In this document: positions 1 through 64,000 of the stretch, one piece after another
Numbering within the stretch: the first letter of the stretch is position 1
How the letters are laid out: each line of letters starts with the position of its first letter
From: Collinsella sp.
Lineage (GTDB): Bacteria; Actinomycetota; Coriobacteriia; Coriobacteriales; Coriobacteriaceae
Direction of reading: 5' to 3'
DNA length: 64,000 nt
NCBI GenBank assembly: GCA_022739635.1
Contig: JAIIUG010000001.1
Location: forward strand, 7,185-71,184
Notes under the pieces: model-generated
What the model was told of the DNA's origin: nothing
What the model saw: the letters and a program-made list of their open reading frames with translations, nothing else
Databases searched by the model: none
Program-made: the position numbers and the translations under genes

Positions 1-811
1 AACGGCCGTTGATCTGGAAGTCCTCCAGGCCAATGCGGTTGAGCTCGTCGGTGAGCGTCTTGATGGTCTCGGCCAGATAGCGTTCACGGACCTCGCGCGA
101 CTCCGCCACCATGCGCGCGATGCGTTGGTAGGCGTCGGGCTCAAGATAGAAGAAGGACAGGTCCTCGAGTTCCCATTTAATGGAGCTCATGCCCAGACGG
201 TCGGCCAGGGGTGCATACACGTCCATGGTCTCGCGAGCCTTAAACAGGCGACGGTCCTCACGCAGGGCTGCAAGGGTGCGCATGTTGTGCAGACGGTCGG
301 CAAGTTTGACGATGATAACGCGGATGTCCTTGGACATGGCGAGGAACATCTTGCGCAGCGTGAGGGCCTGCTTCTCGTCCATGCTGTCGACTTCGATGTT
401 GGTGAGCTTGGTCACGCCATCGACGAGCTCGGCCACCGTATCGCCAAACAGGCCGGAAACATCGGCAAGCGAGGTCTCGGTATCCTCGACGGTATCGTGT
501 AGCAGCGCGGCGCACACCACATCGCAGTCCATCTTGAGATCGGCCAAAATGATGGCGACCTCGACGGGATGGTTGATGTACATCTCACCCGAGCGGCGCT
601 TTTGGTTGCAGTGCTTCTCGGCGGCAAAGCAGTAGGCCTGCTCCACCTTAGAAAAGTCGTCCTCATTCATATATTTGAGGCACAGGCGCTCCAGCTTGTC
701 GTAGCTGTCCGCCATAATCTCGGGCGGCAGCTCATCGGCATGCTTATAGTGCTCCATCTCCGAGAACGGCTGGAGGGTGGAATCATGGGCGGTACGGGCT
801 GCGGCATCCAT
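1..811 (-). CDS. rel: RelA/SpoT-family (p)ppGpp synthetase/hydrolase, N-terminal part (gene runs off the window start)
   Basis: Not in the ORF track because it is open at the window edge. My translation of the minus strand from the ATG at 809-811 reads MDAAARTAHDSTLQPFSEMEHYKHADELPPEIMADSYDKLERLCLKYMNEDDFSKVEQAYCFAAEKHCNQKRRSGEMYINHPVEVAIILADLKMDCDVVCAALLHDTVED. This carries the HD-hydrolase signature of RelA/SpoT. The gene lies 15 nt downstream of recJ. Confidence 0.85.
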   Translation of the reverse strand, partial: MDAAARTAHDSTLQPFSEMEHYKHADELPPEIMADSYDKLERLCLKYMNEDDFSKVEQAYCFAAEKHCNQKRRSGEMYINHPVEVAIILADLKMDCDVVCAALLHDTVEDTETSLADVSGLFGDTVAELVDGVTKLTNIEVDSMDEKQALTLRKMFLAMSKDIRVIIVKLADRLHNMRTLAALREDRRLFKARETMDVYAPLADRLGMSSIKWELEDLSFFYLEPDAYQRIARMVAESREVRERYLAETIKTLTDELNRIGLEDFQINGR

Positions 812-826
812 CGAGGTCCCCTTCCC

Positions 827-3800
827 CTAGGCCCGCGGTACGATCGGGCGGTTAACTTTGGCTAGCATATCAGAAGCGCACGAATCGAGCGCCCAGCTCC
901 GGAAAGCCGAGAACTCCATGCGCGAGCGCAAGCCCTCCAAATAGCGAATTGACCTGCTCAATTGCACGCGGCCGGGGTTTTCGGCCATCGCGATGCGACG
1001 GGTGTCGTCAAACCCCGAGACGCAACAGAAACCAAGCTCTTCGAAGATTCCCAGGCCACTTTCCACCGAGCGCTCGTCGACCGGCGTGCGAGCATCGATG
1101 GCAAGGCACATCTGCGCGATGTCGATATCGCTCGCGCTAAAGGAATCGTCCCCGGTCTTGCCGCGGTTGGAGCGCCACATGGTTTGCAGCGCGCGATAGA
1201 GCGTGACGAGCTCGTCGCGCTCGGGCGCATAGCAGTCGAGTAGGCGCTCGTTAATGCGAGCGTCACGCGACGAATAGAGCAGGTGGATCACGGCAGGTTG
1301 GCCGTCGCGACCGGCGCGTCCGCTCATCTGGTTAAACTCAATCGCGCCAAACGGCATGTGATAGAGCACGACATGGCGGATATCGGGCAAGTTCACGCCC
1401 TCGCCAAAGGCAGAGGTCGAAACGATGCAACTGAGGCTTCCGTCGCGAAACGCTTCCTCGACACGGCGACGATCGGAACGCGCAAGCCCCGCGTTATAGA
1501 ACGCGATGCGGGTCGCGCAATCGGGTACCCGCTTGCGCAGCGTCTTAGCAAGCGCCACGGACTGGTCGCGCGAGTTGACGTAGATGACGGTCTTCTCCCC
1601 CGTCGCCACGATTGACACCAGGCGGTTCTCGCGGCTCGCAAGATCTCGGTCATCCTCGAGCTGCAAGTTCTCGCGCACTGTCTCGTCGACCACCGTGCGG
1701 GTAATCGGTAGCACGCGGGCGAGCTCGGCCACAACCGGGGCCGTTGCGGTGGCCGTCGCCGCCAGAACGACCGGGTCGCCCAGGGCCTTGAGGATATCGG
1801 GCATGTCGAGATAGGCGCTGCGGTCGCCGCCCTTGGCAAGACCGGCATGATGCGCCTCATCGATAACGACAAAACCGATGCGCCCCGAACGCGCAAAGCG
1901 GTCGCGGTGAATGGACAGGAACTCGGGCGTCGTGAGCACGATGCCGGTGCGGCCCGAAGCCAAGCCGGCAAACACGTCATCGCGCGCCGCCTCCACGGTC
2001 TCGCCGGTCAGCACGCCTACGCCAATGCCGAGCGCGGCCATCGTCGACGAGAGGTGATAGGCCTGGTCGGCAACGAGCGCGCGCAGCGGATAGACAAAGA
2101 TGCTCGCACGCCCGCGAAGAACCGCCTCGCGCGCGGCGTGCACATGGAAGATAAGAGACTTGCCGCGGCCCGTTCCCATAACGGCCAAGACGCTCTGGTG
2201 GTCGGCGAGCGCGTCGAGTGCCTCGACCTGAGCACGGTGCGGCTGGTTCGAGCCGATAAAGCTATGGATAAGCGAGCGCGTCAGCTCGGTATAGGAAAGC
2301 TGGGCGAGCGTTTGGCGCTTGCGGGACTCCAGACGAAGACCGGCGTCCGCAGGCTCCACGCCGCGGCGAAGCTCACATGCCGGGTCGTCAACGCTGGGCG
2401 CCGTGGTATCGCGGACCAAGACATCCTTGATCATGAGCTTTGGCTTTACGCGACCTTGCCAATGCTCGGCCACGGCCTCGAACACCAAATCGACGGCGCT
2501 GTCGCAATTGATAAGCCTGTCGATCTGCGGCGCGCGGAACATAATGGCCGGCACGCTCGCGGCGCCATCGGTCGCCACGAAGCGCATGTGCTCGCCGGTT
2601 TTGCCCACCACGGCTCGGTCGCACATTGTCACGCCCTCGGCCGCCAACAGCGGCACCTTGTTGCCCTGGCCAAACGGCTCAAGACGGGAGATCTGCTCGA
2701 TGGTCTCAATATTCAGCTCGGAGAGGTCGACGGTGGCAGCAACCTCGTCGGTGTCCTCAAAGTCCTCGGCGGGAAGCTCGGACAGCACGGCGGAAAGACG
2801 ACGACGGAACTCGTCGAGCTTGGATGCCTCGATGGTCACGCCCACCGCACCCGCATGCCCGCCGCGACGAATCAGCAGATCGGAGCAGCGCTCGACGGCG
2901 TCGAACAGGTTGACTTTGCCCACCGAGCGACCCGAACCGCGCGCGATACCGTCTTCGATCGAGAAAAGCAGCGCCGGCACGTGATAACGGTTGGTCAGAC
3001 GGCTCGCCACGATACCCTTGACGCCCTCGTGCCAGCCCTCGCCACCCACGACGATTGCACGACCGCCATCATAGGTCTCCTCGACCTTTGCCATGGCATC
3101 GCGTGTGAGCTCGGCCTCGATCTCGCGGCGCTGACGGTTGATCTCCTCGAGCTCGGCCGCCAGAGCGCTTGCCTCGATAGGATCGCGGGCAAGCAGCAGG
3201 TCGAGTGCCAGCTTGGGATCGGCCATGCGGCCGGCGGCGTTCAAGCGGGGAATGAGCGAAAACGACAGGCCATCGGCCGTAATGGTAGAAAGGTCGGCCT
3301 TGGCAAGTGCGGCAAGCGCGATATAGCCGGGACGGGCCGTCACGCGCATCTGCTGGATGCCCTCGGCGACCAGTGCGCGGTTCTCGGGCGTCAGCGGCAT
3401 CATGTCGGACACGGTGCCAAGCGCCGCAACCTCGATCAGCGAACGCCAATACGACGGCTTGCCCAGACGCTCGCCCAGGACCTGTACCAGCTTGAGCGCC
3501 ACGCCGGCACCGGCAAGCTCGCGCGAGGGACCCTCGTCCTCGAGCTTGGGGTCGGTCAGGGGCACGCCCTGCGGCACCTGATCGGAGGGCTCGTGATGGT
3601 CCGTGACCACCAAATCAATCCCCAGGCTCTCAAGATAGGAGACCTCTTCCTTGGCAGCAATGCCGTTATCGACGGTCACGATCAGGTTGGGTTGGGCGAG
3701 CCCGTTGACGCGGTCGAGCGCCGCGCGCGAAAGACCGTAGCCCTCGTCAAAGCGATGTGGAATAAACGGCGTGACATCGGCACCAAACGTGCGCAGTGCC

Positions 3801-4114
3801 TCGGTCAACAGGCAGGTCGACGTAATACCGTCAACGTCAAAATCGCCAAAGACCGCGATGCGCTCGTGGTTGCGAATAGCACGCTCGACGCGGTCGGCGA
3901 CGACCGACATGCCCGGGATAATGAGTGGGTCGGCCCAGTCGCGATCGAGCGAAGGCGTCAAAAACAGCTGGCCTTCCTCGATGGATGCAATGCCGTGCGC
4001 AACCATAATGCGCGCAACCAACCCGGGTATGCCCAGGCCAGCCGAAAGCTCCTTTTCGAGCTCGGGGTTTTGCTGAGCGACCGCCCAGCGATGCGTCGTC
4101 TTAAGCGATGACAT
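827..4114 (-). CDS. recJ: RecJ single-strand DNA exonuclease fused to a RecQ-like SF2 helicase
   Basis: ORF track gives 827..4159. I moved the start to the ATG at 4114 (MSSLKTTHRW), which has a G-rich SD-like GGGGGTGGG upstream. RecJ motifs: IAVFGDFDVDGITS, VTVDNG, VVTDHHEP, and DHHA1 GGHAGAVG. The C-terminal ~450 aa carry helicase motifs MGTGRGKSL, VVIDEAHH, LAATATA, STSAFGEGVNLPDIRHVVLYHMP and QMSGRAGRDG. Confidence 0.85.
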   Translation of the reverse strand: MSSLKTTHRWAVAQQNPELEKELSAGLGIPGLVARIMVAHGIASIEEGQLFLTPSLDRDWADPLIIPGMSVVADRVERAIRNHERIAVFGDFDVDGITSTCLLTEALRTFGADVTPFIPHRFDEGYGLSRAALDRVNGLAQPNLIVTVDNGIAAKEEVSYLESLGIDLVVTDHHEPSDQVPQGVPLTDPKLEDEGPSRELAGAGVALKLVQVLGERLGKPSYWRSLIEVAALGTVSDMMPLTPENRALVAEGIQQMRVTARPGYIALAALAKADLSTITADGLSFSLIPRLNAAGRMADPKLALDLLLARDPIEASALAAELEEINRQRREIEAELTRDAMAKVEETYDGGRAIVVGGEGWHEGVKGIVASRLTNRYHVPALLFSIEDGIARGSGRSVGKVNLFDAVERCSDLLIRRGGHAGAVGVTIEASKLDEFRRRLSAVLSELPAEDFEDTDEVAATVDLSELNIETIEQISRLEPFGQGNKVPLLAAEGVTMCDRAVVGKTGEHMRFVATDGAASVPAIMFRAPQIDRLINCDSAVDLVFEAVAEHWQGRVKPKLMIKDVLVRDTTAPSVDDPACELRRGVEPADAGLRLESRKRQTLAQLSYTELTRSLIHSFIGSNQPHRAQVEALDALADHQSVLAVMGTGRGKSLIFHVHAAREAVLRGRASIFVYPLRALVADQAYHLSSTMAALGIGVGVLTGETVEAARDDVFAGLASGRTGIVLTTPEFLSIHRDRFARSGRIGFVVIDEAHHAGLAKGGDRSAYLDMPDILKALGDPVVLAATATATAPVVAELARVLPITRTVVDETVRENLQLEDDRDLASRENRLVSIVATGEKTVIYVNSRDQSVALAKTLRKRVPDCATRIAFYNAGLARSDRRRVEEAFRDGSLSCIVSTSAFGEGVNLPDIRHVVLYHMPFGAIEFNQMSGRAGRDGQPAVIHLLYSSRDARINERLLDCYAPERDELVTLYRALQTMWRSNRGKTGDDSFSASDIDIAQMCLAIDARTPVDERSVESGLGIFEELGFCCVSGFDDTRRIAMAENPGRVQLSRSIRYLEGLRSRMEFSAFRSWALDSCASDMLAKVNRPIVPRA

Positions 4115-4390
4115 AGGCGCCCACCCCCGATAGGGGCAGGTCGCCGCGATACCTCTCACGGTTCATAGCGATGAGTCCTCTGTGTATGCCCGCTTCGGCA
4201 GGCAGATCTGTTGAACGAATTTATTATACCGTGCAGCACGGACGCAAATCGCCGCAGTACGCCGCGGTTTCGGTAAACGATGCCGGTAATAGCCTCGAAA
4301 TATTCGAGCGTTTCTGACGCACGGACGCATGCGAGCGTCTAGCATATCCATTCAAAACGGATTCACGAGCAAAGGGAGGCACAGGCGCAT

Positions 4391-5389
4391 ATGAAGCAAT
4401 GGGTTGGACTGGGCAAGTTTCTCGCGGGGCACATGCAGGTCATCGTTCCGATTTGCGTGGCACTCGGCGTGCTCTTTCCTCAGCAGATTGGCGTTCTCAA
4501 GCCCATCGTTCCCACCTTGTTTGCCTTTATGACGTTTCAGGGTGCGCTCAGCAACACCTTTCACCAGGTAACCGAGGTGTTCCGCCGTCCCCTGCATTTG
4601 ATTTTGGCGCTGTTGGTCTCGGCGGTGCTTATTCCCATAGCAGCCTATGCCATGGGGTCGTTGTTCTTTGGTTCCAACCCCAACCTTGTCTGCGGCATCG
4701 TGCTCGAGTACAGCGTACCCGTGGCGGTCACTGCCTTTATGTGGATTAGCATGTTCGGCGGCAACGGCCCGCTCGCGCTCACCATCATCCTGACGTCCTC
4801 GGTCATCTCACCTGTGACGATTCCTCTTACGCTCAAGCTCCTGCTGGGCGCCACCGTCTCGATCGACGTGCCGAGCATGATGCAGAATATGGCCTTTATG
4901 ATCGCCATACCCGCCGTGCTCGGTATCGTGATCAACGAGCTCACGCGCGGATGGGGGCACGAGAAACTCTCCCCCGCGCTTTCGCCCGCCTGCAAGTTCA
5001 TGATGATGGGCGTCATCGCGTCCAACTCCACCGCCATGAGCGAGTACGTGCTGCACATGAACACGGTGCGCCTGGAAGTCGCCCTCTTTATCCTGGTGTT
5101 CGCCATCAGTGGCTTTATCATCGGCATCCTGGTCGCACGTGCCCTGCATCTGCCGTATAGCGAGACGACCACCATGTGCTTTACCTGCGGCATGCGCAAT
5201 ATCTCTTCGGGCGCCGTCATCGCCACGCAGTATTTTCCCGGCGAGGTCGTGTTCCCCGTCATGTGTGGCACGCTGTTTCAGCAGGTGCTGGCCTCGACCA
5301 TCGGGCATCTCTTTGAACGTCTAACCAGCGAGGAGCGCGCCAAACAGCGCAAGCGAGTCAAGGCCGGGCGCGACGCGATGGCACGCTAG
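4391..5389 (+). CDS. Bile acid:sodium symporter (BASS/SBF) family membrane transporter
   Basis: 332-aa polytopic membrane protein whose overall pattern resembles the SBF-like transporter family. A strong SD (AGGGAGG) sits about 8 nt upstream of the ATG. Confidence 0.75.
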   Translation: MKQWVGLGKFLAGHMQVIVPICVALGVLFPQQIGVLKPIVPTLFAFMTFQGALSNTFHQVTEVFRRPLHLILALLVSAVLIPIAAYAMGSLFFGSNPNLVCGIVLEYSVPVAVTAFMWISMFGGNGPLALTIILTSSVISPVTIPLTLKLLLGATVSIDVPSMMQNMAFMIAIPAVLGIVINELTRGWGHEKLSPALSPACKFMMMGVIASNSTAMSEYVLHMNTVRLEVALFILVFAISGFIIGILVARALHLPYSETTTMCFTCGMRNISSGAVIATQYFPGEVVFPVMCGTLFQQVLASTIGHLFERLTSEERAKQRKRVKAGRDAMAR

Positions 5390-5419
5390 GCAGCACGCTT
5401 TTCGCAGGCGCTCGCCTTG

Positions 5420-6217
5420 CTACGCGAGCGTTTCCAGATGCGCATGCAGTCGCTCAGCATCGATATCGAGCGTCGTCTCGGCATTGACCTGGGCCAGACG
5501 ATAGCCCACAAAGTAGGGCGATACCACCCAACGTGGCAGCGCCTTGGCAATGGTCCGACCGCCCAAGTGATAGAAGAACAAGTTGTATGACTCTGCGCGG
5601 CCGCCGTGGTGCTCGTGCAGAATATAGCGCAGGGCCACCTGAATCGCATCGGCAAACAGGTCCGCTTCGGCTTGGTCGCGGGCGTCGTCGCTGGCGGCGA
5701 TTCCCTGTGGAGCCGAGACGTTGACCTCAAAGAATCCCATGATCGGCTCGGTTGAAATGTTGACCGAGATTCTCCCCTGCTGCCAGACATTGATGCCTTC
5801 GAAATTGGCGGAAGTCAGCGCCGCATAGCCGTCCTCCTGTTCCAAGCCCACAATCTGCATGTGTGGATGGACGAGGCTGCCGCCCGAAAGCGGGCCTTTG
5901 TTCTTGTACATGAGCACACTGCGGTACTGTTGGGAATCGATCATCTGCTGCCAACAGCCCAGGGCAAACCTCATCACATGATGCAGCTCATCCGGTTCAT
6001 AGGTCACCAGGTCGGCGTCGTGATTGGCCGACTCGATCAATACGGTCTGACGGGTGGCCCGCAAGGTCTTGAACTTATTCTCGAGCCAGATGCAGTCACC
6101 ATCGCGCCGGATGATGTTGGCGAGCCCCTCCGTGTCGCAAAAGGGGCACGCGGTACCGGGGCGGCGGTTGTCGTCGGGCTTGCCGCTCGCCTGCTGAACG
6201 TCAAATACGAGCGCCAC
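5420..6217 (-). CDS. GalT-like HIT-superfamily nucleotidyltransferase (DUF4931-like)
   Basis: Has an N-terminal CPFCD and an HxHxQ motif (VHPHMQIVG), as in galactose-1-phosphate uridylyltransferase-type HIT enzymes. Its start is 4 nt from the cutC stop, so the two are likely one operon. Confidence 0.7.
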   Translation of the reverse strand: MALVFDVQQASGKPDDNRRPGTACPFCDTEGLANIIRRDGDCIWLENKFKTLRATRQTVLIESANHDADLVTYEPDELHHVMRFALGCWQQMIDSQQYRSVLMYKNKGPLSGGSLVHPHMQIVGLEQEDGYAALTSANFEGINVWQQGRISVNISTEPIMGFFEVNVSAPQGIAASDDARDQAEADLFADAIQVALRYILHEHHGGRAESYNLFFYHLGGRTIAKALPRWVVSPYFVGYRLAQVNAETTLDIDAERLHAHLETLA

Positions 6218-6220
6218 GGG

Positions 6221-6898
6221 TTATACCTCCAGCGGCACGATCTTGGTGCCATGGAGCTCGGAGACGCCTAGCGCCGTCGCGACCGCGTCGCGATTTGCCG
6301 CAGTGATGCCGCCGCCGGGAAGGATGGTCAAACGGTCGCCCGCATACTCGATTAAACGAACCAGGTTTTCGAAGTTGCCCTCGATCGGCGTGCCGGCAGC
6401 ACCACCGTGCGTCAGGATGCGCGCAACGCCGCAATCGGCGAGCGTATCAATGGCGTCGAGCTGAGCCTCAGGCGAGAGCTGATCAAACGCCATGTGGAAA
6501 GTGATGTCGATGGGCTCGCGCTTGCACTCCTCGGTCGCGCAGCCCGCGGCCATCACAAGGGCGCCGAGGGTGAGCTCGTCGAGCGCCCATCCGCCGGCAC
6601 AGGGCTTGCAGCATCCAAAGACCAGGCCATCGACGCCGGCGCTCACGGCAAGGCCCAGGTCCATCTCCATCATGCGCAGCTCGTCCTGGTTGTAATGAAA
6701 GTCGCCACCACGAGGACGAATCATGCACATCACTCGCGCGTCATGCTCGTGAGCGCAACTGACTGTAGCGCTAATAACGCCGGCGGAAGGCGTGGTGCCA
6801 CCGACGGCAAGGTTGTCACACAGCTCAATGCGCCTTGCACCGGCATCGATGGCCGCCGGCACCCGCTCAAAGTTCTCGGCACAAAACTCGTACAGCAT
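6221..6898 (-). CDS. cutC: Copper homeostasis protein CutC family
   Basis: ORF track gives 6221..6946. I moved the start to M17 (MLYEFCAENFERVPAAIDAGARRIELCDNLAVGGTTPS), which matches the canonical CutC N-terminus. A GGGGG SD-like run lies upstream. Confidence 0.8.
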   Translation of the reverse strand: MLYEFCAENFERVPAAIDAGARRIELCDNLAVGGTTPSAGVISATVSCAHEHDARVMCMIRPRGGDFHYNQDELRMMEMDLGLAVSAGVDGLVFGCCKPCAGGWALDELTLGALVMAAGCATEECKREPIDITFHMAFDQLSPEAQLDAIDTLADCGVARILTHGGAAGTPIEGNFENLVRLIEYAGDRLTILPGGGITAANRDAVATALGVSELHGTKIVPLEV

Positions 6899-6931
6899 AG
6901 ATAAGGCCCCCAAAGACAGCAGATGTTTTCC

Positions 6932-7025
6932 GACGGGCATTGTCACACATCCCCATGAAGTTGCGGTGGAATAGGGACTGTTTTGGCCTCTGGAGCCCGT
7001 ATTCAGTCCCTATTTCACCGCAACT
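6932..7025 (+). repeat. 94-bp palindromic intergenic element, copy 1
   Basis: Sequence: GACGGGCATTGTC..CCCATGAAGTTGCGGTGGAATAGGGACTGTTTTGGCCTCTGGAGCC..AGTCCCTATTTCACCGCAACT. The 20-nt arms GTTGCGGTGGAATAGGGACT and AGTCCCTATTTCACCGCAAC pair with one mismatch. About 86 of 94 nt are identical to copy 2 at 8876..8969, in the same orientation. Confidence 0.9.
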
Positions 7026-7169
7026 CAAATGATCCCTCGGGGACGGAGGAAAACCGACCATTACGACTGGCCGAAAAATGTTGCCGATGGTGAATGTTGC
7101 GCAACAAGATTTTCGAATCCCGATTAACCATGGCAGTATCGTCATTCGAATCTAGAGGAAAGGATTGCC

Positions 7170-8759
7170 ATGTTTAAGAGCATCCAAAAGAGCGGAAGGA
7201 TCGCAGCAGTCGCCATCGGCCTGATCGCAGCCTTGTCTCCGCTTGCAGCCCCTCCTGCAGCATTAGCCGGCGGTAGCGTACCGACGCCTGAGCTCGAGAA
7301 AGCGTACAGCTTTAAGGTAAGTAGCGAATACTCGGATATCAGCACGGGCGACGATTCAAAGTTCGGCTATTTATACGATTACGACGAGGATTACAACTTA
7401 AAGAGCATATCGCTCGTCAATTTTAAAGACGGCAGTACAAGCCCCATTGCCATTCCGGATAAAAGCCTTGAGTCAGGACGGCCCACATCCAACAATCAAC
7501 TCTACTGGCAAGACGGCAATAATTTGGTCGTGTTCTCGCCAGACAACCAAAGCCAAACAGTCCATCCCATTAGTTCGGCCAAATATGCCTACACCGATGT
7601 AATCGTCTCTTTCGATGGCAATAGAGCAGCCGTCGAGCACTATGACAGTGAATCTGAGCTTAAAAAAATCGAGATCTATGACCTTAAGTCTGACGAGTTA
7701 ATTCAAACATATCAATCTGATAAAGATGACTCTTATTGCTACTACTCAGACGATATGAGCCGTCTCTATTTCTTGCCATACGATACTGAGAAAGGCATTG
7801 TTTCTCTAAGGGTTTTCAATTGCGATACAGGGTCAACGGAATTGAAAACAGTTAACGTGAAGAAAGACGATAGGTCTTCGGACATCGACTATATTGTCAC
7901 CAGCTCTAACTCCGACGATATTTATCTTCAGAGCGACACTACATTAATAAAAGCGGACCGCGACGGAAACATGAACGTTCTATTTAACGATGACGACCAC
8001 GCTCCTGAATGGCCTTATTCATACCCGTCGGCAGAGCTTTATGTCCTCTATACAAAGAAGGGATCGAACGATCTTTTTGAAGAAGATGACGGCGATTACT
8101 ACCTGAATGAAAAAGATGCGAATCTTAGTGTTTATGACCTGAAAAGTGACAAGATCATCAGCTCAATTGCTTATCCCTTTGGCGAAGGATATCTCAGCGA
8201 TATTTCGCATGACGGCAGCATCCTGCTTGGAAAATACTCAGACGATGACAAGTCCTCAGCATGCCTAGTCGATGCTCAGACCGGGGCAAAGAGCGAGTTT
8301 GACTCTCATTGGTGCGACCACCTTTCGTTCATGAACGGCGATCGCAAGATTTTGGCAGCCTATTTCGACAATGATGACTCCTCGATACTTCATGTGAACA
8401 TCTACAAGTCCAATATTCCCCATTCGCTGCCTGAGGATATTCTCTACTTTGTCCAGTCTCACCTGCCGTTTGTTATTGGCGGTGGCGTGGCGATCGTCCT
8501 CATCATCGGTGGCGCGATCGTTATTCTTTGCATCCGCAAGAAGCGCGCGAAGGCCGCGAACGGTGCAGTAGCCGCAGCGCCTAAACCTCAGCGTAAGCAG
8601 CGTCGTAGTCAGAAGCACGCCCAGCAGAACGCCGTGGCACCCGCGGCACCGACGATGCCGGCAGCTCCGGCCGAGCCCGCCCGCTTCTGCCGTCACTGCG
8701 GAACCCCGCTCGTGCCCGAAGCCCAGTTCTGCCCCACATGCGGACAAAAGGTAGACTAG
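7170..8759 (+). CDS. Low-GC surface protein: signal peptide, beta-propeller-like ectodomain, TM helix, cytoplasmic zinc-ribbon tail
   Basis: 529-aa ORF with SD GAGGAAAGG. Signal-like N-terminus AAVAIGLIAALSPLAAPPAALAGG. D/S/Y-rich ectodomain with PD40/TolB-like repeat cues (DGSTSP, FDGNRAAV, SHDGSILLG, MNGDRKILAA). TM helix LPFVIGGGVAIVLIIGGAIVILCI. C-terminal CRHCGTPLVPEAQFCPTCG. The central part is only about 32% GC in a hand-counted sample. Confidence 0.75.
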   Translation: MFKSIQKSGRIAAVAIGLIAALSPLAAPPAALAGGSVPTPELEKAYSFKVSSEYSDISTGDDSKFGYLYDYDEDYNLKSISLVNFKDGSTSPIAIPDKSLESGRPTSNNQLYWQDGNNLVVFSPDNQSQTVHPISSAKYAYTDVIVSFDGNRAAVEHYDSESELKKIEIYDLKSDELIQTYQSDKDDSYCYYSDDMSRLYFLPYDTEKGIVSLRVFNCDTGSTELKTVNVKKDDRSSDIDYIVTSSNSDDIYLQSDTTLIKADRDGNMNVLFNDDDHAPEWPYSYPSAELYVLYTKKGSNDLFEEDDGDYYLNEKDANLSVYDLKSDKIISSIAYPFGEGYLSDISHDGSILLGKYSDDDKSSACLVDAQTGAKSEFDSHWCDHLSFMNGDRKILAAYFDNDDSSILHVNIYKSNIPHSLPEDILYFVQSHLPFVIGGGVAIVLIIGGAIVILCIRKKRAKAANGAVAAAPKPQRKQRRSQKHAQQNAVAPAAPTMPAAPAEPARFCRHCGTPLVPEAQFCPTCGQKVD

Positions 8760-8789
8760 CGAACAAAACCCAATAGATCCCAACCACCA

Positions 8790-8828
8790 AGGCCCCGTTC
8801 CGAAACACTCCAGAACGGGGCCTATTTT
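8790..8828 (+). terminator. Rho-independent terminator after the 7170..8759 gene
   Basis: AGGCCCCGTTC-cgaaacactcca-GAACGGGGCCT followed by ATTTT, about 30 nt after the stop codon. Confidence 0.75.
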
Positions 8829-8875
8829 GAGGCAAAGAGTAGCCGTTGGAGACGTTCTTAGGGTTGCTAATTTGG

Positions 8876-8969
8876 GACGGGCATTGTCGCACGCTCCCAT
8901 GAAGTTGCGGTGGAATAGGGACTGTTTTGGCCTCTGGAGCCTTCATTTAGTCCCTATTTCACCGCAACT
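8876..8969 (+). repeat. 94-bp palindromic intergenic element, copy 2
   Basis: Same element as 6932..7025. A 46-nt core and the 21-nt right arm are identical between copies. The differences cluster in the left flank and in the 8-nt apical loop. Confidence 0.9.
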
Positions 8970-8970
8970 T

Positions 8971-9010
8971 AAAAAAGGGGCGCTGACCGAGATAGTCAGC
9001 GCCCCTTTTG
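8971..9010. terminator. Bidirectional Rho-independent terminator downstream of livF
   Basis: AAAAAA-GGGGCGCTGAC-cgagata-GTCAGCGCCCC-TTTTG. An A-run precedes the hairpin and a T-run follows it. It lies about 10 nt beyond the livF stop (minus strand). Confidence 0.8.
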
Positions 9011-9019
9011 TTGGATTGG

Positions 9020-9733
9020 CTAGCCTCCGAGATATGCCTTACGCACGTTGTCGTCGTGCAGGAGCTCTTGGCCCGTGCCGGTCATGGTGATCTTGCCGGT
9101 CTCGAGCACGTAGCCGCGCGTGGCGATCGAGAGCGCCATCTGCGCGTTCTGCTCGACCAGAAGCACCGTGGTGCCGGCCTTGTGCAGGTCCTCGACAATC
9201 TGGAAGATCTGCTCAATCAGAATCGGCGCCAAGCCCATGGAAGGCTCGTCGAGCATGAGCAGCTTGGGGTTGCTCATAAGGGCGCGGCCCATAACGAGCA
9301 TCTGCTGCTCGCCGCCCGAAAGGGTGCCGGCGACCTGGCGACGGCGCTCCTTCAGGCGCGGGAACTGCTCGTAGACGCGCTCAAGGCCCGGAGCAACCGT
9401 GGACTTGGGCTGCGTGTAGGCGCCCATCTCCAGGTTCTCCTCGACCGTCATCTGCAAAAAGGCGCGACGGCCCTCGGGCACCTGGGCCAGGCCCTTACCA
9501 ACCAGCTTATCGGCGGGCGTATGGGTAATGTCCTCGCCCATAAACTTGATGGAGCCGGTCTTGGAACGCAGCAGGCCCGAGACAGTCTTGAGCGTTGTGG
9601 ACTTGCCGGCACCGTTCGCGCCGATCAGAGCCACGATCTCGCCCTCGTTGACGTTAAAGGAGATGTCCTTGATGGCGTGGATGGCGCCGTACCAGACGTT
9701 GATGTTGTAGACGGAAAGCATCGGCTCTGCCAT
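9020..9733 (-). CDS. livF: Branched-chain amino acid ABC transporter ATP-binding protein LivF
   Basis: Walker A GANGAGKST, signature LSGGEQQML and Walker B LLMLDEPSMGLAP. It is the last gene of the liv-type operon. Confidence 0.9.
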   Translation of the reverse strand: MAEPMLSVYNINVWYGAIHAIKDISFNVNEGEIVALIGANGAGKSTTLKTVSGLLRSKTGSIKFMGEDITHTPADKLVGKGLAQVPEGRRAFLQMTVEENLEMGAYTQPKSTVAPGLERVYEQFPRLKERRRQVAGTLSGGEQQMLVMGRALMSNPKLLMLDEPSMGLAPILIEQIFQIVEDLHKAGTTVLLVEQNAQMALSIATRGYVLETGKITMTGTGQELLHDDNVRKAYLGG

Positions 9734-10594
9734 TTAGTTCTCCCCCTTATCCTGCTTGCCCAGATACGCCTCGATAACGGCGTCGTTGTTCTGGATCTCC
9801 TCGGCTGTGCCCTTGGCGATGACCTTACCAAAGTTGAGCACGCAGATGCCCTCGCAGATGTTCATAACGAGCGACATGTCATGCTCGATAAGCATGATGG
9901 CAATGCCGAAGGTGTCGCGGATCTTGACGATGTTCTCCATGAGCTCGGCGGTCTCGGACGGGTTCATGCCGGCGGCAGGCTCGTCGAGCAGCAGTAGCTT
10001 GGGGTTGGTGGCAAGCGCGCGGACGATCTCCAGACGACGCTGGGCGCCGTAAGGCAGCGATCCGGCCTGCTCGTTTGCCAGGTGCTCCATATCAAAGATG
10101 GACAGCAGTTCCATGGCGCGCTCGTGGGCGGCCTTCTCGTGCTTCCAGTACGTAGGCAGGCGTAGCACGCCCTCAAAGCCGGAGTAACGCTCCTGGTTGT
10201 GCAGACCGACCTTAACGTTATCCTCCACCGTCATGGTGTTGAACAGGCGAATGTTCTGGAAGGTACGAGCGATGCCCATACGGTTGACCTGATAGACCGA
10301 CTTACCCGAGGTGTCCTCACCGTCGAGCAGGATGGTGCCGTGCGTGGGCTGGTACACCTTGGTGAGCAGGTTGAAGACCGTGGTCTTGCCGGCACCGTTG
10401 GGGCCGATCAGACCAGCGATCTCAGTCTTGCCGATGGTTAGGCTAAAGTCGTCGACTGCCTTAAGGCCGCCGAATTCAATGCCCAGGTGGATGCACTCGA
10501 GCGCCGGACGCTCGCCCAGGTCGCGGTCGGGAACGATGGCGCCAGAAGGATACGGGACCATCTTGCCCTTGTTGAACTCAAACTTACTGGGCAT
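9734..10594 (-). CDS. livG: Branched-chain amino acid ABC transporter ATP-binding protein LivG
   Basis: ORF track gives 9734..10621. I moved the start to M10 (MPSKFEF), which is preceded by a strong SD (GAAGGAGGTG). Motifs GPNGAGKTT, LPYGAQRRLEIVRAL and LLLLDEPAAGMNP. Confidence 0.9.
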   Translation of the reverse strand: MPSKFEFNKGKMVPYPSGAIVPDRDLGERPALECIHLGIEFGGLKAVDDFSLTIGKTEIAGLIGPNGAGKTTVFNLLTKVYQPTHGTILLDGEDTSGKSVYQVNRMGIARTFQNIRLFNTMTVEDNVKVGLHNQERYSGFEGVLRLPTYWKHEKAAHERAMELLSIFDMEHLANEQAGSLPYGAQRRLEIVRALATNPKLLLLDEPAAGMNPSETAELMENIVKIRDTFGIAIMLIEHDMSLVMNICEGICVLNFGKVIAKGTAEEIQNNDAVIEAYLGKQDKGEN

Positions 10595-11672
10595 CGGCTG
10601 CCACCTCCTTCTTGGAAGCAAAGCGGTCCTTAATGCGTGCGAAGAACGCCTTGAGCTGCGGGTTGTTGGTAAAGATCATGACCAGGATCAGCACGATGGC
10701 GTAGATGAGCATGCGGTAGTCCGAGAACTGACGGAGCAGCTCGGGAAGCACCGTGAGCAACGCCGCCGCGATGACGGAGCCGCGCATATTGCCCAGACCA
10801 CCCAAGACCACGAATACCAGGATGAGGATGGACGTGTTGAAGTCGAACTTGGTGGCGGAGAGCTGCGAGAAGTTACCGCCGAAGAGGGCTCCGGCAGCAC
10901 CGGCGAGGGCAGCGGAAACCACGAAGGCGATCATGCGGTACTCGGTGACGGAGATGCCTACGGACTCGGCTGCAATCTTGTTATCGCGCACGGCCATAAT
11001 GGCACGGCCGGTACGGCTGCGAACCAGGTTGAGCACGATCACGAGTGCGACCATGACCAGGATGGCACCGGCGAGGAAGGTCGAGTACGTCGACACGCCC
11101 GAGGCGCCCTGGGCGCCCTTGATGATGGCGGTGCCGTCCTCGAGCAGATGCAGGTCGTCGATCGTAGAGTTACCCGTGATGTTAAAGATCACATGCAGGC
11201 CGCGGGAGTCGACGCCCACGATAAGGCAGGTGACAATCTCTTTGATGATCTCGCCAAAAGCCAGGGTCACGATGGCCAGATAGTCGCCGCTCAGGCGCAG
11301 GACCGGGATGCCGATCAAGAAGCCCAGGATAGCGGCAGCGATGGCGCCGACCACGATGCTGATGATAAGGCGCACCGGATCGGAGGGAACGGCGCTCTCG
11401 AGGGCGACTGCGGTGACGATGCCCGTGTAGGCACCGACACTCATAAAGCCCGCATGGCCCAGCGACAAGTCACCCGCGATACCGACGACGAGGTTGAGGG
11501 AAATGGCCATGACGATGTAGGCCGTAATGGGGACCAACTGACCGGCGATCATGCGCGGGATCATATGGTTGGACTGCATAAAGAACACGATGGCGAAGGC
11601 CACGATGCACATGGCGTACGTGACAAAGTCGTGACGCGTCTGCTTATCTTTAAGAATCTTCATAACGCTCAC
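10584..11672 (-). CDS. livM: Branched-chain amino acid ABC transporter permease LivM
   Basis: 362-aa polytopic protein with the LSLGHAGFMSVGAY motif. The GTG start abuts the livH stop. It overlaps the livG start by 11 nt. Confidence 0.9.
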   Translation of the reverse strand: MSVMKILKDKQTRHDFVTYAMCIVAFAIVFFMQSNHMIPRMIAGQLVPITAYIVMAISLNLVVGIAGDLSLGHAGFMSVGAYTGIVTAVALESAVPSDPVRLIISIVVGAIAAAILGFLIGIPVLRLSGDYLAIVTLAFGEIIKEIVTCLIVGVDSRGLHVIFNITGNSTIDDLHLLEDGTAIIKGAQGASGVSTYSTFLAGAILVMVALVIVLNLVRSRTGRAIMAVRDNKIAAESVGISVTEYRMIAFVVSAALAGAAGALFGGNFSQLSATKFDFNTSILILVFVVLGGLGNMRGSVIAAALLTVLPELLRQFSDYRMLIYAIVLILVMIFTNNPQLKAFFARIKDRFASKKEVAADAQ

Positions 11673-12554
11673 CTACACCTTCTCGGGGACGTACTTGCCC
11701 AAGAGGCCGGCAGGCTTGACGAGCAGGACGATGATCAAAACACCAAAGACGATGGAGTTGGCAAGGCTCGTGGAAATGTAGGCCTGCGCCATCGCCTCGA
11801 TGATGCCGATGAGAATGCCGCCGACAAAGGCGCCGGGGATGGAGCCGATGCCGCCGAAAACGGCAGCGTCGAAGGCCTTGATGCCAGGCATGGCGCCCGT
11901 GGTGGGCTGCAGGACCGGCGAGTAGGAGCACAGCAGCACGCCGGCGATGGCGGCAAGGGCGGAGCCGATGGCAAACGTCATCGAGATGGTGCGGTTGACG
12001 TTGATGCCCATGAGCTGAGCGGCGGCCTTGTCCTCGGACACGGCGCGCATGGCCTTGCCCATCTTGGTCTTACCTGTAAAGAACATCAGGCCGGCCATGA
12101 TAACCAGGCAGGCGACGATGGTGACGAGCGAGACGGCGCTTACGTTGAGCTTGGCCAAGAACTCCGGCACCGGGAAGGCAACGAGTGAAGTGAAGTTCTT
12201 GGGCGTGGCGCCCCACAGAAGCTGTGCGGCGTTCTGCAGGAAGTAGGACACGCCGATAGCCGTGATCAGAACGGCCAGCGGGCCCGCCTGACGCAGTGGC
12301 TTGTATGCCAGACCCTCGATGAGAACACCGAGAACGGTACAGACCACACAAGAGAGAATTACAGATGCCCAGCCCGGGAGGCCGAGATACGACGTGGCGC
12401 AGAACGAGACATAGGCACCGACCATGATGACGTCGCCGTGAGCGAAGTTCAGCATCTTGGCGATACCGTAGACCATGGTGTAGCCCAACGCGATGATGGC
12501 GTAGACGCTGCCCATGGACAGGCCGTTGACCAGGTATTGGATAAAGACCGTCAT
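11673..12554 (-). CDS. livH: Branched-chain amino acid ABC transporter permease LivH
   Basis: ORF track gives 11673..12647. I moved the start to M32 (MTVFIQYLVNGLSMGSVYAIIALGYTMVYG), with SD AAGGGGGA about 8 nt upstream. Carries the FAHGDVIMVGAY motif. Confidence 0.9.
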   Translation of the reverse strand: MTVFIQYLVNGLSMGSVYAIIALGYTMVYGIAKMLNFAHGDVIMVGAYVSFCATSYLGLPGWASVILSCVVCTVLGVLIEGLAYKPLRQAGPLAVLITAIGVSYFLQNAAQLLWGATPKNFTSLVAFPVPEFLAKLNVSAVSLVTIVACLVIMAGLMFFTGKTKMGKAMRAVSEDKAAAQLMGINVNRTISMTFAIGSALAAIAGVLLCSYSPVLQPTTGAMPGIKAFDAAVFGGIGSIPGAFVGGILIGIIEAMAQAYISTSLANSIVFGVLIIVLLVKPAGLLGKYVPEKV

Positions 12555-12693
12555 GTTCCACATCCCCCTTTCGAATAGGTTTCCAGTTGATGTATGAAAC
12601 AGGGACGTTACATCGTCCCTAGATACCAAGCAAGCAGGGAAGGCCAAAACCTCCCCTGCTTGGGATCAAAACCGCTCTATGTAAGGCGGCCTA

Positions 12694-13881
12694 TTAGGCC
12701 TGTACGTACTTGCCGTCGGTGATGACGTACGCCGTGGGCTCCTTCTGGACCTGGCCCTTATCGTTCCAGGTGAGCTTGCCGGTCAGACCGTCAACGGTAA
12801 TCTTGAGCATAGCCTTGGGCAGCTTCTCGGCGACCTCGGTCGGGTCGGCGTCGACACCAAGACCGGCCTCCTTGAGGGCCTCGGCCACCGCGTGCACGCC
12901 ATCGTAGGCGTCGGCGGCAAACTGGTCGGGAGTATCGCCGTACTTATCCTTGTAAGCGTTGACGAAGTCGGCGTTCTTCTCGTCGTCGGCGGAGAACGGG
13001 GTCATGAGCAGCAGACCCTCGGCAAGAGAGGTGTCGAAGCCCTCAACGCCCAGGATGCCGTCCATGCCGTCGCAGCCCATCATCTTGACGTCGTAGCCCA
13101 TATCCTTGGCGTTCTTGAGCAGGACGGACGCCGGCGTGTAGTAGATCGGCGCAAAGATCATGGTGGCGCCGGCCTGCTTGGCCTTGGTCAGCTGGTTGGT
13201 GAAGCTCGTGGCGGAGTCGTCCTTAAAGGTCTCCTCGTCAACAACCTCGAGCTTGGACTCAGCGGCCTGGGCCTTAAAGGAATCTGCGATGCCCGAAGAA
13301 TAGGCGTCGCCGGAGTTATAGAACAGCACGAACTTCTCGTCCGCATACTTCTGCGCCAGGAACTTGGCAGCGTTGACACCCTGGTTGGGGTCGGTGAAGC
13401 AAACCTGGAAGACGCAATCCTTGCCGTCGGTGACGTCCTCGGAGGACGCGGACGGGGTGATCATGAACGTCTTGGGGTCGTTACCACACTCGGCGGCAAC
13501 GGCAACCGACGCACCCGTGGTGGTCGGGCCGACGAGGGCCTGCATGCCCCAGTCGAGCAGGGTGTTGAAGGCGTTGACGGCCTTCTCGCCATCGGCCTGG
13601 TCATCCTCGGCCTTGCTGGCAAGCGGCAGCTCCTTGGTCGAGAAATCCTTGCAGCCAAGCTCGACACCCTGGGTAACGGACTTGCCGTAAGACGCGTTGG
13701 CGCCGGTCAGCGGGCCGATGGTGCCGACTTTAAACGAAGCGTCGCTCGAAGCGGAACCGCTGTCGCCGCCGTTGGAGGAGCAACCAGCTAGAATGGACAT
13801 CGCCCCCAGACCTGCTGCGCTCGCGATAACGCTCCTGCGATTCATAACAGGGTTCAATGACTTACCGGTGAGGCTCGACAT
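12694..13881 (-). CDS. Branched-chain amino acid ABC transporter substrate-binding lipoprotein (LivJ/K-like), paralog 1
   Basis: Lipobox LAGCSS. The length and motifs fit a type I periplasmic-binding-protein fold. SD GAGAGGAGAG upstream. Shares long identical blocks with the 14153..15319 gene product. Confidence 0.9.
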   Translation of the reverse strand: MSSLTGKSLNPVMNRRSVIASAAGLGAMSILAGCSSNGGDSGSASSDASFKVGTIGPLTGANASYGKSVTQGVELGCKDFSTKELPLASKAEDDQADGEKAVNAFNTLLDWGMQALVGPTTTGASVAVAAECGNDPKTFMITPSASSEDVTDGKDCVFQVCFTDPNQGVNAAKFLAQKYADEKFVLFYNSGDAYSSGIADSFKAQAAESKLEVVDEETFKDDSATSFTNQLTKAKQAGATMIFAPIYYTPASVLLKNAKDMGYDVKMMGCDGMDGILGVEGFDTSLAEGLLLMTPFSADDEKNADFVNAYKDKYGDTPDQFAADAYDGVHAVAEALKEAGLGVDADPTEVAEKLPKAMLKITVDGLTGKLTWNDKGQVQKEPTAYVITDGKYVQA

Positions 13882-14152
13882 GCGGCTCTCCTCTCAAATC
13901 TCGTCGGGTTTCGGTTACCCGACAGGCCATCCTTCGCCGTATTCGGCGTTCGCAAAATAGTAGACGCTTTAGTTGAGAAAAGTGGCGATTATTTCAACTT
14001 TTCTTTTGTTTTGTCCATTTATCCATAATTATGCGTATTTCTAACGGTTTATGCAGTTTAGCCACTTTATTGTGTGAAAGTAATATTTCCATTCTGTTAC
14101 AAGCGCCCCTGCCCTGATTAAAACACCCTCACCGGTCGCGTTTTGCGCGCAC

Positions 14153-15319
14153 CTAGGCGGCGATGTACTTGCCGTCCTGAATCACATAGGCCGTAGCGGG
14201 CTTTTCAACCTGGCCCTTGTCGTTCCACGTCAGCTCGCCCGTTAGGCCCTCGATCTTGATCTTGCGCATGGCCTTGGCAAGGTCGCCGGCAATGTCGGCG
14301 CCGTCGGCCGTAATGTCAATGTCTGCCTTATCGATGGCCTCGGCAATCGCGTGGACGCAGTCATAGGCATCGGCGGCAAACTGGTTGGGCGTCTCGTCGT
14401 AGGCGTCCTTATATGCCTTGACGAAGTCGGCGTTCTTCTCATCGTCGGCAGAGAACGGGGTCATGAGCAGCACGCCCTCGGCAAGAGAGGTATCGAAACC
14501 CTCAACGGAGAGCAGGCCGTCCATGCCGTCGGTGCCCATGAGGGTCATGTCGTAGCCCATGTCCTTGGCATTCTTGAGCAGGACGGACGCCGGCGTGTAA
14601 TAGATCGGTGCAAAGATGAGCGTGGCGCCGGCCTCCTTGGCCTTGGTGAGCTGGTTGGTAAAGCTCGTGGAGGAGTCGTCCTTAAAGGTCTCGGTATCGA
14701 CGATGTCGAGCTTGGATGCCTTGGCCTGCTCGGCAAAGGCATCGGCAACGCCCGAGCTGTACGTATCGCCGGAGTTGTAGAACAGGGCGATCTTGGCGTC
14801 CGCATACTTCTCGGTCAAGAACTTCGCAGCGCTGGCGCCCATGGTGGGATCGGTAAAGCAAACTTGAAAGACCGTGGTCTTATCCTTGGTGACGTCGAGC
14901 GACGAGGCCGAAGGCGTAACCATGAGCATATCGTCGGCGATCTCGCCCGAGACGGCGACAGCGGCACCAGTTGTGACGGGGCCGACGAGCGCTTGCATGC
15001 CCCAGTCGCACAAGGTATTGAAAGCGTTGATGGCCTTCTCGCCGTCGGCGACATCGTCCTCGGACTTAAGCGAAAGCTTGAGGTCCTTGTTCGAGAGATC
15101 CTTGGCGGCAAGCTTGGCGCCCTTCTCGGCCGAGACGCCATAGGTTGCCGCGGCGCCTGTCAGAGGGCCGATGACACCGATCTTGAAGGTCTTGCCGTCA
15201 TCGACGGAGCCGCCGTCCGAGCCACCCGACGAGCAACCGGCGAGTGCGGCGGTGCTGCCGAGCGCCGCGGCGCCGGCGAGAAAGTTCCTACGGCTGAGCG
15301 TGCTGTTGATGTTGAACAT
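14153..15319 (-). CDS. Branched-chain amino acid ABC transporter substrate-binding lipoprotein, paralog 2
   Basis: ORF track gives 14153..15373. I moved the start to M19 (MFNINSTLSRRNFLAGAAALGSTAALAGCSS), with SD AAGGGGGA. Has a Tat-like RR motif and a lipobox. Paralogous to 12694..13881. Confidence 0.85.
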   Translation of the reverse strand: MFNINSTLSRRNFLAGAAALGSTAALAGCSSGGSDGGSVDDGKTFKIGVIGPLTGAAATYGVSAEKGAKLAAKDLSNKDLKLSLKSEDDVADGEKAINAFNTLCDWGMQALVGPVTTGAAVAVSGEIADDMLMVTPSASSLDVTKDKTTVFQVCFTDPTMGASAAKFLTEKYADAKIALFYNSGDTYSSGVADAFAEQAKASKLDIVDTETFKDDSSTSFTNQLTKAKEAGATLIFAPIYYTPASVLLKNAKDMGYDMTLMGTDGMDGLLSVEGFDTSLAEGVLLMTPFSADDEKNADFVKAYKDAYDETPNQFAADAYDCVHAIAEAIDKADIDITADGADIAGDLAKAMRKIKIEGLTGELTWNDKGQVEKPATAYVIQDGKYIAA

Positions 15320-15571
15320 GGTGTCCCCCTTTTTTCGCTGGCCGCAGCGCGGCCGTCTTGCGGTACGGGGCAAACCTTATGGCGCAAACGTTGACAGTTT
15401 GTTACGGAGTTCCGTTTGTAGCGAGCATGTTTCCAATATTTCCGCAGCGTTTCGGGGGTGCCGTTTTGTGCGACTCCTGTTGCCTGGCGAGCACACGCCC
15501 TCGGTTCACGCTAGAATGCACTCAACCTTTAAGCGGTTAATCCATCCATAAGATGCACGAAGGAGCTATCT

Positions 15572-16915
15572 ATGAGCGAACCCCTGCGCACCGTGAACGT
15601 CGGTCTGATCGGTCTGGGAACCGTCGGCGGCGGCGTGGCCCGTCTGATCAAGAGCCACCACGATGAGTACCTGGCCGCCTACGGCATCGACCTTAAGCTG
15701 ACCCGCGCCTGCGCGCTTGCCTGGGAGCAGGCCGAGGCGGCAGGCATTGAGCGCGAGGCCTTTACGAGCGACTGGCACGATGTCGTCACCGACCCCGCCG
15801 TCGACATCGTCGTCGAGCTGATCGGCGGCGAGCACCCCGCAACCGAGATCTTCACCACCGCCTTCGAGAACGGCAAGCATGTCGTCTCCGCCAACAAGGC
15901 CCTGCTGGGCCGCCATGTCGAGACGCTCGCCGAGAAGGCACGCGCGTGCGGCGTGCAGATTAAGTGCGAGGCCAGCTGCGGCGGCGGCATCCCCATCGTG
16001 AGCACGCTCGAGCACGACCTGGTGGGCAACAAGATCCTGACCATCGCCGGCATTCTCAACGGTACCACCAACTATATCCTGTCGCGCATGGACGCCGAGG
16101 GCGCCGATTACGCCGACGTACTTGCCGACGCGCAGGCCAAGGGCTATGCCGAGGCCAACCCGTCCGCCGACGTCGACGGCTTCGACGCCGCCAGCAAGAC
16201 GGCAATCCTCGCCTCCATCGGTTTTGGCACCCGCGTTACCACCGACGATGTGTACCAGCAGGGTATCCGTACCATCGGTGCCGAGGACATCGCCCAGGCC
16301 CGCGAGCTCGGCTACACCATTAAGCTGCTCGGCATCGCCCGCAATACCGACGCCGGCGTCGACGTCCGCGTTCATCCCACGCTGATCCCCGCCGACCACA
16401 TGCTTGCCAAGGTCAACGGCGCCATGAACGCTGTCTACGTGGTAGGCGACGCCGTGGGCGAGACCATGTTCTACGGTGCCGGCGCAGGCTCCTTCCCCAC
16501 CGCGAGCGCCGTCGTGGGCGATATTCTGTCGCTCTCCGAGCAGATCAGCCGCGGCGTGGCTCCGCTGCCCGAGATTGAGCCCTATGGCCACAACCTCGCC
16601 TTTAAGCCCATGGACGAGCTCCAGACCAAGTACTATGTGCGCCTGAAGGTCGCCGACCGCGTGGGCGCCCTGTCCGAGACGGTCGACATCTTTGCAAAGC
16701 ACAACATCTCGATCTCGCTCATCAACCAGGTCGAGGACGGCAAATCGGGCGTCAGCGATGCCTGCTCGGTCATCTTCCTGACGCACCGCGCGCTCGAGAA
16801 GGACGTCCAGGCTGCCGCCGCCGAGCTTGCCGGCGTCGACTGCGTGGCCGAGGTCGCCAACGTCCTGCGCATCGAGGACGTTGAGGCCTGGACCGAAGGC
16901 GTCATGGCGAACTAA
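15572..16915 (+). CDS. hom: Homoserine dehydrogenase
   Basis: NAD-binding site VGLIGLGTVGGGV, the central catalytic region, and a C-terminal ACT-like segment YYVRLKVADRVGALSETVDIFAKHNISI. Confidence 0.9.
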   Translation: MSEPLRTVNVGLIGLGTVGGGVARLIKSHHDEYLAAYGIDLKLTRACALAWEQAEAAGIEREAFTSDWHDVVTDPAVDIVVELIGGEHPATEIFTTAFENGKHVVSANKALLGRHVETLAEKARACGVQIKCEASCGGGIPIVSTLEHDLVGNKILTIAGILNGTTNYILSRMDAEGADYADVLADAQAKGYAEANPSADVDGFDAASKTAILASIGFGTRVTTDDVYQQGIRTIGAEDIAQARELGYTIKLLGIARNTDAGVDVRVHPTLIPADHMLAKVNGAMNAVYVVGDAVGETMFYGAGAGSFPTASAVVGDILSLSEQISRGVAPLPEIEPYGHNLAFKPMDELQTKYYVRLKVADRVGALSETVDIFAKHNISISLINQVEDGKSGVSDACSVIFLTHRALEKDVQAAAAELAGVDCVAEVANVLRIEDVEAWTEGVMAN

Positions 16916-16945
16916 TTCGATCTTTGCTTTACGGCATATGTGTGA

Positions 16946-16980
16946 GGGGCTCCCGTCCGGCGCTGGACGGGAGCCCCTTT
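16946..16980 (+). terminator. Rho-independent terminator after hom
   Basis: GGGGCTCCCGTCC-ggcgct-GGACGGGAGCCCC followed by TTT. Confidence 0.8.
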
Positions 16981-17132
16981 GCCTGCGCACGCTGGGCGTA
17001 TTGGCGCAATCAGCATTTGAACAACTCGGCCGCTCCTGACAGCCGGGGGCACCGTTCGCCGATGTGCAACCGAAGCCGATTTTGGCTACCGCTATGCTGT
17101 GCTTATATCCGTCCACGAAGAGAGGAAGCACT

Positions 17133-17882
17133 ATGTTGCTCGAAGGCAAGAAAGCAATCATCACCGGAGGCACGCGCGGGATCGGCTATGCCATCGCCTG
17201 CCGTTTTATCGAGGAAGGTGCCGCCGTCACCGTCTTTGGCTCGCGCCAGGAGACCGCCGATGCAGCCGTCGAGAAGCTGGTCGCCGCCTATCCCGAGGCC
17301 AAGGTCTGGGGCCGCTCCTGCGACCTCACCTCGCTCGAGGCCGTAACCGAGGCCTTTACCCAGGCTGCCGCCGATATGGGCGGCTTGGACACGGTCGTCA
17401 ACAATGCCGGCATCTCCCAGCGCTCGCCCCTTTTGGATTACACGGCCGAGGAGTTCGCCAAAGTCATGGACCTCAACGTCGTCGCCGTCTTTAACGGCCA
17501 CCAGGCGGCCGCCAAGATTATGACCGAGGCCGGCCACGGCGGCACCATCACCACCACGAGCTCGATGGTCGCCAAGTACGGCCAGCCCTCCGGCGTCGGT
17601 TACCCCACGTCCAAGTTTGCCGTCAACGGCATGGTCCAGTCGCTCTCGCGCGAGCTCGCCCCCATGGGTATTCGCGTCAACGCCGTCGCCCCAGGCGTAA
17701 CCAAGACCGATATGGTCGCCAACCTGCCCGAAGAGGTCATCAAGCCCATCATCGCCACCATTCCGCTGGGTCGCATGGGCGAGCCCGAGGATGTCGCCAA
17801 CGCCTTTGTCTTCTTGGCAAGCGACATGTCCTCCTATGTCACGGGCGCCATCCTCCCCGTCGACGGAGCCGCCCGCTCCTAA
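17133..17882 (+). CDS. SDR-family oxidoreductase (FabG-like)
   Basis: ORF track gives 17064..17882. I moved the start to M24 (MLLEGKKAIITGGTRGIG), with SD GAGAGGAAG. Motifs TGGTRGIG, NNAG and YPTSK (YxxxK). Confidence 0.85.
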   Translation: MLLEGKKAIITGGTRGIGYAIACRFIEEGAAVTVFGSRQETADAAVEKLVAAYPEAKVWGRSCDLTSLEAVTEAFTQAAADMGGLDTVVNNAGISQRSPLLDYTAEEFAKVMDLNVVAVFNGHQAAAKIMTEAGHGGTITTTSSMVAKYGQPSGVGYPTSKFAVNGMVQSLSRELAPMGIRVNAVAPGVTKTDMVANLPEEVIKPIIATIPLGRMGEPEDVANAFVFLASDMSSYVTGAILPVDGAARS

Positions 17883-17928
17883 AGGTCGCAAGCCACGACT
17901 CCTAGCCTCAACATTGCTCAACGCAAAA

Positions 17929-17974
17929 GGCGCGCTGCCTGCATCAACCGCAGGCAGCGCGCCTTCTTCTGTTT
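17929..17974 (+). terminator. Rho-independent terminator after the SDR gene
   Basis: GGCGCGCTGCCTGC-atcaacc-GCAGGCAGCGCGCC followed by TTCTTCTGTTT. Confidence 0.75.
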
Positions 17975-18103
17975 GAAGCGGAAGCCTGTCCCAGAATTCC
18001 GGCTCAGACCGGGACGCAGCTTCCCTCAGGGCCATGTTTCGGAAACTGCGCCCCGTTTCGGGTCTTTAAAGTGGGACGCGCCTTCCCCTGGGGAAGCATC
18101 TCG

Positions 18104-19666
18104 TTATTTACCGTCGTCGTCCTCGGCTTCTTCTCTTGCATAGAGCTCCAGCATGCGGCGGCGGTATTCACGCACGGCGAGCTTGGCGCGCTCCAGGCGG
18201 CGACGCTCGCGCGGAGTCAGCTCGGACGGGTCGACCTCGTCTCCATAGGTCTTGTCGGCAAGCAGGTGCGCCGCGTCCACGATGCGGGCATCGATGTGGC
18301 CGCTCGCCGCCTCGGCGGAAAGACGCTCGGCAATCGTATCGAGCGTAGGCAGGCCCTCGAATACGCGACCGTGACCATGCGAGGTCAGCAGCTCGTGCTC
18401 GCGTGCGAGCAGGCTCGCCAAATCGTGATGGGCACGCAGGATGTCGAACGCATCGGATGGATGCTCGGCGACCTCTGCCACGGCGGCGACCGGCGCGGCG
18501 TCGACCACGCGGTAGAAGAGCTGCGCGAGCAGCGGCATCAAGAACACCGTGATGGCGCCGGCGGCAACCATGACCGACGCAATATCTTGCGACAGCGCGC
18601 CCGCGTTGACGGCAACGCTCGTCACGGCAACGATGATCGGCAGGGCCGTGGTGCAGTAGAGCGCCACGGTAATGCGGCCATACGCCGAGACATCGCGCGT
18701 CGCAGGACAAATGCTCATAGAGACAAGAATCGGCGCCGCGCGAATGATCAGCAGCGCCACGATAAAGCCCGCGAGCAGCCCGGGACGCGACGCCACGGCC
18801 GTCAGGTCGATCTTTGCGCCCGATACAGTAAAGAACACCGGAATCAAAAAGCCGTAGGCCAGGCCGTCGAGCTTGGTTTCGAGCGTGTGGTTGCCCTCGG
18901 GGATGATATAGCGCAGGACAAAGCCGGCGGCAAAAGAACCCAACACGATATCGAGGTCAAAGACGGCCGAAAACGCCACGAGCGTGACCAGGATGAGCAC
19001 CGTCAGGCGCACGAAGGTCTGCGACGTGGTATCGGCGCGCTCCTCGACAAACGCAAAGAAGCGGCTGCCGACGCGCTTGGAGCGGCTCGGGACCACGGCC
19101 AGTAACACGCAAACCACCGCAAACAAGCCAAGGATTACGAGCGTTTGGATGCCAGTGCGAGCAGACAGCAGCACCGACATGGCAAGCACGGGACCGAGCT
19201 CGCCCCAAGTGCCATACGCGAGAATCGAGTCGCCCACGCGCGTGCCGGTGAGCGAGCGCTCGCGCATGATGGGCACGAGCGTGCCGAGCGCCGTAGAAGT
19301 GAGGGCAAGCGTCACGGCGATACCGTCGAAATGACTGACCGAGAACCACGGGGTAAAGCGCACGGCAAGCCAGGCGATACCAAACGTGACGACCCACGTC
19401 GCCAAGCCGTAGCGCCCCTCGACACCCGTGATGCTCTTGGGGTCGATCTCAAAGCCGGCGAGCAGGAACAAAAAGGCCAGGCCGAGCTCGGACACAAGCG
19501 AGACCTCGGCATCTACATGGATGACCCCGAGCATATGGGGTCCCAGCACCGCACCGAACACGAGCAAAAAGACGGTCTCGGGAACGGGTTTTCCGGGAAT
19601 CGCCGAGGCGATGAAGGGGCTTGCAAAGGCCACGAGCGCGATGATGGCGAGTGAAACGAATGCCAT
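18104..19666 (-). CDS. Cation:proton antiporter (CPA2/Kef-like) with a C-terminal soluble tail
   Basis: 520 aa. About 12 hydrophobic segments are followed by a roughly 130-aa charged tail. The overall pattern resembles the Na+/H+ exchanger family. Confidence 0.8.
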   Translation of the reverse strand: MAFVSLAIIALVAFASPFIASAIPGKPVPETVFLLVFGAVLGPHMLGVIHVDAEVSLVSELGLAFLFLLAGFEIDPKSITGVEGRYGLATWVVTFGIAWLAVRFTPWFSVSHFDGIAVTLALTSTALGTLVPIMRERSLTGTRVGDSILAYGTWGELGPVLAMSVLLSARTGIQTLVILGLFAVVCVLLAVVPSRSKRVGSRFFAFVEERADTTSQTFVRLTVLILVTLVAFSAVFDLDIVLGSFAAGFVLRYIIPEGNHTLETKLDGLAYGFLIPVFFTVSGAKIDLTAVASRPGLLAGFIVALLIIRAAPILVSMSICPATRDVSAYGRITVALYCTTALPIIVAVTSVAVNAGALSQDIASVMVAAGAITVFLMPLLAQLFYRVVDAAPVAAVAEVAEHPSDAFDILRAHHDLASLLAREHELLTSHGHGRVFEGLPTLDTIAERLSAEAASGHIDARIVDAAHLLADKTYGDEVDPSELTPRERRRLERAKLAVREYRRRMLELYAREEAEDDDGK

Positions 19667-19850
19667 GTGATGCCTTTCTCTTGTTTGCGCATCACTGTAG
19701 CACCCTCGCCGTCCTCAACGCGCCGCGAGCTGTCGTATCATAGTGAGGTTTACAAACATGTGGCTCAAGGCGACCGCGAGGCTTGCCCCGCAAACCGACC
19801 GCTGCCGCATACCGTACCGTACGCCCAACCGATCAGGAAGGCAGGAACCA

Positions 19851-22800
19851 ATGGTCTCTCGTATCTACGTGGAGAAGAAACCCGGGTTCGACGTCGAGGC
19901 TCAGCAGCTCAAGGGCGAGCTGACCGAGATTCTCGGCATCAAGGGCATCGAGGCCCTGAGGATCATCAACCGCTACGACGTCGAGGGCATCGACGAGGAG
20001 CTTTTCCGCTCCTGCGTGCCGACCGTCTTTAGCGAGCCCCAGGTCGATGTGACCTACGACGAGCTCCCCGCAAGCGATGGCGCCGTCTTTGCCGTCGAAT
20101 TCCTGCCTGGCCAGTTTGACCAGCGCGCCGACTCCGCCAGCGAGTGCGTGCAGCTCATCAGCCAGGGCGAGCGCCCCGCCGTGCGCTCCGCCAAGGTCTA
20201 TATGATCTCGGGCACTCTGGACGAAGCCGCCATCGAGGCCATCAAGCACTACGTGGTGAACCCCGTCGAGGCGCGCATCGCCTCGCTCGACCTGCCCGAG
20301 ACGCTGTACATGGAGACCCCCGAGCCCCAGCCCGTCGAGGTGCTCGACGGCTTCCGCGAGCTCGATGAGGCCGGCCTTGCCGCCTTTATCTCCGAGCGCG
20401 GTCTTGCCATGGACGAGGCGGACATCGCCTTCTGCCAGCAGTACTTCCGCGATGAGGATCGCGACCCCACCATCACCGAGATCCGCGTGATCGACACCTA
20501 CTGGTCCGATCACTGCCGTCACACCACCTTCGGCACCGTCCTGGACGACGTGACGATCGACGACGCCGTGGTGCAGCAGGCCTTCGACCGCTACATGGAG
20601 ATGCGCCACGAGCTCGGTCGCGACGCCAAGCCCGTCTGCCTCATGGACATGGGCACCATCGGCGCCAAGTACCTTAAGAAGACCGGCGTCATGACCGATG
20701 TCGACGAGTCCGAGGAGATCAACGCCTGCACCGTCAAGGTGAAGGTCGATGTCGACGGCGAGGACCAGGACTGGCTGTTCCTGTTTAAGAACGAGACCCA
20801 CAACCACCCGACCGAGATCGAGCCCTTCGGCGGTGCCGCCACCTGCGTGGGCGGCGCCATCCGCGACCCGCTCTCGGGCCGCAGCTACGTGTACCAGGCC
20901 ATGCGTGTCACCGGCGCCGGCGACCCCACCGTCCCGGTTTCCGAGACGCTCGAGGGCAAGCTGCCGCAGCGCAAGCTCGTAACCACCGCCGCCGCCGGCT
21001 ACTCCAGCTACGGCAACCAGATCGGCCTTGCCACCGGCCAGGTCAACGAGCTCTATCACCCCGGCTACGTGGCCAAGCGCATGGAGGTCGGCGCCGTGGT
21101 GGGCGCTACCCCGGCAAACCACGTGCGCCGCGAGTGCCCCGCCCCCACCGACAAGATCATCCTGCTGGGCGGCCGCACCGGCCGTGACGGCATCGGCGGC
21201 GCCACCGGCTCCTCCAAGACTCAGAACACCGAGTCCATCGAGACCTCGGGCGCCGAGGTCCAGAAGGGCAACGCCCCGGTCGAGCGCAAGCTGCAGCGTC
21301 TGTTCCGCCGCGGCGACGCCTGCCGCCTGATCAAGCGCTGCAACGACTTTGGCGCCGGCGGCGTCTCGGTCGCCGTGGGCGAGCTTGCCGACGGCCTGTA
21401 TGTCGACCTGGACACCGTGACCAAGAAGTACGACGGCCTGGACGGCACCGAGCTCGCCATCTCCGAGTCCCAGGAGCGTATGGCCTGCGCCGTCGCCGAC
21501 GGTGACGTCGAGGAGTTCATGGGCTACGCCGCCGAGGAGAACCTCGAGGCGACCGTTATCGCCGAGGTTACCGCCGAGCCGCGCATGCGCATGGCCTGGA
21601 ACGGTGTCGCCATCGTCGACCTATCCCGAGAGTTCCTCAACTCCAACGGCGCGCCCAAGCACCAGGTCGCCCACGTGTGCGCCCGCAGCGTGTGGCAGCC
21701 CAGCTGGGCCGGCACCACGCTTGCCGAGCGCATGACCTCGCTTGTCACCGACCTCAACGTCGCCTCCAACAAGGGCCTTTCCGAGCGCTTCGACTCCACC
21801 ATCGGTGCCGCAACCGTGCTTATGCCCTTTGGCGGCAAGACGCAGCTCACCCCGAGCTCGGCCATGGTCGCCAAGTTCCCCGTGGACGGCGAGACCACCA
21901 CGGCAAGCGCCATGGCATGGGGCTTCAACCCCTACCTGATGGAAGCCGACCAGTTTGCTGGCGCCTACCTGTCCGTGGTCGAGTCCATCGCCAAGCTCGT
22001 GGCTGCCGGCTTTGAGCACAAGCGCGCCTATCTCTCCTTCCAGGAGTATTTCGAGCGTCTGCGCACCGAGGCCGAACGCTGGGGCAAGCCCACGGCGGCC
22101 GTCCTGGGCGCCCTCATGGCCCAAGTCGACCTGGGTGCCGGCGCCATCGGTGGCAAAGATTCCATGAGCGGCTCGTTTGAGGACGAAGCCGGCGAGCTCA
22201 ACGTTCCGCCGACTCTGATCAGCTTCGCCGTGGCCGTGGGCCGCGCAGCGCGCGCCGTCTCCCCTGAGTTCAAGGGCCTGACGCACCGCGTCGTTCGCAT
22301 CGCCCCCGCCACCTACGGCGAGGACTACCGTCCCGACTCCCAGCAGCTGCTCGCCGCGTTTGACGCCGTCGAGGCGCTCACTGCTACCGGCGACGCCCTG
22401 GCCGTCTCCACGCCCGGCTACGGCTGCGGCGCCGAGAGCCTCTTTAAGATGTGCGTCGGCAACCAGATCGGTATCGAGCTTGCCGAGGATGTGGACGTGG
22501 AGAGCCTCTTCACCCCGCTCTATGGCAGCTTTATCGTCGAGCTCGCCGAGGATGCCGAGCTGCCCGAGGTCGCCGACGGCGTTGTCGTCGAGCCCCTGGG
22601 CACCACCGTCGAGGGCTATGTCATCGACACCGGCTCCGAGGTCATCGAGCTCGCCGAGCTCCAGGAGGCCTGGGAGAGCGGCATCGAGGGCGTCTTCGCT
22701 TACCGCAGCGCCGGCGAGACCCCCGAGGTCGAGGCCATCGACTTCCGCGCCAAGGATATCCACGTGTACGGCGGCGCCAAGATCGCCCGCCCGCGTGTGA

Positions 22801-23597
22801 TCATCCCCGTGTTCCCCGGCAACAACTGCGAGTACGACAGCGCCCGCGCCTTCCGTGCCGCCGGTGCCGAGGCCGACACCTTCGTGATCAACAACCTCAC
22901 GCCCGAGGCCGTCGCCGAGAGCACCCACGAGCTTGCCCGCCGCATCCGCGCAAGCCAGATCGTCATGATCCCCGGCGGCTTCTCGGGCGGCGACGAGCCC
23001 GATGGCTCCGCCAAGTTCATCACGGCGTTCTTCCGCGCTCCCGAGGTCACCGAGGCAGTCCGCGACCTGCTCAAGGCCCGCGATGGCCTGATGCTGGGCA
23101 TTTGCAACGGCTTCCAGGCCCTGATCAAGCTCGGTCTGGTGCCCTACGGTGACATCGTCGACGCCACGCCCGATGCGCCCACGCTGACGTTCAACACCAT
23201 CGGTCGCCATCAGAGCCGCCTGGTGCGCACCCGCATCTCGTCCAACCTGTCCCCGTGGCTGTCGCAGTGCAGCCTGGACGACCCCTACACCGTCGCCATC
23301 AGCCACGGCGAGGGCCGCTTTGTCGCCAACGACGAGGTGCTCGCCCAGCTGATCGCCAACGGCCAGGTCGCCACGCAGTACGTGGGCGAGGACGGCAAGC
23401 CCAGCATGGATCTTTCCGTCAACCCCAACGGCTCCGCACTCGCCATCGAGGGCATCACGAGCCCCGACGGCCGCGTCCTGGGCAAGATGGGCCATGCCGA
23501 GCGTCGCGGCGACAACCTGTACCGTAACGTGCCCGAGCATGTCCCCGGCGATAAGTTCATGCCAATCTTTGAGAGCGGCGTAGCCTATTTCGCTTAA
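19851..23597 (+). CDS. purL: Phosphoribosylformylglycinamidine synthase, large single-chain type
   Basis: ORF track gives 19743..23597. I moved the start to M37 (MVSRIYVEKKPGFDVEAQQL). Contains duplicated AIR-synthase-like modules and a fused C-terminal glutaminase (LGICNGFQALIKLG, ISHGEGRF). Confidence 0.95.
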   Translation: MVSRIYVEKKPGFDVEAQQLKGELTEILGIKGIEALRIINRYDVEGIDEELFRSCVPTVFSEPQVDVTYDELPASDGAVFAVEFLPGQFDQRADSASECVQLISQGERPAVRSAKVYMISGTLDEAAIEAIKHYVVNPVEARIASLDLPETLYMETPEPQPVEVLDGFRELDEAGLAAFISERGLAMDEADIAFCQQYFRDEDRDPTITEIRVIDTYWSDHCRHTTFGTVLDDVTIDDAVVQQAFDRYMEMRHELGRDAKPVCLMDMGTIGAKYLKKTGVMTDVDESEEINACTVKVKVDVDGEDQDWLFLFKNETHNHPTEIEPFGGAATCVGGAIRDPLSGRSYVYQAMRVTGAGDPTVPVSETLEGKLPQRKLVTTAAAGYSSYGNQIGLATGQVNELYHPGYVAKRMEVGAVVGATPANHVRRECPAPTDKIILLGGRTGRDGIGGATGSSKTQNTESIETSGAEVQKGNAPVERKLQRLFRRGDACRLIKRCNDFGAGGVSVAVGELADGLYVDLDTVTKKYDGLDGTELAISESQERMACAVADGDVEEFMGYAAEENLEATVIAEVTAEPRMRMAWNGVAIVDLSREFLNSNGAPKHQVAHVCARSVWQPSWAGTTLAERMTSLVTDLNVASNKGLSERFDSTIGAATVLMPFGGKTQLTPSSAMVAKFPVDGETTTASAMAWGFNPYLMEADQFAGAYLSVVESIAKLVAAGFEHKRAYLSFQEYFERLRTEAERWGKPTAAVLGALMAQVDLGAGAIGGKDSMSGSFEDEAGELNVPPTLISFAVAVGRAARAVSPEFKGLTHRVVRIAPATYGEDYRPDSQQLLAAFDAVEALTATGDALAVSTPGYGCGAESLFKMCVGNQIGIELAEDVDVESLFTPLYGSFIVELAEDAELPEVADGVVVEPLGTTVEGYVIDTGSEVIELAELQEAWESGIEGVFAYRSAGETPEVEAIDFRAKDIHVYGGAKIARPRVIIPVFPGNNCEYDSARAFRAAGAEADTFVINNLTPEAVAESTHELARRIRASQIVMIPGGFSGGDEPDGSAKFITAFFRAPEVTEAVRDLLKARDGLMLGICNGFQALIKLGLVPYGDIVDATPDAPTLTFNTIGRHQSRLVRTRISSNLSPWLSQCSLDDPYTVAISHGEGRFVANDEVLAQLIANGQVATQYVGEDGKPSMDLSVNPNGSALAIEGITSPDGRVLGKMGHAERRGDNLYRNVPEHVPGDKFMPIFESGVAYFA

Positions 23598-23634
23598 TAC
23601 GTTCCCATCGGGTACAATCCCCTCGGGTAACAAC

Positions 23635-23671
23635 ACCCGCCACCGGCACGCCCGGTGGCGGGTTCTTTTTT
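23635..23671 (+). terminator. Rho-independent terminator after purL
   Basis: ACCCGCCACCGG-cacgc-CCGGTGGCGGGT followed by TCTTTTTT. Confidence 0.85.
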
Positions 23672-23698
23672 GCTTCGCGCGTATAGGAGAAGAACATC

Positions 23699-24634
23699 AT
23701 GGAAAGCCGCAAGCCGTATCTCGCCACCCTGCCCGGACTCATCCTGGGCTGCCTCGTTTGCTGCGCGCTCTGGGGCTCCGCCTTCCCCTGCATCAAGATT
23801 GGCTACGGCCTCTTTGGCATTCCCGCGCACGACAGCGCCTCGCAGCTGCTCTTCGCGGGCCTGCGCTTCACCCTTGCCGGCATGCTGGTCATTGTTGGCA
23901 TGAGCGTGGCCCAGCGCCGTCCGCTCGTTCCGCAAGTGCGCGATATCAAGCCCATCTGCATCTTGTCGCTCTTCCAGACTATCGGGCAGTACTTCTTTTT
24001 CTACCTGGGACTCTCGCGCGCCAGCGCCATGTCGAGTTCCATCATCGAGGCCAGCGCCAACTTCCTCGCAATCCTCTTTGCCGCCCTGGCGTTTCGCACC
24101 GAAAAGCTCGATGCGGCCAAGGTGCTCGGCTGCGCACTGGGCTTTGCCGGTGTCGCGCTCGTCAACCTTTCGGGCGCGGACGGTACCTTTGGCTTTACGC
24201 TCGACGGCGAGGGCTTTATCCTGGCCTCCACCGTCGCGGGTGCCCTTTCGACCTGCCTGATCGGCATCTTCTCGCGCGAGCACGACGGCGTCTTGCTTGC
24301 CGGGTGGCAGTTCTTGGTCGGCGGCCTGGTCCTCACCGCCATCGGCTTTTTGATGGGCGGCACGCTCTCCCCCACGGCGATTGCCCCCGCCATCGCGCTC
24401 ATCATCTACATGGCGCTTATCTCCGCGGTCGCGTACTCGCTGTGGTCGCGCCTGCTTGCCGTCAACCCCGTAAGCCGCGTTTCGGTCTTTGGCTTTATGA
24501 ACCCAGTCTTTGGCGTGCTGCTGAGCGCGCTGCTGCTCGGCGAGGGCGCTGGCACGAGCCCCGTTACCGTCATCGTTGCCCTGCTGTTGGTCTGCGGCGG
24601 CATCATCATCGTCAACAAACCCAAAAAGGCCTAG
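23699..24634 (+). CDS. EamA/DMT-family transporter
   Basis: 311 aa with about 10 TM segments arranged as two EamA-like halves. Confidence 0.85.
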   Translation: MESRKPYLATLPGLILGCLVCCALWGSAFPCIKIGYGLFGIPAHDSASQLLFAGLRFTLAGMLVIVGMSVAQRRPLVPQVRDIKPICILSLFQTIGQYFFFYLGLSRASAMSSSIIEASANFLAILFAALAFRTEKLDAAKVLGCALGFAGVALVNLSGADGTFGFTLDGEGFILASTVAGALSTCLIGIFSREHDGVLLAGWQFLVGGLVLTAIGFLMGGTLSPTAIAPAIALIIYMALISAVAYSLWSRLLAVNPVSRVSVFGFMNPVFGVLLSALLLGEGAGTSPVTVIVALLLVCGGIIIVNKPKKA

Positions 24635-24703
24635 CGAGCTCACTTTTTTGAGAGGTTGTTCGCACACTTTAGCTTATTGGAGTACATCGGTGAGCTGAGG
24701 GCC

Positions 24704-24732
24704 GCCACGCACGCAAGCGTGCGCCCCTTTTT
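24704..24732 (+). terminator. Weak hairpin plus T-run after the EamA gene
   Basis: GCACGC..GCGTGC, a 6-7 bp GC stem followed by CCCCTTTTTC. The stem is short and the loop tight, so confidence is low. Confidence 0.4.
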
Positions 24733-25893
24733 CTAGCGTATCTGAACGCCGGCTTTCTTTTTCTCGGCCTTGACGCGGTAGAGCTCCGCATCGGCAGCGC
24801 GAAGTAAGTCTTGCCAGGTATCAACACTATCGCCGACCCGCGCGTAACCAATGGACATCCGCAATGCATACGGCACCTCGGCACGAGCGAGCTCGTCGTT
24901 AATCGCCGAACACAGGTCCATGATGTCCTGCTCCGCCACTGCCTTTTGAAGCACCACGAACTCATCGCCGCCATAACGTGCGATAAAGCCACCAGACGCC
25001 GAGCAGACCTCTTTGAGCGTAGCAGATACGACCTGGAGGGCATGGTCGCCCTCCACATGTCCATAGCGATCGTTAATCTGCTTAAAGCCGTCAGCGTCCA
25101 TCATGAGCAGATACACATCTTCGGCCTGATCCACATTTGAGAAGAGCGACAGCATATAGGTCTCAAAACGGTTGCGATTGTTGAGGCCAGTCAATGGGTC
25201 GGTCGAGATTAGCTGCTCCTGGTAGACGATGTAGAGCAGCAGGATGCTCAGCGTTATACCGACACAAAGGCCCGGTACCGAAAACAAAACCTGGAAGGTA
25301 CCGCCCACCAGAGCGGGAACCACAAAAAAGGCGAGGGTGCGATAAATGGCCTTCGTTTGCAGGCTTTCGACTTTTCGAGCCTGAATAAAGGCATGCAAGG
25401 ACGTATATATGATGTAGCAGTAGCTAACAATAGGTTGAATCATATAAAGCGCTCCGCGACGATATACGCCCTGCGCATCGATATAGAACATAGCGTGCGT
25501 CCAGTAGCTGGTAAATGCCAGCACGACCACCAATACGGTTGGCAACGTCACGAGCGCCACCCTATAGCGCGCGGTCAAAAGGCGTGAGCCTTGCATCGTC
25601 TCGGAATAGAAAAACCAAATGAGGCACGCGATGGCGAACAGCGAAAACGAGACCGCGTTGGAAATCCAGTTGGCCGTGATGCCTACAGGAGTGCTTACGC
25701 CGTCCGAGAGCGTCCAGATCATATCGAAGAAAATGTAGGCAGCAGAGGTGTAGCCGAGCATGCTAAACAAGAGCTGCTGGGTACTCGAGAACAAGGAGCG
25801 ACGGCTTCGTGCGGCAAGCCCGATAAGAACAATCATGCATAGCAGGAATATCTCAATCTTGAGTGCCTTAACCACTAGACGCCATCCCTTCAA
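24733..25893 (-). CDS. Membrane-bound diguanylate cyclase (GGDEF domain)
   Basis: N-terminal half has about 6-7 TM helices. The C-terminal GGDEF domain has an intact RYGGDEFVVL motif. GC is visibly lower than in the neighbouring genes. Confidence 0.85.
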   Translation of the reverse strand: MKGWRLVVKALKIEIFLLCMIVLIGLAARSRRSLFSSTQQLLFSMLGYTSAAYIFFDMIWTLSDGVSTPVGITANWISNAVSFSLFAIACLIWFFYSETMQGSRLLTARYRVALVTLPTVLVVVLAFTSYWTHAMFYIDAQGVYRRGALYMIQPIVSYCYIIYTSLHAFIQARKVESLQTKAIYRTLAFFVVPALVGGTFQVLFSVPGLCVGITLSILLLYIVYQEQLISTDPLTGLNNRNRFETYMLSLFSNVDQAEDVYLLMMDADGFKQINDRYGHVEGDHALQVVSATLKEVCSASGGFIARYGGDEFVVLQKAVAEQDIMDLCSAINDELARAEVPYALRMSIGYARVGDSVDTWQDLLRAADAELYRVKAEKKKAGVQIR

Positions 25894-26062
25894 TATCCAA
25901 GTGGTCAGAATCGCCCGATTCGTGTCTGGGCAATAAACACCCCTACTCCGCAGGGGTAAGGGGAATCATAGCAGAGCGCCCGAACGTCACTGCAAGACAG
26001 CTTTCGTTCGGGCGTTCAAACGGCGCGAATTGCACGCCGGCATCATTGATTGGTAGCGATTG

Positions 26063-27085
26063 CTACTCACCGTCGATATCGGTTGCGACAGCCTCCTCGA
26101 TGGCCTCGACACCGGCGGGCGACAGATCCTCTTTGCCGTGGCAGAACTTCTTATCGACCCAGCCGGTCAGAATCGGGGCCATGATTGCCGTGATGATGAC
26201 GGCGGTGGCGATCTGCGCATACGCGGTGGGCGCAAGCTCGGCATAGCGCGGAGCGACCTCGGCGAGGGCGACCGGCGTGGTCATGGCCGTGCCGGCGATA
26301 GTGGAGCATGCCACAGCCGCCTTACCGTTGCCGCCACACAGGCGCTCGAAGGCAAAGGTAATGGGACCGACGATAAAGAGCGTGATGAGGCCCAGCAGGA
26401 TGCCCGAAATGCCGCCGGTGATGAAGCTCGACAGGCTCATGGACGCACCGAGCTGAAAACCGATAACGGTAATCGCGGGATTGGCGCCGGGAACCAGCAG
26501 GTTCTTGATGAACGGGAACAAGTTACCCAGGACCATGCCGATAACAAGCGGCAGGATGGATCCGATGATGGTGCCGACGGGGATGTTGGCGAGACCCGAG
26601 ACACCGAGGATGATCATGGTGACGGCGGGGCCGGCCGTAAAGAACAGGATACCGACGGCGCCCTGCTCGGACTCATCGCCGAACTCGCCCATGATGCCCG
26701 TGTAGAGTGCCATGTTGCAAAACGTAATGCCGCCGATGATGGAAACCGAGCTCAGGCCCAAAAGGTTGTCGTTAAAGAAATACGCAACGCCCAGACCCAG
26801 CGCGGCCGCCACCACAAGCTTAGGGATCAGCACGACGATGCCGGTCTTGATGGCACCCGGTGTGGACTTAAAGCTGATACCGGCGCCCACAAACAGCAAG
26901 ATCGCGGCAACGATGGTGTTGGAGCCACCGCGGCAGGCAGCCGTAAAGAAGCCGCCGATCTCAAAGACCTGCGGACAGAAAGTGTTGAGCAAAAGGCCAA
27001 CGATCATGGGATAGATCATGATGTCGCCCGGGATACGCGGTACCTTGAATTTCTTTTGCTCGTTGGCGGTCGCTTCCTGTGCCAT
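26063..27085 (-). CDS. 2-keto-3-deoxygluconate permease (KdgT) family transporter
   Basis: ORF track gives 26063..27115. I moved the start to M11 (MAQEATANEQKKFKVPRIPGD). Resembles KdgT along its whole length (IPGDIM..P, TAGPAVTMIILG, PLVIGMVLGNL). Confidence 0.75.
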   Translation of the reverse strand: MAQEATANEQKKFKVPRIPGDIMIYPMIVGLLLNTFCPQVFEIGGFFTAACRGGSNTIVAAILLFVGAGISFKSTPGAIKTGIVVLIPKLVVAAALGLGVAYFFNDNLLGLSSVSIIGGITFCNMALYTGIMGEFGDESEQGAVGILFFTAGPAVTMIILGVSGLANIPVGTIIGSILPLVIGMVLGNLFPFIKNLLVPGANPAITVIGFQLGASMSLSSFITGGISGILLGLITLFIVGPITFAFERLCGGNGKAAVACSTIAGTAMTTPVALAEVAPRYAELAPTAYAQIATAVIITAIMAPILTGWVDKKFCHGKEDLSPAGVEAIEEAVATDIDGE

Positions 27086-27228
27086 GAAACCCCCATTTCC
27101 GCCGACGCAGAACAAAAGCCCACGTCACGCTTTGCTACAGTAAAGTTTGACCATGGTACCAGAAGAAGCAGACCGGCTCGGTGAGAAATTCGATTCGTTG
27201 GGCCGGGACGCTAAACGCGCCCTTGCTT

Positions 27229-27552
27229 TTATACAAGGCTCAAAACGATATAGAACACGATGCCCGAGACGCAGCACCACAACATCGACTTTGTCTTAAT
27301 TGCCACCGCCACGACGCCGGCGGCCGCAATCCAGGGAACCAAGCCCTGCCACAGCCCGGCTTCGAAAGCGCCAGGGCTTATCAAATCGTTAGCAACCAGC
27401 GCCGCAAAGGCTGCAGGTGGAATATAACCCAAGGCCTCGGTGACGCGGGGCGACAGCGTTCTCCCGCGCAACGCAAACGCCGGGGCAATGCGGAAAAACG
27501 CGATGGCCGCCCACGACGACAGCCACAGGACCAAAAACTCATTAACGGGCAT
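27229..27552 (-). CDS. azlD: Branched-chain amino acid exporter small subunit AzlD
   Basis: ORF track gives 27229..27666. I moved the start to M39 (MPVNEFLVLWLSSWAAIAFFRIAPF..), with SD GAGGGAAGGGG. A 107-aa hydrophobic protein that overlaps the azlC stop by 11 nt. Confidence 0.7.
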   Translation of the reverse strand: MPVNEFLVLWLSSWAAIAFFRIAPAFALRGRTLSPRVTEALGYIPPAAFAALVANDLISPGAFEAGLWQGLVPWIAAAGVVAVAIKTKSMLWCCVSGIVFYIVLSLV

Positions 27553-28270
27553 CGCGAGCACCCCTTCCCTCGACGAGGGCATCGCACGCGAGCGCCACAG
27601 CAACGCCGACGAGCACGCTTGCCGGCACGGCGATATTCGTCCACCCCAAGAACTTGCATATGGCAACGGACACCGCAGCCAAAACGGCAGCTACGACATT
27701 GCCGCGCGACAGTCGTTGCGAAAAGAGTAGGCAGATAAAGAGCGATGTGCAGACAAAACCCGCAATAGCGGTAGGAACATCGACAACGGCGCCGACGATG
27801 GCGCCCGTCGTACACGAAACGCCCCATGTTGCAATGAGGATCGCGTTGAGCACAAAGGACTCGAGCGGACCCCAATCCTCCCCTTCAACCAACTTGGCAA
27901 GGGAGATGCCATATGCCTCCTCGGTAAGTGTCGCGGCAACGGCCAGCGTCTGACGCTTCGAGGCACCCGTCAGATGCGGTGCAATCGATGCCGAGTAAAG
28001 AGCAAAGCGCGAAGAGATTGCGGCGACGCTTGCGATAATCGACGCCGCAGGCACACCTGCCAGCCACAGATTGCAGACCATAAACTGTCCGCTGCCCGTC
28101 ACGAACGTGCTGCTCAGAGCAAAAACCATCCAGGGTTCCATTCCCGTCTGCGCCATAATCATTCCGCACGGCACGCCTATCGCAACATAGGTAAGCATCA
28201 CCGGCCAGACGGTTTTAACGATTTTGAGCACCATAGCGTTCCTCGTCCCGACAAGCTTTCCGAGTCGCAT
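27542..28270 (-). CDS. azlC: Branched-chain amino acid exporter AzlC family
   Basis: 242-aa polytopic protein directly upstream of, and coupled to, the AzlD-like gene. The start could instead be at M13. Confidence 0.8.
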   Translation of the reverse strand: MRLGKLVGTRNAMVLKIVKTVWPVMLTYVAIGVPCGMIMAQTGMEPWMVFALSSTFVTGSGQFMVCNLWLAGVPAASIIASVAAISSRFALYSASIAPHLTGASKRQTLAVAATLTEEAYGISLAKLVEGEDWGPLESFVLNAILIATWGVSCTTGAIVGAVVDVPTAIAGFVCTSLFICLLFSQRLSRGNVVAAVLAAVSVAICKFLGWTNIAVPASVLVGVAVALACDALVEGRGARDAR

Positions 28271-28371
28271 TCAACGACATGGCAGAATCATCGCCCGGCA
28301 GCAACCGAGTTCACCTACAATTGCCACCGGATCGAAAGACACAGAAAGACACAACTTTTTAGGAAGTCATT

Positions 28372-29184
28372 ATGACAGCTATCGATCGGGGCCGGGCGAC
28401 CGCGGCCTTCAAACGCTATACCGATGCTTACGATGCCGCCAATCCGCGCATCGCACTCAAGATCGAACATACCTATCACGTGGCGGAAGCGTGCGATACC
28501 GTGGCGCGTGAGCAGGGCTGGTCACCGCAGGACATTGACCTGGCGTGGCTTTGTGGGCTGTTACACGATATGGGCCGCTTTGAGCAGCTGCGACGCTGGG
28601 ACACCTTTAAGGACGCCGAGAGTATGAGCCATGCAGCGTTGGGCGTCGGGGTCCTCTTTGGCGAGAACCCCGACGACGCGCCTGCCACAACAAGCATCCG
28701 AGATTTTATCGAGGCCGACGAGCACGACGAGCTCATCCGCGCGAGCATCGCCTATCACAGCGATTTCCGTCTACCCGCGCAGCTCGACGAGCGCACGCGG
28801 CGCTTCTGCGATATCGTGCGCGATGGCGACAAGATCGACATCATGCGAACCATCGCTGACAGCACCGTCGAGACCATCCTTAAGGTGGATGAGGACGCGT
28901 TTCTTGCCAGCCACTTCTCGGCACCGGCGCTTGCCGCCTTTGACGAGCACCGCTGCGTCGCACGCGATGAACGCGACGAACCCGCCGACTACCTGGTGGG
29001 ACTCATCTGCTTTATGTTTGAGCTCGTCTATCCGGCAAGCCGCGCGCTGGCGCGCGAGCAGGGCGATATCTACCGCCTGCTCGACGCGCCCTTTGGCATT
29101 ACGCGCTCCTTTACCGATTCCGCCACGCAAGCGACCTGGGAGCGCCTAAAGGACGAGATGCGCGACTGGCTGGCGCGCGCCTAA
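28372..29184 (+). CDS. HD-domain metal-dependent phosphohydrolase
   Basis: Motifs HTYHVAE and LLHDMGRFEQ (an H..HD pattern). SD AGGAAG upstream. Substrate unknown. Confidence 0.75.
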   Translation: MTAIDRGRATAAFKRYTDAYDAANPRIALKIEHTYHVAEACDTVAREQGWSPQDIDLAWLCGLLHDMGRFEQLRRWDTFKDAESMSHAALGVGVLFGENPDDAPATTSIRDFIEADEHDELIRASIAYHSDFRLPAQLDERTRRFCDIVRDGDKIDIMRTIADSTVETILKVDEDAFLASHFSAPALAAFDEHRCVARDERDEPADYLVGLICFMFELVYPASRALAREQGDIYRLLDAPFGITRSFTDSATQATWERLKDEMRDWLARA

Positions 29185-30386
29185 CGCTCAAGCTGGTCCA
29201 GCAGCTCCTCGACGACCTCGACGGCATCACCGACAACCTTGTACTGCGCAGCGCCAAAGATGGGAGCATCCGGGTCCTCGTTGATGGCGATAATGCACTC
29301 CGCCCCACCGATGCCGGCAAGATGCTGAATGGCGCCCGAAACACCGATACTCACGAGAAGCTTGGGCGAAACCGATACGCCCGTCTGACCAATCTGATGG
29401 CGATACTCCAACCAGCCGGCCTCAACGACAGGTCGCGTGCAGCCAAGCTCGGCTCCCAGGGCCTCGGCGAGCCTTCGCATCAGCGGCAGGTTTTTCTTGG
29501 AACCAATGCCGCGGCCCACCACGACCAGGCGCTCGGCATCGGCGATCGAAGCCTGCTGCCCCCACTCCTCGGCGGGAATCGAGATCTCGACACGAGCCTT
29601 AGCATCATCCGCAAGTGATATCTGGGTGATCGTGCCGGAGCGGCTATAGTCAAAGTCGGGCGCCTTAAAGATGCCGGGACGCACCGTTGCCATCTGGGGA
29701 CGATGATTAGGGCAGACGATGGTGGCCATCAGGTTGCCGCCAAACGCCGGGCGCGTCTGCTGCAGCAAGCCCGTCTCCGCATCCATCGAAAGTACGGTGC
29801 AGTCAGCCGTAAGGCCCGTCTGCAAACGCACGGCAACGCCGGGTGCCAGTTCGCGGCCAAAGGCGGTCGCACCGTACAGAATAGCCTCGGGCTTGCGCTC
29901 TGCCACCAAATCACAGATCAGCCGGGCGTAGACCTCCGCATCGTTCTGGCGCAGACGCTCGTCGCGACAGACCAGGACCTCGTCTGCACCGGCGCAAACC
30001 AAATGCTCCAGGTCCCCGAGCGAGCCCTCGGGGCCCATGCCGACCAGCGCCACCAGGCGACAGCCGCGTGCATCGGCAAGCTCGCGGCCCTTGCCCATGA
30101 GCTCATAGGCAACGGGAGTCACGGCGTCGTGCTCGTCAGTCTGCACGAAGACCCAAATGTCTCGATATGCGTCAAGGTCTGCCGCGCCGGCGGCCTCGTC
30201 GCGCTCGATCGAGATGGCATTGACGGGGCAGGCGTCGACGCACCCGCCGCATAGGATGCAGCCGTCGGTTACGCGGGCACAACGGCTGGGCCGCTCGCCT
30301 TCCACTACGATGCCGCCCGAGGCACAGGCGCGAACGCAGCGACCGCAGCCGATACAGGCTTCGCTATCGATAATCAGTCCGCTCAT
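29181..30386 (-). CDS. etfA: Electron transfer flavoprotein alpha subunit with an N-terminal 2x[4Fe-4S] ferredoxin domain
   Basis: Two Cys clusters (CIGCGRCVRAC and CILCGGCVDACP) are followed by an EtfA body with the FAD motif GVSGAIQHLAGI. Confidence 0.85.
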   Translation of the reverse strand: MSGLIIDSEACIGCGRCVRACASGGIVVEGERPSRCARVTDGCILCGGCVDACPVNAISIERDEAAGAADLDAYRDIWVFVQTDEHDAVTPVAYELMGKGRELADARGCRLVALVGMGPEGSLGDLEHLVCAGADEVLVCRDERLRQNDAEVYARLICDLVAERKPEAILYGATAFGRELAPGVAVRLQTGLTADCTVLSMDAETGLLQQTRPAFGGNLMATIVCPNHRPQMATVRPGIFKAPDFDYSRSGTITQISLADDAKARVEISIPAEEWGQQASIADAERLVVVGRGIGSKKNLPLMRRLAEALGAELGCTRPVVEAGWLEYRHQIGQTGVSVSPKLLVSIGVSGAIQHLAGIGGAECIIAINEDPDAPIFGAAQYKVVGDAVEVVEELLDQLER

Positions 30387-31208
30387 CTATGCCATCCCCT
30401 CGATAATCTTGGCAAGTTTCGCCGCCTGCTCGGACGCCGTTCCGTCAACGGCCTCGCACGTTTGGTCGCGGTCGGGCACAAACGATCGCACGACCTGTGT
30501 CGGCGAGCCGGCAAGGCCGCAGCGCGCGGGGTCGGCGTTCACGTCGGCAGCGTTGACCACGCGCACGTCCGCCTCCTCGGCCGCACGAATACCGGCAATG
30601 CTCGGCATACGCAGTTGGCCAATCTCCTTGGCGGTCGTCATCGCACACGGCATCTCAAGATAGACCGTCTCCTCGCCGGCATCGCAGCCGTGAACAAGCG
30701 CCAGCGAACCACAGGTCGTAAAGCCCGCGCTCTGCACGCAGCTCACGTCGGTCACGCAGGGAATCTCAAAGGCTCCGGCAAGCTCGGGACCAATCTGGGC
30801 CGTATCGCCGTCAACTGCCATCTTGCCGCAAATGAGCAGGTCAAAATCCTCGTCGAGCGCCTCGATGCCGCACTTGAGGGCATAGGTGGTTGCCAGGGTA
30901 TCTGCACCTGCAAAGGCGCGGTCGGTCAGCAGCAGTGCGTCATCGGCGCCTCGGGCGATGCAGTCGCGCAATAGCGATTCGGTCGCGGGGATGCCCATCG
31001 ACACCACCGTTACGCGCACGTCCATGCCAAAGCCGATAAAGTCGTCCTTGAGCGACAACGCGCATTCCAGAGCGCTTGCATCGAACGGGTTGATGACCGC
31101 CTGCTTGCCGTCACGCACAATCGTATTGGTTTTGGGGTCCATCTTGACCTCGGTGCTGCCCGGCACCGCCTTGACGCACACCACCATATGGAAATCGCTC
31201 ATCTTCAC
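30387..31208 (-). CDS. etfB: Electron transfer flavoprotein beta subunit
   Basis: N-terminus VVCVKAVPGSTEVKMDPKTNTIVRDG is typical of EtfB/FixA. The gene abuts etfA and overlaps the upstream dehydrogenase stop by 4 nt. Confidence 0.85.
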   Translation of the reverse strand: MKMSDFHMVVCVKAVPGSTEVKMDPKTNTIVRDGKQAVINPFDASALECALSLKDDFIGFGMDVRVTVVSMGIPATESLLRDCIARGADDALLLTDRAFAGADTLATTYALKCGIEALDEDFDLLICGKMAVDGDTAQIGPELAGAFEIPCVTDVSCVQSAGFTTCGSLALVHGCDAGEETVYLEMPCAMTTAKEIGQLRMPSIAGIRAAEEADVRVVNAADVNADPARCGLAGSPTQVVRSFVPDRDQTCEAVDGTASEQAAKLAKIIEGMA

Positions 31209-32806
31209 GCGCCCCCTTTCTGGACAAGCTCATCCAAGAGCTTCTCCGAAAACAGGTTTCCGCGACCCAGCTGCCTGGCAGGATCGAGCTGGAGCTTGAG
31301 CCGCGCCGACTCGACCATGGCCTCGTGACCGTACATCGTCTCCAAGAAGCCCGCCTTGATCTTGCCGACGCCGTGTTCGGCGGAGACGGCGCCGCCCATG
31401 GCCGTGACCTCGGAAGCCCACTGGGCAAAGAGTTCTCCGCCGCAGCGGTAATCCTGCGCATCGCGCGGCAGAATGTTCACATGCAGATGGTTGTTACCGA
31501 TATGCCCCCAGGCGGCAGATTCAAGCCCACTTTCGGCCAACGTGCGACGATAAAGGGCGATGACATCGGCCAAGCGTGCGTTGGGCACCGACATGTCCGA
31601 GCCCAGTTTGGTGATGGTGGGATCCGTGCGGCGACGCTCGTCAATGAGCATGTTAACGCTCTCGGGCACCGCATGGCGGAAGAATCGCTGACGCTCGCGA
31701 TCCGCCTCGGTGCGCGCGACCCATGTCGCATCGTCGCTGCCGCCCGCAAGCTCCAGTACCCACCCCAAGTGATACAGCTCCTCAGTCGCCTGGACTTCGT
31801 CGTCGCAGTCGAGCTCCACGTAGACACAGACCTTGGCGTCTTTGTCGAGCGCCGGCAGCGAGGCGAACGCGGTCGACTGCTCACGCTGACGACGTAGGAT
31901 ATCCAGGGCGCCCGCATCGAAATATTCGATGGCGGCCGCGTGGGACAGGACGGGACGCACAGAATCTGTGAAGGACACGGCCTTGTCTTCGCTGTCAAAG
32001 AAGCAGCTCACGCCCCAAACGACCGCAGGCGACGTCTGCAGGGCAATCTCGAGCTCGGTGATGACGCCGAGTGTGCCACATGCACCGATAAACAGATCGA
32101 TGGCATCCATATCGTCAGCAACGAAATAGCCCGAAGCATTTTTGGTCTTGGGCATGGTGTAGTCGGGAAGATCGAGCTCGAGCGTGCGGCCCTGCACCGT
32201 GACGAGCGAAAGGCGACGACCCTGTGCAAAAACCTCGCCACGGTGGAGCTCGAGCAGGTCGCCATCGGTCAGCGCGACATGAAGGCCCGTGACGTGAGGG
32301 CGCATGGGACCGTAAGCGTAGCTACGGGCGCCGGAAGCGTTGCATGCCGCCATACCGCCCAAGCAGGCAGATGCCTCGGTGGGATCGGTGGGAAAGAATT
32401 GCTCGGGAGCTTCCTGGAACTCCTCGTAGGCTTCAAGCGATGCCTGGTCCCAGCCGGCAGTCGGCAGCACTTTCTTGCCCAGTTGCTTGCGCAGCTCAGA
32501 CAGCACGACGCCGGGCGCCACACGCAAAAGAAAGCGGCCCTGCTCATCGCGGCGAATGCCTAGGTAGCGATTCATGCGGGAAGTATTGAGAATGTGACCG
32601 CCATGAGGCACGGCGCCGGCGGCAAGACCGGTCCGGGCACCCTGAACCGTCACCGGCACACGCTCGGCATGGAGCTTTTTCAAAATGGCGCGAACCTCGT
32701 CCTCCGTTGTCGGAAACGAGATGCTCGAGGCCTCGCCCGATGTGCGAGACTCATCGCGGCCATACTCCTCGAACTCGTCGGTGAAGGGTTTGATGGTTGC
32801 AGACAC
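31205..32806 (-). CDS. FAD-binding oxidoreductase (GlcD / D-lactate dehydrogenase-like)
   Basis: GTG start with SD AAGGGGGAG. FAD_binding_4-type segment PVTVQGARTGLAAGAVP. C-terminal motif SAEHGVGKIK. It is the first gene of the operon with etfBA. Confidence 0.85.
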   Translation of the reverse strand: MSATIKPFTDEFEEYGRDESRTSGEASSISFPTTEDEVRAILKKLHAERVPVTVQGARTGLAAGAVPHGGHILNTSRMNRYLGIRRDEQGRFLLRVAPGVVLSELRKQLGKKVLPTAGWDQASLEAYEEFQEAPEQFFPTDPTEASACLGGMAACNASGARSYAYGPMRPHVTGLHVALTDGDLLELHRGEVFAQGRRLSLVTVQGRTLELDLPDYTMPKTKNASGYFVADDMDAIDLFIGACGTLGVITELEIALQTSPAVVWGVSCFFDSEDKAVSFTDSVRPVLSHAAAIEYFDAGALDILRRQREQSTAFASLPALDKDAKVCVYVELDCDDEVQATEELYHLGWVLELAGGSDDATWVARTEADRERQRFFRHAVPESVNMLIDERRRTDPTITKLGSDMSVPNARLADVIALYRRTLAESGLESAAWGHIGNNHLHVNILPRDAQDYRCGGELFAQWASEVTAMGGAVSAEHGVGKIKAGFLETMYGHEAMVESARLKLQLDPARQLGRGNLFSEKLLDELVQKGGA

Positions 32807-33152
32807 GCGAACTCCCCCTTTAGCTAACTACAGTGTTTGCAGGGAGATGTTACCGCATCGTTTCGTCGACGTGTTCGAGACCGTCTCCATAATTGGCAAT
32901 TTTTACGTTCGTGCAATTCGGCGAGCGGCAAGGTTTCCTCGGCAGACGATGCTTTTGACACATGTCGCTTTACCGCCAGCGACCACGCAATTGTCGCTCG
33001 AAAAAAGTTGAAGTATTTTTTACCACCTTTTACCTGCGGAGATGTCAATCCGTCAAGCATTTGGTCAGAAATTGGTCAAGTAGTGACTGATACGGTCGGC
33101 ATCAACAGCCAAAACCAATGGAAGTTTTGGCCCCAGAAGCAGGGAGGTTCCC

Positions 33153-33449
33153 ATGGCATATTACTGGCCCCAGTACGGCGTCGCCATCGAGGTCGACGAC
33201 GATCCCTATCTCCTGCCTTTCGACGAAGAGGCGTTCCCCGATACGGCGGTCTACCACGTCACCACCGATGTTATCTGCGACCCCGAGTCGTTCTCGGCGC
33301 TCGCCCACCACATCGCGCGCATCCACAACATCGAGCTCCCTCACGACTTCGACAAGCTCATCTACTCGCGCCGCCTGATGCTTCACATGCTCTTTGGAGC
33401 GGACCCGTCCACGTTCGCGCGTGTCTATACCACCAAGGACGCCGCATGA
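33153..33449 (+). CDS. Hypothetical 98-aa protein with a DUF559/Vsr-like YYWPQYGVAIEVDD motif
   Basis: SD AGGGAGG upstream. Third-position GC is very high in this frame (read by eye). The stop overlaps the next start (ATGA). Confidence 0.6.
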   Translation: MAYYWPQYGVAIEVDDDPYLLPFDEEAFPDTAVYHVTTDVICDPESFSALAHHIARIHNIELPHDFDKLIYSRRLMLHMLFGADPSTFARVYTTKDAA

Positions 33450-33955
33450 GTGCGAAGAAGCTGCCCCGCCTTGCAGGACTGGGGCGACGCAAGAAACTCG
33501 TCGTTGTCTGCCTGGCTATCGCCTGCGCCCTCATCGCCGTAGGGCTATACGCCTGGCAGTCGCAGCCCGTACCCGAAGCGGGCGCCTCAGTCACGACGGC
33601 AGAGGGTAAATCGCGCCAAGAAATCCAAGATGAGCTCGACGCCATCGTCCGCGACAACATGATGACGATCTCGGTCGCACCGGTCGCACAGTTGCAGGAA
33701 GACGGCAAGTTGCGCGTCAACGTGCAAAACGTCCAAGACAACAAGTTTCCCCAGCGTTTCCGCGTGATTCAAAACGACGAGACCATCTATGAGTCCGGTG
33801 TGGTCGAAGCCGGCAAGACGGTTGAGACCTGCCCCGCCGGCGATATCCAAGAAGGCGAGGCATATATCGAGATTCAGGCACTCGATGCCAAGACCTACGA
33901 CACCCACGGCAATCCGACGCGCGTCAAAGTGCGGGTGGCCCAGGCAGAAGGCTAG
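33446..33955 (+). CDS. N-terminally membrane-anchored hypothetical protein
   Basis: Internal start of track ORF 32837..33955 at the ATG 33446 (MSAKKLPRLAGLGRRKKLVVVCLAIACALIAVGLYAWQ). One TM helix is followed by a soluble domain of about 130 aa. Confidence 0.6.
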   Translation: MSAKKLPRLAGLGRRKKLVVVCLAIACALIAVGLYAWQSQPVPEAGASVTTAEGKSRQEIQDELDAIVRDNMMTISVAPVAQLQEDGKLRVNVQNVQDNKFPQRFRVIQNDETIYESGVVEAGKTVETCPAGDIQEGEAYIEIQALDAKTYDTHGNPTRVKVRVAQAEG

Positions 33956-34044
33956 TGGCAGACGCGCTCGCAGGGGCAGCACCCTGCCCCCCCATTCGTC
34001 CAACCATCACGGAAACAGTCCGTGACGAGCAGAAAGGATCGATT

Positions 34045-34647
34045 ATGAACACACCCATGAACCTGAGCGGAGCCAGGGCACTCGCCGTGGGCGCAGGGCT
34101 TACGCTCGCACTTGCGATGGGCGCCGCGCCAACGGCGGCCATGGCAGAGGTGCGCGTTGGAACCACCGATGTGACGGTGAAGGCCGACATTAGCAATGTT
34201 TCGTTTAAGGCGCCAACGGTCATCCCCTTTGCCGCCAATGCCGACGGAACGCTTGTAGGACCCTCCGGCAAGACGCTTACCATCGACAACCTCTCGGCAT
34301 ATGGCATCCACGTCACTAACATGAAGGTCACGGCCAAGAACGACTGGACAATCGCCGCAGACGCAAAAACGGGCTCGGCCCAGAACTCCATCGATTTTAA
34401 GGTTGGCCCCGATAAGGCAGAGAAGGATGCCAGCTCGGCGACTCAGACTACGGGCCTCGATCTTTCCAAAGACGCAAGCTTCGACATGAAGTACCAGGGC
34501 ATTGCCGACGGAACGGACAAAATCAAGCTCAATGTGAGTGGCCACGTCGCCCGCGTCACGCGTGACATCTACCACGCCACCGGTACGGGAGATCAAGTGG
34601 CAAGCATCACCTGGACGGTCGAGCCCGGTGCGCACGCCACGTCCTAA
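34045..34647 (+). CDS. Secreted protein with WxL-like motifs
   Basis: I moved the start to M31 of track ORF 33955..34647 (MNTPMNLSGARALAVGAGLTLALAMGAAPTAAMAEV), with SD AAAGGA. Has a signal peptide. NDWTI and the C-terminal ASITWTVEPG resemble the two W-x-L motifs of WxL surface proteins. Confidence 0.65.
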   Translation: MNTPMNLSGARALAVGAGLTLALAMGAAPTAAMAEVRVGTTDVTVKADISNVSFKAPTVIPFAANADGTLVGPSGKTLTIDNLSAYGIHVTNMKVTAKNDWTIAADAKTGSAQNSIDFKVGPDKAEKDASSATQTTGLDLSKDASFDMKYQGIADGTDKIKLNVSGHVARVTRDIYHATGTGDQVASITWTVEPGAHATS

Positions 34648-34888
34648 GGCGATTGCACTGGCCGCCATCGTCGGCATCTTGGCGTCCGCACCTGCCATGG
34701 CCTTTGCTCAAGAAGAGCAAGCGCAGGCGGCCACAGAAGTGACCGTCGACCTTTCGGGCCTTGATCGCGGCAGCCGCCACGAGCCGCTCGCTCAGACGAG
34801 CGACACCCGGCAACTCATTGCGGTGGGCGTCGCCACGGCGGGAGCAGGACTGACGTGCCTTGGCCTGCACATCAAACGCAACCAATAG
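34628..34888 (+). CDS. Small secreted protein with a sortase-type C-terminal sorting signal (LAQTS + TM + KRNQ)
   Basis: I propose a GTG start at 34628 inside track ORF 34538..34888. Signal peptide KAIALAAIVGILASAPAMAFAQ. The C-terminus reads PLAQTSDTRQ-LIAVGVATAGAGLTCLGLHI-KRNQ. The start choice is uncertain. Confidence 0.5.
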   Translation: MRTPRPKAIALAAIVGILASAPAMAFAQEEQAQAATEVTVDLSGLDRGSRHEPLAQTSDTRQLIAVGVATAGAGLTCLGLHIKRNQ

Positions 34889-34927
34889 CCAAGCACGACC
34901 GGAGTACGCGGAATAGATAGGAGAACC

Positions 34928-36331
34928 ATGGCACCCAAAAACCTTTTGCCCGTTGCCGCGCTCTGCAGCGCACTGGCGAGCGGCACGCCTCTCGCCGCTT
35001 GGGCGACGCCCGCCATGGCAAACTCCTTACCGCAAGCTCTGACCCCCGTGGCGAATTCGTCGGGTATCGTCGCCTGCCAACGTTTTTCGCTCGCACATGC
35101 CACGGTCCGAACCTCGGGATGCCTTCACCGCAATACGGTCGACTCGATAGTCGTGGATATCAAGCGACCGGACAAGGAGAACGGCCCCCAGACAGGTTAT
35201 GCCATCTGCACATGGAAATCGGCTGCAGTCGACGCCGATGGCGACCCATGCGACTTAGAGCTGCGCATCGATATTGACTCGGTCGATGACTCGGCGAACG
35301 GGGCGAAGGTCGTCTTCGACAGCGCGGCCTATGAAGAAGAAGGAGGGGGTGTATGCCTGGGCTGCGTTCCCTCGAATGTCGATGGCGCGCAGCCCATCAT
35401 CTCCTTTACGGCATCGCTGCGACTGACCAAGGCGGGCACCGAAGCCATCGCAACGGGAGATGCGCCTTTGCTGTTCTACGCTGGCGACGCGGACGACCCA
35501 GAGGCTCAAAACAATAGGCAGAAGGGCTCGCTTAACCTCACGCGCGGATCGGAACCCGCCCCCATCAATATCGATACCCAGGCGCAAGGCGTGCAGCGCA
35601 TTCTCGCCGATCCGGCGCTGCTCCAAATGACATGGCACGGAGTGGGGTCCGTCGGGATTGCTGCTCCTATATCTAGCGATAATGACAAATCCCCCAAAGA
35701 CGAGGTCGCAGACGCACCGGCACATGTTGACGATGCAGACGATGCATCATCAGAAGACAACGCTACGGCTCCTCTCGAGAAGCCAGACGGCACCGCCACC
35801 GAATTAGGCGATTCCCAACCGAAAGACGGCCTGGACTTTGCCGCTCCCCCAGATGTCGACGAAGGTAACTGTTGCATGATGGTCGCGCTCGACCACACGG
35901 AAACCGTCGATGCCGCAAGCATTGAGCCAGTCGCTGCCGATGCGCCCCGCCGCAAAAATATCCTCATCGCATTCCCCAATACCGTCGAGCTCGTCTTTTT
36001 GCCTTCGGGTGAAGTCGTCGCGCCTACGGCACTTACAGCAATGGGAGCAAGGAGTGCATCAAACGATATCCAAGCTATCTCGGCACTTGATGCCACAACG
36101 ACCGCCAAGTTACACCTTTATTCCGTTGCAGCAGACGGAACGCGAACCGAAGAATTCGACGGAACCAAGCTTTTGGTTCCTCGTCGCATCGGTATCCAAG
36201 AAGACTTCCCCTATCAAATGGAACTTGAAGGGTTCGATCGTGCACGAGATGCCGACATCATTGCCGCAGCCATCGTATCCCCGCAGCACCTCATGACGCT
36301 GCGCTTCGACTTTAGCCCCGTCCTGTCCTAG
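34928..36331 (+). CDS. Secreted 467-aa hypothetical protein
   Basis: SD AGGAG upstream. Signal peptide MAPKNLLPVAALCSALASGTPLAAWATPAMA. An acidic low-complexity linker sits in the middle. I recognised no family. Confidence 0.65.
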   Translation: MAPKNLLPVAALCSALASGTPLAAWATPAMANSLPQALTPVANSSGIVACQRFSLAHATVRTSGCLHRNTVDSIVVDIKRPDKENGPQTGYAICTWKSAAVDADGDPCDLELRIDIDSVDDSANGAKVVFDSAAYEEEGGGVCLGCVPSNVDGAQPIISFTASLRLTKAGTEAIATGDAPLLFYAGDADDPEAQNNRQKGSLNLTRGSEPAPINIDTQAQGVQRILADPALLQMTWHGVGSVGIAAPISSDNDKSPKDEVADAPAHVDDADDASSEDNATAPLEKPDGTATELGDSQPKDGLDFAAPPDVDEGNCCMMVALDHTETVDAASIEPVAADAPRRKNILIAFPNTVELVFLPSGEVVAPTALTAMGARSASNDIQAISALDATTTAKLHLYSVAADGTRTEEFDGTKLLVPRRIGIQEDFPYQMELEGFDRARDADIIAAAIVSPQHLMTLRFDFSPVLS

Positions 36332-36420
36332 ACCGCTAACCGCCGCTTGGCTCGGATACTGAGCGCTCCCCTCCCCGTTCTGCTACGATTGCCGCGTTGG
36401 CATCAATTACAGGAGGGTTC

Positions 36421-37137
36421 ATGCCGGGTTTAGGAACGATCATCAACGTCGCGCTTTTGATTGCGGGCGGTCTGCTGGGTCTCATGGGTGGGCGCTTCAT
36501 TACGCCCCGCATCCAAGACACGCTCATGAAGGCGTCGGGGTTGTGCGTTCTGTTTATCGGCCTGGGCGGTACCATGCAAAAGATGCTCGTTATCGATGGA
36601 GAGGCATTGGCGACCACCGGTACCACCATGCTTATCGTCTCATTTGCCCTCGGTTCGCTCATCGGCGAGGCCATCAACCTGGAGGCCGCCATCGAGAACC
36701 TCGGCGAATGGCTCAAGCGCAAAACCGGCAGCGAAGGCGACAACGAGTTCACCAACGCCTTTGTCTCGGCATCGCTCACCGTGTGTATCGGCGCCATGGC
36801 CATCGTAGGATCGATTCAGGACGGTCTGCTCGGCGACTGGTCCACGCTTGCCCTGAAGGGCGCGCTGGACTGCATCATCGTCTGCACCATGACGGCCTCG
36901 CTTGGCCGCGGCTGCATCTTCTCGGCCTTGCCCGTTGCCGTATTCCAGGGTACGATCACGCTTTTTGCCGGTGCACTCTCCCCCATCATGACCACCGCAG
37001 CCCTCGACAGCCTTTCGCTTGTGGGCTCCATGCTCATCTTCTGTGTTGGCGTTAACCTTATTCGACCTCAGACCTTCCGCACGGCCAACATGCTCCCCTC
37101 CGTCGTCGTGGCGGTCATCTACGCCCTCCTGTTCTAA
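36421..37137 (+). CDS. DUF554-family membrane protein
   Basis: I moved the start to the ATG at 36421 (MPGLGTIINVALLIAGGLLG), right after SD AGGAGG. The protein is polytopic and the N-terminus is typical of DUF554. Confidence 0.75.
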   Translation: MPGLGTIINVALLIAGGLLGLMGGRFITPRIQDTLMKASGLCVLFIGLGGTMQKMLVIDGEALATTGTTMLIVSFALGSLIGEAINLEAAIENLGEWLKRKTGSEGDNEFTNAFVSASLTVCIGAMAIVGSIQDGLLGDWSTLALKGALDCIIVCTMTASLGRGCIFSALPVAVFQGTITLFAGALSPIMTTAALDSLSLVGSMLIFCVGVNLIRPQTFRTANMLPSVVVAVIYALLF

Positions 37138-37225
37138 ATCTATCTACGCAGCGGTATCTCGAACATCTGTTTGATGCTGTGCTATGATATGAGGTCACCG
37201 AAGCTGCGTTAGGAGAGGAGAAGCG

Positions 37226-38971
37226 GTGGCCGACCAGGACGTCAAGATGCTCATCGAGCGCATTATGGCCGAGGCCCGGACCCATCAGTCCGCCCGCTTC
37301 TCAAACGAAATCTATGCTGACGAGCCGATTCTCAAGACCGGTCGTCAGATGCAGAACTTCCTCCCCGACCAGTACCGCAAGATGCGCGAGATATCACGCT
37401 GGCAAGATGATCCCAAAGGCGGCGCGGGGCGTTGGCTATCGGAGGCGGAGCTCTTTTACCGCCAAGGCCTGCTGATGGCCGACTTCGAGGACGATTGTCC
37501 CTACAACGGCACCTTTAAGTCGTACTTTCCCACCTACAATGCCATGAGCGATCGACAGTTGCGCGGCTACTTTACCTGGCGTGCCCAAGTGCGCCGCGGC
37601 AATATCGAGGAGACATCGACCTCGTTTGCTTTTCTGTATCTCTACGAATTGATCTGCGGCATTGGCGTCGACAATCCGCGCGACGGCTATGACAAGATCA
37701 AGGCATTTTGGGATGCCTATCGCGCCTTTGAACCCGGCATCGACCGGTTCGCACGCGTATGGCTGCAGGACTACGCCGTGTTCCATGAGCTCGACCCCAA
37801 GCTGCTTCGCGACTCTAAAACCGTCGCATTCGACAACGCCCTCATCGAGCTGCGCCGCGCAGCGCGAGACCTTGCACCCGCGCCGGCGCCGTCGGCCCTG
37901 TCCCCCAAACGTCGCAAGACCTCCGAGCCCACGCTTCCCCTTCCGCCCGATGAGGCGCATGAGGAGCGGCTCATGGCTGCCATCGACGCGCTCTCGACGT
38001 ACAACCTGAATAACTCACGGCTCGACCGTTCCCACCATCGCGACCTGCGCCACGTGGCATGCGCCGTGTATGTCCGCATGGCGCGCTACTATGACACGCA
38101 CCGAAAGACCGGCATCGTAGCGAGCTTGTTTGGGGAGGAGACGGCCATGCCCTACACCATGTTTGCCTCAGCCGTGTTCTTTGCGCCCGAGCGCCACGAG
38201 GACTGCGAATATCGCCTGGACCCCATTCACATCTACCGCTGCCAAAATGGCTTTTGGGAATGTATGCGCATCCACGGCAGCAGACAAAAAAGTAGCAAGC
38301 TCGGTGAGATGATGCGCGCTTGCGATCAGCGCCTGCGCTTGGCACTGGATCCCAGCCATCCCCTTAAGGAAGAAAAGGTTCCCAAATATCTGGCTAAGAT
38401 TATCGATGACGAGATCGTGGCATGGCTTTCATGGGATGCCGCGCATCAGCCCGTCAAGATCGATATCGACCTGAGCCGGCTGGGGCACATTCGGAGCGCC
38501 GCCGCACAAACGCGCGAGGCGCTTTTGATCGACGAGGAGCGCGAGGACGGCGCGCTTGCGGATGTCGAGGTGACAGTTGCCGAACGACGGGAAGCCGAGC
38601 CCGTGGCCGAAACGATCGCCGAACCAGTCGCGACGACCATGCAACAGGACGAAGCCAGCGAGCCGACCATCTCCACCGAGCAGTTTGGCGTCGTAGCCCC
38701 GCTCCTCGCACCAGCACCCACGCCCGCCGACACCGCGTCCGCACTCAATCCCGCCGCAAACGCCTATCTTCGAGCACTGCTCGAGCAAAACGCAGCGCAG
38801 ACGGCATCGGCGGTGGCACAGTCGGGCAAGAGTGAGGACATGCTCGTCGATAGCATCAACGAAGCGCTCTTTGACCTGGTGGGCGACACCGTTATTGAAT
38901 TTGGCCCAGCAGGACCGCAAATTATCGAGGACTACGAAGCAGACGTGAGAGGATACTTAGACCATGAGTGA
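37226..38971 (+). CDS. TerB-N / TerB-C domain protein (Shango SngA-like)
   Basis: GTG start after SD AGGAGAGGAG. TerB_N-like segment YFPTYNAMSDRQLRGYFTWRAQVRRG..FAFLYLYELICG. TerB_C-like segments IDIDLSRLGHIRSAAAQTREALL and the terminal INEALFDLVGDTVIEF. Confidence 0.85.
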   Translation: MADQDVKMLIERIMAEARTHQSARFSNEIYADEPILKTGRQMQNFLPDQYRKMREISRWQDDPKGGAGRWLSEAELFYRQGLLMADFEDDCPYNGTFKSYFPTYNAMSDRQLRGYFTWRAQVRRGNIEETSTSFAFLYLYELICGIGVDNPRDGYDKIKAFWDAYRAFEPGIDRFARVWLQDYAVFHELDPKLLRDSKTVAFDNALIELRRAARDLAPAPAPSALSPKRRKTSEPTLPLPPDEAHEERLMAAIDALSTYNLNNSRLDRSHHRDLRHVACAVYVRMARYYDTHRKTGIVASLFGEETAMPYTMFASAVFFAPERHEDCEYRLDPIHIYRCQNGFWECMRIHGSRQKSSKLGEMMRACDQRLRLALDPSHPLKEEKVPKYLAKIIDDEIVAWLSWDAAHQPVKIDIDLSRLGHIRSAAAQTREALLIDEEREDGALADVEVTVAERREAEPVAETIAEPVATTMQQDEASEPTISTEQFGVVAPLLAPAPTPADTASALNPAANAYLRALLEQNAAQTASAVAQSGKSEDMLVDSINEALFDLVGDTVIEFGPAGPQIIEDYEADVRGYLDHE

Positions 38972-40265
38972 TACCGCATCCGCAGCACCCCGCGTGCCCA
39001 AGCGCGTCGCCGCCGTCATTCTCAACTCGCTCAAGGGCGGCGTTGTCCCGCGCATCGGCCTTCCCTATATCACCGTGGGGCGAGAGGTCGAGATCCGTGC
39101 TCTGCTCACCGACCTGAGCCTCATCGCCGATGGCGGCGCAAGCTTCCGTTTCCTAGTCGGTCGCTACGGCGCCGGCAAGAGCTTTTTGCTCCAGACCATC
39201 CGAACGCATGCCATGGGCGAGGGCTTTGTGGTCGCCGATGCCGACCTTTCCCCTGAGCGCCGCATACAGGGCGGCCAGGGACAGGGCCTTGCCACCTACC
39301 GCGAGCTCATCCGCAACATATCGACCAAGACGCGCCCCGAGGGCGGCGCGCTCAACCTTATCCTGGATCGCTGGGTCGCCTCGTGTGCCGACGCCGACGA
39401 GTCTGCCGTTAATGCCCAACTCGCTCCGCTCGAAGAGATGCTTCACGGCTTTGACTTTGTCCGCATGCTCCGCCGTTATCGCACGGCCGTCTCGGAGGGT
39501 GACGAAGAGGCCATGAGCCGCGTGACCAAATGGATCCGCGGCGAATACCGCACCAAGAGTGAGGCTCGCGCCGAGCTGGGCTCCTCAACCATCATCAGCG
39601 ATGACGACTGGTACGACTACGTTAAGCTCATTGCGCGCTTTTTGGTCTGCAGCGGCTACAAGGGCATGCTGGTGCTCATCGACGAGCTCGTGAATCTGTA
39701 TAAGATTCCCAACGCGATCACGCGCCAATATAACTACGAGAAGATCCTGACTATGTACAACGACACGCTCCAAGGCAAAGCGCAGTACCTGGGCGTGATC
39801 ATGGGCGGCACGCCGACCTCTATCGAGGACCGCCGCCGCGGCGTGTTCTCTTACGAGGCCCTGCGCAGTCGACTCGCTCAAGGCCGTTTTGCGCGCGATG
39901 ATCTCAAAGACATGCTCGCGCCCATCATCCGCCTGCAGCCGCTCACCTACGAGGAGCTGCTGGTGCTCATCGAAAAGCTCATGCAGATCCATGCCGGCTA
40001 CTTTGACTGGACGCCCACGCTTACCGAGAACGACTTGGTGGACTTCCTCAAGATTGAGTTTGGCCGCGTGGGGGCCGATACGCATCTGACGCCCCGCGAG
40101 GTCATCCGCGACTTTATCGAGCTGCTCGATATCCTGTGTCAGAACCCCGATGCTAACGTGGCCGAATTACTGCAAAGCGTCGGCGGCGACGCGCTGGTGC
40201 CGGCAGCCGCGACAGACGACACCGGCACCACAGACGACCGCAACTTCGCCGAATTCACCATCTAA
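38964..40265 (+). CDS. P-loop ATPase, DUF2791 / BREX-type ATP-binding domain (Shango SngB-like)
   Basis: Overlaps the upstream gene by 8 nt. Walker A GRYGAGKSFLL and Walker B MLVLIDELVNLY. The N-terminal LKGGVVPRIGLPYITVGRE is typical of this family. Confidence 0.85.
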   Translation: MSDTASAAPRVPKRVAAVILNSLKGGVVPRIGLPYITVGREVEIRALLTDLSLIADGGASFRFLVGRYGAGKSFLLQTIRTHAMGEGFVVADADLSPERRIQGGQGQGLATYRELIRNISTKTRPEGGALNLILDRWVASCADADESAVNAQLAPLEEMLHGFDFVRMLRRYRTAVSEGDEEAMSRVTKWIRGEYRTKSEARAELGSSTIISDDDWYDYVKLIARFLVCSGYKGMLVLIDELVNLYKIPNAITRQYNYEKILTMYNDTLQGKAQYLGVIMGGTPTSIEDRRRGVFSYEALRSRLAQGRFARDDLKDMLAPIIRLQPLTYEELLVLIEKLMQIHAGYFDWTPTLTENDLVDFLKIEFGRVGADTHLTPREVIRDFIELLDILCQNPDANVAELLQSVGGDALVPAAATDDTGTTDDRNFAEFTI

Positions 40266-40380
40266 CCTGCCAAAAGGGACAGGTTTATTTTGGTAGGTTT
40301 TATCTGGGCAAACGCCGATGTTGCAAGATATCGAGCCGTTGCCCGTTGCGTTGATCGGCCCGTTGATGAGAGGAGGTCCC

Positions 40381-42825
40381 ATGAACGCTTTTGACCGATA
40401 TGCCCCGTTTATCCAGGATTTCATTTACTCCCACGATTGGGAGAGTCTGCGCTCCATCCAGGTTGCGGCGGCAGATGCCATCTTCAACACGCAAGACAAT
40501 GTGCTCCTAACGGCATCCACGGCATCTGGCAAAACTGAGGCGGCCTTCTTTCCCATCCTGACCGAGTTTTGGGAGAACCCGCCCGCGAGCGTGGGCGCCC
40601 TCTACATTGGCCCCCTCAAAGCACTCATCAACGACCAGTTCGTTCGCCTCAACGATCTGTGCGAAGAGGCCGATATCCCCGTCTGGCACTGGCACGGAGA
40701 TGTCTCGCAGTCGCACAAGGCAAAGCTCATCAAAAAGCCGAGCGGTATCCTACAGATTACGCCCGAATCACTCGAGGCACTCCTGATCCACAAGCACATG
40801 GCAATCCCGCGTATGTTCTGCGACCTGCGCTATGTGGTCATCGACGAGGTCCACTCGCTCATGCGCGGTGATCGCGGCGGGCAGACACTCTGCCTTATCG
40901 AGCGTCTTTCGCGCATGGCGGGTGTGCGGCCCCGGCGCATCGGCCTTTCGGCCACCATCGGGGACCCGGAACGCACGGGTGCCTTCCTGTCGCAGGGGAC
41001 GGGACGCGACTGCGTCATCCCCCGCTTTGAGGAGCCGCGCCGCGTGTGGCGTATCTCCATGGAGCACTTCTACAACTCGGGCCCCCAGGCGCAGCAGCGA
41101 GGATTCACGAGCACAGGTCCGCAGGAAGCTGAGGTGCTCGCATGCGAGCGCATTGAGGCGGCACCACCCGCGGCACTGCCCGTCAGCACCCAAGATATGC
41201 GCCATAGTGGACAACTCACACAGGAGGAACGCCGTCAACGTCGCGAGCAGGCACGGGGCAAGGCTGCCCCCAAAGACCGTCGCACTTCCTCGGCCCCCGA
41301 GGGCGAAGTCGACATCCCGCAGGCAACCGAACAGACGCTCCTCAACCCCACCGACACCGCACCCGACAACGCCGACCCCGGCATGGGCTACATCTTTGAA
41401 CACACCCGCGGCCGCAAGTGCCTGGTCTTTGCCAACTCGCGCGAGGAGGCAGAGGCCGTGTGCTCCATGTTGCGCAGCTACTGTGAAAACCGGCACGAGC
41501 CAGACCGCTTCCTCATCCATCATGGCAACCTCTCGGCATCGCTACGCGAGACCGCCGAGGAGCTCATGCGCGACGAGGAACAGGCACAGACAACCGTCAC
41601 CACCTCCACGTTGGAGCTCGGCATTGATATCGGTCGCCTGGAGCGCGCGTTCCAAATCGATGCACCGTTTACCGTCAGCTCCTTTTTGCAGCGCATGGGG
41701 CGCACAGGTCGCCGCGATCTTCCGCCCGAGATGTGGTTTGTCATGCGCGAGGAGGAGCCCGAGCCGCGCACGATGATGCCCGAGACCATTCCGTGGAAGC
41801 TCCTGCAGGGCATCGCGCTGGTACAACTCTATCGCGAAGAAAAGTGGGTCGAGCCACCCGAGCTCGATCGACTCCCCTACAGTCTGCTCTATCACCAGAC
41901 CATGTCGACGCTCGCCAGCACCGGCGAGCTCACACCGGCCGAGCTTGCTCAGCGCGTGCTCACGCTCAGCTATTTCCACCGCGTCTCGGCCGATGACTAT
42001 CGCGTACTGCTGCGCCACCTCATCAAGATCGACCACATCCAGATCACCGAGGGCGGTGGGCTCATCGTGGGCCTCGCGGGCGAGCGCATCATCAACAACT
42101 TTAAGTTCTACGCTGTGTTCCAGGAAAACGAGGAGTTCACCGTTCGCAGCGAATCGGCCGAGCTGGGCACGATCGTTAATCCGCCCCCGCCCGGTGAGCG
42201 CATCGCCATCGCCGGCCACTGCTGGATTGTCGAGGAAGTGGACTGGAAGCGTCATACCGTCTTTGCCACGCAGGTCAAGGGCCGTGTGCCGGCCTACTTT
42301 GGCGACTGCCCCGGCGACATCAATACACACGTACTCGAGCGCATGCGCAAGGCGCTCAACGAGCACGCGGCATATCCGTACCTCATGGGCAACGCGCGGG
42401 CACGCCTTGCACAGGCTCGTCATACCGCCGAGATTTCGGGCGCGGGAACCAAGCCGCTCATTAACCTGGGCGGCGACACCTGGGTGCTCTTCCCCTGGCT
42501 GGGTAGCTACGCCTTTTTGGCGCTCGAGCGCATGCTCAAGATCAAGTGTGCCGCGGAACTGGGCCTTCGCGGACTCGATCCGTCGCGTCCATACTTTATG
42601 CAGTTTAAGATGAAGGCCGATGAGGAGACGTTCTTTGAGGTGCTCGCCGCCGAGGCCGAGAAGGACTTCGACCCCATCGAGCTCGTCTATCCCGGCGAGG
42701 TGCCTTATTTTGATCGCTACGACGAGTACGTTCCCGAAGAGCTCGTACGCAAGGGCTTTGCCGAAGGCGTGCTCGACATCGATGGCATGAAGCAGCGCGT
42801 CCTCAGCTGGCGCGCCCACACATAA
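40381..42825 (+). CDS. DEAD/DEAH-box SF2 helicase, Lhr-like (Shango SngC-like)
   Basis: I moved the start to M22 (MNAFDRYAPF), after SD GAGGAGG. Motif I TASGKTEAAF, II VVIDEVHS, III LSATIG, V TSTLELGIDIG and VI QRMGRTGRR. The long C-terminal region resembles the Lhr core WH/beta-barrel. Confidence 0.9.
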   Translation: MNAFDRYAPFIQDFIYSHDWESLRSIQVAAADAIFNTQDNVLLTASTASGKTEAAFFPILTEFWENPPASVGALYIGPLKALINDQFVRLNDLCEEADIPVWHWHGDVSQSHKAKLIKKPSGILQITPESLEALLIHKHMAIPRMFCDLRYVVIDEVHSLMRGDRGGQTLCLIERLSRMAGVRPRRIGLSATIGDPERTGAFLSQGTGRDCVIPRFEEPRRVWRISMEHFYNSGPQAQQRGFTSTGPQEAEVLACERIEAAPPAALPVSTQDMRHSGQLTQEERRQRREQARGKAAPKDRRTSSAPEGEVDIPQATEQTLLNPTDTAPDNADPGMGYIFEHTRGRKCLVFANSREEAEAVCSMLRSYCENRHEPDRFLIHHGNLSASLRETAEELMRDEEQAQTTVTTSTLELGIDIGRLERAFQIDAPFTVSSFLQRMGRTGRRDLPPEMWFVMREEEPEPRTMMPETIPWKLLQGIALVQLYREEKWVEPPELDRLPYSLLYHQTMSTLASTGELTPAELAQRVLTLSYFHRVSADDYRVLLRHLIKIDHIQITEGGGLIVGLAGERIINNFKFYAVFQENEEFTVRSESAELGTIVNPPPPGERIAIAGHCWIVEEVDWKRHTVFATQVKGRVPAYFGDCPGDINTHVLERMRKALNEHAAYPYLMGNARARLAQARHTAEISGAGTKPLINLGGDTWVLFPWLGSYAFLALERMLKIKCAAELGLRGLDPSRPYFMQFKMKADEETFFEVLAAEAEKDFDPIELVYPGEVPYFDRYDEYVPEELVRKGFAEGVLDIDGMKQRVLSWRAHT

Positions 42826-42850
42826 GACGGGACTGACTACTCCCAATAGG

Positions 42851-43726
42851 CTAGTCGTGGAGGGCAGTGCCAAGGAAGTCGGTGTCGAAGGGCACGGCTT
42901 CGGCAAAAGCGTAGTCGCCGTCGCTGGCGATGAGCAGGTAGTTCTCCTCGCCGCCGAACTCCGCATCGCCACATGGGACCACCCAGGCGTGGGCGAATAC
43001 CTCGAGTGCCGTGGCAGCGCAGTCGCGCAGGAACGTCACGTCGCTCCCCTCGTTTGCACTCACGATATTGGCAACGTAGATGCCACCGGCATTCAGGCTG
43101 CCCCGCACTAGACGCAGCGCCTCAACGGTCGCCAGCTCGCGTACGGGCTCGGCACCGCCAAAGCAATCGCTCACGACCACGTCGTAGCGACGATGCCCCA
43201 CGCTCGTAATGCCCAAATATGAACGAGCTTCGGCGGTAATCACCCGCAGGCGATCGCCCACCGTGCGCTCCAGCTCATCCAGGTAGAACCAGCGACGCGC
43301 CAGACGCGTAATCTCTCCGTCATACTCGATAACGTCCATACGCAAGCCCTCGTGCGACATCAGCGCGAACTTGGGATAGGCAAACCCGCCGCCGCCCAGC
43401 ATGAGCATACGGTCGATACCATGCCCGTAAGCATCACGCATTGCGCCCTCGGTCTCAAACGCATCGTCAAATGCACGATAGTATGCAAAGACCGGCTCCG
43501 CCCAACGCTCGCCAACGTAGCTCGCGCTTTGGTAGACGCCGCCCTGCACGAGCACACGGACCTCGTCACCGCTCTCGTCGTGTACACGCTTCACACGCGT
43601 CAACCCGTTGCGGGTACGTGCGACCTGCAGACAGGCAACACGAACAGCGACAGCGGCCGCACCAAGCGCCGCGGCTCCCAGAGCAACGCCGGCAACGACG
43701 CCGGCAGAAACACTCGGCTTGTTCAT
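42851..43726 (-). CDS. Spermidine synthase-like (SpeE-fold) protein with an N-terminal TM helix
   Basis: Motifs MLMLGGGGFAYPKF, VIEYDGEI and DVVVSDCFGG in a class I MTase/aminopropyltransferase fold. The start abuts the stop of the Elp3-like gene. Confidence 0.75.
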   Translation of the reverse strand: MNKPSVSAGVVAGVALGAAALGAAAVAVRVACLQVARTRNGLTRVKRVHDESGDEVRVLVQGGVYQSASYVGERWAEPVFAYYRAFDDAFETEGAMRDAYGHGIDRMLMLGGGGFAYPKFALMSHEGLRMDVIEYDGEITRLARRWFYLDELERTVGDRLRVITAEARSYLGITSVGHRRYDVVVSDCFGGAEPVRELATVEALRLVRGSLNAGGIYVANIVSANEGSDVTFLRDCAATALEVFAHAWVVPCGDAEFGGEENYLLIASDGDYAFAEAVPFDTDFLGTALHD

Positions 43727-45634
43727 CTAGAGCTCCTTTTGCAGATAAAGGCCATGGTCATAAAATCCAAGATGGCGATAGTACTCGCGTGTGCCAATCG
43801 CGCTAATCACGTTGATGCGCGCATAACCCGCATCCCGGGCAATCTCGCATGCATGCTCTACGAGCAAACGCCCCAAACCGTGATGCTGCGCCGCCTGGCC
43901 TTGATCCCCCACGCGCGCCGCCATGCCATACACGTGCACCTCGCGAATCATCGCCTCGTCCGGCGTCGTCGGCAACTCGTCCGCATGCGCGGCAACAAAC
44001 GAATGGTCGGGCAGCGACAACCGCAAAAAGCCCGCGATCTTGCCCTGCGGCGTCACCCACTGCAAAAAGCGCTCGTGCGTCACCGGCGTCTCGTACGCCA
44101 CTTCCTCGTCAAGGGCCAACTCGTTCAGGTCGGCACCCGCCGTGCTGATCTCGCGATAGCGGATCTCGCGCACCGTCGCGCCTTCCCCACGAGCCGCCAA
44201 GCGGTTCTCGACGAGCTGACGCAGGTTGGGCTTCTTGTTGCCCACCATAATGTCGTCGGAGCTAAAGTCGCGAATCATGCGGCTGATGCGGCAGAACGCC
44301 GGCGTCACCACGATGTCATCGGCCAGCACGTCGAGCAGCTCTTCCTCGGTATAGGGGCACCACTCGCCACGCTCATAACAGCCCACCAGGCGCGAGCCCT
44401 CGATGAGCGCGCACGGATAGACCTTGACCTCGTCGGGCATAAAGGCCCCCACGGTCATAAAGCGCTCGTAGTCGCGTTTATCCCCCTCGGGCGTAGCACC
44501 CAACAAATTGAGCATAAAGTGCGCGTGGATCTTAAAGCCAAACAGGCGCGCAAGCGAAAACGCCCGCTCAATCTGCGTCACCGAAATGCGACGCTCGTTG
44601 ATATCGAGCAGGTGCTGGTCGAGGCTCTGAATGCCCATCTGAATCTTGGTACAGCCCAGGCGACGAATGAGCGTGAGGGCCTGCGGCGTCACAGCATCGG
44701 GGCGCGTCTCGATAACGAGTCCCACCACGCGATGCTTCGCCGTCTCGTTGATGCGCTGCTGGCGCTCGAGCTCCTCCATCGTTGCTGTCTGCCACTCGGC
44801 GACCTCGCCCCACGGCGTGCCGGGGCCGTACAGACGACGCACCGCGCGGTTATAGCCGCCCACGGCAGCATCCACACGCCCCTGCTCGTCGGCAACGCCG
44901 GCAGCGAGCTCGGCCTCGTCTGTCGCAATGCCGGCGGCCCGATAGCGCTCGCGACGCTCCGCTACCACCGGCGGCAGCGCATCGGTGGGAGCGTCATCGA
45001 GCAGGCGCCCTGCCTCGGCACGGCTGATGCCCGGACGCGCCAACATGGGGTTGGCCGCCACGCCGGCGACGGCATCGTCATTGAGCGCACGGAAGAGCTC
45101 CGACATAAACCATGTCTGATAGCCTTCCGGATAGTCGCTCCAGGTACCACCAAGCACAATGAGCTCGATCTTATCGGTCGCATGTCCCATCTGCGAAAGC
45201 GCCGTCAAACGGGCGCTCACCTGCAGATACGGATCGAAGCAGTTTTGCTCTGCACGGGCGCACGCCGGCTCGGCGTGCAGATAGCTTTTAGGCATGCGCA
45301 GATCGTTGGGGCAAAACAGGCAATCGCCCGAACACGGCCAGGGCTTGGTGATGACGGTAATGGTCGCCACGCCCGAGGCCGTTCGGCGCGGCTTCATACG
45401 CAGCACCTGCAGCAGTTGGCGTTCCAGATCGGCATCGACATTCCATCCAGCCCAACGAGCCGGCTCCTCGCGCTTCACCCGCTGGTAAAACGGCAGCAGG
45501 CGGCGCTTGGCCAAATCGCGTTTGTCGGCACCCTCACGGCGCGCCTCGGCATGTATCAGTTTGACGAGCGCTTTGTCGTCCACGGTCTCACCGCGACGCA
45601 GTGCATCGAGTATGTTCAAAATAATCTGTTCCAT
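43727..45634 (-). CDS. Elp3-like radical SAM / GNAT acetyltransferase
   Basis: Radical-SAM cluster CSGDCLFCPND. Elp3-type central region. C-terminal GNAT motif QHHGLGRLLVEHACEIARDAG. Confidence 0.85.
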   Translation of the reverse strand: MEQIILNILDALRRGETVDDKALVKLIHAEARREGADKRDLAKRRLLPFYQRVKREEPARWAGWNVDADLERQLLQVLRMKPRRTASGVATITVITKPWPCSGDCLFCPNDLRMPKSYLHAEPACARAEQNCFDPYLQVSARLTALSQMGHATDKIELIVLGGTWSDYPEGYQTWFMSELFRALNDDAVAGVAANPMLARPGISRAEAGRLLDDAPTDALPPVVAERRERYRAAGIATDEAELAAGVADEQGRVDAAVGGYNRAVRRLYGPGTPWGEVAEWQTATMEELERQQRINETAKHRVVGLVIETRPDAVTPQALTLIRRLGCTKIQMGIQSLDQHLLDINERRISVTQIERAFSLARLFGFKIHAHFMLNLLGATPEGDKRDYERFMTVGAFMPDEVKVYPCALIEGSRLVGCYERGEWCPYTEEELLDVLADDIVVTPAFCRISRMIRDFSSDDIMVGNKKPNLRQLVENRLAARGEGATVREIRYREISTAGADLNELALDEEVAYETPVTHERFLQWVTPQGKIAGFLRLSLPDHSFVAAHADELPTTPDEAMIREVHVYGMAARVGDQGQAAQHHGLGRLLVEHACEIARDAGYARINVISAIGTREYYRHLGFYDHGLYLQKEL

Positions 45635-45642
45635 GACCCCAT

Positions 45643-45686
45643 TGTAAAGGCAAAGGCGCCGGAGCCGATCTCGGCTTCGGCGCCTT
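45643..45686 (-). terminator. Rho-independent terminator after the DUF4097 gene
   Basis: The minus strand reads AAGGCGCCGAAGCCGAGATCGGCTCCGGCGCCTT followed by TGCCTTT. Confidence 0.65.
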
Positions 45687-45731
45687 CATCAAACAGCGCG
45701 GCTACGTTTGCGGGTCTCCTAAAACCACCCG

Positions 45732-46631
45732 TCACTCCGAATCAAACGACATGTCACCCGAACCAACCTCAAAACGATACGTGGCAGACTTATCACCGTT
45801 GTCGAATTCAAGATTCAATATGGTCTCGCCATCGTAGCCAAGCGGAAGGAAATCGCTCTCGAAGTCGCCACTGCCCACGGTGAGGCTCGCCTTAAAGCCC
45901 GTAGAGTTCGGAACCGTTATCTCCACGTCGCCCGAGCCCACGCTCACGTCCATCGACTTCGCGGGCGCCTGGTAGAGCTCGAACGTCATGTCGCCCGAAC
46001 CGACCTCGGCATTCAGGGTGTCGGTTACAGTGCCCGCAAACTCAACGTCTCCCGAGTCCAAAGTCAGGTTGAGGTCATGACACGCAATGTCCGTGACCGT
46101 CAGATCGCCCGCTCCTACATTCGCTGTAATGCCCACTATGTTATCGGCAACTTCGCGCGGCAGTTCGACGGTAACCGTGCGGTCAATGGCGCGCTCGTCA
46201 TCGCAATCGAACTGGCGAAGCTTGAGCGCAGAACCCTTAACCTCGACCAGATTCTGGGTTGCCGCATCGTAAGCAGCTACTCCTTTTGCGACGCGGCCAC
46301 TCTCGATGACACGTACCGGCCCGTCGGAGACGTGTTTGACCTCGACCGCGCCCGACGTCACGTCCAAGTCAAGCGATGTGAACGCGTCGGCATCAAACGT
46401 TTCGCTCGAAAGCTGTTGAGGCCGAGCGGAATAGTTACCGCCATCCAAAGAATCGTCCCCGTCAACCACATCGTCCATACCGGACAAACCGGATGCAATA
46501 TCGCCGAGATCCCACGGGCCATCAAAATGAAACAATATCCGCGAAGTGCCAAAGATAAGCCCGATGATGAGCACGAACGCTCCGATACCGACGCCCAGGC
46601 GGACCTTGGACTCATGCGAGAGCTTCATCAT
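45732..46631 (-). CDS. DUF4097-like beta-repeat protein with an N-terminal TM anchor
   Basis: N-terminal TM helix. At least six G(S/A)GD(M/V/L/F) strand repeats (VGSGDMTFE, VGSGDVEIT, VGSGDFESD, VGAGDLTV, SGDVEFAG, VGSGDMSFD). Confidence 0.7.
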   Translation of the reverse strand: MMKLSHESKVRLGVGIGAFVLIIGLIFGTSRILFHFDGPWDLGDIASGLSGMDDVVDGDDSLDGGNYSARPQQLSSETFDADAFTSLDLDVTSGAVEVKHVSDGPVRVIESGRVAKGVAAYDAATQNLVEVKGSALKLRQFDCDDERAIDRTVTVELPREVADNIVGITANVGAGDLTVTDIACHDLNLTLDSGDVEFAGTVTDTLNAEVGSGDMTFELYQAPAKSMDVSVGSGDVEITVPNSTGFKASLTVGSGDFESDFLPLGYDGETILNLEFDNGDKSATYRFEVGSGDMSFDSE

Positions 46632-47341
46632 TCATCACCTTCTTTGGCGCTCGGCTCAGCGGCGGTCGAGGAAGCCACGTCAGTATCAACCGCAGCGGAA
46701 ACATCCTGAGCCTTAGCCGCCTCCGGCGCCGGACCAACCTGAATATCCCCGCGTGCCCAATCGCCATCGAGCGCACGCGCCACCCAGTGATAGATGGGGA
46801 TTGTAAAGAAGATCAGCGCGGCAAAGGAGCCACCAAACAGGAACATCAGCAAAAAGAACAGCAGCCAGCACACGGCCCAATACGGAAACGACTGGAACGG
46901 ACCTTTCACCGGAGTCGAGCCAGCTGCGCCGCCACTCGTCACCTGCGCCGTAGCGGCATTGGCGGCCTGCGCGCTCCAGCTTGCCGCTTGCGCCGCCTTG
47001 GCCGCAGCATCACTCGCCTGCGTTGCCGCCTCGGTAGCGCGCGCCGCCGCCTCATGGGTACGGGCGCGCTCCGCCGCCTCGGCCTCGCGCTGGCGGGCGC
47101 GGTCCTCGTTCTCAAACTCGATATCGTCCTCGATCTCATCGCTCGGATTGAGCAGCTCGTCCAGGCTCACGCCATAGAGCTTGGCGAGCGAGATCAGGTT
47201 CTCGGTATCGGGCGAGCTCTCCGCGCGCTCCCATTTGCTGACCGCTTGGCGCGACAGTCCCAGCTTTCGTGCCAGCCCTTCTTGACTAAAGCCTTTGCTG
47301 CGGCGAAGGTCGGCGAGCCGCTGCGCAGTTTCTACATTCAT
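46628..47341 (-). CDS. Membrane-tethered XRE-family HTH transcriptional regulator
   Basis: I moved the start to M84 of track ORF 46628..47590 (MNVETAQRLADLRRSKGFSQEGLARKLGLSRQAVSKWERAE), with SD AGGAGG. Ala-rich linker. C-terminal TM region FPYWAVCWLLFFLLMFLFGGSFAALIFF. Confidence 0.8.
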   Translation of the reverse strand: MNVETAQRLADLRRSKGFSQEGLARKLGLSRQAVSKWERAESSPDTENLISLAKLYGVSLDELLNPSDEIEDDIEFENEDRARQREAEAAERARTHEAAARATEAATQASDAAAKAAQAASWSAQAANAATAQVTSGGAAGSTPVKGPFQSFPYWAVCWLLFFLLMFLFGGSFAALIFFTIPIYHWVARALDGDWARGDIQVGPAPEAAKAQDVSAAVDTDVASSTAAEPSAKEGDE

Positions 47342-47608
47342 GGTTCCTCCTATGTGATGCCAGCCGTGCCGCCGGACCGTTTTTGTTCTTAAGGCGCCTT
47401 GCACAGTTAAAAATCTATCCGCCACCGCCAAAAGCACGCCACCTATTCTAGTGAGATTTTTGACAACCGGCGGTTGCGGGTGCATATGAGCTGCGGAAAT
47501 GTGTCCAAACAAAGCACTGACCCGTAGCTTGGTTGTCCCCGTTGCGGCGTTAACGGTAGTATGGTCGTACTGTTTATTCCGCACCGCCAACGAAGGGAGT
47601 TCCGCGCC

Positions 47609-48481
47609 GTGAACCGCGATTTCGCCTCATCGCTCATCCAGCTCAACAACACGTTCTATCGCGAGCACTCCGCCTCCTTCTCCGATACGCGCCAGGCCCC
47701 GTGGCCCGGCTGGGTGCGCACCATGGACATCGCGCTCGGGCAGCTCGATGTCGCCACGATTGAGCATCCCGTCCGCGTCTTCGATCTTGCCTGCGGCAAT
47801 ATGCGATTCGAGAACTTTGCCGCCGGCGGCGCACTTGCCGCCAAGGGCGTCGACGGCGCAAACCCCTCGGCAGATGCCAGCTGCCCGTTTGAGTTCTACG
47901 GCGTCGACTCGTGCCAAGACCTGGCCATCGATGCACATGGCCACGCGCTGCGCATTCCCAACCTGCACTTCCAGGAGCTCGATGTGCTCGATGCCCTCAT
48001 GAAGCTCAATCCCGCCGAGACGCCCGATGTGCTTTTCGATGCCCCGCTCGCCGACATCTCGGTCTGTTTTGGCTTTATGCACCACGTACCGTCGTGCGAG
48101 TACCGTGTACGCGTGCTCGACGCCCTGGTGCGCCAGACGCGCCCAGGCGGCATCATCGCCATCAGCTTTTGGGAGTTTATGAACGACGAGCGCATGGCGC
48201 GCAAGGCCGTTCGAGCCGAAGCCCGCGCCGAGCTCACCCCGCCGTTTGAGGGTTACGATTCCGCGCAGTTTGAAGCCGGCGACCACCTCATTGGCTGGCA
48301 AAACGACCGCCACGCCTACCGCTATTGCCATCACTTTGACGATCAGCAGATCACCGACCTGGTGCGCGGCGTCCGTACGTTCTACAAGAGCGGCGAGGTC
48401 CCCGTGCGTGAGCTTGAGCGCTTCCATGCCGACGGTCGTAGCGGCGAACTCAACCGCTATGTGATTCTCAAGCGCCTGTAG
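47609..48481 (+). CDS. Class I SAM-dependent methyltransferase
   Basis: I propose a GTG start at 47609 with SD AAGGGAG. Motif I VFDLACGNMRF. Substrate unknown. Confidence 0.7.
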   Translation: MNRDFASSLIQLNNTFYREHSASFSDTRQAPWPGWVRTMDIALGQLDVATIEHPVRVFDLACGNMRFENFAAGGALAAKGVDGANPSADASCPFEFYGVDSCQDLAIDAHGHALRIPNLHFQELDVLDALMKLNPAETPDVLFDAPLADISVCFGFMHHVPSCEYRVRVLDALVRQTRPGGIIAISFWEFMNDERMARKAVRAEARAELTPPFEGYDSAQFEAGDHLIGWQNDRHAYRYCHHFDDQQITDLVRGVRTFYKSGEVPVRELERFHADGRSGELNRYVILKRL

Positions 48482-48598
48482 GCACCGACGACTCGCCGTC
48501 GAGCCGCACAGCGTCTTTCGGGCAAACTATGCCTACCCTTTTCAACCCATTGACGGAACGCGCAGTAATGCGTTCCACACTTATGACCAAGGAGCCTC

Positions 48599-49438
48599 AT
48601 GGGAGCCGTCCACGTTCGCACGCCTAAGAACTTTGTGCTCGAGGAGCGCCTGGAGCGCTATGCCGATGCGATTGAGACGAACCCCGAGGCCTATGTCGGA
48701 GATTGGCGCAAGGCCTGTGCGCCCGCAGGCAACAAGCCCTTCGAGCACCTTCACCTGGATCTTGGCTGTGGCAAGGGAACGTACCTTGTAGAGCGCGCAG
48801 CCCGCGAGCCAAACACGCTCTTTATCGGTATGGACCAGGAGCCCATCTGCATCGCCTATGCCGCGCAGAAAATCTGCGAGCAGGAGCTGCCCAATGCACT
48901 CGTCCTGCCCCGAGGCGCCGCATCGCTGCCGCAGCTGTTTGCCGCAGGCGAGCTCGATGCCATCACCATCAACTTTCCCACGCCGCAGCCCAAGGCCAAG
49001 TACGCCAAAAAACGACTCGTCCATGTCGACCATTTGATGCTCTACCGCCCGCTCCTTGCGGCCGGCGCCACCGCCACGCTGCGCACCGATAGCAAGCCCC
49101 TGCGCGACTACGCCCTGGGCCAGTTTGCCGCAGCTGGTTACAACACGCTTTGGGTGAGTGACGACGTGCGCCGCGACCATCCCGAGCACCCCGAGACCGA
49201 GTACGAGTGCCGCACGCGCGAGATGGGCGCGGTCGTCTACGGCATTTGCGCCACACCCGGCGAGAAGCCTACCGAAGAGCAACTCGCAGCAGGCCGAGCG
49301 CAGGAGCAAAGCCTTGCCTGCTACCTGCCCGAAAACCTTGATGAGCTCACCTATGTACCTCTGGGTATGGAAGAGGCCGTCGAGAACTTTAGAAACCGCG
49401 CCCGCAAGGGCAAAAAGCGCCTTCCGCAGGAGTCATAG
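48599..49438 (+). CDS. trmB: tRNA (guanine46-N7)-methyltransferase
   Basis: Motifs HLDLGCGKGTY and ITINFPTPQPK (the FPDPW-K type). Length and order fit TrmB. Confidence 0.85.
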   Translation: MGAVHVRTPKNFVLEERLERYADAIETNPEAYVGDWRKACAPAGNKPFEHLHLDLGCGKGTYLVERAAREPNTLFIGMDQEPICIAYAAQKICEQELPNALVLPRGAASLPQLFAAGELDAITINFPTPQPKAKYAKKRLVHVDHLMLYRPLLAAGATATLRTDSKPLRDYALGQFAAAGYNTLWVSDDVRRDHPEHPETEYECRTREMGAVVYGICATPGEKPTEEQLAAGRAQEQSLACYLPENLDELTYVPLGMEEAVENFRNRARKGKKRLPQES

Positions 49439-49504
49439 GGGCTTTCGGCGGTCGCTACGCCGGCAACCAAGCGGCAAATAGGCGCCGACGGACGGTCCTC
49501 AAAT

Positions 49505-49627
49505 CTAAGTGAGTAGACTTTTTGGCAATAGCCGAGCACAGCCTGCATGGCGAAAACTAAAACCGCAGGTAGAACCCTTGCGCAAAAGCCATGTGCTCGC
49601 GATATCGCAAAAAGTCTACTCACTTAG
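49505..49627. repeat. 123-nt long-hairpin element with 20-bp perfect terminal inverted repeats
   Basis: CTAAGTGAGTAGACTTTTTG (49505-49524) pairs with CAAAAAGTCTACTCACTTAG (49608-49627). Further inner pairing exists (CGAGCACA..CATGGC with GCCATGTGCTCG). It lies in the trmB-helicase intergenic region. Confidence 0.85.
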
Positions 49628-49748
49628 CTCGCGGCCGCACCAAACGGCTGAGCAGAACGCCCATTTCCTGCATTTTCTCGCGCGCTGGCACCCCACGCCG
49701 CCGCTACGCCATAATAGTTGGCGGACAATCGCGAGAGAAAGCAAACAC

Positions 49749-52430
49749 ATGGCACAGACCACGACAGATATCGCCACCAGCACCGTCTCCGGCGCCGGAG
49801 CCGCCAGTTCATTCTCGGGCGGCACGGGAACCGAAGCCGAGTTTGGCTCGCTCGGCGCGCTCTCCCCCACCTGGTGGGAGCCCGAGGACGGCAGTGAGCC
49901 CGAACCGTGGCTCACGCCCGATCAGGCCTTCGAGCGCTTCTTTGAATGGACGAGCGATCGCGGTATTGAGCTGTGGGACCACCAAGAAGAGGCCCTCATG
50001 GACCTGGCTGCCGGCGATCACGTCATTTTAGGCACACCGACCGGATCGGGTAAATCGCTCGTCGCGCTGGGCATGCTCTTTATGGGCATGGCACAGGGCA
50101 AACGCTGCTATTACACGGCCCCCATCAAGGCTCTGGTCAGCGAAAAGTTCTTCGACTTAGTACAGGTACTCGGCCGCGATAACGTCGGTATGATTACCGG
50201 CGACACGCATATCAACACCAAGGCGCCCGTCATCTGCTGCACGGCAGAGATCCTTGCTAACGACGCACTGCGCGAGGGCGAAGATGCCGACGTGGGCTGC
50301 GTCGCCATGGACGAGTTCCACTACTTTGCCGACCCCGATCGTGGTTGGGCCTGGCAGGTGCCGCTGCTCACCCTGCCCCACACGCAATTCATGCTCATGA
50401 GCGCCACGCTCGGCGATGTCACCGCGATTGCCGCCTCGCTCGAGGAACACACCGGCGCTACCTGCGACTTGGTTGTCGACGCCCCGCGTCCTGTTCCGTT
50501 GAGCTACGACTATGTGACGACCTCCCTCGAGGGCACGGTCGAGCTCGCCATGCGCCGCGGCGAGGCCCCGCTCTATATCGTGCACTTTAGCCAGGATGCC
50601 GCCCTTGCAACGGCGCAATCCCTCGCCAATTTTGGCATCGCCAGCAAGGAGCAGCGCGAGGCCATTAAGGAAGCCGCCAAGGGCACGAGCTTCTCCACGG
50701 CCTTTGGCAAGATTCTCAAGCGCCTGCTCGGATGCGGCGTCGGCGTGCACCATGCCGGCATGCTGCCGCGCTATCGTCTACTGGTCGAGCGCCTGGCGCA
50801 GCAGGGCCTGCTGCCCGTCATCTGCGGCACCGATACGCTCGGCGTCGGCATCAACGTACCCATCCACACCGTGGTGCTCACCGCGCTTACCAAGTTCGAC
50901 GGCTACAAGATGCGTCGTCTGCGCGCCCGCGAGTTCCATCAGATTGCCGGTCGCGCCGGCCGCTCGGGCTTCGATACCGAGGGCATGGTGATTGCCGAGG
51001 CACCCGAGCACGAGATCGAGAACGCCAAGCTCATGGCCAAGGCGGGCGACGACCCCAAAAAACTCCGCAAGATTAAAAAGAAGAAGGCCCCCGAGGGCTT
51101 TGTCACCTGGAACAAGCAAACCTTTGAGCGCCTGATCGAGACGCAGCCCGAGACACTCAAGCCGCGCCTGCGCATCACGCACTCCATGGTGATCAGCGTG
51201 GTCGAGCAGGGCGGCGATGCCCGAGCCCGCGTACACGACCTCATCGAGACGAGTCTGCAGACCCCTGAGGAAAAGGCAAAGCTCGAGGTTCGTGCCGACG
51301 AGATCTTCGCCACGCTCATCGACTCCGGCGTCGTCGTACGCACCGAAGTGCCGCCCGCACCCGACGCTCCGGCTGACGCCGCGCCGGACATCGACTACGC
51401 ACTGACGGTCGATCTGCCCGAGGACTTCGCGCTCGATCAGCCGCTCTCGCCGTTCTTACTTGCCGCATTGGAGCTGCTCGATCCCGAGAGCGAGACCTAT
51501 ACCATGGATCTGATCTCAATGGTCGAGGCAACGCTCGAGGATCCCAAGCAGGTGCTGCGCGCACAGGAGCGCGCAGCACGCGATCGCGCTATGGCCGAGA
51601 TGAAAGCCGACGGCATTGAATATGAGGAGCGTCTGGAGCGCATTCAAGACGTCACGTATGAAAAGCCGCTCGAGGATTTGCTCGACGCCGCCTTTGACAA
51701 GTACTGCCAGGAAGTACCCTGGGCAAACGACTACCAACTCTCTCCCAAGAGCGTTCTGCGCGATATGCTGGAGAGCGCGAGCGATTTTAAGGGCTACATT
51801 CAAAAGCTCGGCATCGCCCGCTCCGAGGGCATTTTGCTGCGCTACCTGGCAGAGGCTTACCGTTCACTCGACCGCACCGTGCCCATCGAGAAGCGCGACG
51901 AGCGCCTGCGCGACATTATCTCGTGGCTGGGCTTTGTGGTGCGCTCGGTGGACTCGAGCCTGGTGGACGAGTGGGAGAACGCCGGCAACCCGGCAGCCCT
52001 CGATGCTGCGCCGCCGCAGAGCATCGACGAGGTCGTGGCGGACCGCCGCGGCTGCACGCTGTTGGTGCGCAACGCGCTCTTCCGCCGCGTGACTCTTGCC
52101 GCCCGCGAGCATGTGCGCGACCTGGGCGAACTCGACGACGACTGGGGCATGAGCGAGATCCGCTGGCAAAAAGCGCTCGACGCTTACCACGAGCAGCATG
52201 AGGAGATCCTCATCGACGGAGATGCCCGCAGCGCCGCGATGTTTTCCATCGACGAGTCCGACGAGAAGACCGTGCACGTATGGCACGTGCACCAGATCTT
52301 TGCCGACGAGGATGGCGACCACGACTTTGGCATCATGGGCGATGTCGATCTGGACGCCACGCAAGACGGCGGCGAGGTCATCTTCAAAAACTACCGCGTC
52401 GGTTTTATCGAGGACCTGCTCGAGGACTAG
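49749..52430 (+). CDS. Ski2/HelY-like DEAD/DEAH helicase with a DUF3516-type C-terminal region
   Basis: I moved the start to M81 of track ORF 49509..52430 (MAQTTTDIATST). Motifs GTPTGSGKSLVA, AMDEFHY, MSATLG, HHAGMLP and AGRAGRSGFD. Confidence 0.85.
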   Translation: MAQTTTDIATSTVSGAGAASSFSGGTGTEAEFGSLGALSPTWWEPEDGSEPEPWLTPDQAFERFFEWTSDRGIELWDHQEEALMDLAAGDHVILGTPTGSGKSLVALGMLFMGMAQGKRCYYTAPIKALVSEKFFDLVQVLGRDNVGMITGDTHINTKAPVICCTAEILANDALREGEDADVGCVAMDEFHYFADPDRGWAWQVPLLTLPHTQFMLMSATLGDVTAIAASLEEHTGATCDLVVDAPRPVPLSYDYVTTSLEGTVELAMRRGEAPLYIVHFSQDAALATAQSLANFGIASKEQREAIKEAAKGTSFSTAFGKILKRLLGCGVGVHHAGMLPRYRLLVERLAQQGLLPVICGTDTLGVGINVPIHTVVLTALTKFDGYKMRRLRAREFHQIAGRAGRSGFDTEGMVIAEAPEHEIENAKLMAKAGDDPKKLRKIKKKKAPEGFVTWNKQTFERLIETQPETLKPRLRITHSMVISVVEQGGDARARVHDLIETSLQTPEEKAKLEVRADEIFATLIDSGVVVRTEVPPAPDAPADAAPDIDYALTVDLPEDFALDQPLSPFLLAALELLDPESETYTMDLISMVEATLEDPKQVLRAQERAARDRAMAEMKADGIEYEERLERIQDVTYEKPLEDLLDAAFDKYCQEVPWANDYQLSPKSVLRDMLESASDFKGYIQKLGIARSEGILLRYLAEAYRSLDRTVPIEKRDERLRDIISWLGFVVRSVDSSLVDEWENAGNPAALDAAPPQSIDEVVADRRGCTLLVRNALFRRVTLAAREHVRDLGELDDDWGMSEIRWQKALDAYHEQHEEILIDGDARSAAMFSIDESDEKTVHVWHVHQIFADEDGDHDFGIMGDVDLDATQDGGEVIFKNYRVGFIEDLLED

Positions 52431-52452
52431 CCGGGCGCAATGGGACGAAACG

Positions 52453-52493
52453 AAGCGGGGCCGCTGGCAACATCGCCAGCGGCCCCGCTTTTG
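52453..52493. terminator. Terminator hairpin between the convergent helicase and DUF2130 genes
   Basis: AAGCGGGGCCGCTGGC-aacatc-GCCAGCGGCCCCGCTT followed by TTG. The stem is 16 bp and perfect. Confidence 0.8.
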
Positions 52494-52509
52494 CACTATC
52501 CGCTATGAC

Positions 52510-54267
52510 CTACTCGGCATCCTCGACCTCATACGAATCCGCCTCGGCGGGCTCATCGCCCGTCTCCGACGCAGTCTCGCGTGCCTCATCAAACGCTGCT
52601 TTCATGGTCTTGTTGCCCCACGTGAGCTTGCGAATGGTAAGTTCATCGGCCTTGTTGTGGGCCAAGCGCAGGTTCTCGGTGCTGCGGCGCAGGTCGTCCT
52701 TGGTCTTCTCGAGCTGCTTAATGGCGGCATCGATCTCCTTGATCGCCGATTCGAATTGCTTACTCGCCAGGTTGTAGTTGCGCGAGAAGCCGTCCTTGAA
52801 CTTCTCCATCTTGGCCTCGAAGTTCGTGACGTCGATATTCTGCTGTTTGTACTCCGCCAGCTCCTGCTTATAGTGCAGCGAACCCATGGCGGCGTTGCGA
52901 AGAAGTGTGATCATGGGAATGAAAAACTGTGGGCGAATCACGTACATCTTCTCGTAGCGGTAGCTCACGTCCACGATTCCCGCGTTATAGAGCTCGCTCT
53001 CGGGCTCGAGCAGCGTGCAGAGCACCGCGTACTCACAGCCTTTCTGGCGACGATCGTGATCGAGTTTCTTAAAGAAGTCCTCGTTTTTGTGTTTGGTCGC
53101 AGTCTCGTCGTTCTCGTTTTTCATCTCGAACATAATTGAGATGACCTCGTTGCCGCTCGCGTCGCACTCGCGGAAGATAAAGTCGCCCTTGGTGCCCTCG
53201 GACGCATCGTTATCTTTCTCGAAGTACGCATTGGGAAACGCCGTCATGCGCAGACGGTTGAACTCGGTCTCGCAGTGCTGCTCGAGCGACTCGCCCACCA
53301 TCTTGGTGGACAGGCGAACCTTCATATCCTTAAGGCGCTCGATCTCTTCATCCTTGTAGCGAATCAGATCATCGCTCGCACGTTTGGCCTGCGCAAGCTC
53401 GAGCTCGTGTGCCGCCTTGGCCTGTTCCTCGCGCGAATCGCGCACTGCCAGCTCGCTCGTCAGTTTGGCACGCGCCTCATCACGCTCACGCTCCGCCGCG
53501 GCGACCGCCTCAGACAGGTTCATTTTTGCCATCAGCTCCTGCTCGCGCAGCTTCGCACGCAGACCCTCGGCCTCCTGCTCAGACTGAGCCCTTGCGGTGA
53601 AAAACTTCTCTTGTACCTTCGCGCGATAGTCGGTAAGCGTACGCTCGGCCTCGCTGCGAGCGGCATCGAGCTCACGCTGCGACTCTGCCGCGGCGGCGGC
53701 AAGCGCCATCTCCTGGGCCTTGTCCGCCGCGGCGATCCTGGCCTGCAGCTCGGCAATCTGAGCGTCGCGCGCGGACAGGTCGTTTTGAGCAGCATTGCGT
53801 GCCGCCGCTTCGGCAAGCCTGGCTTCATCATCTTTGCGCTCCAACTGCGCACGTAAATTGTCGATCTCGCGCTGAAGCTCGGCATTCTCCTTTTGAGCAT
53901 CGGAACGGGCCTCAACCGCCGCGCGCTGACTTGCACTCTCGCGCTCTGCGGCAGCGCTTTCGAGCTTGGCGCGCAGCTCGGCAAGCTCAGCGTCGCGCTT
54001 GGCAACCTCTTGTGCCAGCTGCTGAGCTGCAGCGTTCTTCTGCTCGACAAGCTGAGCGTCGCGCTGAGACTCTGCCTTTTGCAAAGCAGCCGTCGAGCGC
54101 GAGCGCTCAAGCTCCAGTGCCTGCTCGCCCTCGCGCTGGACCGCCTTCACGCGCTCATCCAGGTCGCGCGAAAACTCGGCATTGCGCACCTGCTTGACGA
54201 TATCCGCATAACCGGACGCATCGACCTTAAAAACTTCGCCGCAATGCGGGCACTTGATCTCGTTCAT
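52510..54267 (-). CDS. DUF2130-like protein: zinc ribbon, long coiled coil, PD-(D/E)xK-like C-terminal domain
   Basis: N-terminus MNEIKCPHCGEVF. About 300 aa of A/E/R/Q-rich heptad-like sequence. C-terminal GDFIFRE..ISIMFEMKNE (a D..ExK pattern). Confidence 0.8.
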   Translation of the reverse strand: MNEIKCPHCGEVFKVDASGYADIVKQVRNAEFSRDLDERVKAVQREGEQALELERSRSTAALQKAESQRDAQLVEQKNAAAQQLAQEVAKRDAELAELRAKLESAAAERESASQRAAVEARSDAQKENAELQREIDNLRAQLERKDDEARLAEAAARNAAQNDLSARDAQIAELQARIAAADKAQEMALAAAAAESQRELDAARSEAERTLTDYRAKVQEKFFTARAQSEQEAEGLRAKLREQELMAKMNLSEAVAAAERERDEARAKLTSELAVRDSREEQAKAAHELELAQAKRASDDLIRYKDEEIERLKDMKVRLSTKMVGESLEQHCETEFNRLRMTAFPNAYFEKDNDASEGTKGDFIFRECDASGNEVISIMFEMKNENDETATKHKNEDFFKKLDHDRRQKGCEYAVLCTLLEPESELYNAGIVDVSYRYEKMYVIRPQFFIPMITLLRNAAMGSLHYKQELAEYKQQNIDVTNFEAKMEKFKDGFSRNYNLASKQFESAIKEIDAAIKQLEKTKDDLRRSTENLRLAHNKADELTIRKLTWGNKTMKAAFDEARETASETGDEPAEADSYEVEDAE

Positions 54268-54325
54268 AGCAGCTCCTCGATGGACGCAAATTTCAACCGC
54301 CTACACTCTACCGCGCCGCACGGAC

Positions 54326-54360
54326 AAAAAAGGCGCCGCTGCCATAATGGCAACGGCGCC
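54326..54360 (-). terminator. Rho-independent terminator after the metallophosphoesterase gene
   Basis: The minus strand reads GGCGCCGTTGCC-attat-GGCAGCGGCGCC followed by TTTTTTG. There is one G-U type mismatch in the stem. Confidence 0.75.
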
Positions 54361-54417
54361 AGAACCACCACGAAGGTGGCTGCCCCCTTTGCGGTAGCTC
54401 GTGTCGTGGTTCGAGAA

Positions 54418-54963
54418 TTACAGTCCAAAAAAGCCGAGGATCTGATCACGGCTTACGGGCTTGTAGTCGTTGGCATCGAGGCCGACATCGTAGCGAAAAA
54501 TGGGGCGCTCGCGATCGCGGTTGCGTGCGTTGGTGCGGTCACCCCTGCTATGGATATGTCCGTGCAGCATGATGGCGCCGCGCGCCTTGCCATTCCAGCT
54601 GAGCATGGGGTAATGGCTCATCACCAGGCGATGACCCTTAGCGTAACCGGGAGCGACCTCCAGATAATCGCGCACCTCATCCCAAATCTGCGGTGCGTTC
54701 GGATCTTCCCAATCGCCGTCATGGTTACCGCGGATGAGCGTCACGTTCTTGCATTCGATACGCTCGCGCAGGTGCACGGCATCCGCTAGGGGCAAACGAT
54801 AGGTAAAGTCTCCCAGGATGTAGAGACGGTCATCCGCAGCCACGCACTCATTGATGGCATCGATGACCTTGCGATTCATCTCCTCGACCGAGCCAAACGG
54901 CCGGTCCATGTCGTGCAAGATATTCGTATCGCCCAGGTGCAGGTCGGCGGTAAACCACATCAT
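54418..54963 (-). CDS. Metallophosphoesterase (calcineurin-like) family protein
   Basis: Motifs FTADLHLGD, LGDFTY, RGNHD and LHGHIH. Confidence 0.8.
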   Translation of the reverse strand: MMWFTADLHLGDTNILHDMDRPFGSVEEMNRKVIDAINECVAADDRLYILGDFTYRLPLADAVHLRERIECKNVTLIRGNHDGDWEDPNAPQIWDEVRDYLEVAPGYAKGHRLVMSHYPMLSWNGKARGAIMLHGHIHSRGDRTNARNRDRERPIFRYDVGLDANDYKPVSRDQILGFFGL

Positions 54964-55029
54964 CGTCTATGTCCTCATTTCGCAACGCGTCAAACTCGTG
55001 CTAAGTATACAGACACAGCGATGCGTCGG

Positions 55030-55221
55030 TTAGCCAAAGAGCCCGCCGAACAGACCTCGGCGGTGTTTGTCTTTCTTTTTCGACGCGTCACCCTGGGCGT
55101 TCTTGTCCTGCCGCTTCTTCCGGTCCTGCTCTAGCTCATCATCGTCGAGCAGCATATCCCACTCAAACGGGTCGTCCGTCAGATCGAACAGGTCATCGCC
55201 ATCAAACATGACCGCCTCCAT
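55030..55221 (-). CDS. Small 63-aa protein with an acidic N-terminal half and a basic C-terminal half
   Basis: Begins 7 nt after the HIRAN gene stop. Codon third positions are mostly G/C. Sequence MEAVMFDGDDLFDLTDDPFEWDMLLDDDELEQDRKKRQDK..KKKDKHRRGLFGGLFG. No family recognised. Confidence 0.5.
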   Translation of the reverse strand: MEAVMFDGDDLFDLTDDPFEWDMLLDDDELEQDRKKRQDKNAQGDASKKKDKHRRGLFGGLFG

Positions 55222-55227
55222 TGCCGA

Positions 55228-55554
55228 TTAGCGAGCATCCACCACATAGAGTCCAACGCGCACCTGATGCCACGGGCTGCGCTCGGGGGCAACCTGTTGC
55301 ACACGGGCCTCAAATACGTACCCATGGCCGTAATACATCATCAAGGACAGCGGGCCGGCCTCGTTTCCCGGAACATAGCCGAGCTTGGTGTTGCCGTAGT
55401 AGATCGCAACCGCCTCGGGATCATGGGGATTATCGCGCTCGGCACACAGCGTCAGCTTATCGCCCGCTTTAAGATCGCCCAAGACCAAGGCGCCATCGGC
55501 ATACTGAAATCCTGCAATATGATACGACAAAAGAACACGTGAAGGCTCGTACAT
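55228..55554 (-). CDS. Stand-alone HIRAN domain protein
   Basis: SD AGAGGAG upstream. HIAGFQYADGALVLGDLKAGDKLTLCAERDNPHDPEAVAIYYGNTKLGYVP matches the HIRAN pattern. Confidence 0.8.
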   Translation of the reverse strand: MYEPSRVLLSYHIAGFQYADGALVLGDLKAGDKLTLCAERDNPHDPEAVAIYYGNTKLGYVPGNEAGPLSLMMYYGHGYVFEARVQQVAPERSPWHQVRVGLYVVDAR

Positions 55555-55790
55555 GGCAGCTCCTCTACCGGCCGGAATACCCGGCGTTTAACCTTATTGA
55601 GAAGTCTACGGGCCCGTGCGGACACAAATTCATCCTGTCTGCGTCTTTCAATCGCTTGCCGCAACGCTTGCGCGACGGGACGCTTGCAGATAAGATAGGA
55701 ACACGGATGGCACCCGTGGCAGCGGGTCTTGCCAACTCCGATACACGTTTTCATCGTGAGAAGTGGCCGTCTTCGCTTACGCGGGGGCGG

Positions 55791-55874
55791 CTATTTCATT
55801 CGGCCGATAAACAGGCCGAGTTCGATAGCCGCGATCAACAACGCCAATAACGAAATAACATCGCTTACGTTCAT
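55791..55874 (-). CDS. Unannotated 27-codon hydrophobic peptide (type I toxin / Hol-Tox-like candidate)
   Basis: Below the length cut-off of the ORF track. The minus strand reads ATG AAC GTA AGC..., giving MNVSDVISLLALLIAAIELGLFIGRMK and a stop. SD AAGGGA lies 6 nt upstream and can pair with an adjacent TCCCTT (55881-55895). The ORF sits between the ALDH terminator and the HIRAN operon. Confidence 0.4.
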   Translation of the reverse strand: MNVSDVISLLALLIAAIELGLFIGRMK

Positions 55875-55931
55875 ACCAAATCCCTTCTAAAGGGAGTTGG
55901 CCCATCCGTGCTCCATAGCAGTAGTCTAACG

Positions 55932-55971
55932 CAAAATGCGGGTAATAGGAACACTTGTTCGTATTACCCGC
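55932..55971 (-). terminator. Rho-independent terminator after the aldehyde dehydrogenase gene
   Basis: The minus strand reads GCGGGTAATA-cgaacaagtgttcc-TATTACCCGC followed by ATTTT. Confidence 0.7.
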
Positions 55972-55979
55972 GATCTTTT

Positions 55980-57359
55980 CTAATGCACAAACATACGCAC
56001 GAACTTGTGCTTCCAGCTTGCGTAGGGCGCATACCGAAACGGCACGTCCAGCCATGTTGCCTTGCTCACGATGCTCTTCTTGTGGCTAAACGTATCGAAG
56101 CTCTCGCGGCCATGGTACTGCCCCATACCGCTCGCGCCCATGCCGCCAAAGCCCATATGGCTCGTAGCCAGATGCATGATCGTGTCGTTGACGCAGCCGC
56201 CGCCAAAGGGCACGTAACGCACAAAGCGTTGCTGAGCCGCACGGTCCTGGCTAAAGATATACAGGGCCAGCGGCGTCGGACGATCTGCAATAAACGCCTC
56301 GGCCTCATCCAGGCTCTCAAACGTCAGCACCGGCAAGATGGGACCGAAAATCTCTTCCTGCATCACGGCGTCCTCAGGCGCCACGCCGTCTAGGATCGTC
56401 GGCTCAATCTTGAGCGACGACTCGCGCGCCGTGCCTCCCAGCACAACCTTGTCGGGGTCGATCAGCCCGCGTACGCGCGCGAAATGCTTGGCGTTGACAA
56501 TATGACCGTAGTCCTCGTTGTCGAGCGGGTGCTCGCCAAACATGCGACGGGCCTCCTCCTTGATGAGTCCCAGCAGCTCGTCGTGCACGCGCGTATCGAC
56601 CAGCAGGTAGTCGGGCGCCACGCAGGTCTGCCCTACGTTGAGCCATTTACCAAAGGCGATACGCCGTGCCGCGACCTTCAAGTTTGCCGTCGCATCCACG
56701 ATGCAGGGGCTCTTGCCGCCCAGCTCAAGCGTCACGGGCGTGAGGTTTTTGCTCGCGCGCTCCATGACGAGCTTGCCGACCGGAACGCTACCGGTAAAGA
56801 AGATCTTGTCCCAGCTCTCGTCGAGCAGCGCCTCGTTCTCGGCACGCCCGCCTTCGACGACCGTCACCAGGCGCGGATCAAATGCTTCCTCGCAAATCTG
56901 CCTGAGCACCGCGCTCGATGCCGGAGCATAGGCACTCGGCTTGATGACCACGGTATTGCCCGCGGCAAGGGCGCCGGCAAGCGGCTCGAGCGTTAGCAAA
57001 AACGGGTAGTTCCAGGGCGCCATAATGAGCGTGACACCATAGGGCACGGCTTGCGTTTTGCACACACTCACGGCGTTGGCGAGGTCACACGGACGCAGGC
57101 GCGGACGGCTCCATCGAGCCACATGCGCAATCTGATGACGAATCTCGGAAAGCGAGGTGCCGATCTCACACATATAGGCCTCGTCATGCGACTTTCCCAA
57201 ATCGGTCTTGAGCGCATGGGCAATATCGGTCTCGTGTGCCCGCACCGCCTCGCGCAGGCGCACGAGGGCGCGACGTCGAGCATCGACATCAAACGTGGCG
57301 TGCGTCTTAAAGTAGGCGCGCTGGCCGCCGACAATGCGCGCGATTTCCTCGGTGTTCAT
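55980..57359 (-). CDS. NAD(P)-dependent aldehyde dehydrogenase (ALDH3-like)
   Basis: Motifs LELGGKSPCIV, the catalytic Cys in GQTCVAPDY, and EEIFGPILPV. Confidence 0.9.
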   Translation of the reverse strand: MNTEEIARIVGGQRAYFKTHATFDVDARRRALVRLREAVRAHETDIAHALKTDLGKSHDEAYMCEIGTSLSEIRHQIAHVARWSRPRLRPCDLANAVSVCKTQAVPYGVTLIMAPWNYPFLLTLEPLAGALAAGNTVVIKPSAYAPASSAVLRQICEEAFDPRLVTVVEGGRAENEALLDESWDKIFFTGSVPVGKLVMERASKNLTPVTLELGGKSPCIVDATANLKVAARRIAFGKWLNVGQTCVAPDYLLVDTRVHDELLGLIKEEARRMFGEHPLDNEDYGHIVNAKHFARVRGLIDPDKVVLGGTARESSLKIEPTILDGVAPEDAVMQEEIFGPILPVLTFESLDEAEAFIADRPTPLALYIFSQDRAAQQRFVRYVPFGGGCVNDTIMHLATSHMGFGGMGASGMGQYHGRESFDTFSHKKSIVSKATWLDVPFRYAPYASWKHKFVRMFVH

Positions 57360-57367
57360 GGGCCCTC

Positions 57368-58588
57368 CTAGTTCTCGCCCTCAAACATACCACCCGCGAC
57401 GACCTCGTACATACGCTCGAGCTCCAAACGGTCCATCAAAAGTGGAACGGGGTATAGCGGATTGGCCTCGGCATCGGCATGGGCCGCCATTTGCGGAATA
57501 TCGGAGCGGCGAATGCCCGTCACATATTTGGGAATGCCCAAGGCGGCATTCATGCGGTCGACCCAATCGATAAAGGCCTCGGCCGCAAGACTGTCCTGCG
57601 CGTTAGCCGGCGCGATACCGGCCATGCGAGCAAGATCGGCAAGCTTGGGGGCGGCGGCGTCACCATAAGCGCGAAGCATGTGCGGCAGGATGATCGCGTT
57701 GGCCAAACCGTGCGGAATTCCGTATCGGCCGCCCAGACTGTGCGCGATGGCATGCACATATCCGACATAGGAGCGAGTAAATGCAATACCCGCCTTATAC
57801 GCCGCCGAAAGCATATTGCGACGCGCACGCATGTCGTCGCCATGCTCATAGGCCTCGAGCAAATTGTCGTGGATAAGCTGCACCGCCTGACGCGCCATCT
57901 TGCGCGTGTAGGGTGTGGTGCTACGGCCGATAAAGGCCTCGACGGCATGCGTCAGGGCATCCATGCCCGTCTGCCCCGTAATGGAAGCGGGCAGGCCACG
58001 TGTAAACTCGGGGTCGTGTACCGCAAAGCGCGGGATCAGCACAAAGTCGTTAATGGGGTACTTGTAGTGCGTCTCGTCATCGGTGATTACTGCCGCAAGC
58101 GTGACCTCGCTTCCCGTACCTGCCGTGGTGGGAACGGCGATGAGCAGCGGCAGGAGACGGTGGACGCGCAACAGGCCACGCATCTTGTTGATGGGCTTAT
58201 TTGGCTGTGCGATGCGTGCGCCCACACCCTTGGCGCAGTCCATGGCCGAACCGCCGCCAAAGCCGATAATGGCCTGGCAGGCGCTCTCGCGATACAGGGA
58301 CGCCGCTTCCTCCACATTCGAGACCGTGGGGTTCGCACGCGTTTCGGCATAGACCGTAACGCCAATTCCCCTGGATGCAAGCGCCGTCTCGAGCGGTGCC
58401 GTGAGCCCCAGACGGGCAATGCCGGGATCCGTCACGATAAGAACCCGCTGTATCGAGCGCTTTTGAAGCACCGCGGGCACGTCCTCGGCATGCTCCAAAA
58501 TGCGCGGCTCGGTATAGGGCAGGATCGGCAATGCGATGCGAAAAACCGTCTGATATGTTCGGCACCAGGCACGACGGGCTAGATGCAT
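57368..58588 (-). CDS. Iron-containing alcohol dehydrogenase
   Basis: ORF track gives 57368..58657. I moved the start to M24 (MHLARRAW), after SD GAAGGAG. Motifs GGGSAMDCAKG and HAIAHSLGG. Confidence 0.9.
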   Translation of the reverse strand: MHLARRAWCRTYQTVFRIALPILPYTEPRILEHAEDVPAVLQKRSIQRVLIVTDPGIARLGLTAPLETALASRGIGVTVYAETRANPTVSNVEEAASLYRESACQAIIGFGGGSAMDCAKGVGARIAQPNKPINKMRGLLRVHRLLPLLIAVPTTAGTGSEVTLAAVITDDETHYKYPINDFVLIPRFAVHDPEFTRGLPASITGQTGMDALTHAVEAFIGRSTTPYTRKMARQAVQLIHDNLLEAYEHGDDMRARRNMLSAAYKAGIAFTRSYVGYVHAIAHSLGGRYGIPHGLANAIILPHMLRAYGDAAAPKLADLARMAGIAPANAQDSLAAEAFIDWVDRMNAALGIPKYVTGIRRSDIPQMAAHADAEANPLYPVPLLMDRLELERMYEVVAGGMFEGEN

Positions 58589-58605
58589 AAAGGAAACTCC
58601 TTCAT

Positions 58606-58623
58606 TTGTTGATATGTCAACAT
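58606..58623 (-). promoter_or_regulatory. Rex-like palindromic operator candidate upstream of the adh-aldh operon
   Basis: TTGTTGATATGTCAACAT has half-sites TTGTTGA and ATGTTGA inverted around a 4-nt spacer. It lies 18-35 nt upstream of the proposed adh start and resembles the TTGTGAA-N4-TTCACAA / TTGTTAA-N4-TTAACAA consensus. Confidence 0.35.
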
Positions 58624-58845
58624 TTGCTCGACCGATTGTACTCATCGGCGTCCGCATATGGCTTGCAAATCGTTAATCAATCAACATCTTCACATGCTGA
58701 AAATTGTTTTATTAAAAATCATTCCTAATAGGCTTCACATTCGGTCTCATTTATGGATAATAGAACTCGTCAAGACGCACGCCCGGAGAGGGCCCTTACG
58801 GGACCGGACGAGCGCACCATCGCCATCGATCGAAAGGATCGAATC

Positions 58846-59406
58846 ATGAAGTTTGTTTGCCCCGTTTGCGGTTATGTGGAAGAGTTCGACGGCGACCAGC
58901 TGCCCGAGGATTTCAAGTGCCCCCAGTGCGGCGTTCCCGGCTCTCGCTTCCTGAAGCAGGAGGAGGGCCAGCTCGAGTGGGCTGCCGAGCACGTCGTGGG
59001 CGTCGCCAAGATGGAGGGCGTCTCCGAGGACATCGTTGCCGACCTGCGCGCCAACTTTGAGGGCGAGTGCTCCGAGGTCGGTATGTACCTGGCCATGGCT
59101 CGCGTTGCTCATCGCGAGGGTTATCCCGAGATCGGCCTGTACTGGGAGAAGGCCGCCCACGAGGAGGCCGAGCACGCCGCCAAGTTCGCCGAGCTCCTGG
59201 GCGAGGTCGTGACCGACTCCACCAAGAAGAACCTCGAGATGCGCGTTGAGGCCGAGAACGGCGCCACCGCCGGCAAGACCGATCTTGCCAAGCGCGCCAA
59301 GGCCGCTGGCCTCGATGCCATCCACGACACCGTGCACGAGATGGCTCGCGACGAGGCTCGCCACGGCAAGGCTTTCGCCGGTCTGCTCAAGCGCTACTTT
59401 GGCTAA
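58846..59406 (+). CDS. Reverse rubrerythrin (N-terminal rubredoxin, C-terminal diiron ferritin-like domain)
   Basis: I moved the start to M32 of track ORF 58753..59406 ([15 protein letters not shown]). Diiron ligand motifs EGECSE, EEAEHA and DEARHG. Confidence 0.9.
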
Positions 59407-59440
59407 GCCAACCGCCTGAGACATAACCTCTAGCTTCATA

Positions 59441-59470
59441 AGGCCCGAACCGCATGGTTCGGGCCTTTTT
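59441..59470 (+). terminator. Rho-independent terminator after rubrerythrin
   Basis: AGGCCCGAACC-gcat-GGTTCGGGCCT followed by TTTT. Confidence 0.85.
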
Positions 59471-59477
59471 CGTGGGC

Positions 59478-60926
59478 TTATTGCAGCTGTTCTTGAAGAA
59501 CGATGAGCGAGTGAGGGCTCAGGTCGTCGTATTGAATGAGAACGCGAGACGGCGCATTCTTAGTCAACGCCCGATCGGACGCCCATAGGCAATCGTCGAT
59601 ATCGATATAGGAAATACGGGCGTCAGCGAGAGCCTTCGCAAAGCTCTCCCCCGCATTATCCTTGGTCAGGACGACGGTGCAGTAAAGACCCGCGTCTGCG
59701 TACTCGATCGAGACCTCCCCCGCCGGAAATGCCTTCCGTACAAGCGCCGCCAGGCCATCGCGCGCCTCGCGAGCGCGCACGCGCACGCGATTCACATGTC
59801 GCTCGTAATCGCCTGATTCCAGTAAACGAGCCAAAGCGACCTGGTCAACAGAACTCACCGACGAGGCGTAAAAACCAAGGTTGCGCCTAAACCGTTCCAT
59901 CAGCTCATCAGGCAGGACCATATACGCCAAACGCAGGGCCGACGACAGACTTTTTGAAAAGGTGTTGGTGTAGATGACCGATTGGGCGGCATCGATCGAC
60001 GCGAGCGCGGGAATCGGCTTGCCGGCAAGGCGAAACTCACAATCAAAGTCATCTTCGATGAGATACCGGTCCGGCTGCTCGGCGGCCCAGCTCAGCAGGG
60101 CATAGCGACGCGCAATGCTCGTCACAAGGCCGGTCGGATATTGGTGAGACGGCATCAGGTGAAGGACATCCGCCCCGGTTTTCTGCAGAGCACTCAAATC
60201 CACGCCTTCACCGTCCAACGGGATATGACGCACTTCGCAACCCATAGCCTGATAGATGCGCGTCAGGCGCAGATAGCCCGGATCCTCAACGGCATACACC
60301 TTGTCGGCTCCAAGCAACTGAACCAACATGGTATCGAGCAACTGGGCGCCCGCACCGATAACGATGTTGTCGGGGTCGACATTCATGCCCCTTGTCCCAC
60401 GCAAATGGTGAGCGATAGCGCGTCGTAGCCGAGCGGTGCCCTGTGCCGGCGCGGTCGAAAAGATTTCACGTTCATCTTCGGATGTCAGCGTCGCCCGTAG
60501 CGCGCTTTGCCAAAGCCGCGCCGCCTCCAAGGCGGAAGGAGAAAGTGCGTCGAATCGCTCGACCTGTCCGTTGACATCATGCGCGCTGGGGCCCACGGAG
60601 GCGTCATCTCGGTCGATGCCCTCCGCAGCCGAAGCCAAAACCGGTGCATCGGGAAGCTCGCACGCGTAGTAACCACGGCGCGGCCTTGAGCAAATATAGC
60701 CCTCGGCAAGCAACTGGCTATATGCATTTTCGATTGTAATGACACTAATTCCCAGATGACTGGCAAAGGCTCGCTTAGACGGCAGATGTTCCCCCGCCGC
60801 AATGCGTCCAGCTACGATATCATCTCGAATTTGCTGGTAAACATACTCATAGAGCGATGCTTCGCCGCGTTTTTCCAAATTGTAGTCAAGCACGAGCCTA
60901 TCACCTGACCTTATCGAATCATTCAA
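59478..60926 (-). CDS. pdxR: MocR-family GntR/aminotransferase-fold regulator (PdxR-like)
   Basis: TTG start. wHTH LPSKRAFASHLGISVITIENAY. C-terminal AAT-like domain with TNTFSKSLSSALRLAY. The gene is divergent from pdxST. Confidence 0.85.
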   Translation of the reverse strand: MNDSIRSGDRLVLDYNLEKRGEASLYEYVYQQIRDDIVAGRIAAGEHLPSKRAFASHLGISVITIENAYSQLLAEGYICSRPRRGYYACELPDAPVLASAAEGIDRDDASVGPSAHDVNGQVERFDALSPSALEAARLWQSALRATLTSEDEREIFSTAPAQGTARLRRAIAHHLRGTRGMNVDPDNIVIGAGAQLLDTMLVQLLGADKVYAVEDPGYLRLTRIYQAMGCEVRHIPLDGEGVDLSALQKTGADVLHLMPSHQYPTGLVTSIARRYALLSWAAEQPDRYLIEDDFDCEFRLAGKPIPALASIDAAQSVIYTNTFSKSLSSALRLAYMVLPDELMERFRRNLGFYASSVSSVDQVALARLLESGDYERHVNRVRVRAREARDGLAALVRKAFPAGEVSIEYADAGLYCTVVLTKDNAGESFAKALADARISYIDIDDCLWASDRALTKNAPSRVLIQYDDLSPHSLIVLQEQLQ

Positions 60927-60943
60927 TCTGGTATTAGTCTGGT
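60927..60943. promoter_or_regulatory. Direct repeat TCTGGT-N5-TCTGGT in the pdxR/pdxS intergenic region (candidate PdxR site)
   Basis: TCTGGTattagTCTGGT, with an 11-bp centre-to-centre spacing, lies immediately upstream of the pdxR start codon. MocR regulators typically bind helically phased direct repeats. Confidence 0.3.
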
Positions 60944-61038
60944 CTTGTTATTATCTCGAAAACTGAGTATTTCGCCATACCCAGCTCCCCGATAGGATGT
61001 TCCGTCAAGCAATGCACATGCCAACCAAGGGAGCAACC

Positions 61039-61929
61039 ATGGCAGAACAGACCAGCAAGGCCGATCGCGTCAAACTCAATCGCGAGCTCGCGCAGATGCT
61101 CAAGGGCGGCGTCATCATGGACGTCACCACGCCCGAGCAGGCAAGTATCGCCGAGGAGGCAGGCGCCTGCGCCGTCATGGCTCTCGAGCGCATCCCGGCC
61201 GACATCCGCGCCGCAGGTGGTGTGTCGCGCATGAGCGACCCCAAGATGATCAAGGGCATCCAAGAGGCCGTCTCCATCCCCGTTATGGCCAAGTGCCGCA
61301 TCGGTCACATTGTCGAGGCGCAGGTCCTGCAGGCCATCGAGATCGATTACATCGATGAGTCCGAGGTCCTCTCCCCTGCCGACGATGTCTACCACATCGA
61401 CAAGACCCAGTTTGACGTGCCGTTTGTCTGCGGCGCCCGCGACCTGGGCGAGGCGTTACGCCGTGTTGCCGAGGGCGCCACGATGATTCGCACCAAGGGC
61501 GAGCCGGGCACGGGCGACGTCGTTCAAGCCGTGCGCCATATGCGCAAAATCCAAAAGCAGATCCGCGACGTTGTTGCATTACGCGATGATGAGCTCTTTG
61601 AGGCAGCCAAGCAACTGCAGGTTCCGGTCGAGCTGGTCCGCGAGGTCCATGCCACAGGCAAGCTTCCCGTCGTGAACTTTGCTGCTGGCGGCGTAGCGAC
61701 CCCCGCCGATGCCGCGCTGATGATGCAGCTGGGCGCCGAGGGCGTCTTTGTGGGCTCGGGCATCTTTAAGAGCGGCGACCCCGCCAAGCGCGCTGCCGCC
61801 ATCGTTAAGGCCGTGGCCAACTTCACCGACGCCAAACTCATCGCTGAGCTTTCGGAGGACCTGGGCGAGGCTATGGTGGGCATCAACGCTGACGAGATCG
61901 AGATCATCATGGAGGAGCGCGGACGCTAG
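61039..61929 (+). CDS. pdxS: Pyridoxal 5'-phosphate synthase lyase subunit PdxS
   Basis: I moved the start to M15 ([29 protein letters not shown]), with SD AAGGGAG. Motifs IDESEVL and TKGEPGTG. Confidence 0.95.
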
Positions 61930-61949
61930 TCCGGCAGAAAGGATCGCAC

Positions 61950-62537
61950 ATGAGCGATTACGCAGACCAGACGGTCGCCGTGCTGGCGGTCCAAGGTGCT
62001 TTTGCCGAGCACGAGGCGAGGCTGTCCGAGCTGGGCGCACGTTGTATTGAGCTAAGGCAGGTGGCTGATTTGAAGCAGGACTTTGACCGTCTAGTACTTC
62101 CCGGCGGCGAGTCTACCGTTCAAGGGAAGCTGCTTGATGAGTTGGGCATGCTCGAGGAGCTTCGTGCCCGCATCGCTGAAGGCATGCCCGTCCTGGGCAC
62201 CTGCGCCGGCCTGATTCTGCTGGCTCATGACCTTGCCGCCCATGACGATAAGGGCACGCCGCGTTTGGCAACCATGGATGTGCTCGTTGAGCGCAATGCC
62301 TATGGCAGACAGCTCGGCAGCTTTCGCACCAAGGGACAGGTAGACGGCATCGACGGTGAAGTGCCGCTGACGTTTATCCGCGCGCCCCGCATCGTCGAGG
62401 TCCACGGCGACGCCAAGGCCTTGGCAGAGGTCGATGGCCGCATCGTCGCCGCCCGCGAGGGCAACCAGCTCGGCGTAACCTTCCACCCCGAACTCGATGA
62501 AGACACCCGCCTCCACGAACTGTTCCTACAAATGTAG
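61950..62537 (+). CDS. pdxT: Pyridoxal 5'-phosphate synthase glutaminase subunit PdxT
   Basis: Motifs LVLPGGEST, GTCAGLILLA (catalytic Cys) and TFHPEL. Confidence 0.95.
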   Translation: MSDYADQTVAVLAVQGAFAEHEARLSELGARCIELRQVADLKQDFDRLVLPGGESTVQGKLLDELGMLEELRARIAEGMPVLGTCAGLILLAHDLAAHDDKGTPRLATMDVLVERNAYGRQLGSFRTKGQVDGIDGEVPLTFIRAPRIVEVHGDAKALAEVDGRIVAAREGNQLGVTFHPELDEDTRLHELFLQM

Positions 62538-62579
62538 GCGGAATAGAAACGAGCGAGGATTTTCGCACACACAACAAAT

Positions 62580-62643
62580 GAGAGTGGATAATCTCCCACT
62601 TTGAGCTTGAATGCAGGCTCAAACCGGGAGATTATCCACTCTC
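62580..62643. repeat. 64-nt perfect long hairpin downstream of pdxT
   Basis: GAGAGTGGATAATCTCCC (62580-62597) pairs with GGGAGATTATCCACTCTC (62626-62643). An inner 7-bp stem TTTGAGC/GCTCAAA closes a 10-nt loop. Confidence 0.85.
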
Positions 62644-62733
62644 GTGCTATGTAGTCGCTTAAGAACGTCCCCAATGACTACTTTTTGGCAGGCTTGGATT
62701 AAGGCAACGCCGATGTCTTGGTACCGACAGCGA

Positions 62734-62832
62734 AAACCCGCCAGAGCGAGCAAGGTGCCTTGAAACAAGGCGGCATTGACCTTCTGGTCATGCCGCCGAA
62801 GTTGAAAGGCAGATTGCCGCTCTGGCGGGTTT
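62734..62832. ncRNA. Candidate structured RNA or palindromic element (99 nt, rod-like)
   Basis: Closing stem AAACCCGCCAGAGCG (62734-48) pairs with CGCTCTGGCGGGTTT (62818-32). Inner pairs TGCCTT/AAGGCA, and a hairpin GGCGGCAT-t-GACC-ttct-GGTC-ATGCCGCC. It lies between convergent genes. Strand and function are unknown. Confidence 0.3.
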
Positions 62833-62845
62833 GCAGCGTCAACTA

Positions 62846-62873
62846 GTTACGCGGGTTGGTAAACCCGCGTAAC
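62846..62873. repeat. 28-nt perfect palindrome flanked by 7-bp direct repeats CAACTAG
   Basis: GTTACGCGGGTT-ggta-AACCCGCGTAAC. CAACTAG occurs at 62840-62846 and again at 62875-62881; the second copy contains the stop codon of the RGG-tail gene. There is no U-tract on either strand. Confidence 0.7.
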
Positions 62874-62877
62874 CCAA

Positions 62878-63789
62878 CTAGAAACGGTTGCCGCGGAAGC
62901 CGCCACCGTTGCGGCCGCCACGATCGCCACCGCGACCGCCGCGGTCGTTGCCACGGTTGCCGCCGAAGCCGCCACGGTTGCCGCCGCGGTCGCCATAGCC
63001 ACCACGGTTGCCACCAAAGCCGCCGCGACCGCCACGGTCGCCGCCACGGTCACCAAAGCCGCCACGGCCACCGCGATCGCCACCGCGACCGCCGCGGTCA
63101 CCACCACGGCCACCGCGATCGCCAAAGCCGCCGCGACCGCCACGGTCGCCGCCACGGCCACCGCGCTCGTCACGGCCGCCGCGAGGACCGCGGTCCTCGT
63201 CCAGGCCCATGGCGACGAGCGGAGCGATGACCTTATCGAGAGCAGCCATCAGCTCGGTGGCCTCCTCGTAAGAAAGCTCGGGCAGGAGCTTCTCCTTCTT
63301 GTTGGCAAGCTCGACCAGGCCCTCAGCGGCATCCTCGGCAGCAAAGACGACGATCTTGCGCATATCGCCCTCAGCGTCGTCGATGCGGCCGACCAGGTCG
63401 GCAGCCTCGGCCTCGGCCATCAGACCATCGAGCTCACGAAGGCGCATACCCAGCAGGTCGGACATTTCCTTCTGCTCCATCTTGGGCTTGAGGTCAAGAA
63501 GCTTGATGGCGCGCTCGATGTTCGCCATGCGCTCGGCCTTGGCCTCCTCCTCCTTGGAAATAGCAAAGCGACGGCTGCGCAGCAGGCGGGCGGCCTTCTG
63601 CATCTTGTCCATCAGCTCTTCGTCATCGTAATCAACGGCGGCCTCGACAACCTCGGCCTCCTCCTCGGCGGAAACCTCGTCAGCAGCCTCAACCTCGGCA
63701 GCTTCGGTCTCCACGGTCTCGACTGCCTCAACCTCGGCAGCCATGGTCTCGTTCTCGGTCTCGTTCATGATCTCTTCGTTCTCAGACAT
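62878..63789 (-). CDS. MarR-like winged-helix protein with an acidic N-terminal tail and a C-terminal RGG/RG repeat tail
   Basis: 303 aa. The N-terminal ~55 aa are E/A/V-rich. The middle LLRSRRFAI..IKLLDLKPKMEQKEMSDLLGMRLRELDGLMAEAEAADLVGRIDDAEGDMRKIVV resembles MarR wHTH. The last ~100 aa are (GGRGGDR/GGFGDR)n. Confidence 0.7.
   Translation of the reverse strand: MSENEEIMNETENETMAAEVEAVETVETEAAEVEAADEVSAEEEAEVVEAAVDYDDEELMDKMQKAARLLRSRRFAISKEEEAKAERMANIERAIKLLDLKPKMEQKEMSDLLGMRLRELDGLMAEAEAADLVGRIDDAEGDMRKIVVFAAEDAAEGLVELANKKEKLLPELSYEEATELMAALDKVIAPLVAMGLDEDRGPRGGRDERGGRGGDRGGRGGFGDRGGRGGDRGGRGGDRGGRGGFGDRGGDRGGRGGFGGNRGGYGDRGGNRGGFGGNRGNDRGGRGGDRGGRNGGGFRGNRF
62881..63190 (-). repeat. Coding cryptic tandem repeat (RGG tail)
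   Basis: Iterated GCCACCGCG / GCCGCCACGGTC / CCAAAGCCGCC units on the plus strand encode GGRGGDRGGRGGFGDR repeats. All three forward and reverse frames stay open here. Confidence 0.85.
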
Positions 63790-64000
63790 GAGACTCCTTC
63801 TTGGCCCTCTCGGGCATCATCGCCCCATTCGCGGGGCCCGTCGCGCACTCTTTGCGCTTTAAACATTCATGCCTCTCGGCAAAACGTCCATTAGTTTATG
63901 GTGTCGCCATCCAATCTAGCTGCAGAATCTATGTGCACACATTAATGCGACATGTGCGACTCGCGGCGGGCGTACACCAGCGACACCGCGAACCCAGCCA

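Follow-up and report, generated by a model that had tools for sequence, protein, structure and literature searches.

Shango is a described bacterial system composed of the proteins SngA, SngB and SngC, and anti-phage activity has been published for its homologues in E. coli and P. aeruginosa (Millman et al. 2022; Johnson et al. 2023). A TerB-linked system had been predicted earlier by Anantharaman et al. Related proteins occur in type 2 BREX, in which BrxD, an ORC/Cdc6-type AAA+ ATPase, is tightly linked to BrxHI and was proposed to be its loader; BrxHI itself combines an SF2 helicase with a wHTH, a beta-barrel and an Lhr-like C-terminal domain (PMC12839542).

Identification of the sngABC triad

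The window (the whole stretch of 64,000 nucleotides analyzed here, 64 kb) was originally predicted to encode a Shango architecture in a Coriobacteriia-like genome. The genome is that of a Collinsella, a gut bacterium of the class Coriobacteriia, and harbors three co-oriented open reading frames across positions 37226-42825 with the predicted 8-nt overlap of genes 1 and 2 (Table 1). All of the quoted peptide motifs were recovered in the translations: YFPTYNAMSDRQLRGYFTWRAQVRRG, FAFLYLYELICG, IDIDLSRLGHIRSAAAQTREALL and INEALFDLVGDTVIEF in gene 1, GRYGAGKSFLL and VLIDELVNLY in gene 2, and TASGKTEAAF, DEVH, SAT and QRMGRTGRR in gene 3. The domain labels derived from them were confirmed by Pfam, as gene 1 matched TerB_N (1.7e-34) and TerB_C (4e-16), gene 2, labeled a DUF2791/BREX-type P-loop ATPase, matched BrxC_BrxD (PF10923, formerly DUF2791; 4.3e-148), and gene 3, labeled an SF2 helicase, matched DEAD (2.7e-26) and Helicase_C (1.4e-17). 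These scores are far beyond chance level. In PADLOC the SngA, SngB and SngC models matched near full length (2.1e-78, 1.1e-168 and 1.2e-276, respectively) and in canonical order. Judged by these matches, the triad belongs to the known Shango system, and the literature background given with the original prediction is also correct.

Table 1. Features of the sngABC locus in window coordinates
Feature	Position	Strand	Description	Matches
LexA/SOS-box-like imperfect palindrome TCGAACATCTGTTTGA	37159..37174	+	sngA promoter, over the -35 region	
Extended -10 element TGcTATGAT	37180..37188	+	8 nt downstream of the box, read from sequence	
sngA	37226..38971	+	GTG start, 581 aa	Pfam TerB_N and TerB_C, PADLOC SngA
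sngB	38964..40265	+	ATG start, 433 aa	Pfam BrxC_BrxD, PADLOC SngB
sngC	40381..42825	+	ORF callable from 40318 (835 aa)	Pfam DEAD and Helicase_C, PADLOC SngC

SngA, whose gene is preceded by the Shine-Dalgarno sequence GGAGAGGAG, consists of TerB_N (aa 65-210), a conserved middle alpha/beta domain and TerB_C (aa 407-575), which is interrupted by a variable acidic/Ala-Pro linker. The PADLOC match covers aa 29-576, and only the two linkers (aa 211-255 and 436-540) vary. The C-terminal end forms a helix-helix-helix-hairpin, and its winged-helix resemblance has no statistical significance (E>0.5). The AF2 model reaches a pLDDT of 77.9, and no transmembrane helix is apparent in its secondary-structure listing.

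The sngB gene is translationally coupled to sngA via the 8-nt overlap, and an overlap of 4-14 nt is retained across all lineages compared. Of 122 SngB sequences, all share the Walker A motif and 121 the Walker B motif. SngB is a BrxD-like ATPase, the ORC/Cdc6-type AAA+ class being taken from the published analysis of BrxD (PMC12839542).

The start of sngC is most likely the ATG at 40381, which gives a protein of 814 aa, because this codon, unlike 40318, has a Shine-Dalgarno sequence (GAGGAGG) directly ahead of it. The alternative start at 40318 is further disfavored: the 21 additional N-terminal residues are the most variable stretch of the protein, and the orthologues as well as the PADLOC model start at the equivalent of M22. 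SngC is an SF2 helicase with a DEVH box, of the same type as Lhr, MrfA and BrxHI, and its motifs I, II, III and VI are invariant or nearly invariant. The original prediction of an Lhr-like C-terminal core holds only in part. The best PDB matches, Lhr (5v9x/7lhl) and MrfA (6znp), concern the two RecA domains, whereas the C-terminal ~370 aa found no match among solved structures by sequence. The Pfam match to WH_Lhr is not significant (E=0.27), and the DUF1998 zinc domain, a feature of MrfA, was not found in SngC by Pfam. The C-terminal Lhr likeness is suggested by the BrxHI model, which matches SngC over its full length, together with the published analysis of BrxHI (PMC12839542). A low-complexity insert of ~90 aa separates RecA1 and RecA2; it is present in both sister Coriobacteriaceae lineages compared, and the predicted structure of SngC is poor (pLDDT 51).

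Genomic setting and selection

The genes are arranged in the order FAD-oxidase...DUF554-sngA-sngB-sngC-SpeE-like-Elp3. The order of the flanking genes was scored wherever the contig reaches far enough, and the triad occupies the same site in 80/80 Collinsella species-representative genomes returned; relatives are encoded at at least 578 genome loci. In a sample of metagenome contigs selected by the upstream DUF554 neighbor gene alone, sngA lies 91-199 nt downstream of this gene in 74/74 informative contigs, and none of these contigs shows an empty site lacking the triad. Synonymous divergence of sngABC (dS 0.305-0.320) resembles that of the flanking genes (0.311-0.377). The dN/dS ratio is 0.116 for sngA, 0.047 for sngB and 0.049 for sngC, compared to 0.056-0.077 for the flanks, and is as low for sngB and sngC as for Elp3. 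At least 93% of the triad copies are intact and the catalytic motifs are invariant. The GC content of the triad equals that of its surroundings. The absence of an integrase or other defence genes nearby, stated in the original prediction, also holds: PADLOC detected no other system within ~10 kb on either side of the triad, and no integrase or IS element was found in this range.

These data bear on another conceivable origin of the triad, either by recent acquisition as a mobile defence island or as what is left of a type 2 BREX (Pgl) system or a Ter (tellurite-resistance) stress cluster. Such an origin might be considered since the BrxD and BrxHI models also recognize SngB and SngC, respectively, the domains of SngA carry the TerB name, and relatives in other phyla are plasmid-borne beside relaxase or IS genes. 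However, the SngB model outscores BrxD by 560 to 133 bits (BrxD 4.6e-39) and the SngC model outscores BrxHI by 918 to 409 bits (BrxHI 1.1e-122). Neither PglZ, PglX, BrxC and PglW nor the classical TerB domain (PF05099) or ter genes occur in the neighborhood. Together with the native composition, the synonymous divergence shared with the flanks and the lack of an empty site, this effectively refutes such an origin, which is highly improbable.

In sister Coriobacteriaceae lineages sngA and sngB remain coupled. In four lineages sngC has moved away from sngAB by 1-5 unrelated ordinary genes, and where compared (loci L164 and L166) the displaced gene product is 78-79% identical to that of the window.

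A LexA-type box in the sngA promoter

The palindrome in the sngA promoter is the only match in the 64-kb window to TCGAAC-N4-GTTCGA at up to one mismatch, and likewise the only strict match to CGAAC-N4-GTTYG. Its arms are invariant and its spacer is variable in 153/156 Collinsella loci, and the strict box is present once, before sngA, in 169/172 loci examined (~2.5 Mb in total). The box and a -10 element precede sngA in every lineage compared, among them nine other Coriobacteriaceae lineages with flanking genes unlike those of the window, and a TATNNT element follows the box at equal spacing in all other lineages. A consensus promoter scanner that depends on a -35 hexamer did not call the -10 element of sngA. 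Where sngC is displaced it carries its own box: L166 has a second strict copy ahead of sngC, and in L163/L164 and L171 perfect GAAC-N4-GTTC palindromes are followed by a -10 element. Elsewhere in the window, a gene encoding a HIRAN domain has another perfect GAAC-N4-GTTC box upstream.

The sngABC operon is thus predicted from its promoter to be likely under SOS (LexA) control. The palindrome could instead serve a different regulator as its operator or simply belong to the promoter, so that the operon would not be damage-inducible. This reading draws on the second half-site before sngA, which is GTTT and not GTTC, and on the upstream regions of uvrB, which contain a one-mismatch box in one related genome and no box in a second. 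It is nevertheless unlikely. The box fits the LexA consensus at 11/12 arm positions, although this consensus is Gram-positive/actinobacterial and may not be that of Collinsella itself. It also agrees with the experimentally defined consensus sequences tCGAAC-N4-GNNCGa of actinobacteria and GAAC-N4-GTTT/C of clostridia, and GTTT half-sites have been validated for lexA of S. venezuelae and for lexA and recA of C. difficile (PMC9380542, PMC4234289). Moreover, the arms are conserved whereas spacer and flanks vary, the displaced sngC genes of L163/L164 and L171 possess the perfect palindrome, and repressor sites classically overlie the -35 region, as this box does.

Role and proposed mechanism

Strict conservation and synteny in related genomes, named in the original prediction as one part of what would speak against a defence system, were found in Collinsella. 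A role in defence is therefore less certain for this host than the label 'defence candidate' suggests. Phage-defence systems are not typically fixed and syntenic, with housekeeping-like rates, no mobile elements around them and operons that survive splitting; all of these traits suit a cellular DNA-damage role equally well. Accordingly, the Coriobacteriaceae triad might be a Shango homologue that serves mainly as a housekeeping DNA-damage-response module with phage defence secondary or absent, in which the SOS-induced helicase SngC, the loader SngB and the adaptor SngA would act on damaged forks, R-loops or cross-links as Lhr and MrfA do. Further points in its favor are that these two nearest solved helicases are DNA-repair enzymes and that HIRAN, encoded behind the other perfect box of the window, is a DNA-damage-recognition domain. 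Core defence systems exist, however, and every experimentally tested homologue is an anti-phage system. The wider family is also heavily mobile: SngB-like genes occur on 689 plasmids, 541 of them conjugative, and Firmicutes-type SngC proteins are 83-87% identical among Clostridium, Blautia, Ructibacterium and an Anaerolineaceae MAG, which indicates recent horizontal spread of this branch. An SOS box is compatible with defence, since control by DNA-damage regulators is known for bona fide defence systems (PMC12392091). A mainly housekeeping module is therefore regarded as somewhat unlikely. The triad is probably a genuine chromosomal Shango operon of the Collinsella aerofaciens group, vertically inherited at one site between the genes for the DUF554 membrane protein and the SpeE-like methyltransferase and under strong purifying selection, with an SOS switch and a loader-helicase mechanism as proposed below.

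According to this proposal, the LexA-type operator, which sequence comparison places over the -35 region, would keep the operon repressed in undamaged cells. Derepression would follow the formation of RecA-ssDNA filaments upon DNA damage, prophage induction, or the presence of incoming or replicating phage DNA. The conserved overlap and unbroken linkage of sngA and sngB suggest that their products are synthesized at a constant ratio and function together as a single unit. By homology to BrxD-BrxHI, the AAA+ ATPase SngB may use the energy of ATP for loading SngC onto DNA or activating it there. Lhr and MrfA are DExH SF2 helicases with 3'-to-5' translocation. By homology to both, SngC would be a 3'-to-5' translocase that blocks replication by unwinding or stripping the replication intermediates of phages or other aberrant 3'-tailed DNA. 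SngA, with its TerB_N, middle and winged-helix-like TerB_C regions, could conceivably be the sensor or adaptor that targets SngB-SngC. None of the three proteins was found to contain a nuclease or toxin domain, which makes interference with DNA replication or recruitment of a host nuclease a more likely end effect than direct cleavage. The likely SOS control and the core status of the operon are modestly interesting leads toward the trigger of Shango.

Comparison with known systems

The Shango systems of E. coli and P. aeruginosa PA14 agree with the Collinsella triad in gene order and orientation as well as in the three proteins encoded (TerB_N/TerB_C protein, BrxD-like ATPase, DEAD/DEAH helicase). 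The validated systems are distant relatives: in one Klebsiella plasmid copy, SngB is ~42% and SngC 30-37% identical to the proteins of the window, and SngA is undetectable by tblastn with the SngA of the window. P. aeruginosa Shango resides in a variable defence hotspot and enterobacterial Shango mostly on conjugative plasmids, whereas the Collinsella triad is a fixed, syntenic chromosomal locus. The LexA-type promoter box, the disordered SngC insert and the unlinked helicase gene of the sister lineages also distinguish the Collinsella side from the E. coli and P. aeruginosa systems. Firmicutes-type Shango on the Clostridium estertheticum plasmid pCF002-344 consists of the same triad with overlapping genes, and is 59% identical in SngB and 58% in SngC, but only 25% in SngA. 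The plasmid genes lie beside a relaxase and an IS110 element, no LexA-type box precedes them, and their SngC lacks the insert.

The BrxD-BrxHI dyad of type 2 BREX is homologous to SngB-SngC. Unlike type 2 BREX, the Collinsella locus has a TerB_N/TerB_C protein as partner in place of PglZ, PglX, BrxC and PglW, and no methylation-based self/non-self component is evident there. The likeness of Lhr and MrfA (YprA) to SngC is demonstrated for the RecA domains only, and in contrast to SngC these helicases are not known to have a BrxD-like ATPase or TerB partner. TerB-related domains are also employed in phage defence by Bunzi and Dionysus, where the TerB protein has a membrane or pore-forming partner, whereas SngA is paired with a DNA-acting ATPase and helicase.

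Gene organization and host

The original prediction had described three co-oriented open reading frames, the first two overlapping by 8 nt, that encode a TerB_N/TerB_C protein, a DUF2791-type ATPase and an SF2 helicase in a Coriobacteriia host, between housekeeping-like genes and with no integrase or other defence genes nearby. The coordinates of these genes, here termed sngA, sngB and sngC, were reproduced exactly, all peptide motifs quoted for them were found in the translations, and Pfam searches identified the expected domains in each protein (see table), with intact Walker motifs in SngB and intact helicase motifs in SngC. The host is a Collinsella: the best genome matches, whose SngA proteins are 88-99% identical, belong to C. 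aerofaciens and to uncultured Collinsella spp. A scan of the neighbourhood likewise found ordinary genes on both sides, and no integrase, transposase, IS element or second PADLOC system within about 10 kb on either side of the triad. The GC content of the three genes (0.59-0.62) equals that of the rest of the window.

Upon inspection of the sequence, GGAGAGGAG was assigned as the ribosome-binding site ahead of the GTG start of sngA. Translation of sngC probably begins at the ATG at 40381 and not at 40318, because a GAGGAGG ribosome-binding site is located just 5' of 40381 and none precedes 40318, because the protein as called varies most in residues 1-21, and because the orthologues and the PADLOC model begin at the equivalent of Met22. 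The gap between sngB and sngC is thus 52-115 nt, depending on the start chosen. The weak hairpin in this spacer may act as an internal attenuator. No LexA-type box was found in the spacer in the aerofaciens group.

Features of the triad and of the surrounding window (coordinates refer to the window)
Feature	Coordinates	Strand	Description
RecJ-like ORF	827-4159	-	1110 aa; RecJ-like exonuclease (DHH, DHHA1, RecJ_OB) fused to SF2 helicase (DEAD + Helicase_C)
Zinc-ribbon ORF	7170-8759		529 aa; C-terminal zinc ribbon the sole recognisable feature
Genes upstream of triad			EtfAB, FAD-linked oxidase, three ORFs without family match, DUF554 membrane protein
ORF upstream of DUF554	33955-34647		No family match; two allele classes
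ORF upstream of DUF554	34928-36331		No family match; two allele classes
LexA-type box (putative operator)	37159-37174		TCGAACATCTGTTTGA; in the 88-nt DUF554-sngA intergenic region
Extended -10 element	37180-37188		TGcTATGAT; 8 nt 3' of the box; read by eye
sngA	37226-38971	+	GTG start, 581 aa; Pfam TerB_N 1.7e-34, TerB_C 4e-16
sngB	38964-40265	+	433 aa; Pfam BrxC_BrxD PF10923 (former DUF2791) 4.3e-148
sngB-sngC spacer	40266-40380		115 nt with corrected sngC start; weak hairpin, then TTTATTTT
sngC ORF	40318-42825	+	835 aa as called; Pfam DEAD 2.7e-26, Helicase_C 1.4e-17
Genes downstream of triad			SpeE-like methyltransferase, Elp3-type radical-SAM/GNAT enzyme, Toastrack protein, HTH regulator; then TrmB-like methyltransferase, DUF3516 helicase, DUF2130 protein
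Toastrack gene	45732-46631		Two allele classes
HIRAN-domain ORF	55228-55554	-	108 aa; Pfam 2.2e-14; followed by metallophosphoesterase gene
Palindrome	55939-55972	-	34 bp, near-perfect; holds perfect GAAC-N4-GTTC box at 55949-55960

Several further observations were made in the window and at related loci. The two ORFs without family match upstream of DUF554 and the Toastrack gene each occur in two deeply divergent Collinsella allele classes, one ~95% identical to the window and the other only ~71%, ~57% and ~70% identical, respectively; the genes between them are 93-99% identical across Collinsella. Rare insertions were seen on either side of the triad. In locus L010 (~6250-9900), 3.6 kb separate DUF554 from the box in the sngA promoter and hold an opposite-strand ORF of 627 aa; in loci L014 and L063 (~15600-17600), 2 kb of low GC content (0.49), with a transporter-like ORF of 413 aa, separate sngC from the SpeE-like gene. 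The zinc-ribbon ORF may have been acquired horizontally, since it lies within a GC dip (0.49-0.54 versus ~0.61). A 7.4-kb contig labelled 'Sodaliphilus sp.' (CAVKNR010000061.1, locus L006) carries a Collinsella locus (SngA 97%, DUF554 98% identical) and probably reflects contamination of that assembly.

Fixation and selection in Collinsella

Relatives of SngA were found at no fewer than 578 loci in species-representative genomes. In all of the best 80 of these at least 578 loci, the order FAD oxidase...DUF554-sngA-sngB-sngC-SpeE-like-Elp3-Toastrack is kept wherever the contig reaches. A sample independent of Shango was obtained from metagenome contigs identified by their upstream DUF554 protein (80 contigs, 74 of them informative downstream). 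In each of the 74, sngA is located 91-199 nt 3' of DUF554, and no empty site, i.e. DUF554 without sngA, occurs among them. Pooled Nei-Gojobori rates between the window and 36-155 orthologues per gene gave dS values of 0.320, 0.309 and 0.305 for sngA, sngB and sngC, compared to 0.311-0.377 for well-sampled flanking genes; the corresponding dN/dS values were 0.116, 0.047 and 0.049 compared to 0.056-0.077. Amino acid variation is confined to two low-complexity linkers in SngA (residues 211-255 and 436-540) and, in SngC, to a disordered insert (residues ~256-345) and the presumed untranslated 'N-terminus'. Orthologues show little or no change in Walker A and B of SngB or in motifs I, II, III and VI of the SngC helicase. 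Of the complete copies, at least 93% are intact; most of the others come from contigs of low coverage.

Given this fixed synteny, flank-like dS and intact motifs, the triad is functional, matches its flanks in age within this group and counts in effect as a core locus. The dN/dS values and the motif invariance exclude a pseudogenised or dead relic; a recent mobile island is excluded by the presence of the triad in 74/74 and 80/80 cases, the synteny, the flank-like dS and the missing mobile neighbours. It is this population pattern that sets the locus apart from the usual defence system. That the triad has stayed fixed over the long term, under constraint at the level of housekeeping genes and in a genus abundant in the human gut, points to a benefit that goes beyond sporadic pressure from phages.

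Split operons in sister lineages

A homologue search with SngA of the window yielded near-identical Collinsella clusters without distant relatives; the latter were reached with a library of clusters at 50% identity, in which the SngA family comprises 2,553 representatives, and with a search seeded by a 50%-identical relative. The next relatives are 46-60% identical and include entries named 'Collinsella tanakaei' and 'Coriobacteriaceae bacterium' by their source. Nine further lineages of Coriobacteriaceae were examined (loci L163/164, L165, L166, L167/168, L169, L170, L171, L172). Their neighbourhoods differ from that of the window, show partial synteny among each other and again consist of housekeeping genes (rplJ/rplL, aconitase, uvrB-SLT-coaE-MFS and others). 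In all nine, sngA and sngB are adjacent and overlap by 4-14 nt. Between sngAB and the displaced helicase gene lie one gene in L166, four in L163/164 and five in L171; in the remaining lineages the helicase gene is absent within 10 kb, or within the shorter stretch to the contig end. Lineages with a displaced sngC therefore lack the adjacent, co-oriented three-gene operon. The displaced helicases of L164 and L166 are clear SngC orthologues, 78-79% identical and with the low-complexity insert present; for SngB the identity is 72-77%. Together, these features follow the decay pattern of an operon long resident in the chromosome and not that of a mobile island. The split loci suggest that SngA and SngB form an inseparable pair, and that the helicase would be able to act from an unlinked gene. 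Defence finders that rely on gene neighbourhood will overlook such loci in related Coriobacteriaceae.

Mobile relatives in other phyla

On a megaplasmid of Clostridium estertheticum the triad adjoins a relaxase and an IS110 element. Compared to the window, SngB of this copy is 59%, SngC 58% and SngA 25% identical, and no LexA-type box is located upstream of it. Firmicutes-type SngC proteins (P0388-P0507) are 83-87% identical in C. estertheticum, Blautia, Ructibacterium, 'Clostridia bacterium' and an Anaerolineaceae MAG; such identity across distant taxa suggests a very recent horizontal spread of this branch. SngB-like genes were found on 689 plasmids, 541 of them conjugative, mostly from Klebsiella or Salmonella, and one Klebsiella plasmid example adjoins an IS4 element. 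A tblastn search of plasmids with SngA of the window gave only three matches, all from Firmicutes; proteobacterial SngA appears too divergent in sequence for detection by this method.

A conserved, putative LexA-type operator

By its sequence, a putative LexA-type operator (GAAC-N4-GTTC type) overlaps the sngA promoter, for which a consensus promoter scanner reported no sigma-70 site. With one mismatch allowed at most, the actinobacterial LexA box TCGAAC-N4-GTTCGA is matched nowhere else in the 64 kb window, and the strict CGAAC-N4-GTTYG likewise occurs there only at this box. It fits both the ChIP-defined LexA consensus of S. venezuelae (tCGAAC-N4-GNNCGa, with a GTTT half-site validated at lexA) and that of clostridia (GAAC-N4-GTTT/C), which are those of other groups and may not be the clade's own. 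Both arms are kept in 153/156 Collinsella loci. The box is a phylogenetic footprint, since these loci differ in its spacer (ATCT, ACCT or ACTT) and in the intergenic bases around it. Across 172 loci (~2.5 Mb), 169 contain the strict box exactly once, 52-66 nt 5' of the sngA start. The upstream regions of the other lineages are otherwise unalignable, and each harbors CGAACATCTGTTTG, CGAACAGATGTTTG or a close variant 7-10 nt 5' of a TATNNT element. An extra, second strict box precedes the displaced sngC of L166, and the displaced sngC genes of L163/164 and L171 have the perfect palindromes TAGAACACATGTTCTC and TAGAACACGTGTTCGT ahead of a -10 element. Thus, both transcription units, sngAB and sngC, are very probably LexA-repressed in Coriobacteriaceae. 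As an independent SOS gene, uvrB was inspected at two loci and has a one-mismatch box in L165 and none in L169.

Two other palindromes were noted. L165 contains an 'orphan' perfect palindrome, TAGAACATGTGTTCGT, at 18390-18401, 3' of a glutamate-synthase-like gene; at this position L171 has sngC with its own box, and L165 a bgl-like antiterminator/PTS operon instead. The 34-bp palindrome of the window lies just after an aldehyde dehydrogenase gene and ~395 nt upstream of the HIRAN ORF; it could represent another site of the SOS type, or no more than a terminator hairpin.

The main alternative to a role in phage defence is a module that, in this family, would serve chiefly in the response to DNA damage. 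Such a role would agree with the core status and evolutionary rates of the triad, with genes that are split yet apparently co-regulated, with the relatedness of SngC to repair helicases and with the perfect GAAC-N4-GTTC box upstream of the HIRAN-domain gene. However, homologues have a validated anti-phage role, the wider family is strongly mobile, and defence systems under the control of DNA-damage regulators exist. A further proposal, that the Coriobacteriaceae triad has been passed down vertically since ancient times as part of the LexA/SOS regulon and is not a mobile immune island, with sngAB and sngC separately controlled by LexA and with the processing of damaged or aberrant DNA as its native job, is put forward tentatively, as possible though doubtful. 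If it were true, the mobile anti-phage Shango of other phyla and the core module would share a DNA-damage-sensing activity, and single-stranded DNA or replication damage would be the long-sought Shango trigger. Independently of this proposal, the conserved putative operator is a lead that ties expression to DNA damage or single-stranded DNA, and the locus offers a concrete, testable handle on the Shango trigger.

Protein structure and proposed mechanism

In a 2026 comparative study (PMC12839542), BrxD, the ATPase of type 2 BREX, is classified as a stand-alone AAA+ ATPase of the ORC/Cdc6 type, possibly a loader or activator of the helicase BrxHI. In BrxHI, according to the same study, a winged helix, a beta-barrel and a C-terminal domain resembling Lhr come after the SF2 helicase. 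The Lhr core itself is made up of RecA1, RecA2, a winged-helix domain and domain 4. The solved helicases nearest to SngC are Lhr (5v9x, 7lhl) and MrfA (6znp), which match across the RecA domains only; Pfam WH_Lhr scored E=0.27. Pfam scans at lenient settings found nothing significant in the C-terminus of SngC or in the middle region of SngA. For SngC, the AF2 model from a shallow alignment is poor (pLDDT 51) and unreliable in its C-terminal part, and its Foldseek matches cover RecA1 only. SngA was modelled well in its folded parts (mean pLDDT 77.9). Foldseek found no significant PDB neighbour for this model, and weak matches over ~70 residues to LysR-type winged-helix DNA-binding domains (E>0.5) are a hint only; one might guess that the helix-helix-helix-hairpin element predicted at the C-terminus is the matching region. 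Searching the PDB by sequence and by profile returned nothing meaningful for SngA or SngB, and Pfam detected no nuclease or toxin domain in the three proteins.

In the working model, cleavage of LexA upon DNA damage, prophage induction or phage replication would derepress the genes. SngA and SngB would form a translationally coupled unit, SngB would load SngC on 3'-tailed or otherwise aberrant DNA, and SngC would then strip or unwind replication intermediates. The operator sequence and the gene linkage are the only observed parts of this model; its remaining steps are extrapolated from homologues.

Comparison with known systems

Shango was described by Millman et al. and Johnson et al., who reported 10-100-fold protection in E. 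coli and P. aeruginosa. The original prediction had proposed the triad as a candidate for this system and had stated that proteobacterial homologues protect against phages, which is indeed documented in these two studies, for the homologues of these two species only. No mechanism is given there or in the later Shango literature found. The assignment itself is upheld by the PADLOC models, which were matched near full length by SngA (2.1e-78; residues 29-576 versus model positions 53-525 of 528), SngB (1.1e-168; positions 4-438 of 439) and SngC (1.2e-276; positions 4-715 of 720). In the window the three genes are adjacent, co-oriented and in one operon, as Shango requires, and stand in the canonical order. 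In PADLOC-DB, SngB scored 560 bits with its own model versus 133 with BrxD, and SngC 918 versus 409 with BrxHI. As the Shango models win over the BREX models, near full length and in order, the locus is regarded as a member of Shango. In NCBIfam, none of the three proteins has an equivalog, and the helicase comes closest to DExH helicases of the Lhr type.

SngB and SngC share homology with BrxD and BrxHI, the dyad of BREX type 2 (Pgl), but that system also needs PglZ, PglX, BrxC and PglW, whereas the locus has BrxD- and BrxHI-like genes only. A BREX-2 remnant is thus ruled out by the missing partner genes and the higher scores of the SngB and SngC models. Helicases of the MrfA/YprA family carry a C-terminal zinc-binding domain, DUF1998, for which Pfam found no match in full SngC or its C-terminal fragment. 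A Ter (tellurite-resistance) cluster is ruled out as well: it combines a classical TerB with terZACDE/terY, whereas the locus has only TerB_N and TerB_C, with no ter genes near the triad. Typical mobile defence islands are usually, though not by definition, patchy in distribution and surrounded by mobile or defence genes, and the triad shows neither trait. By its protein matches, the locus is therefore Shango in a gut actinobacterium and not a new architecture, the system itself having been described already; what is new lies in its context, where the triad is fixed, sngC has become uncoupled from sngAB in natural lineages and a putative operator of the SOS type is conserved.
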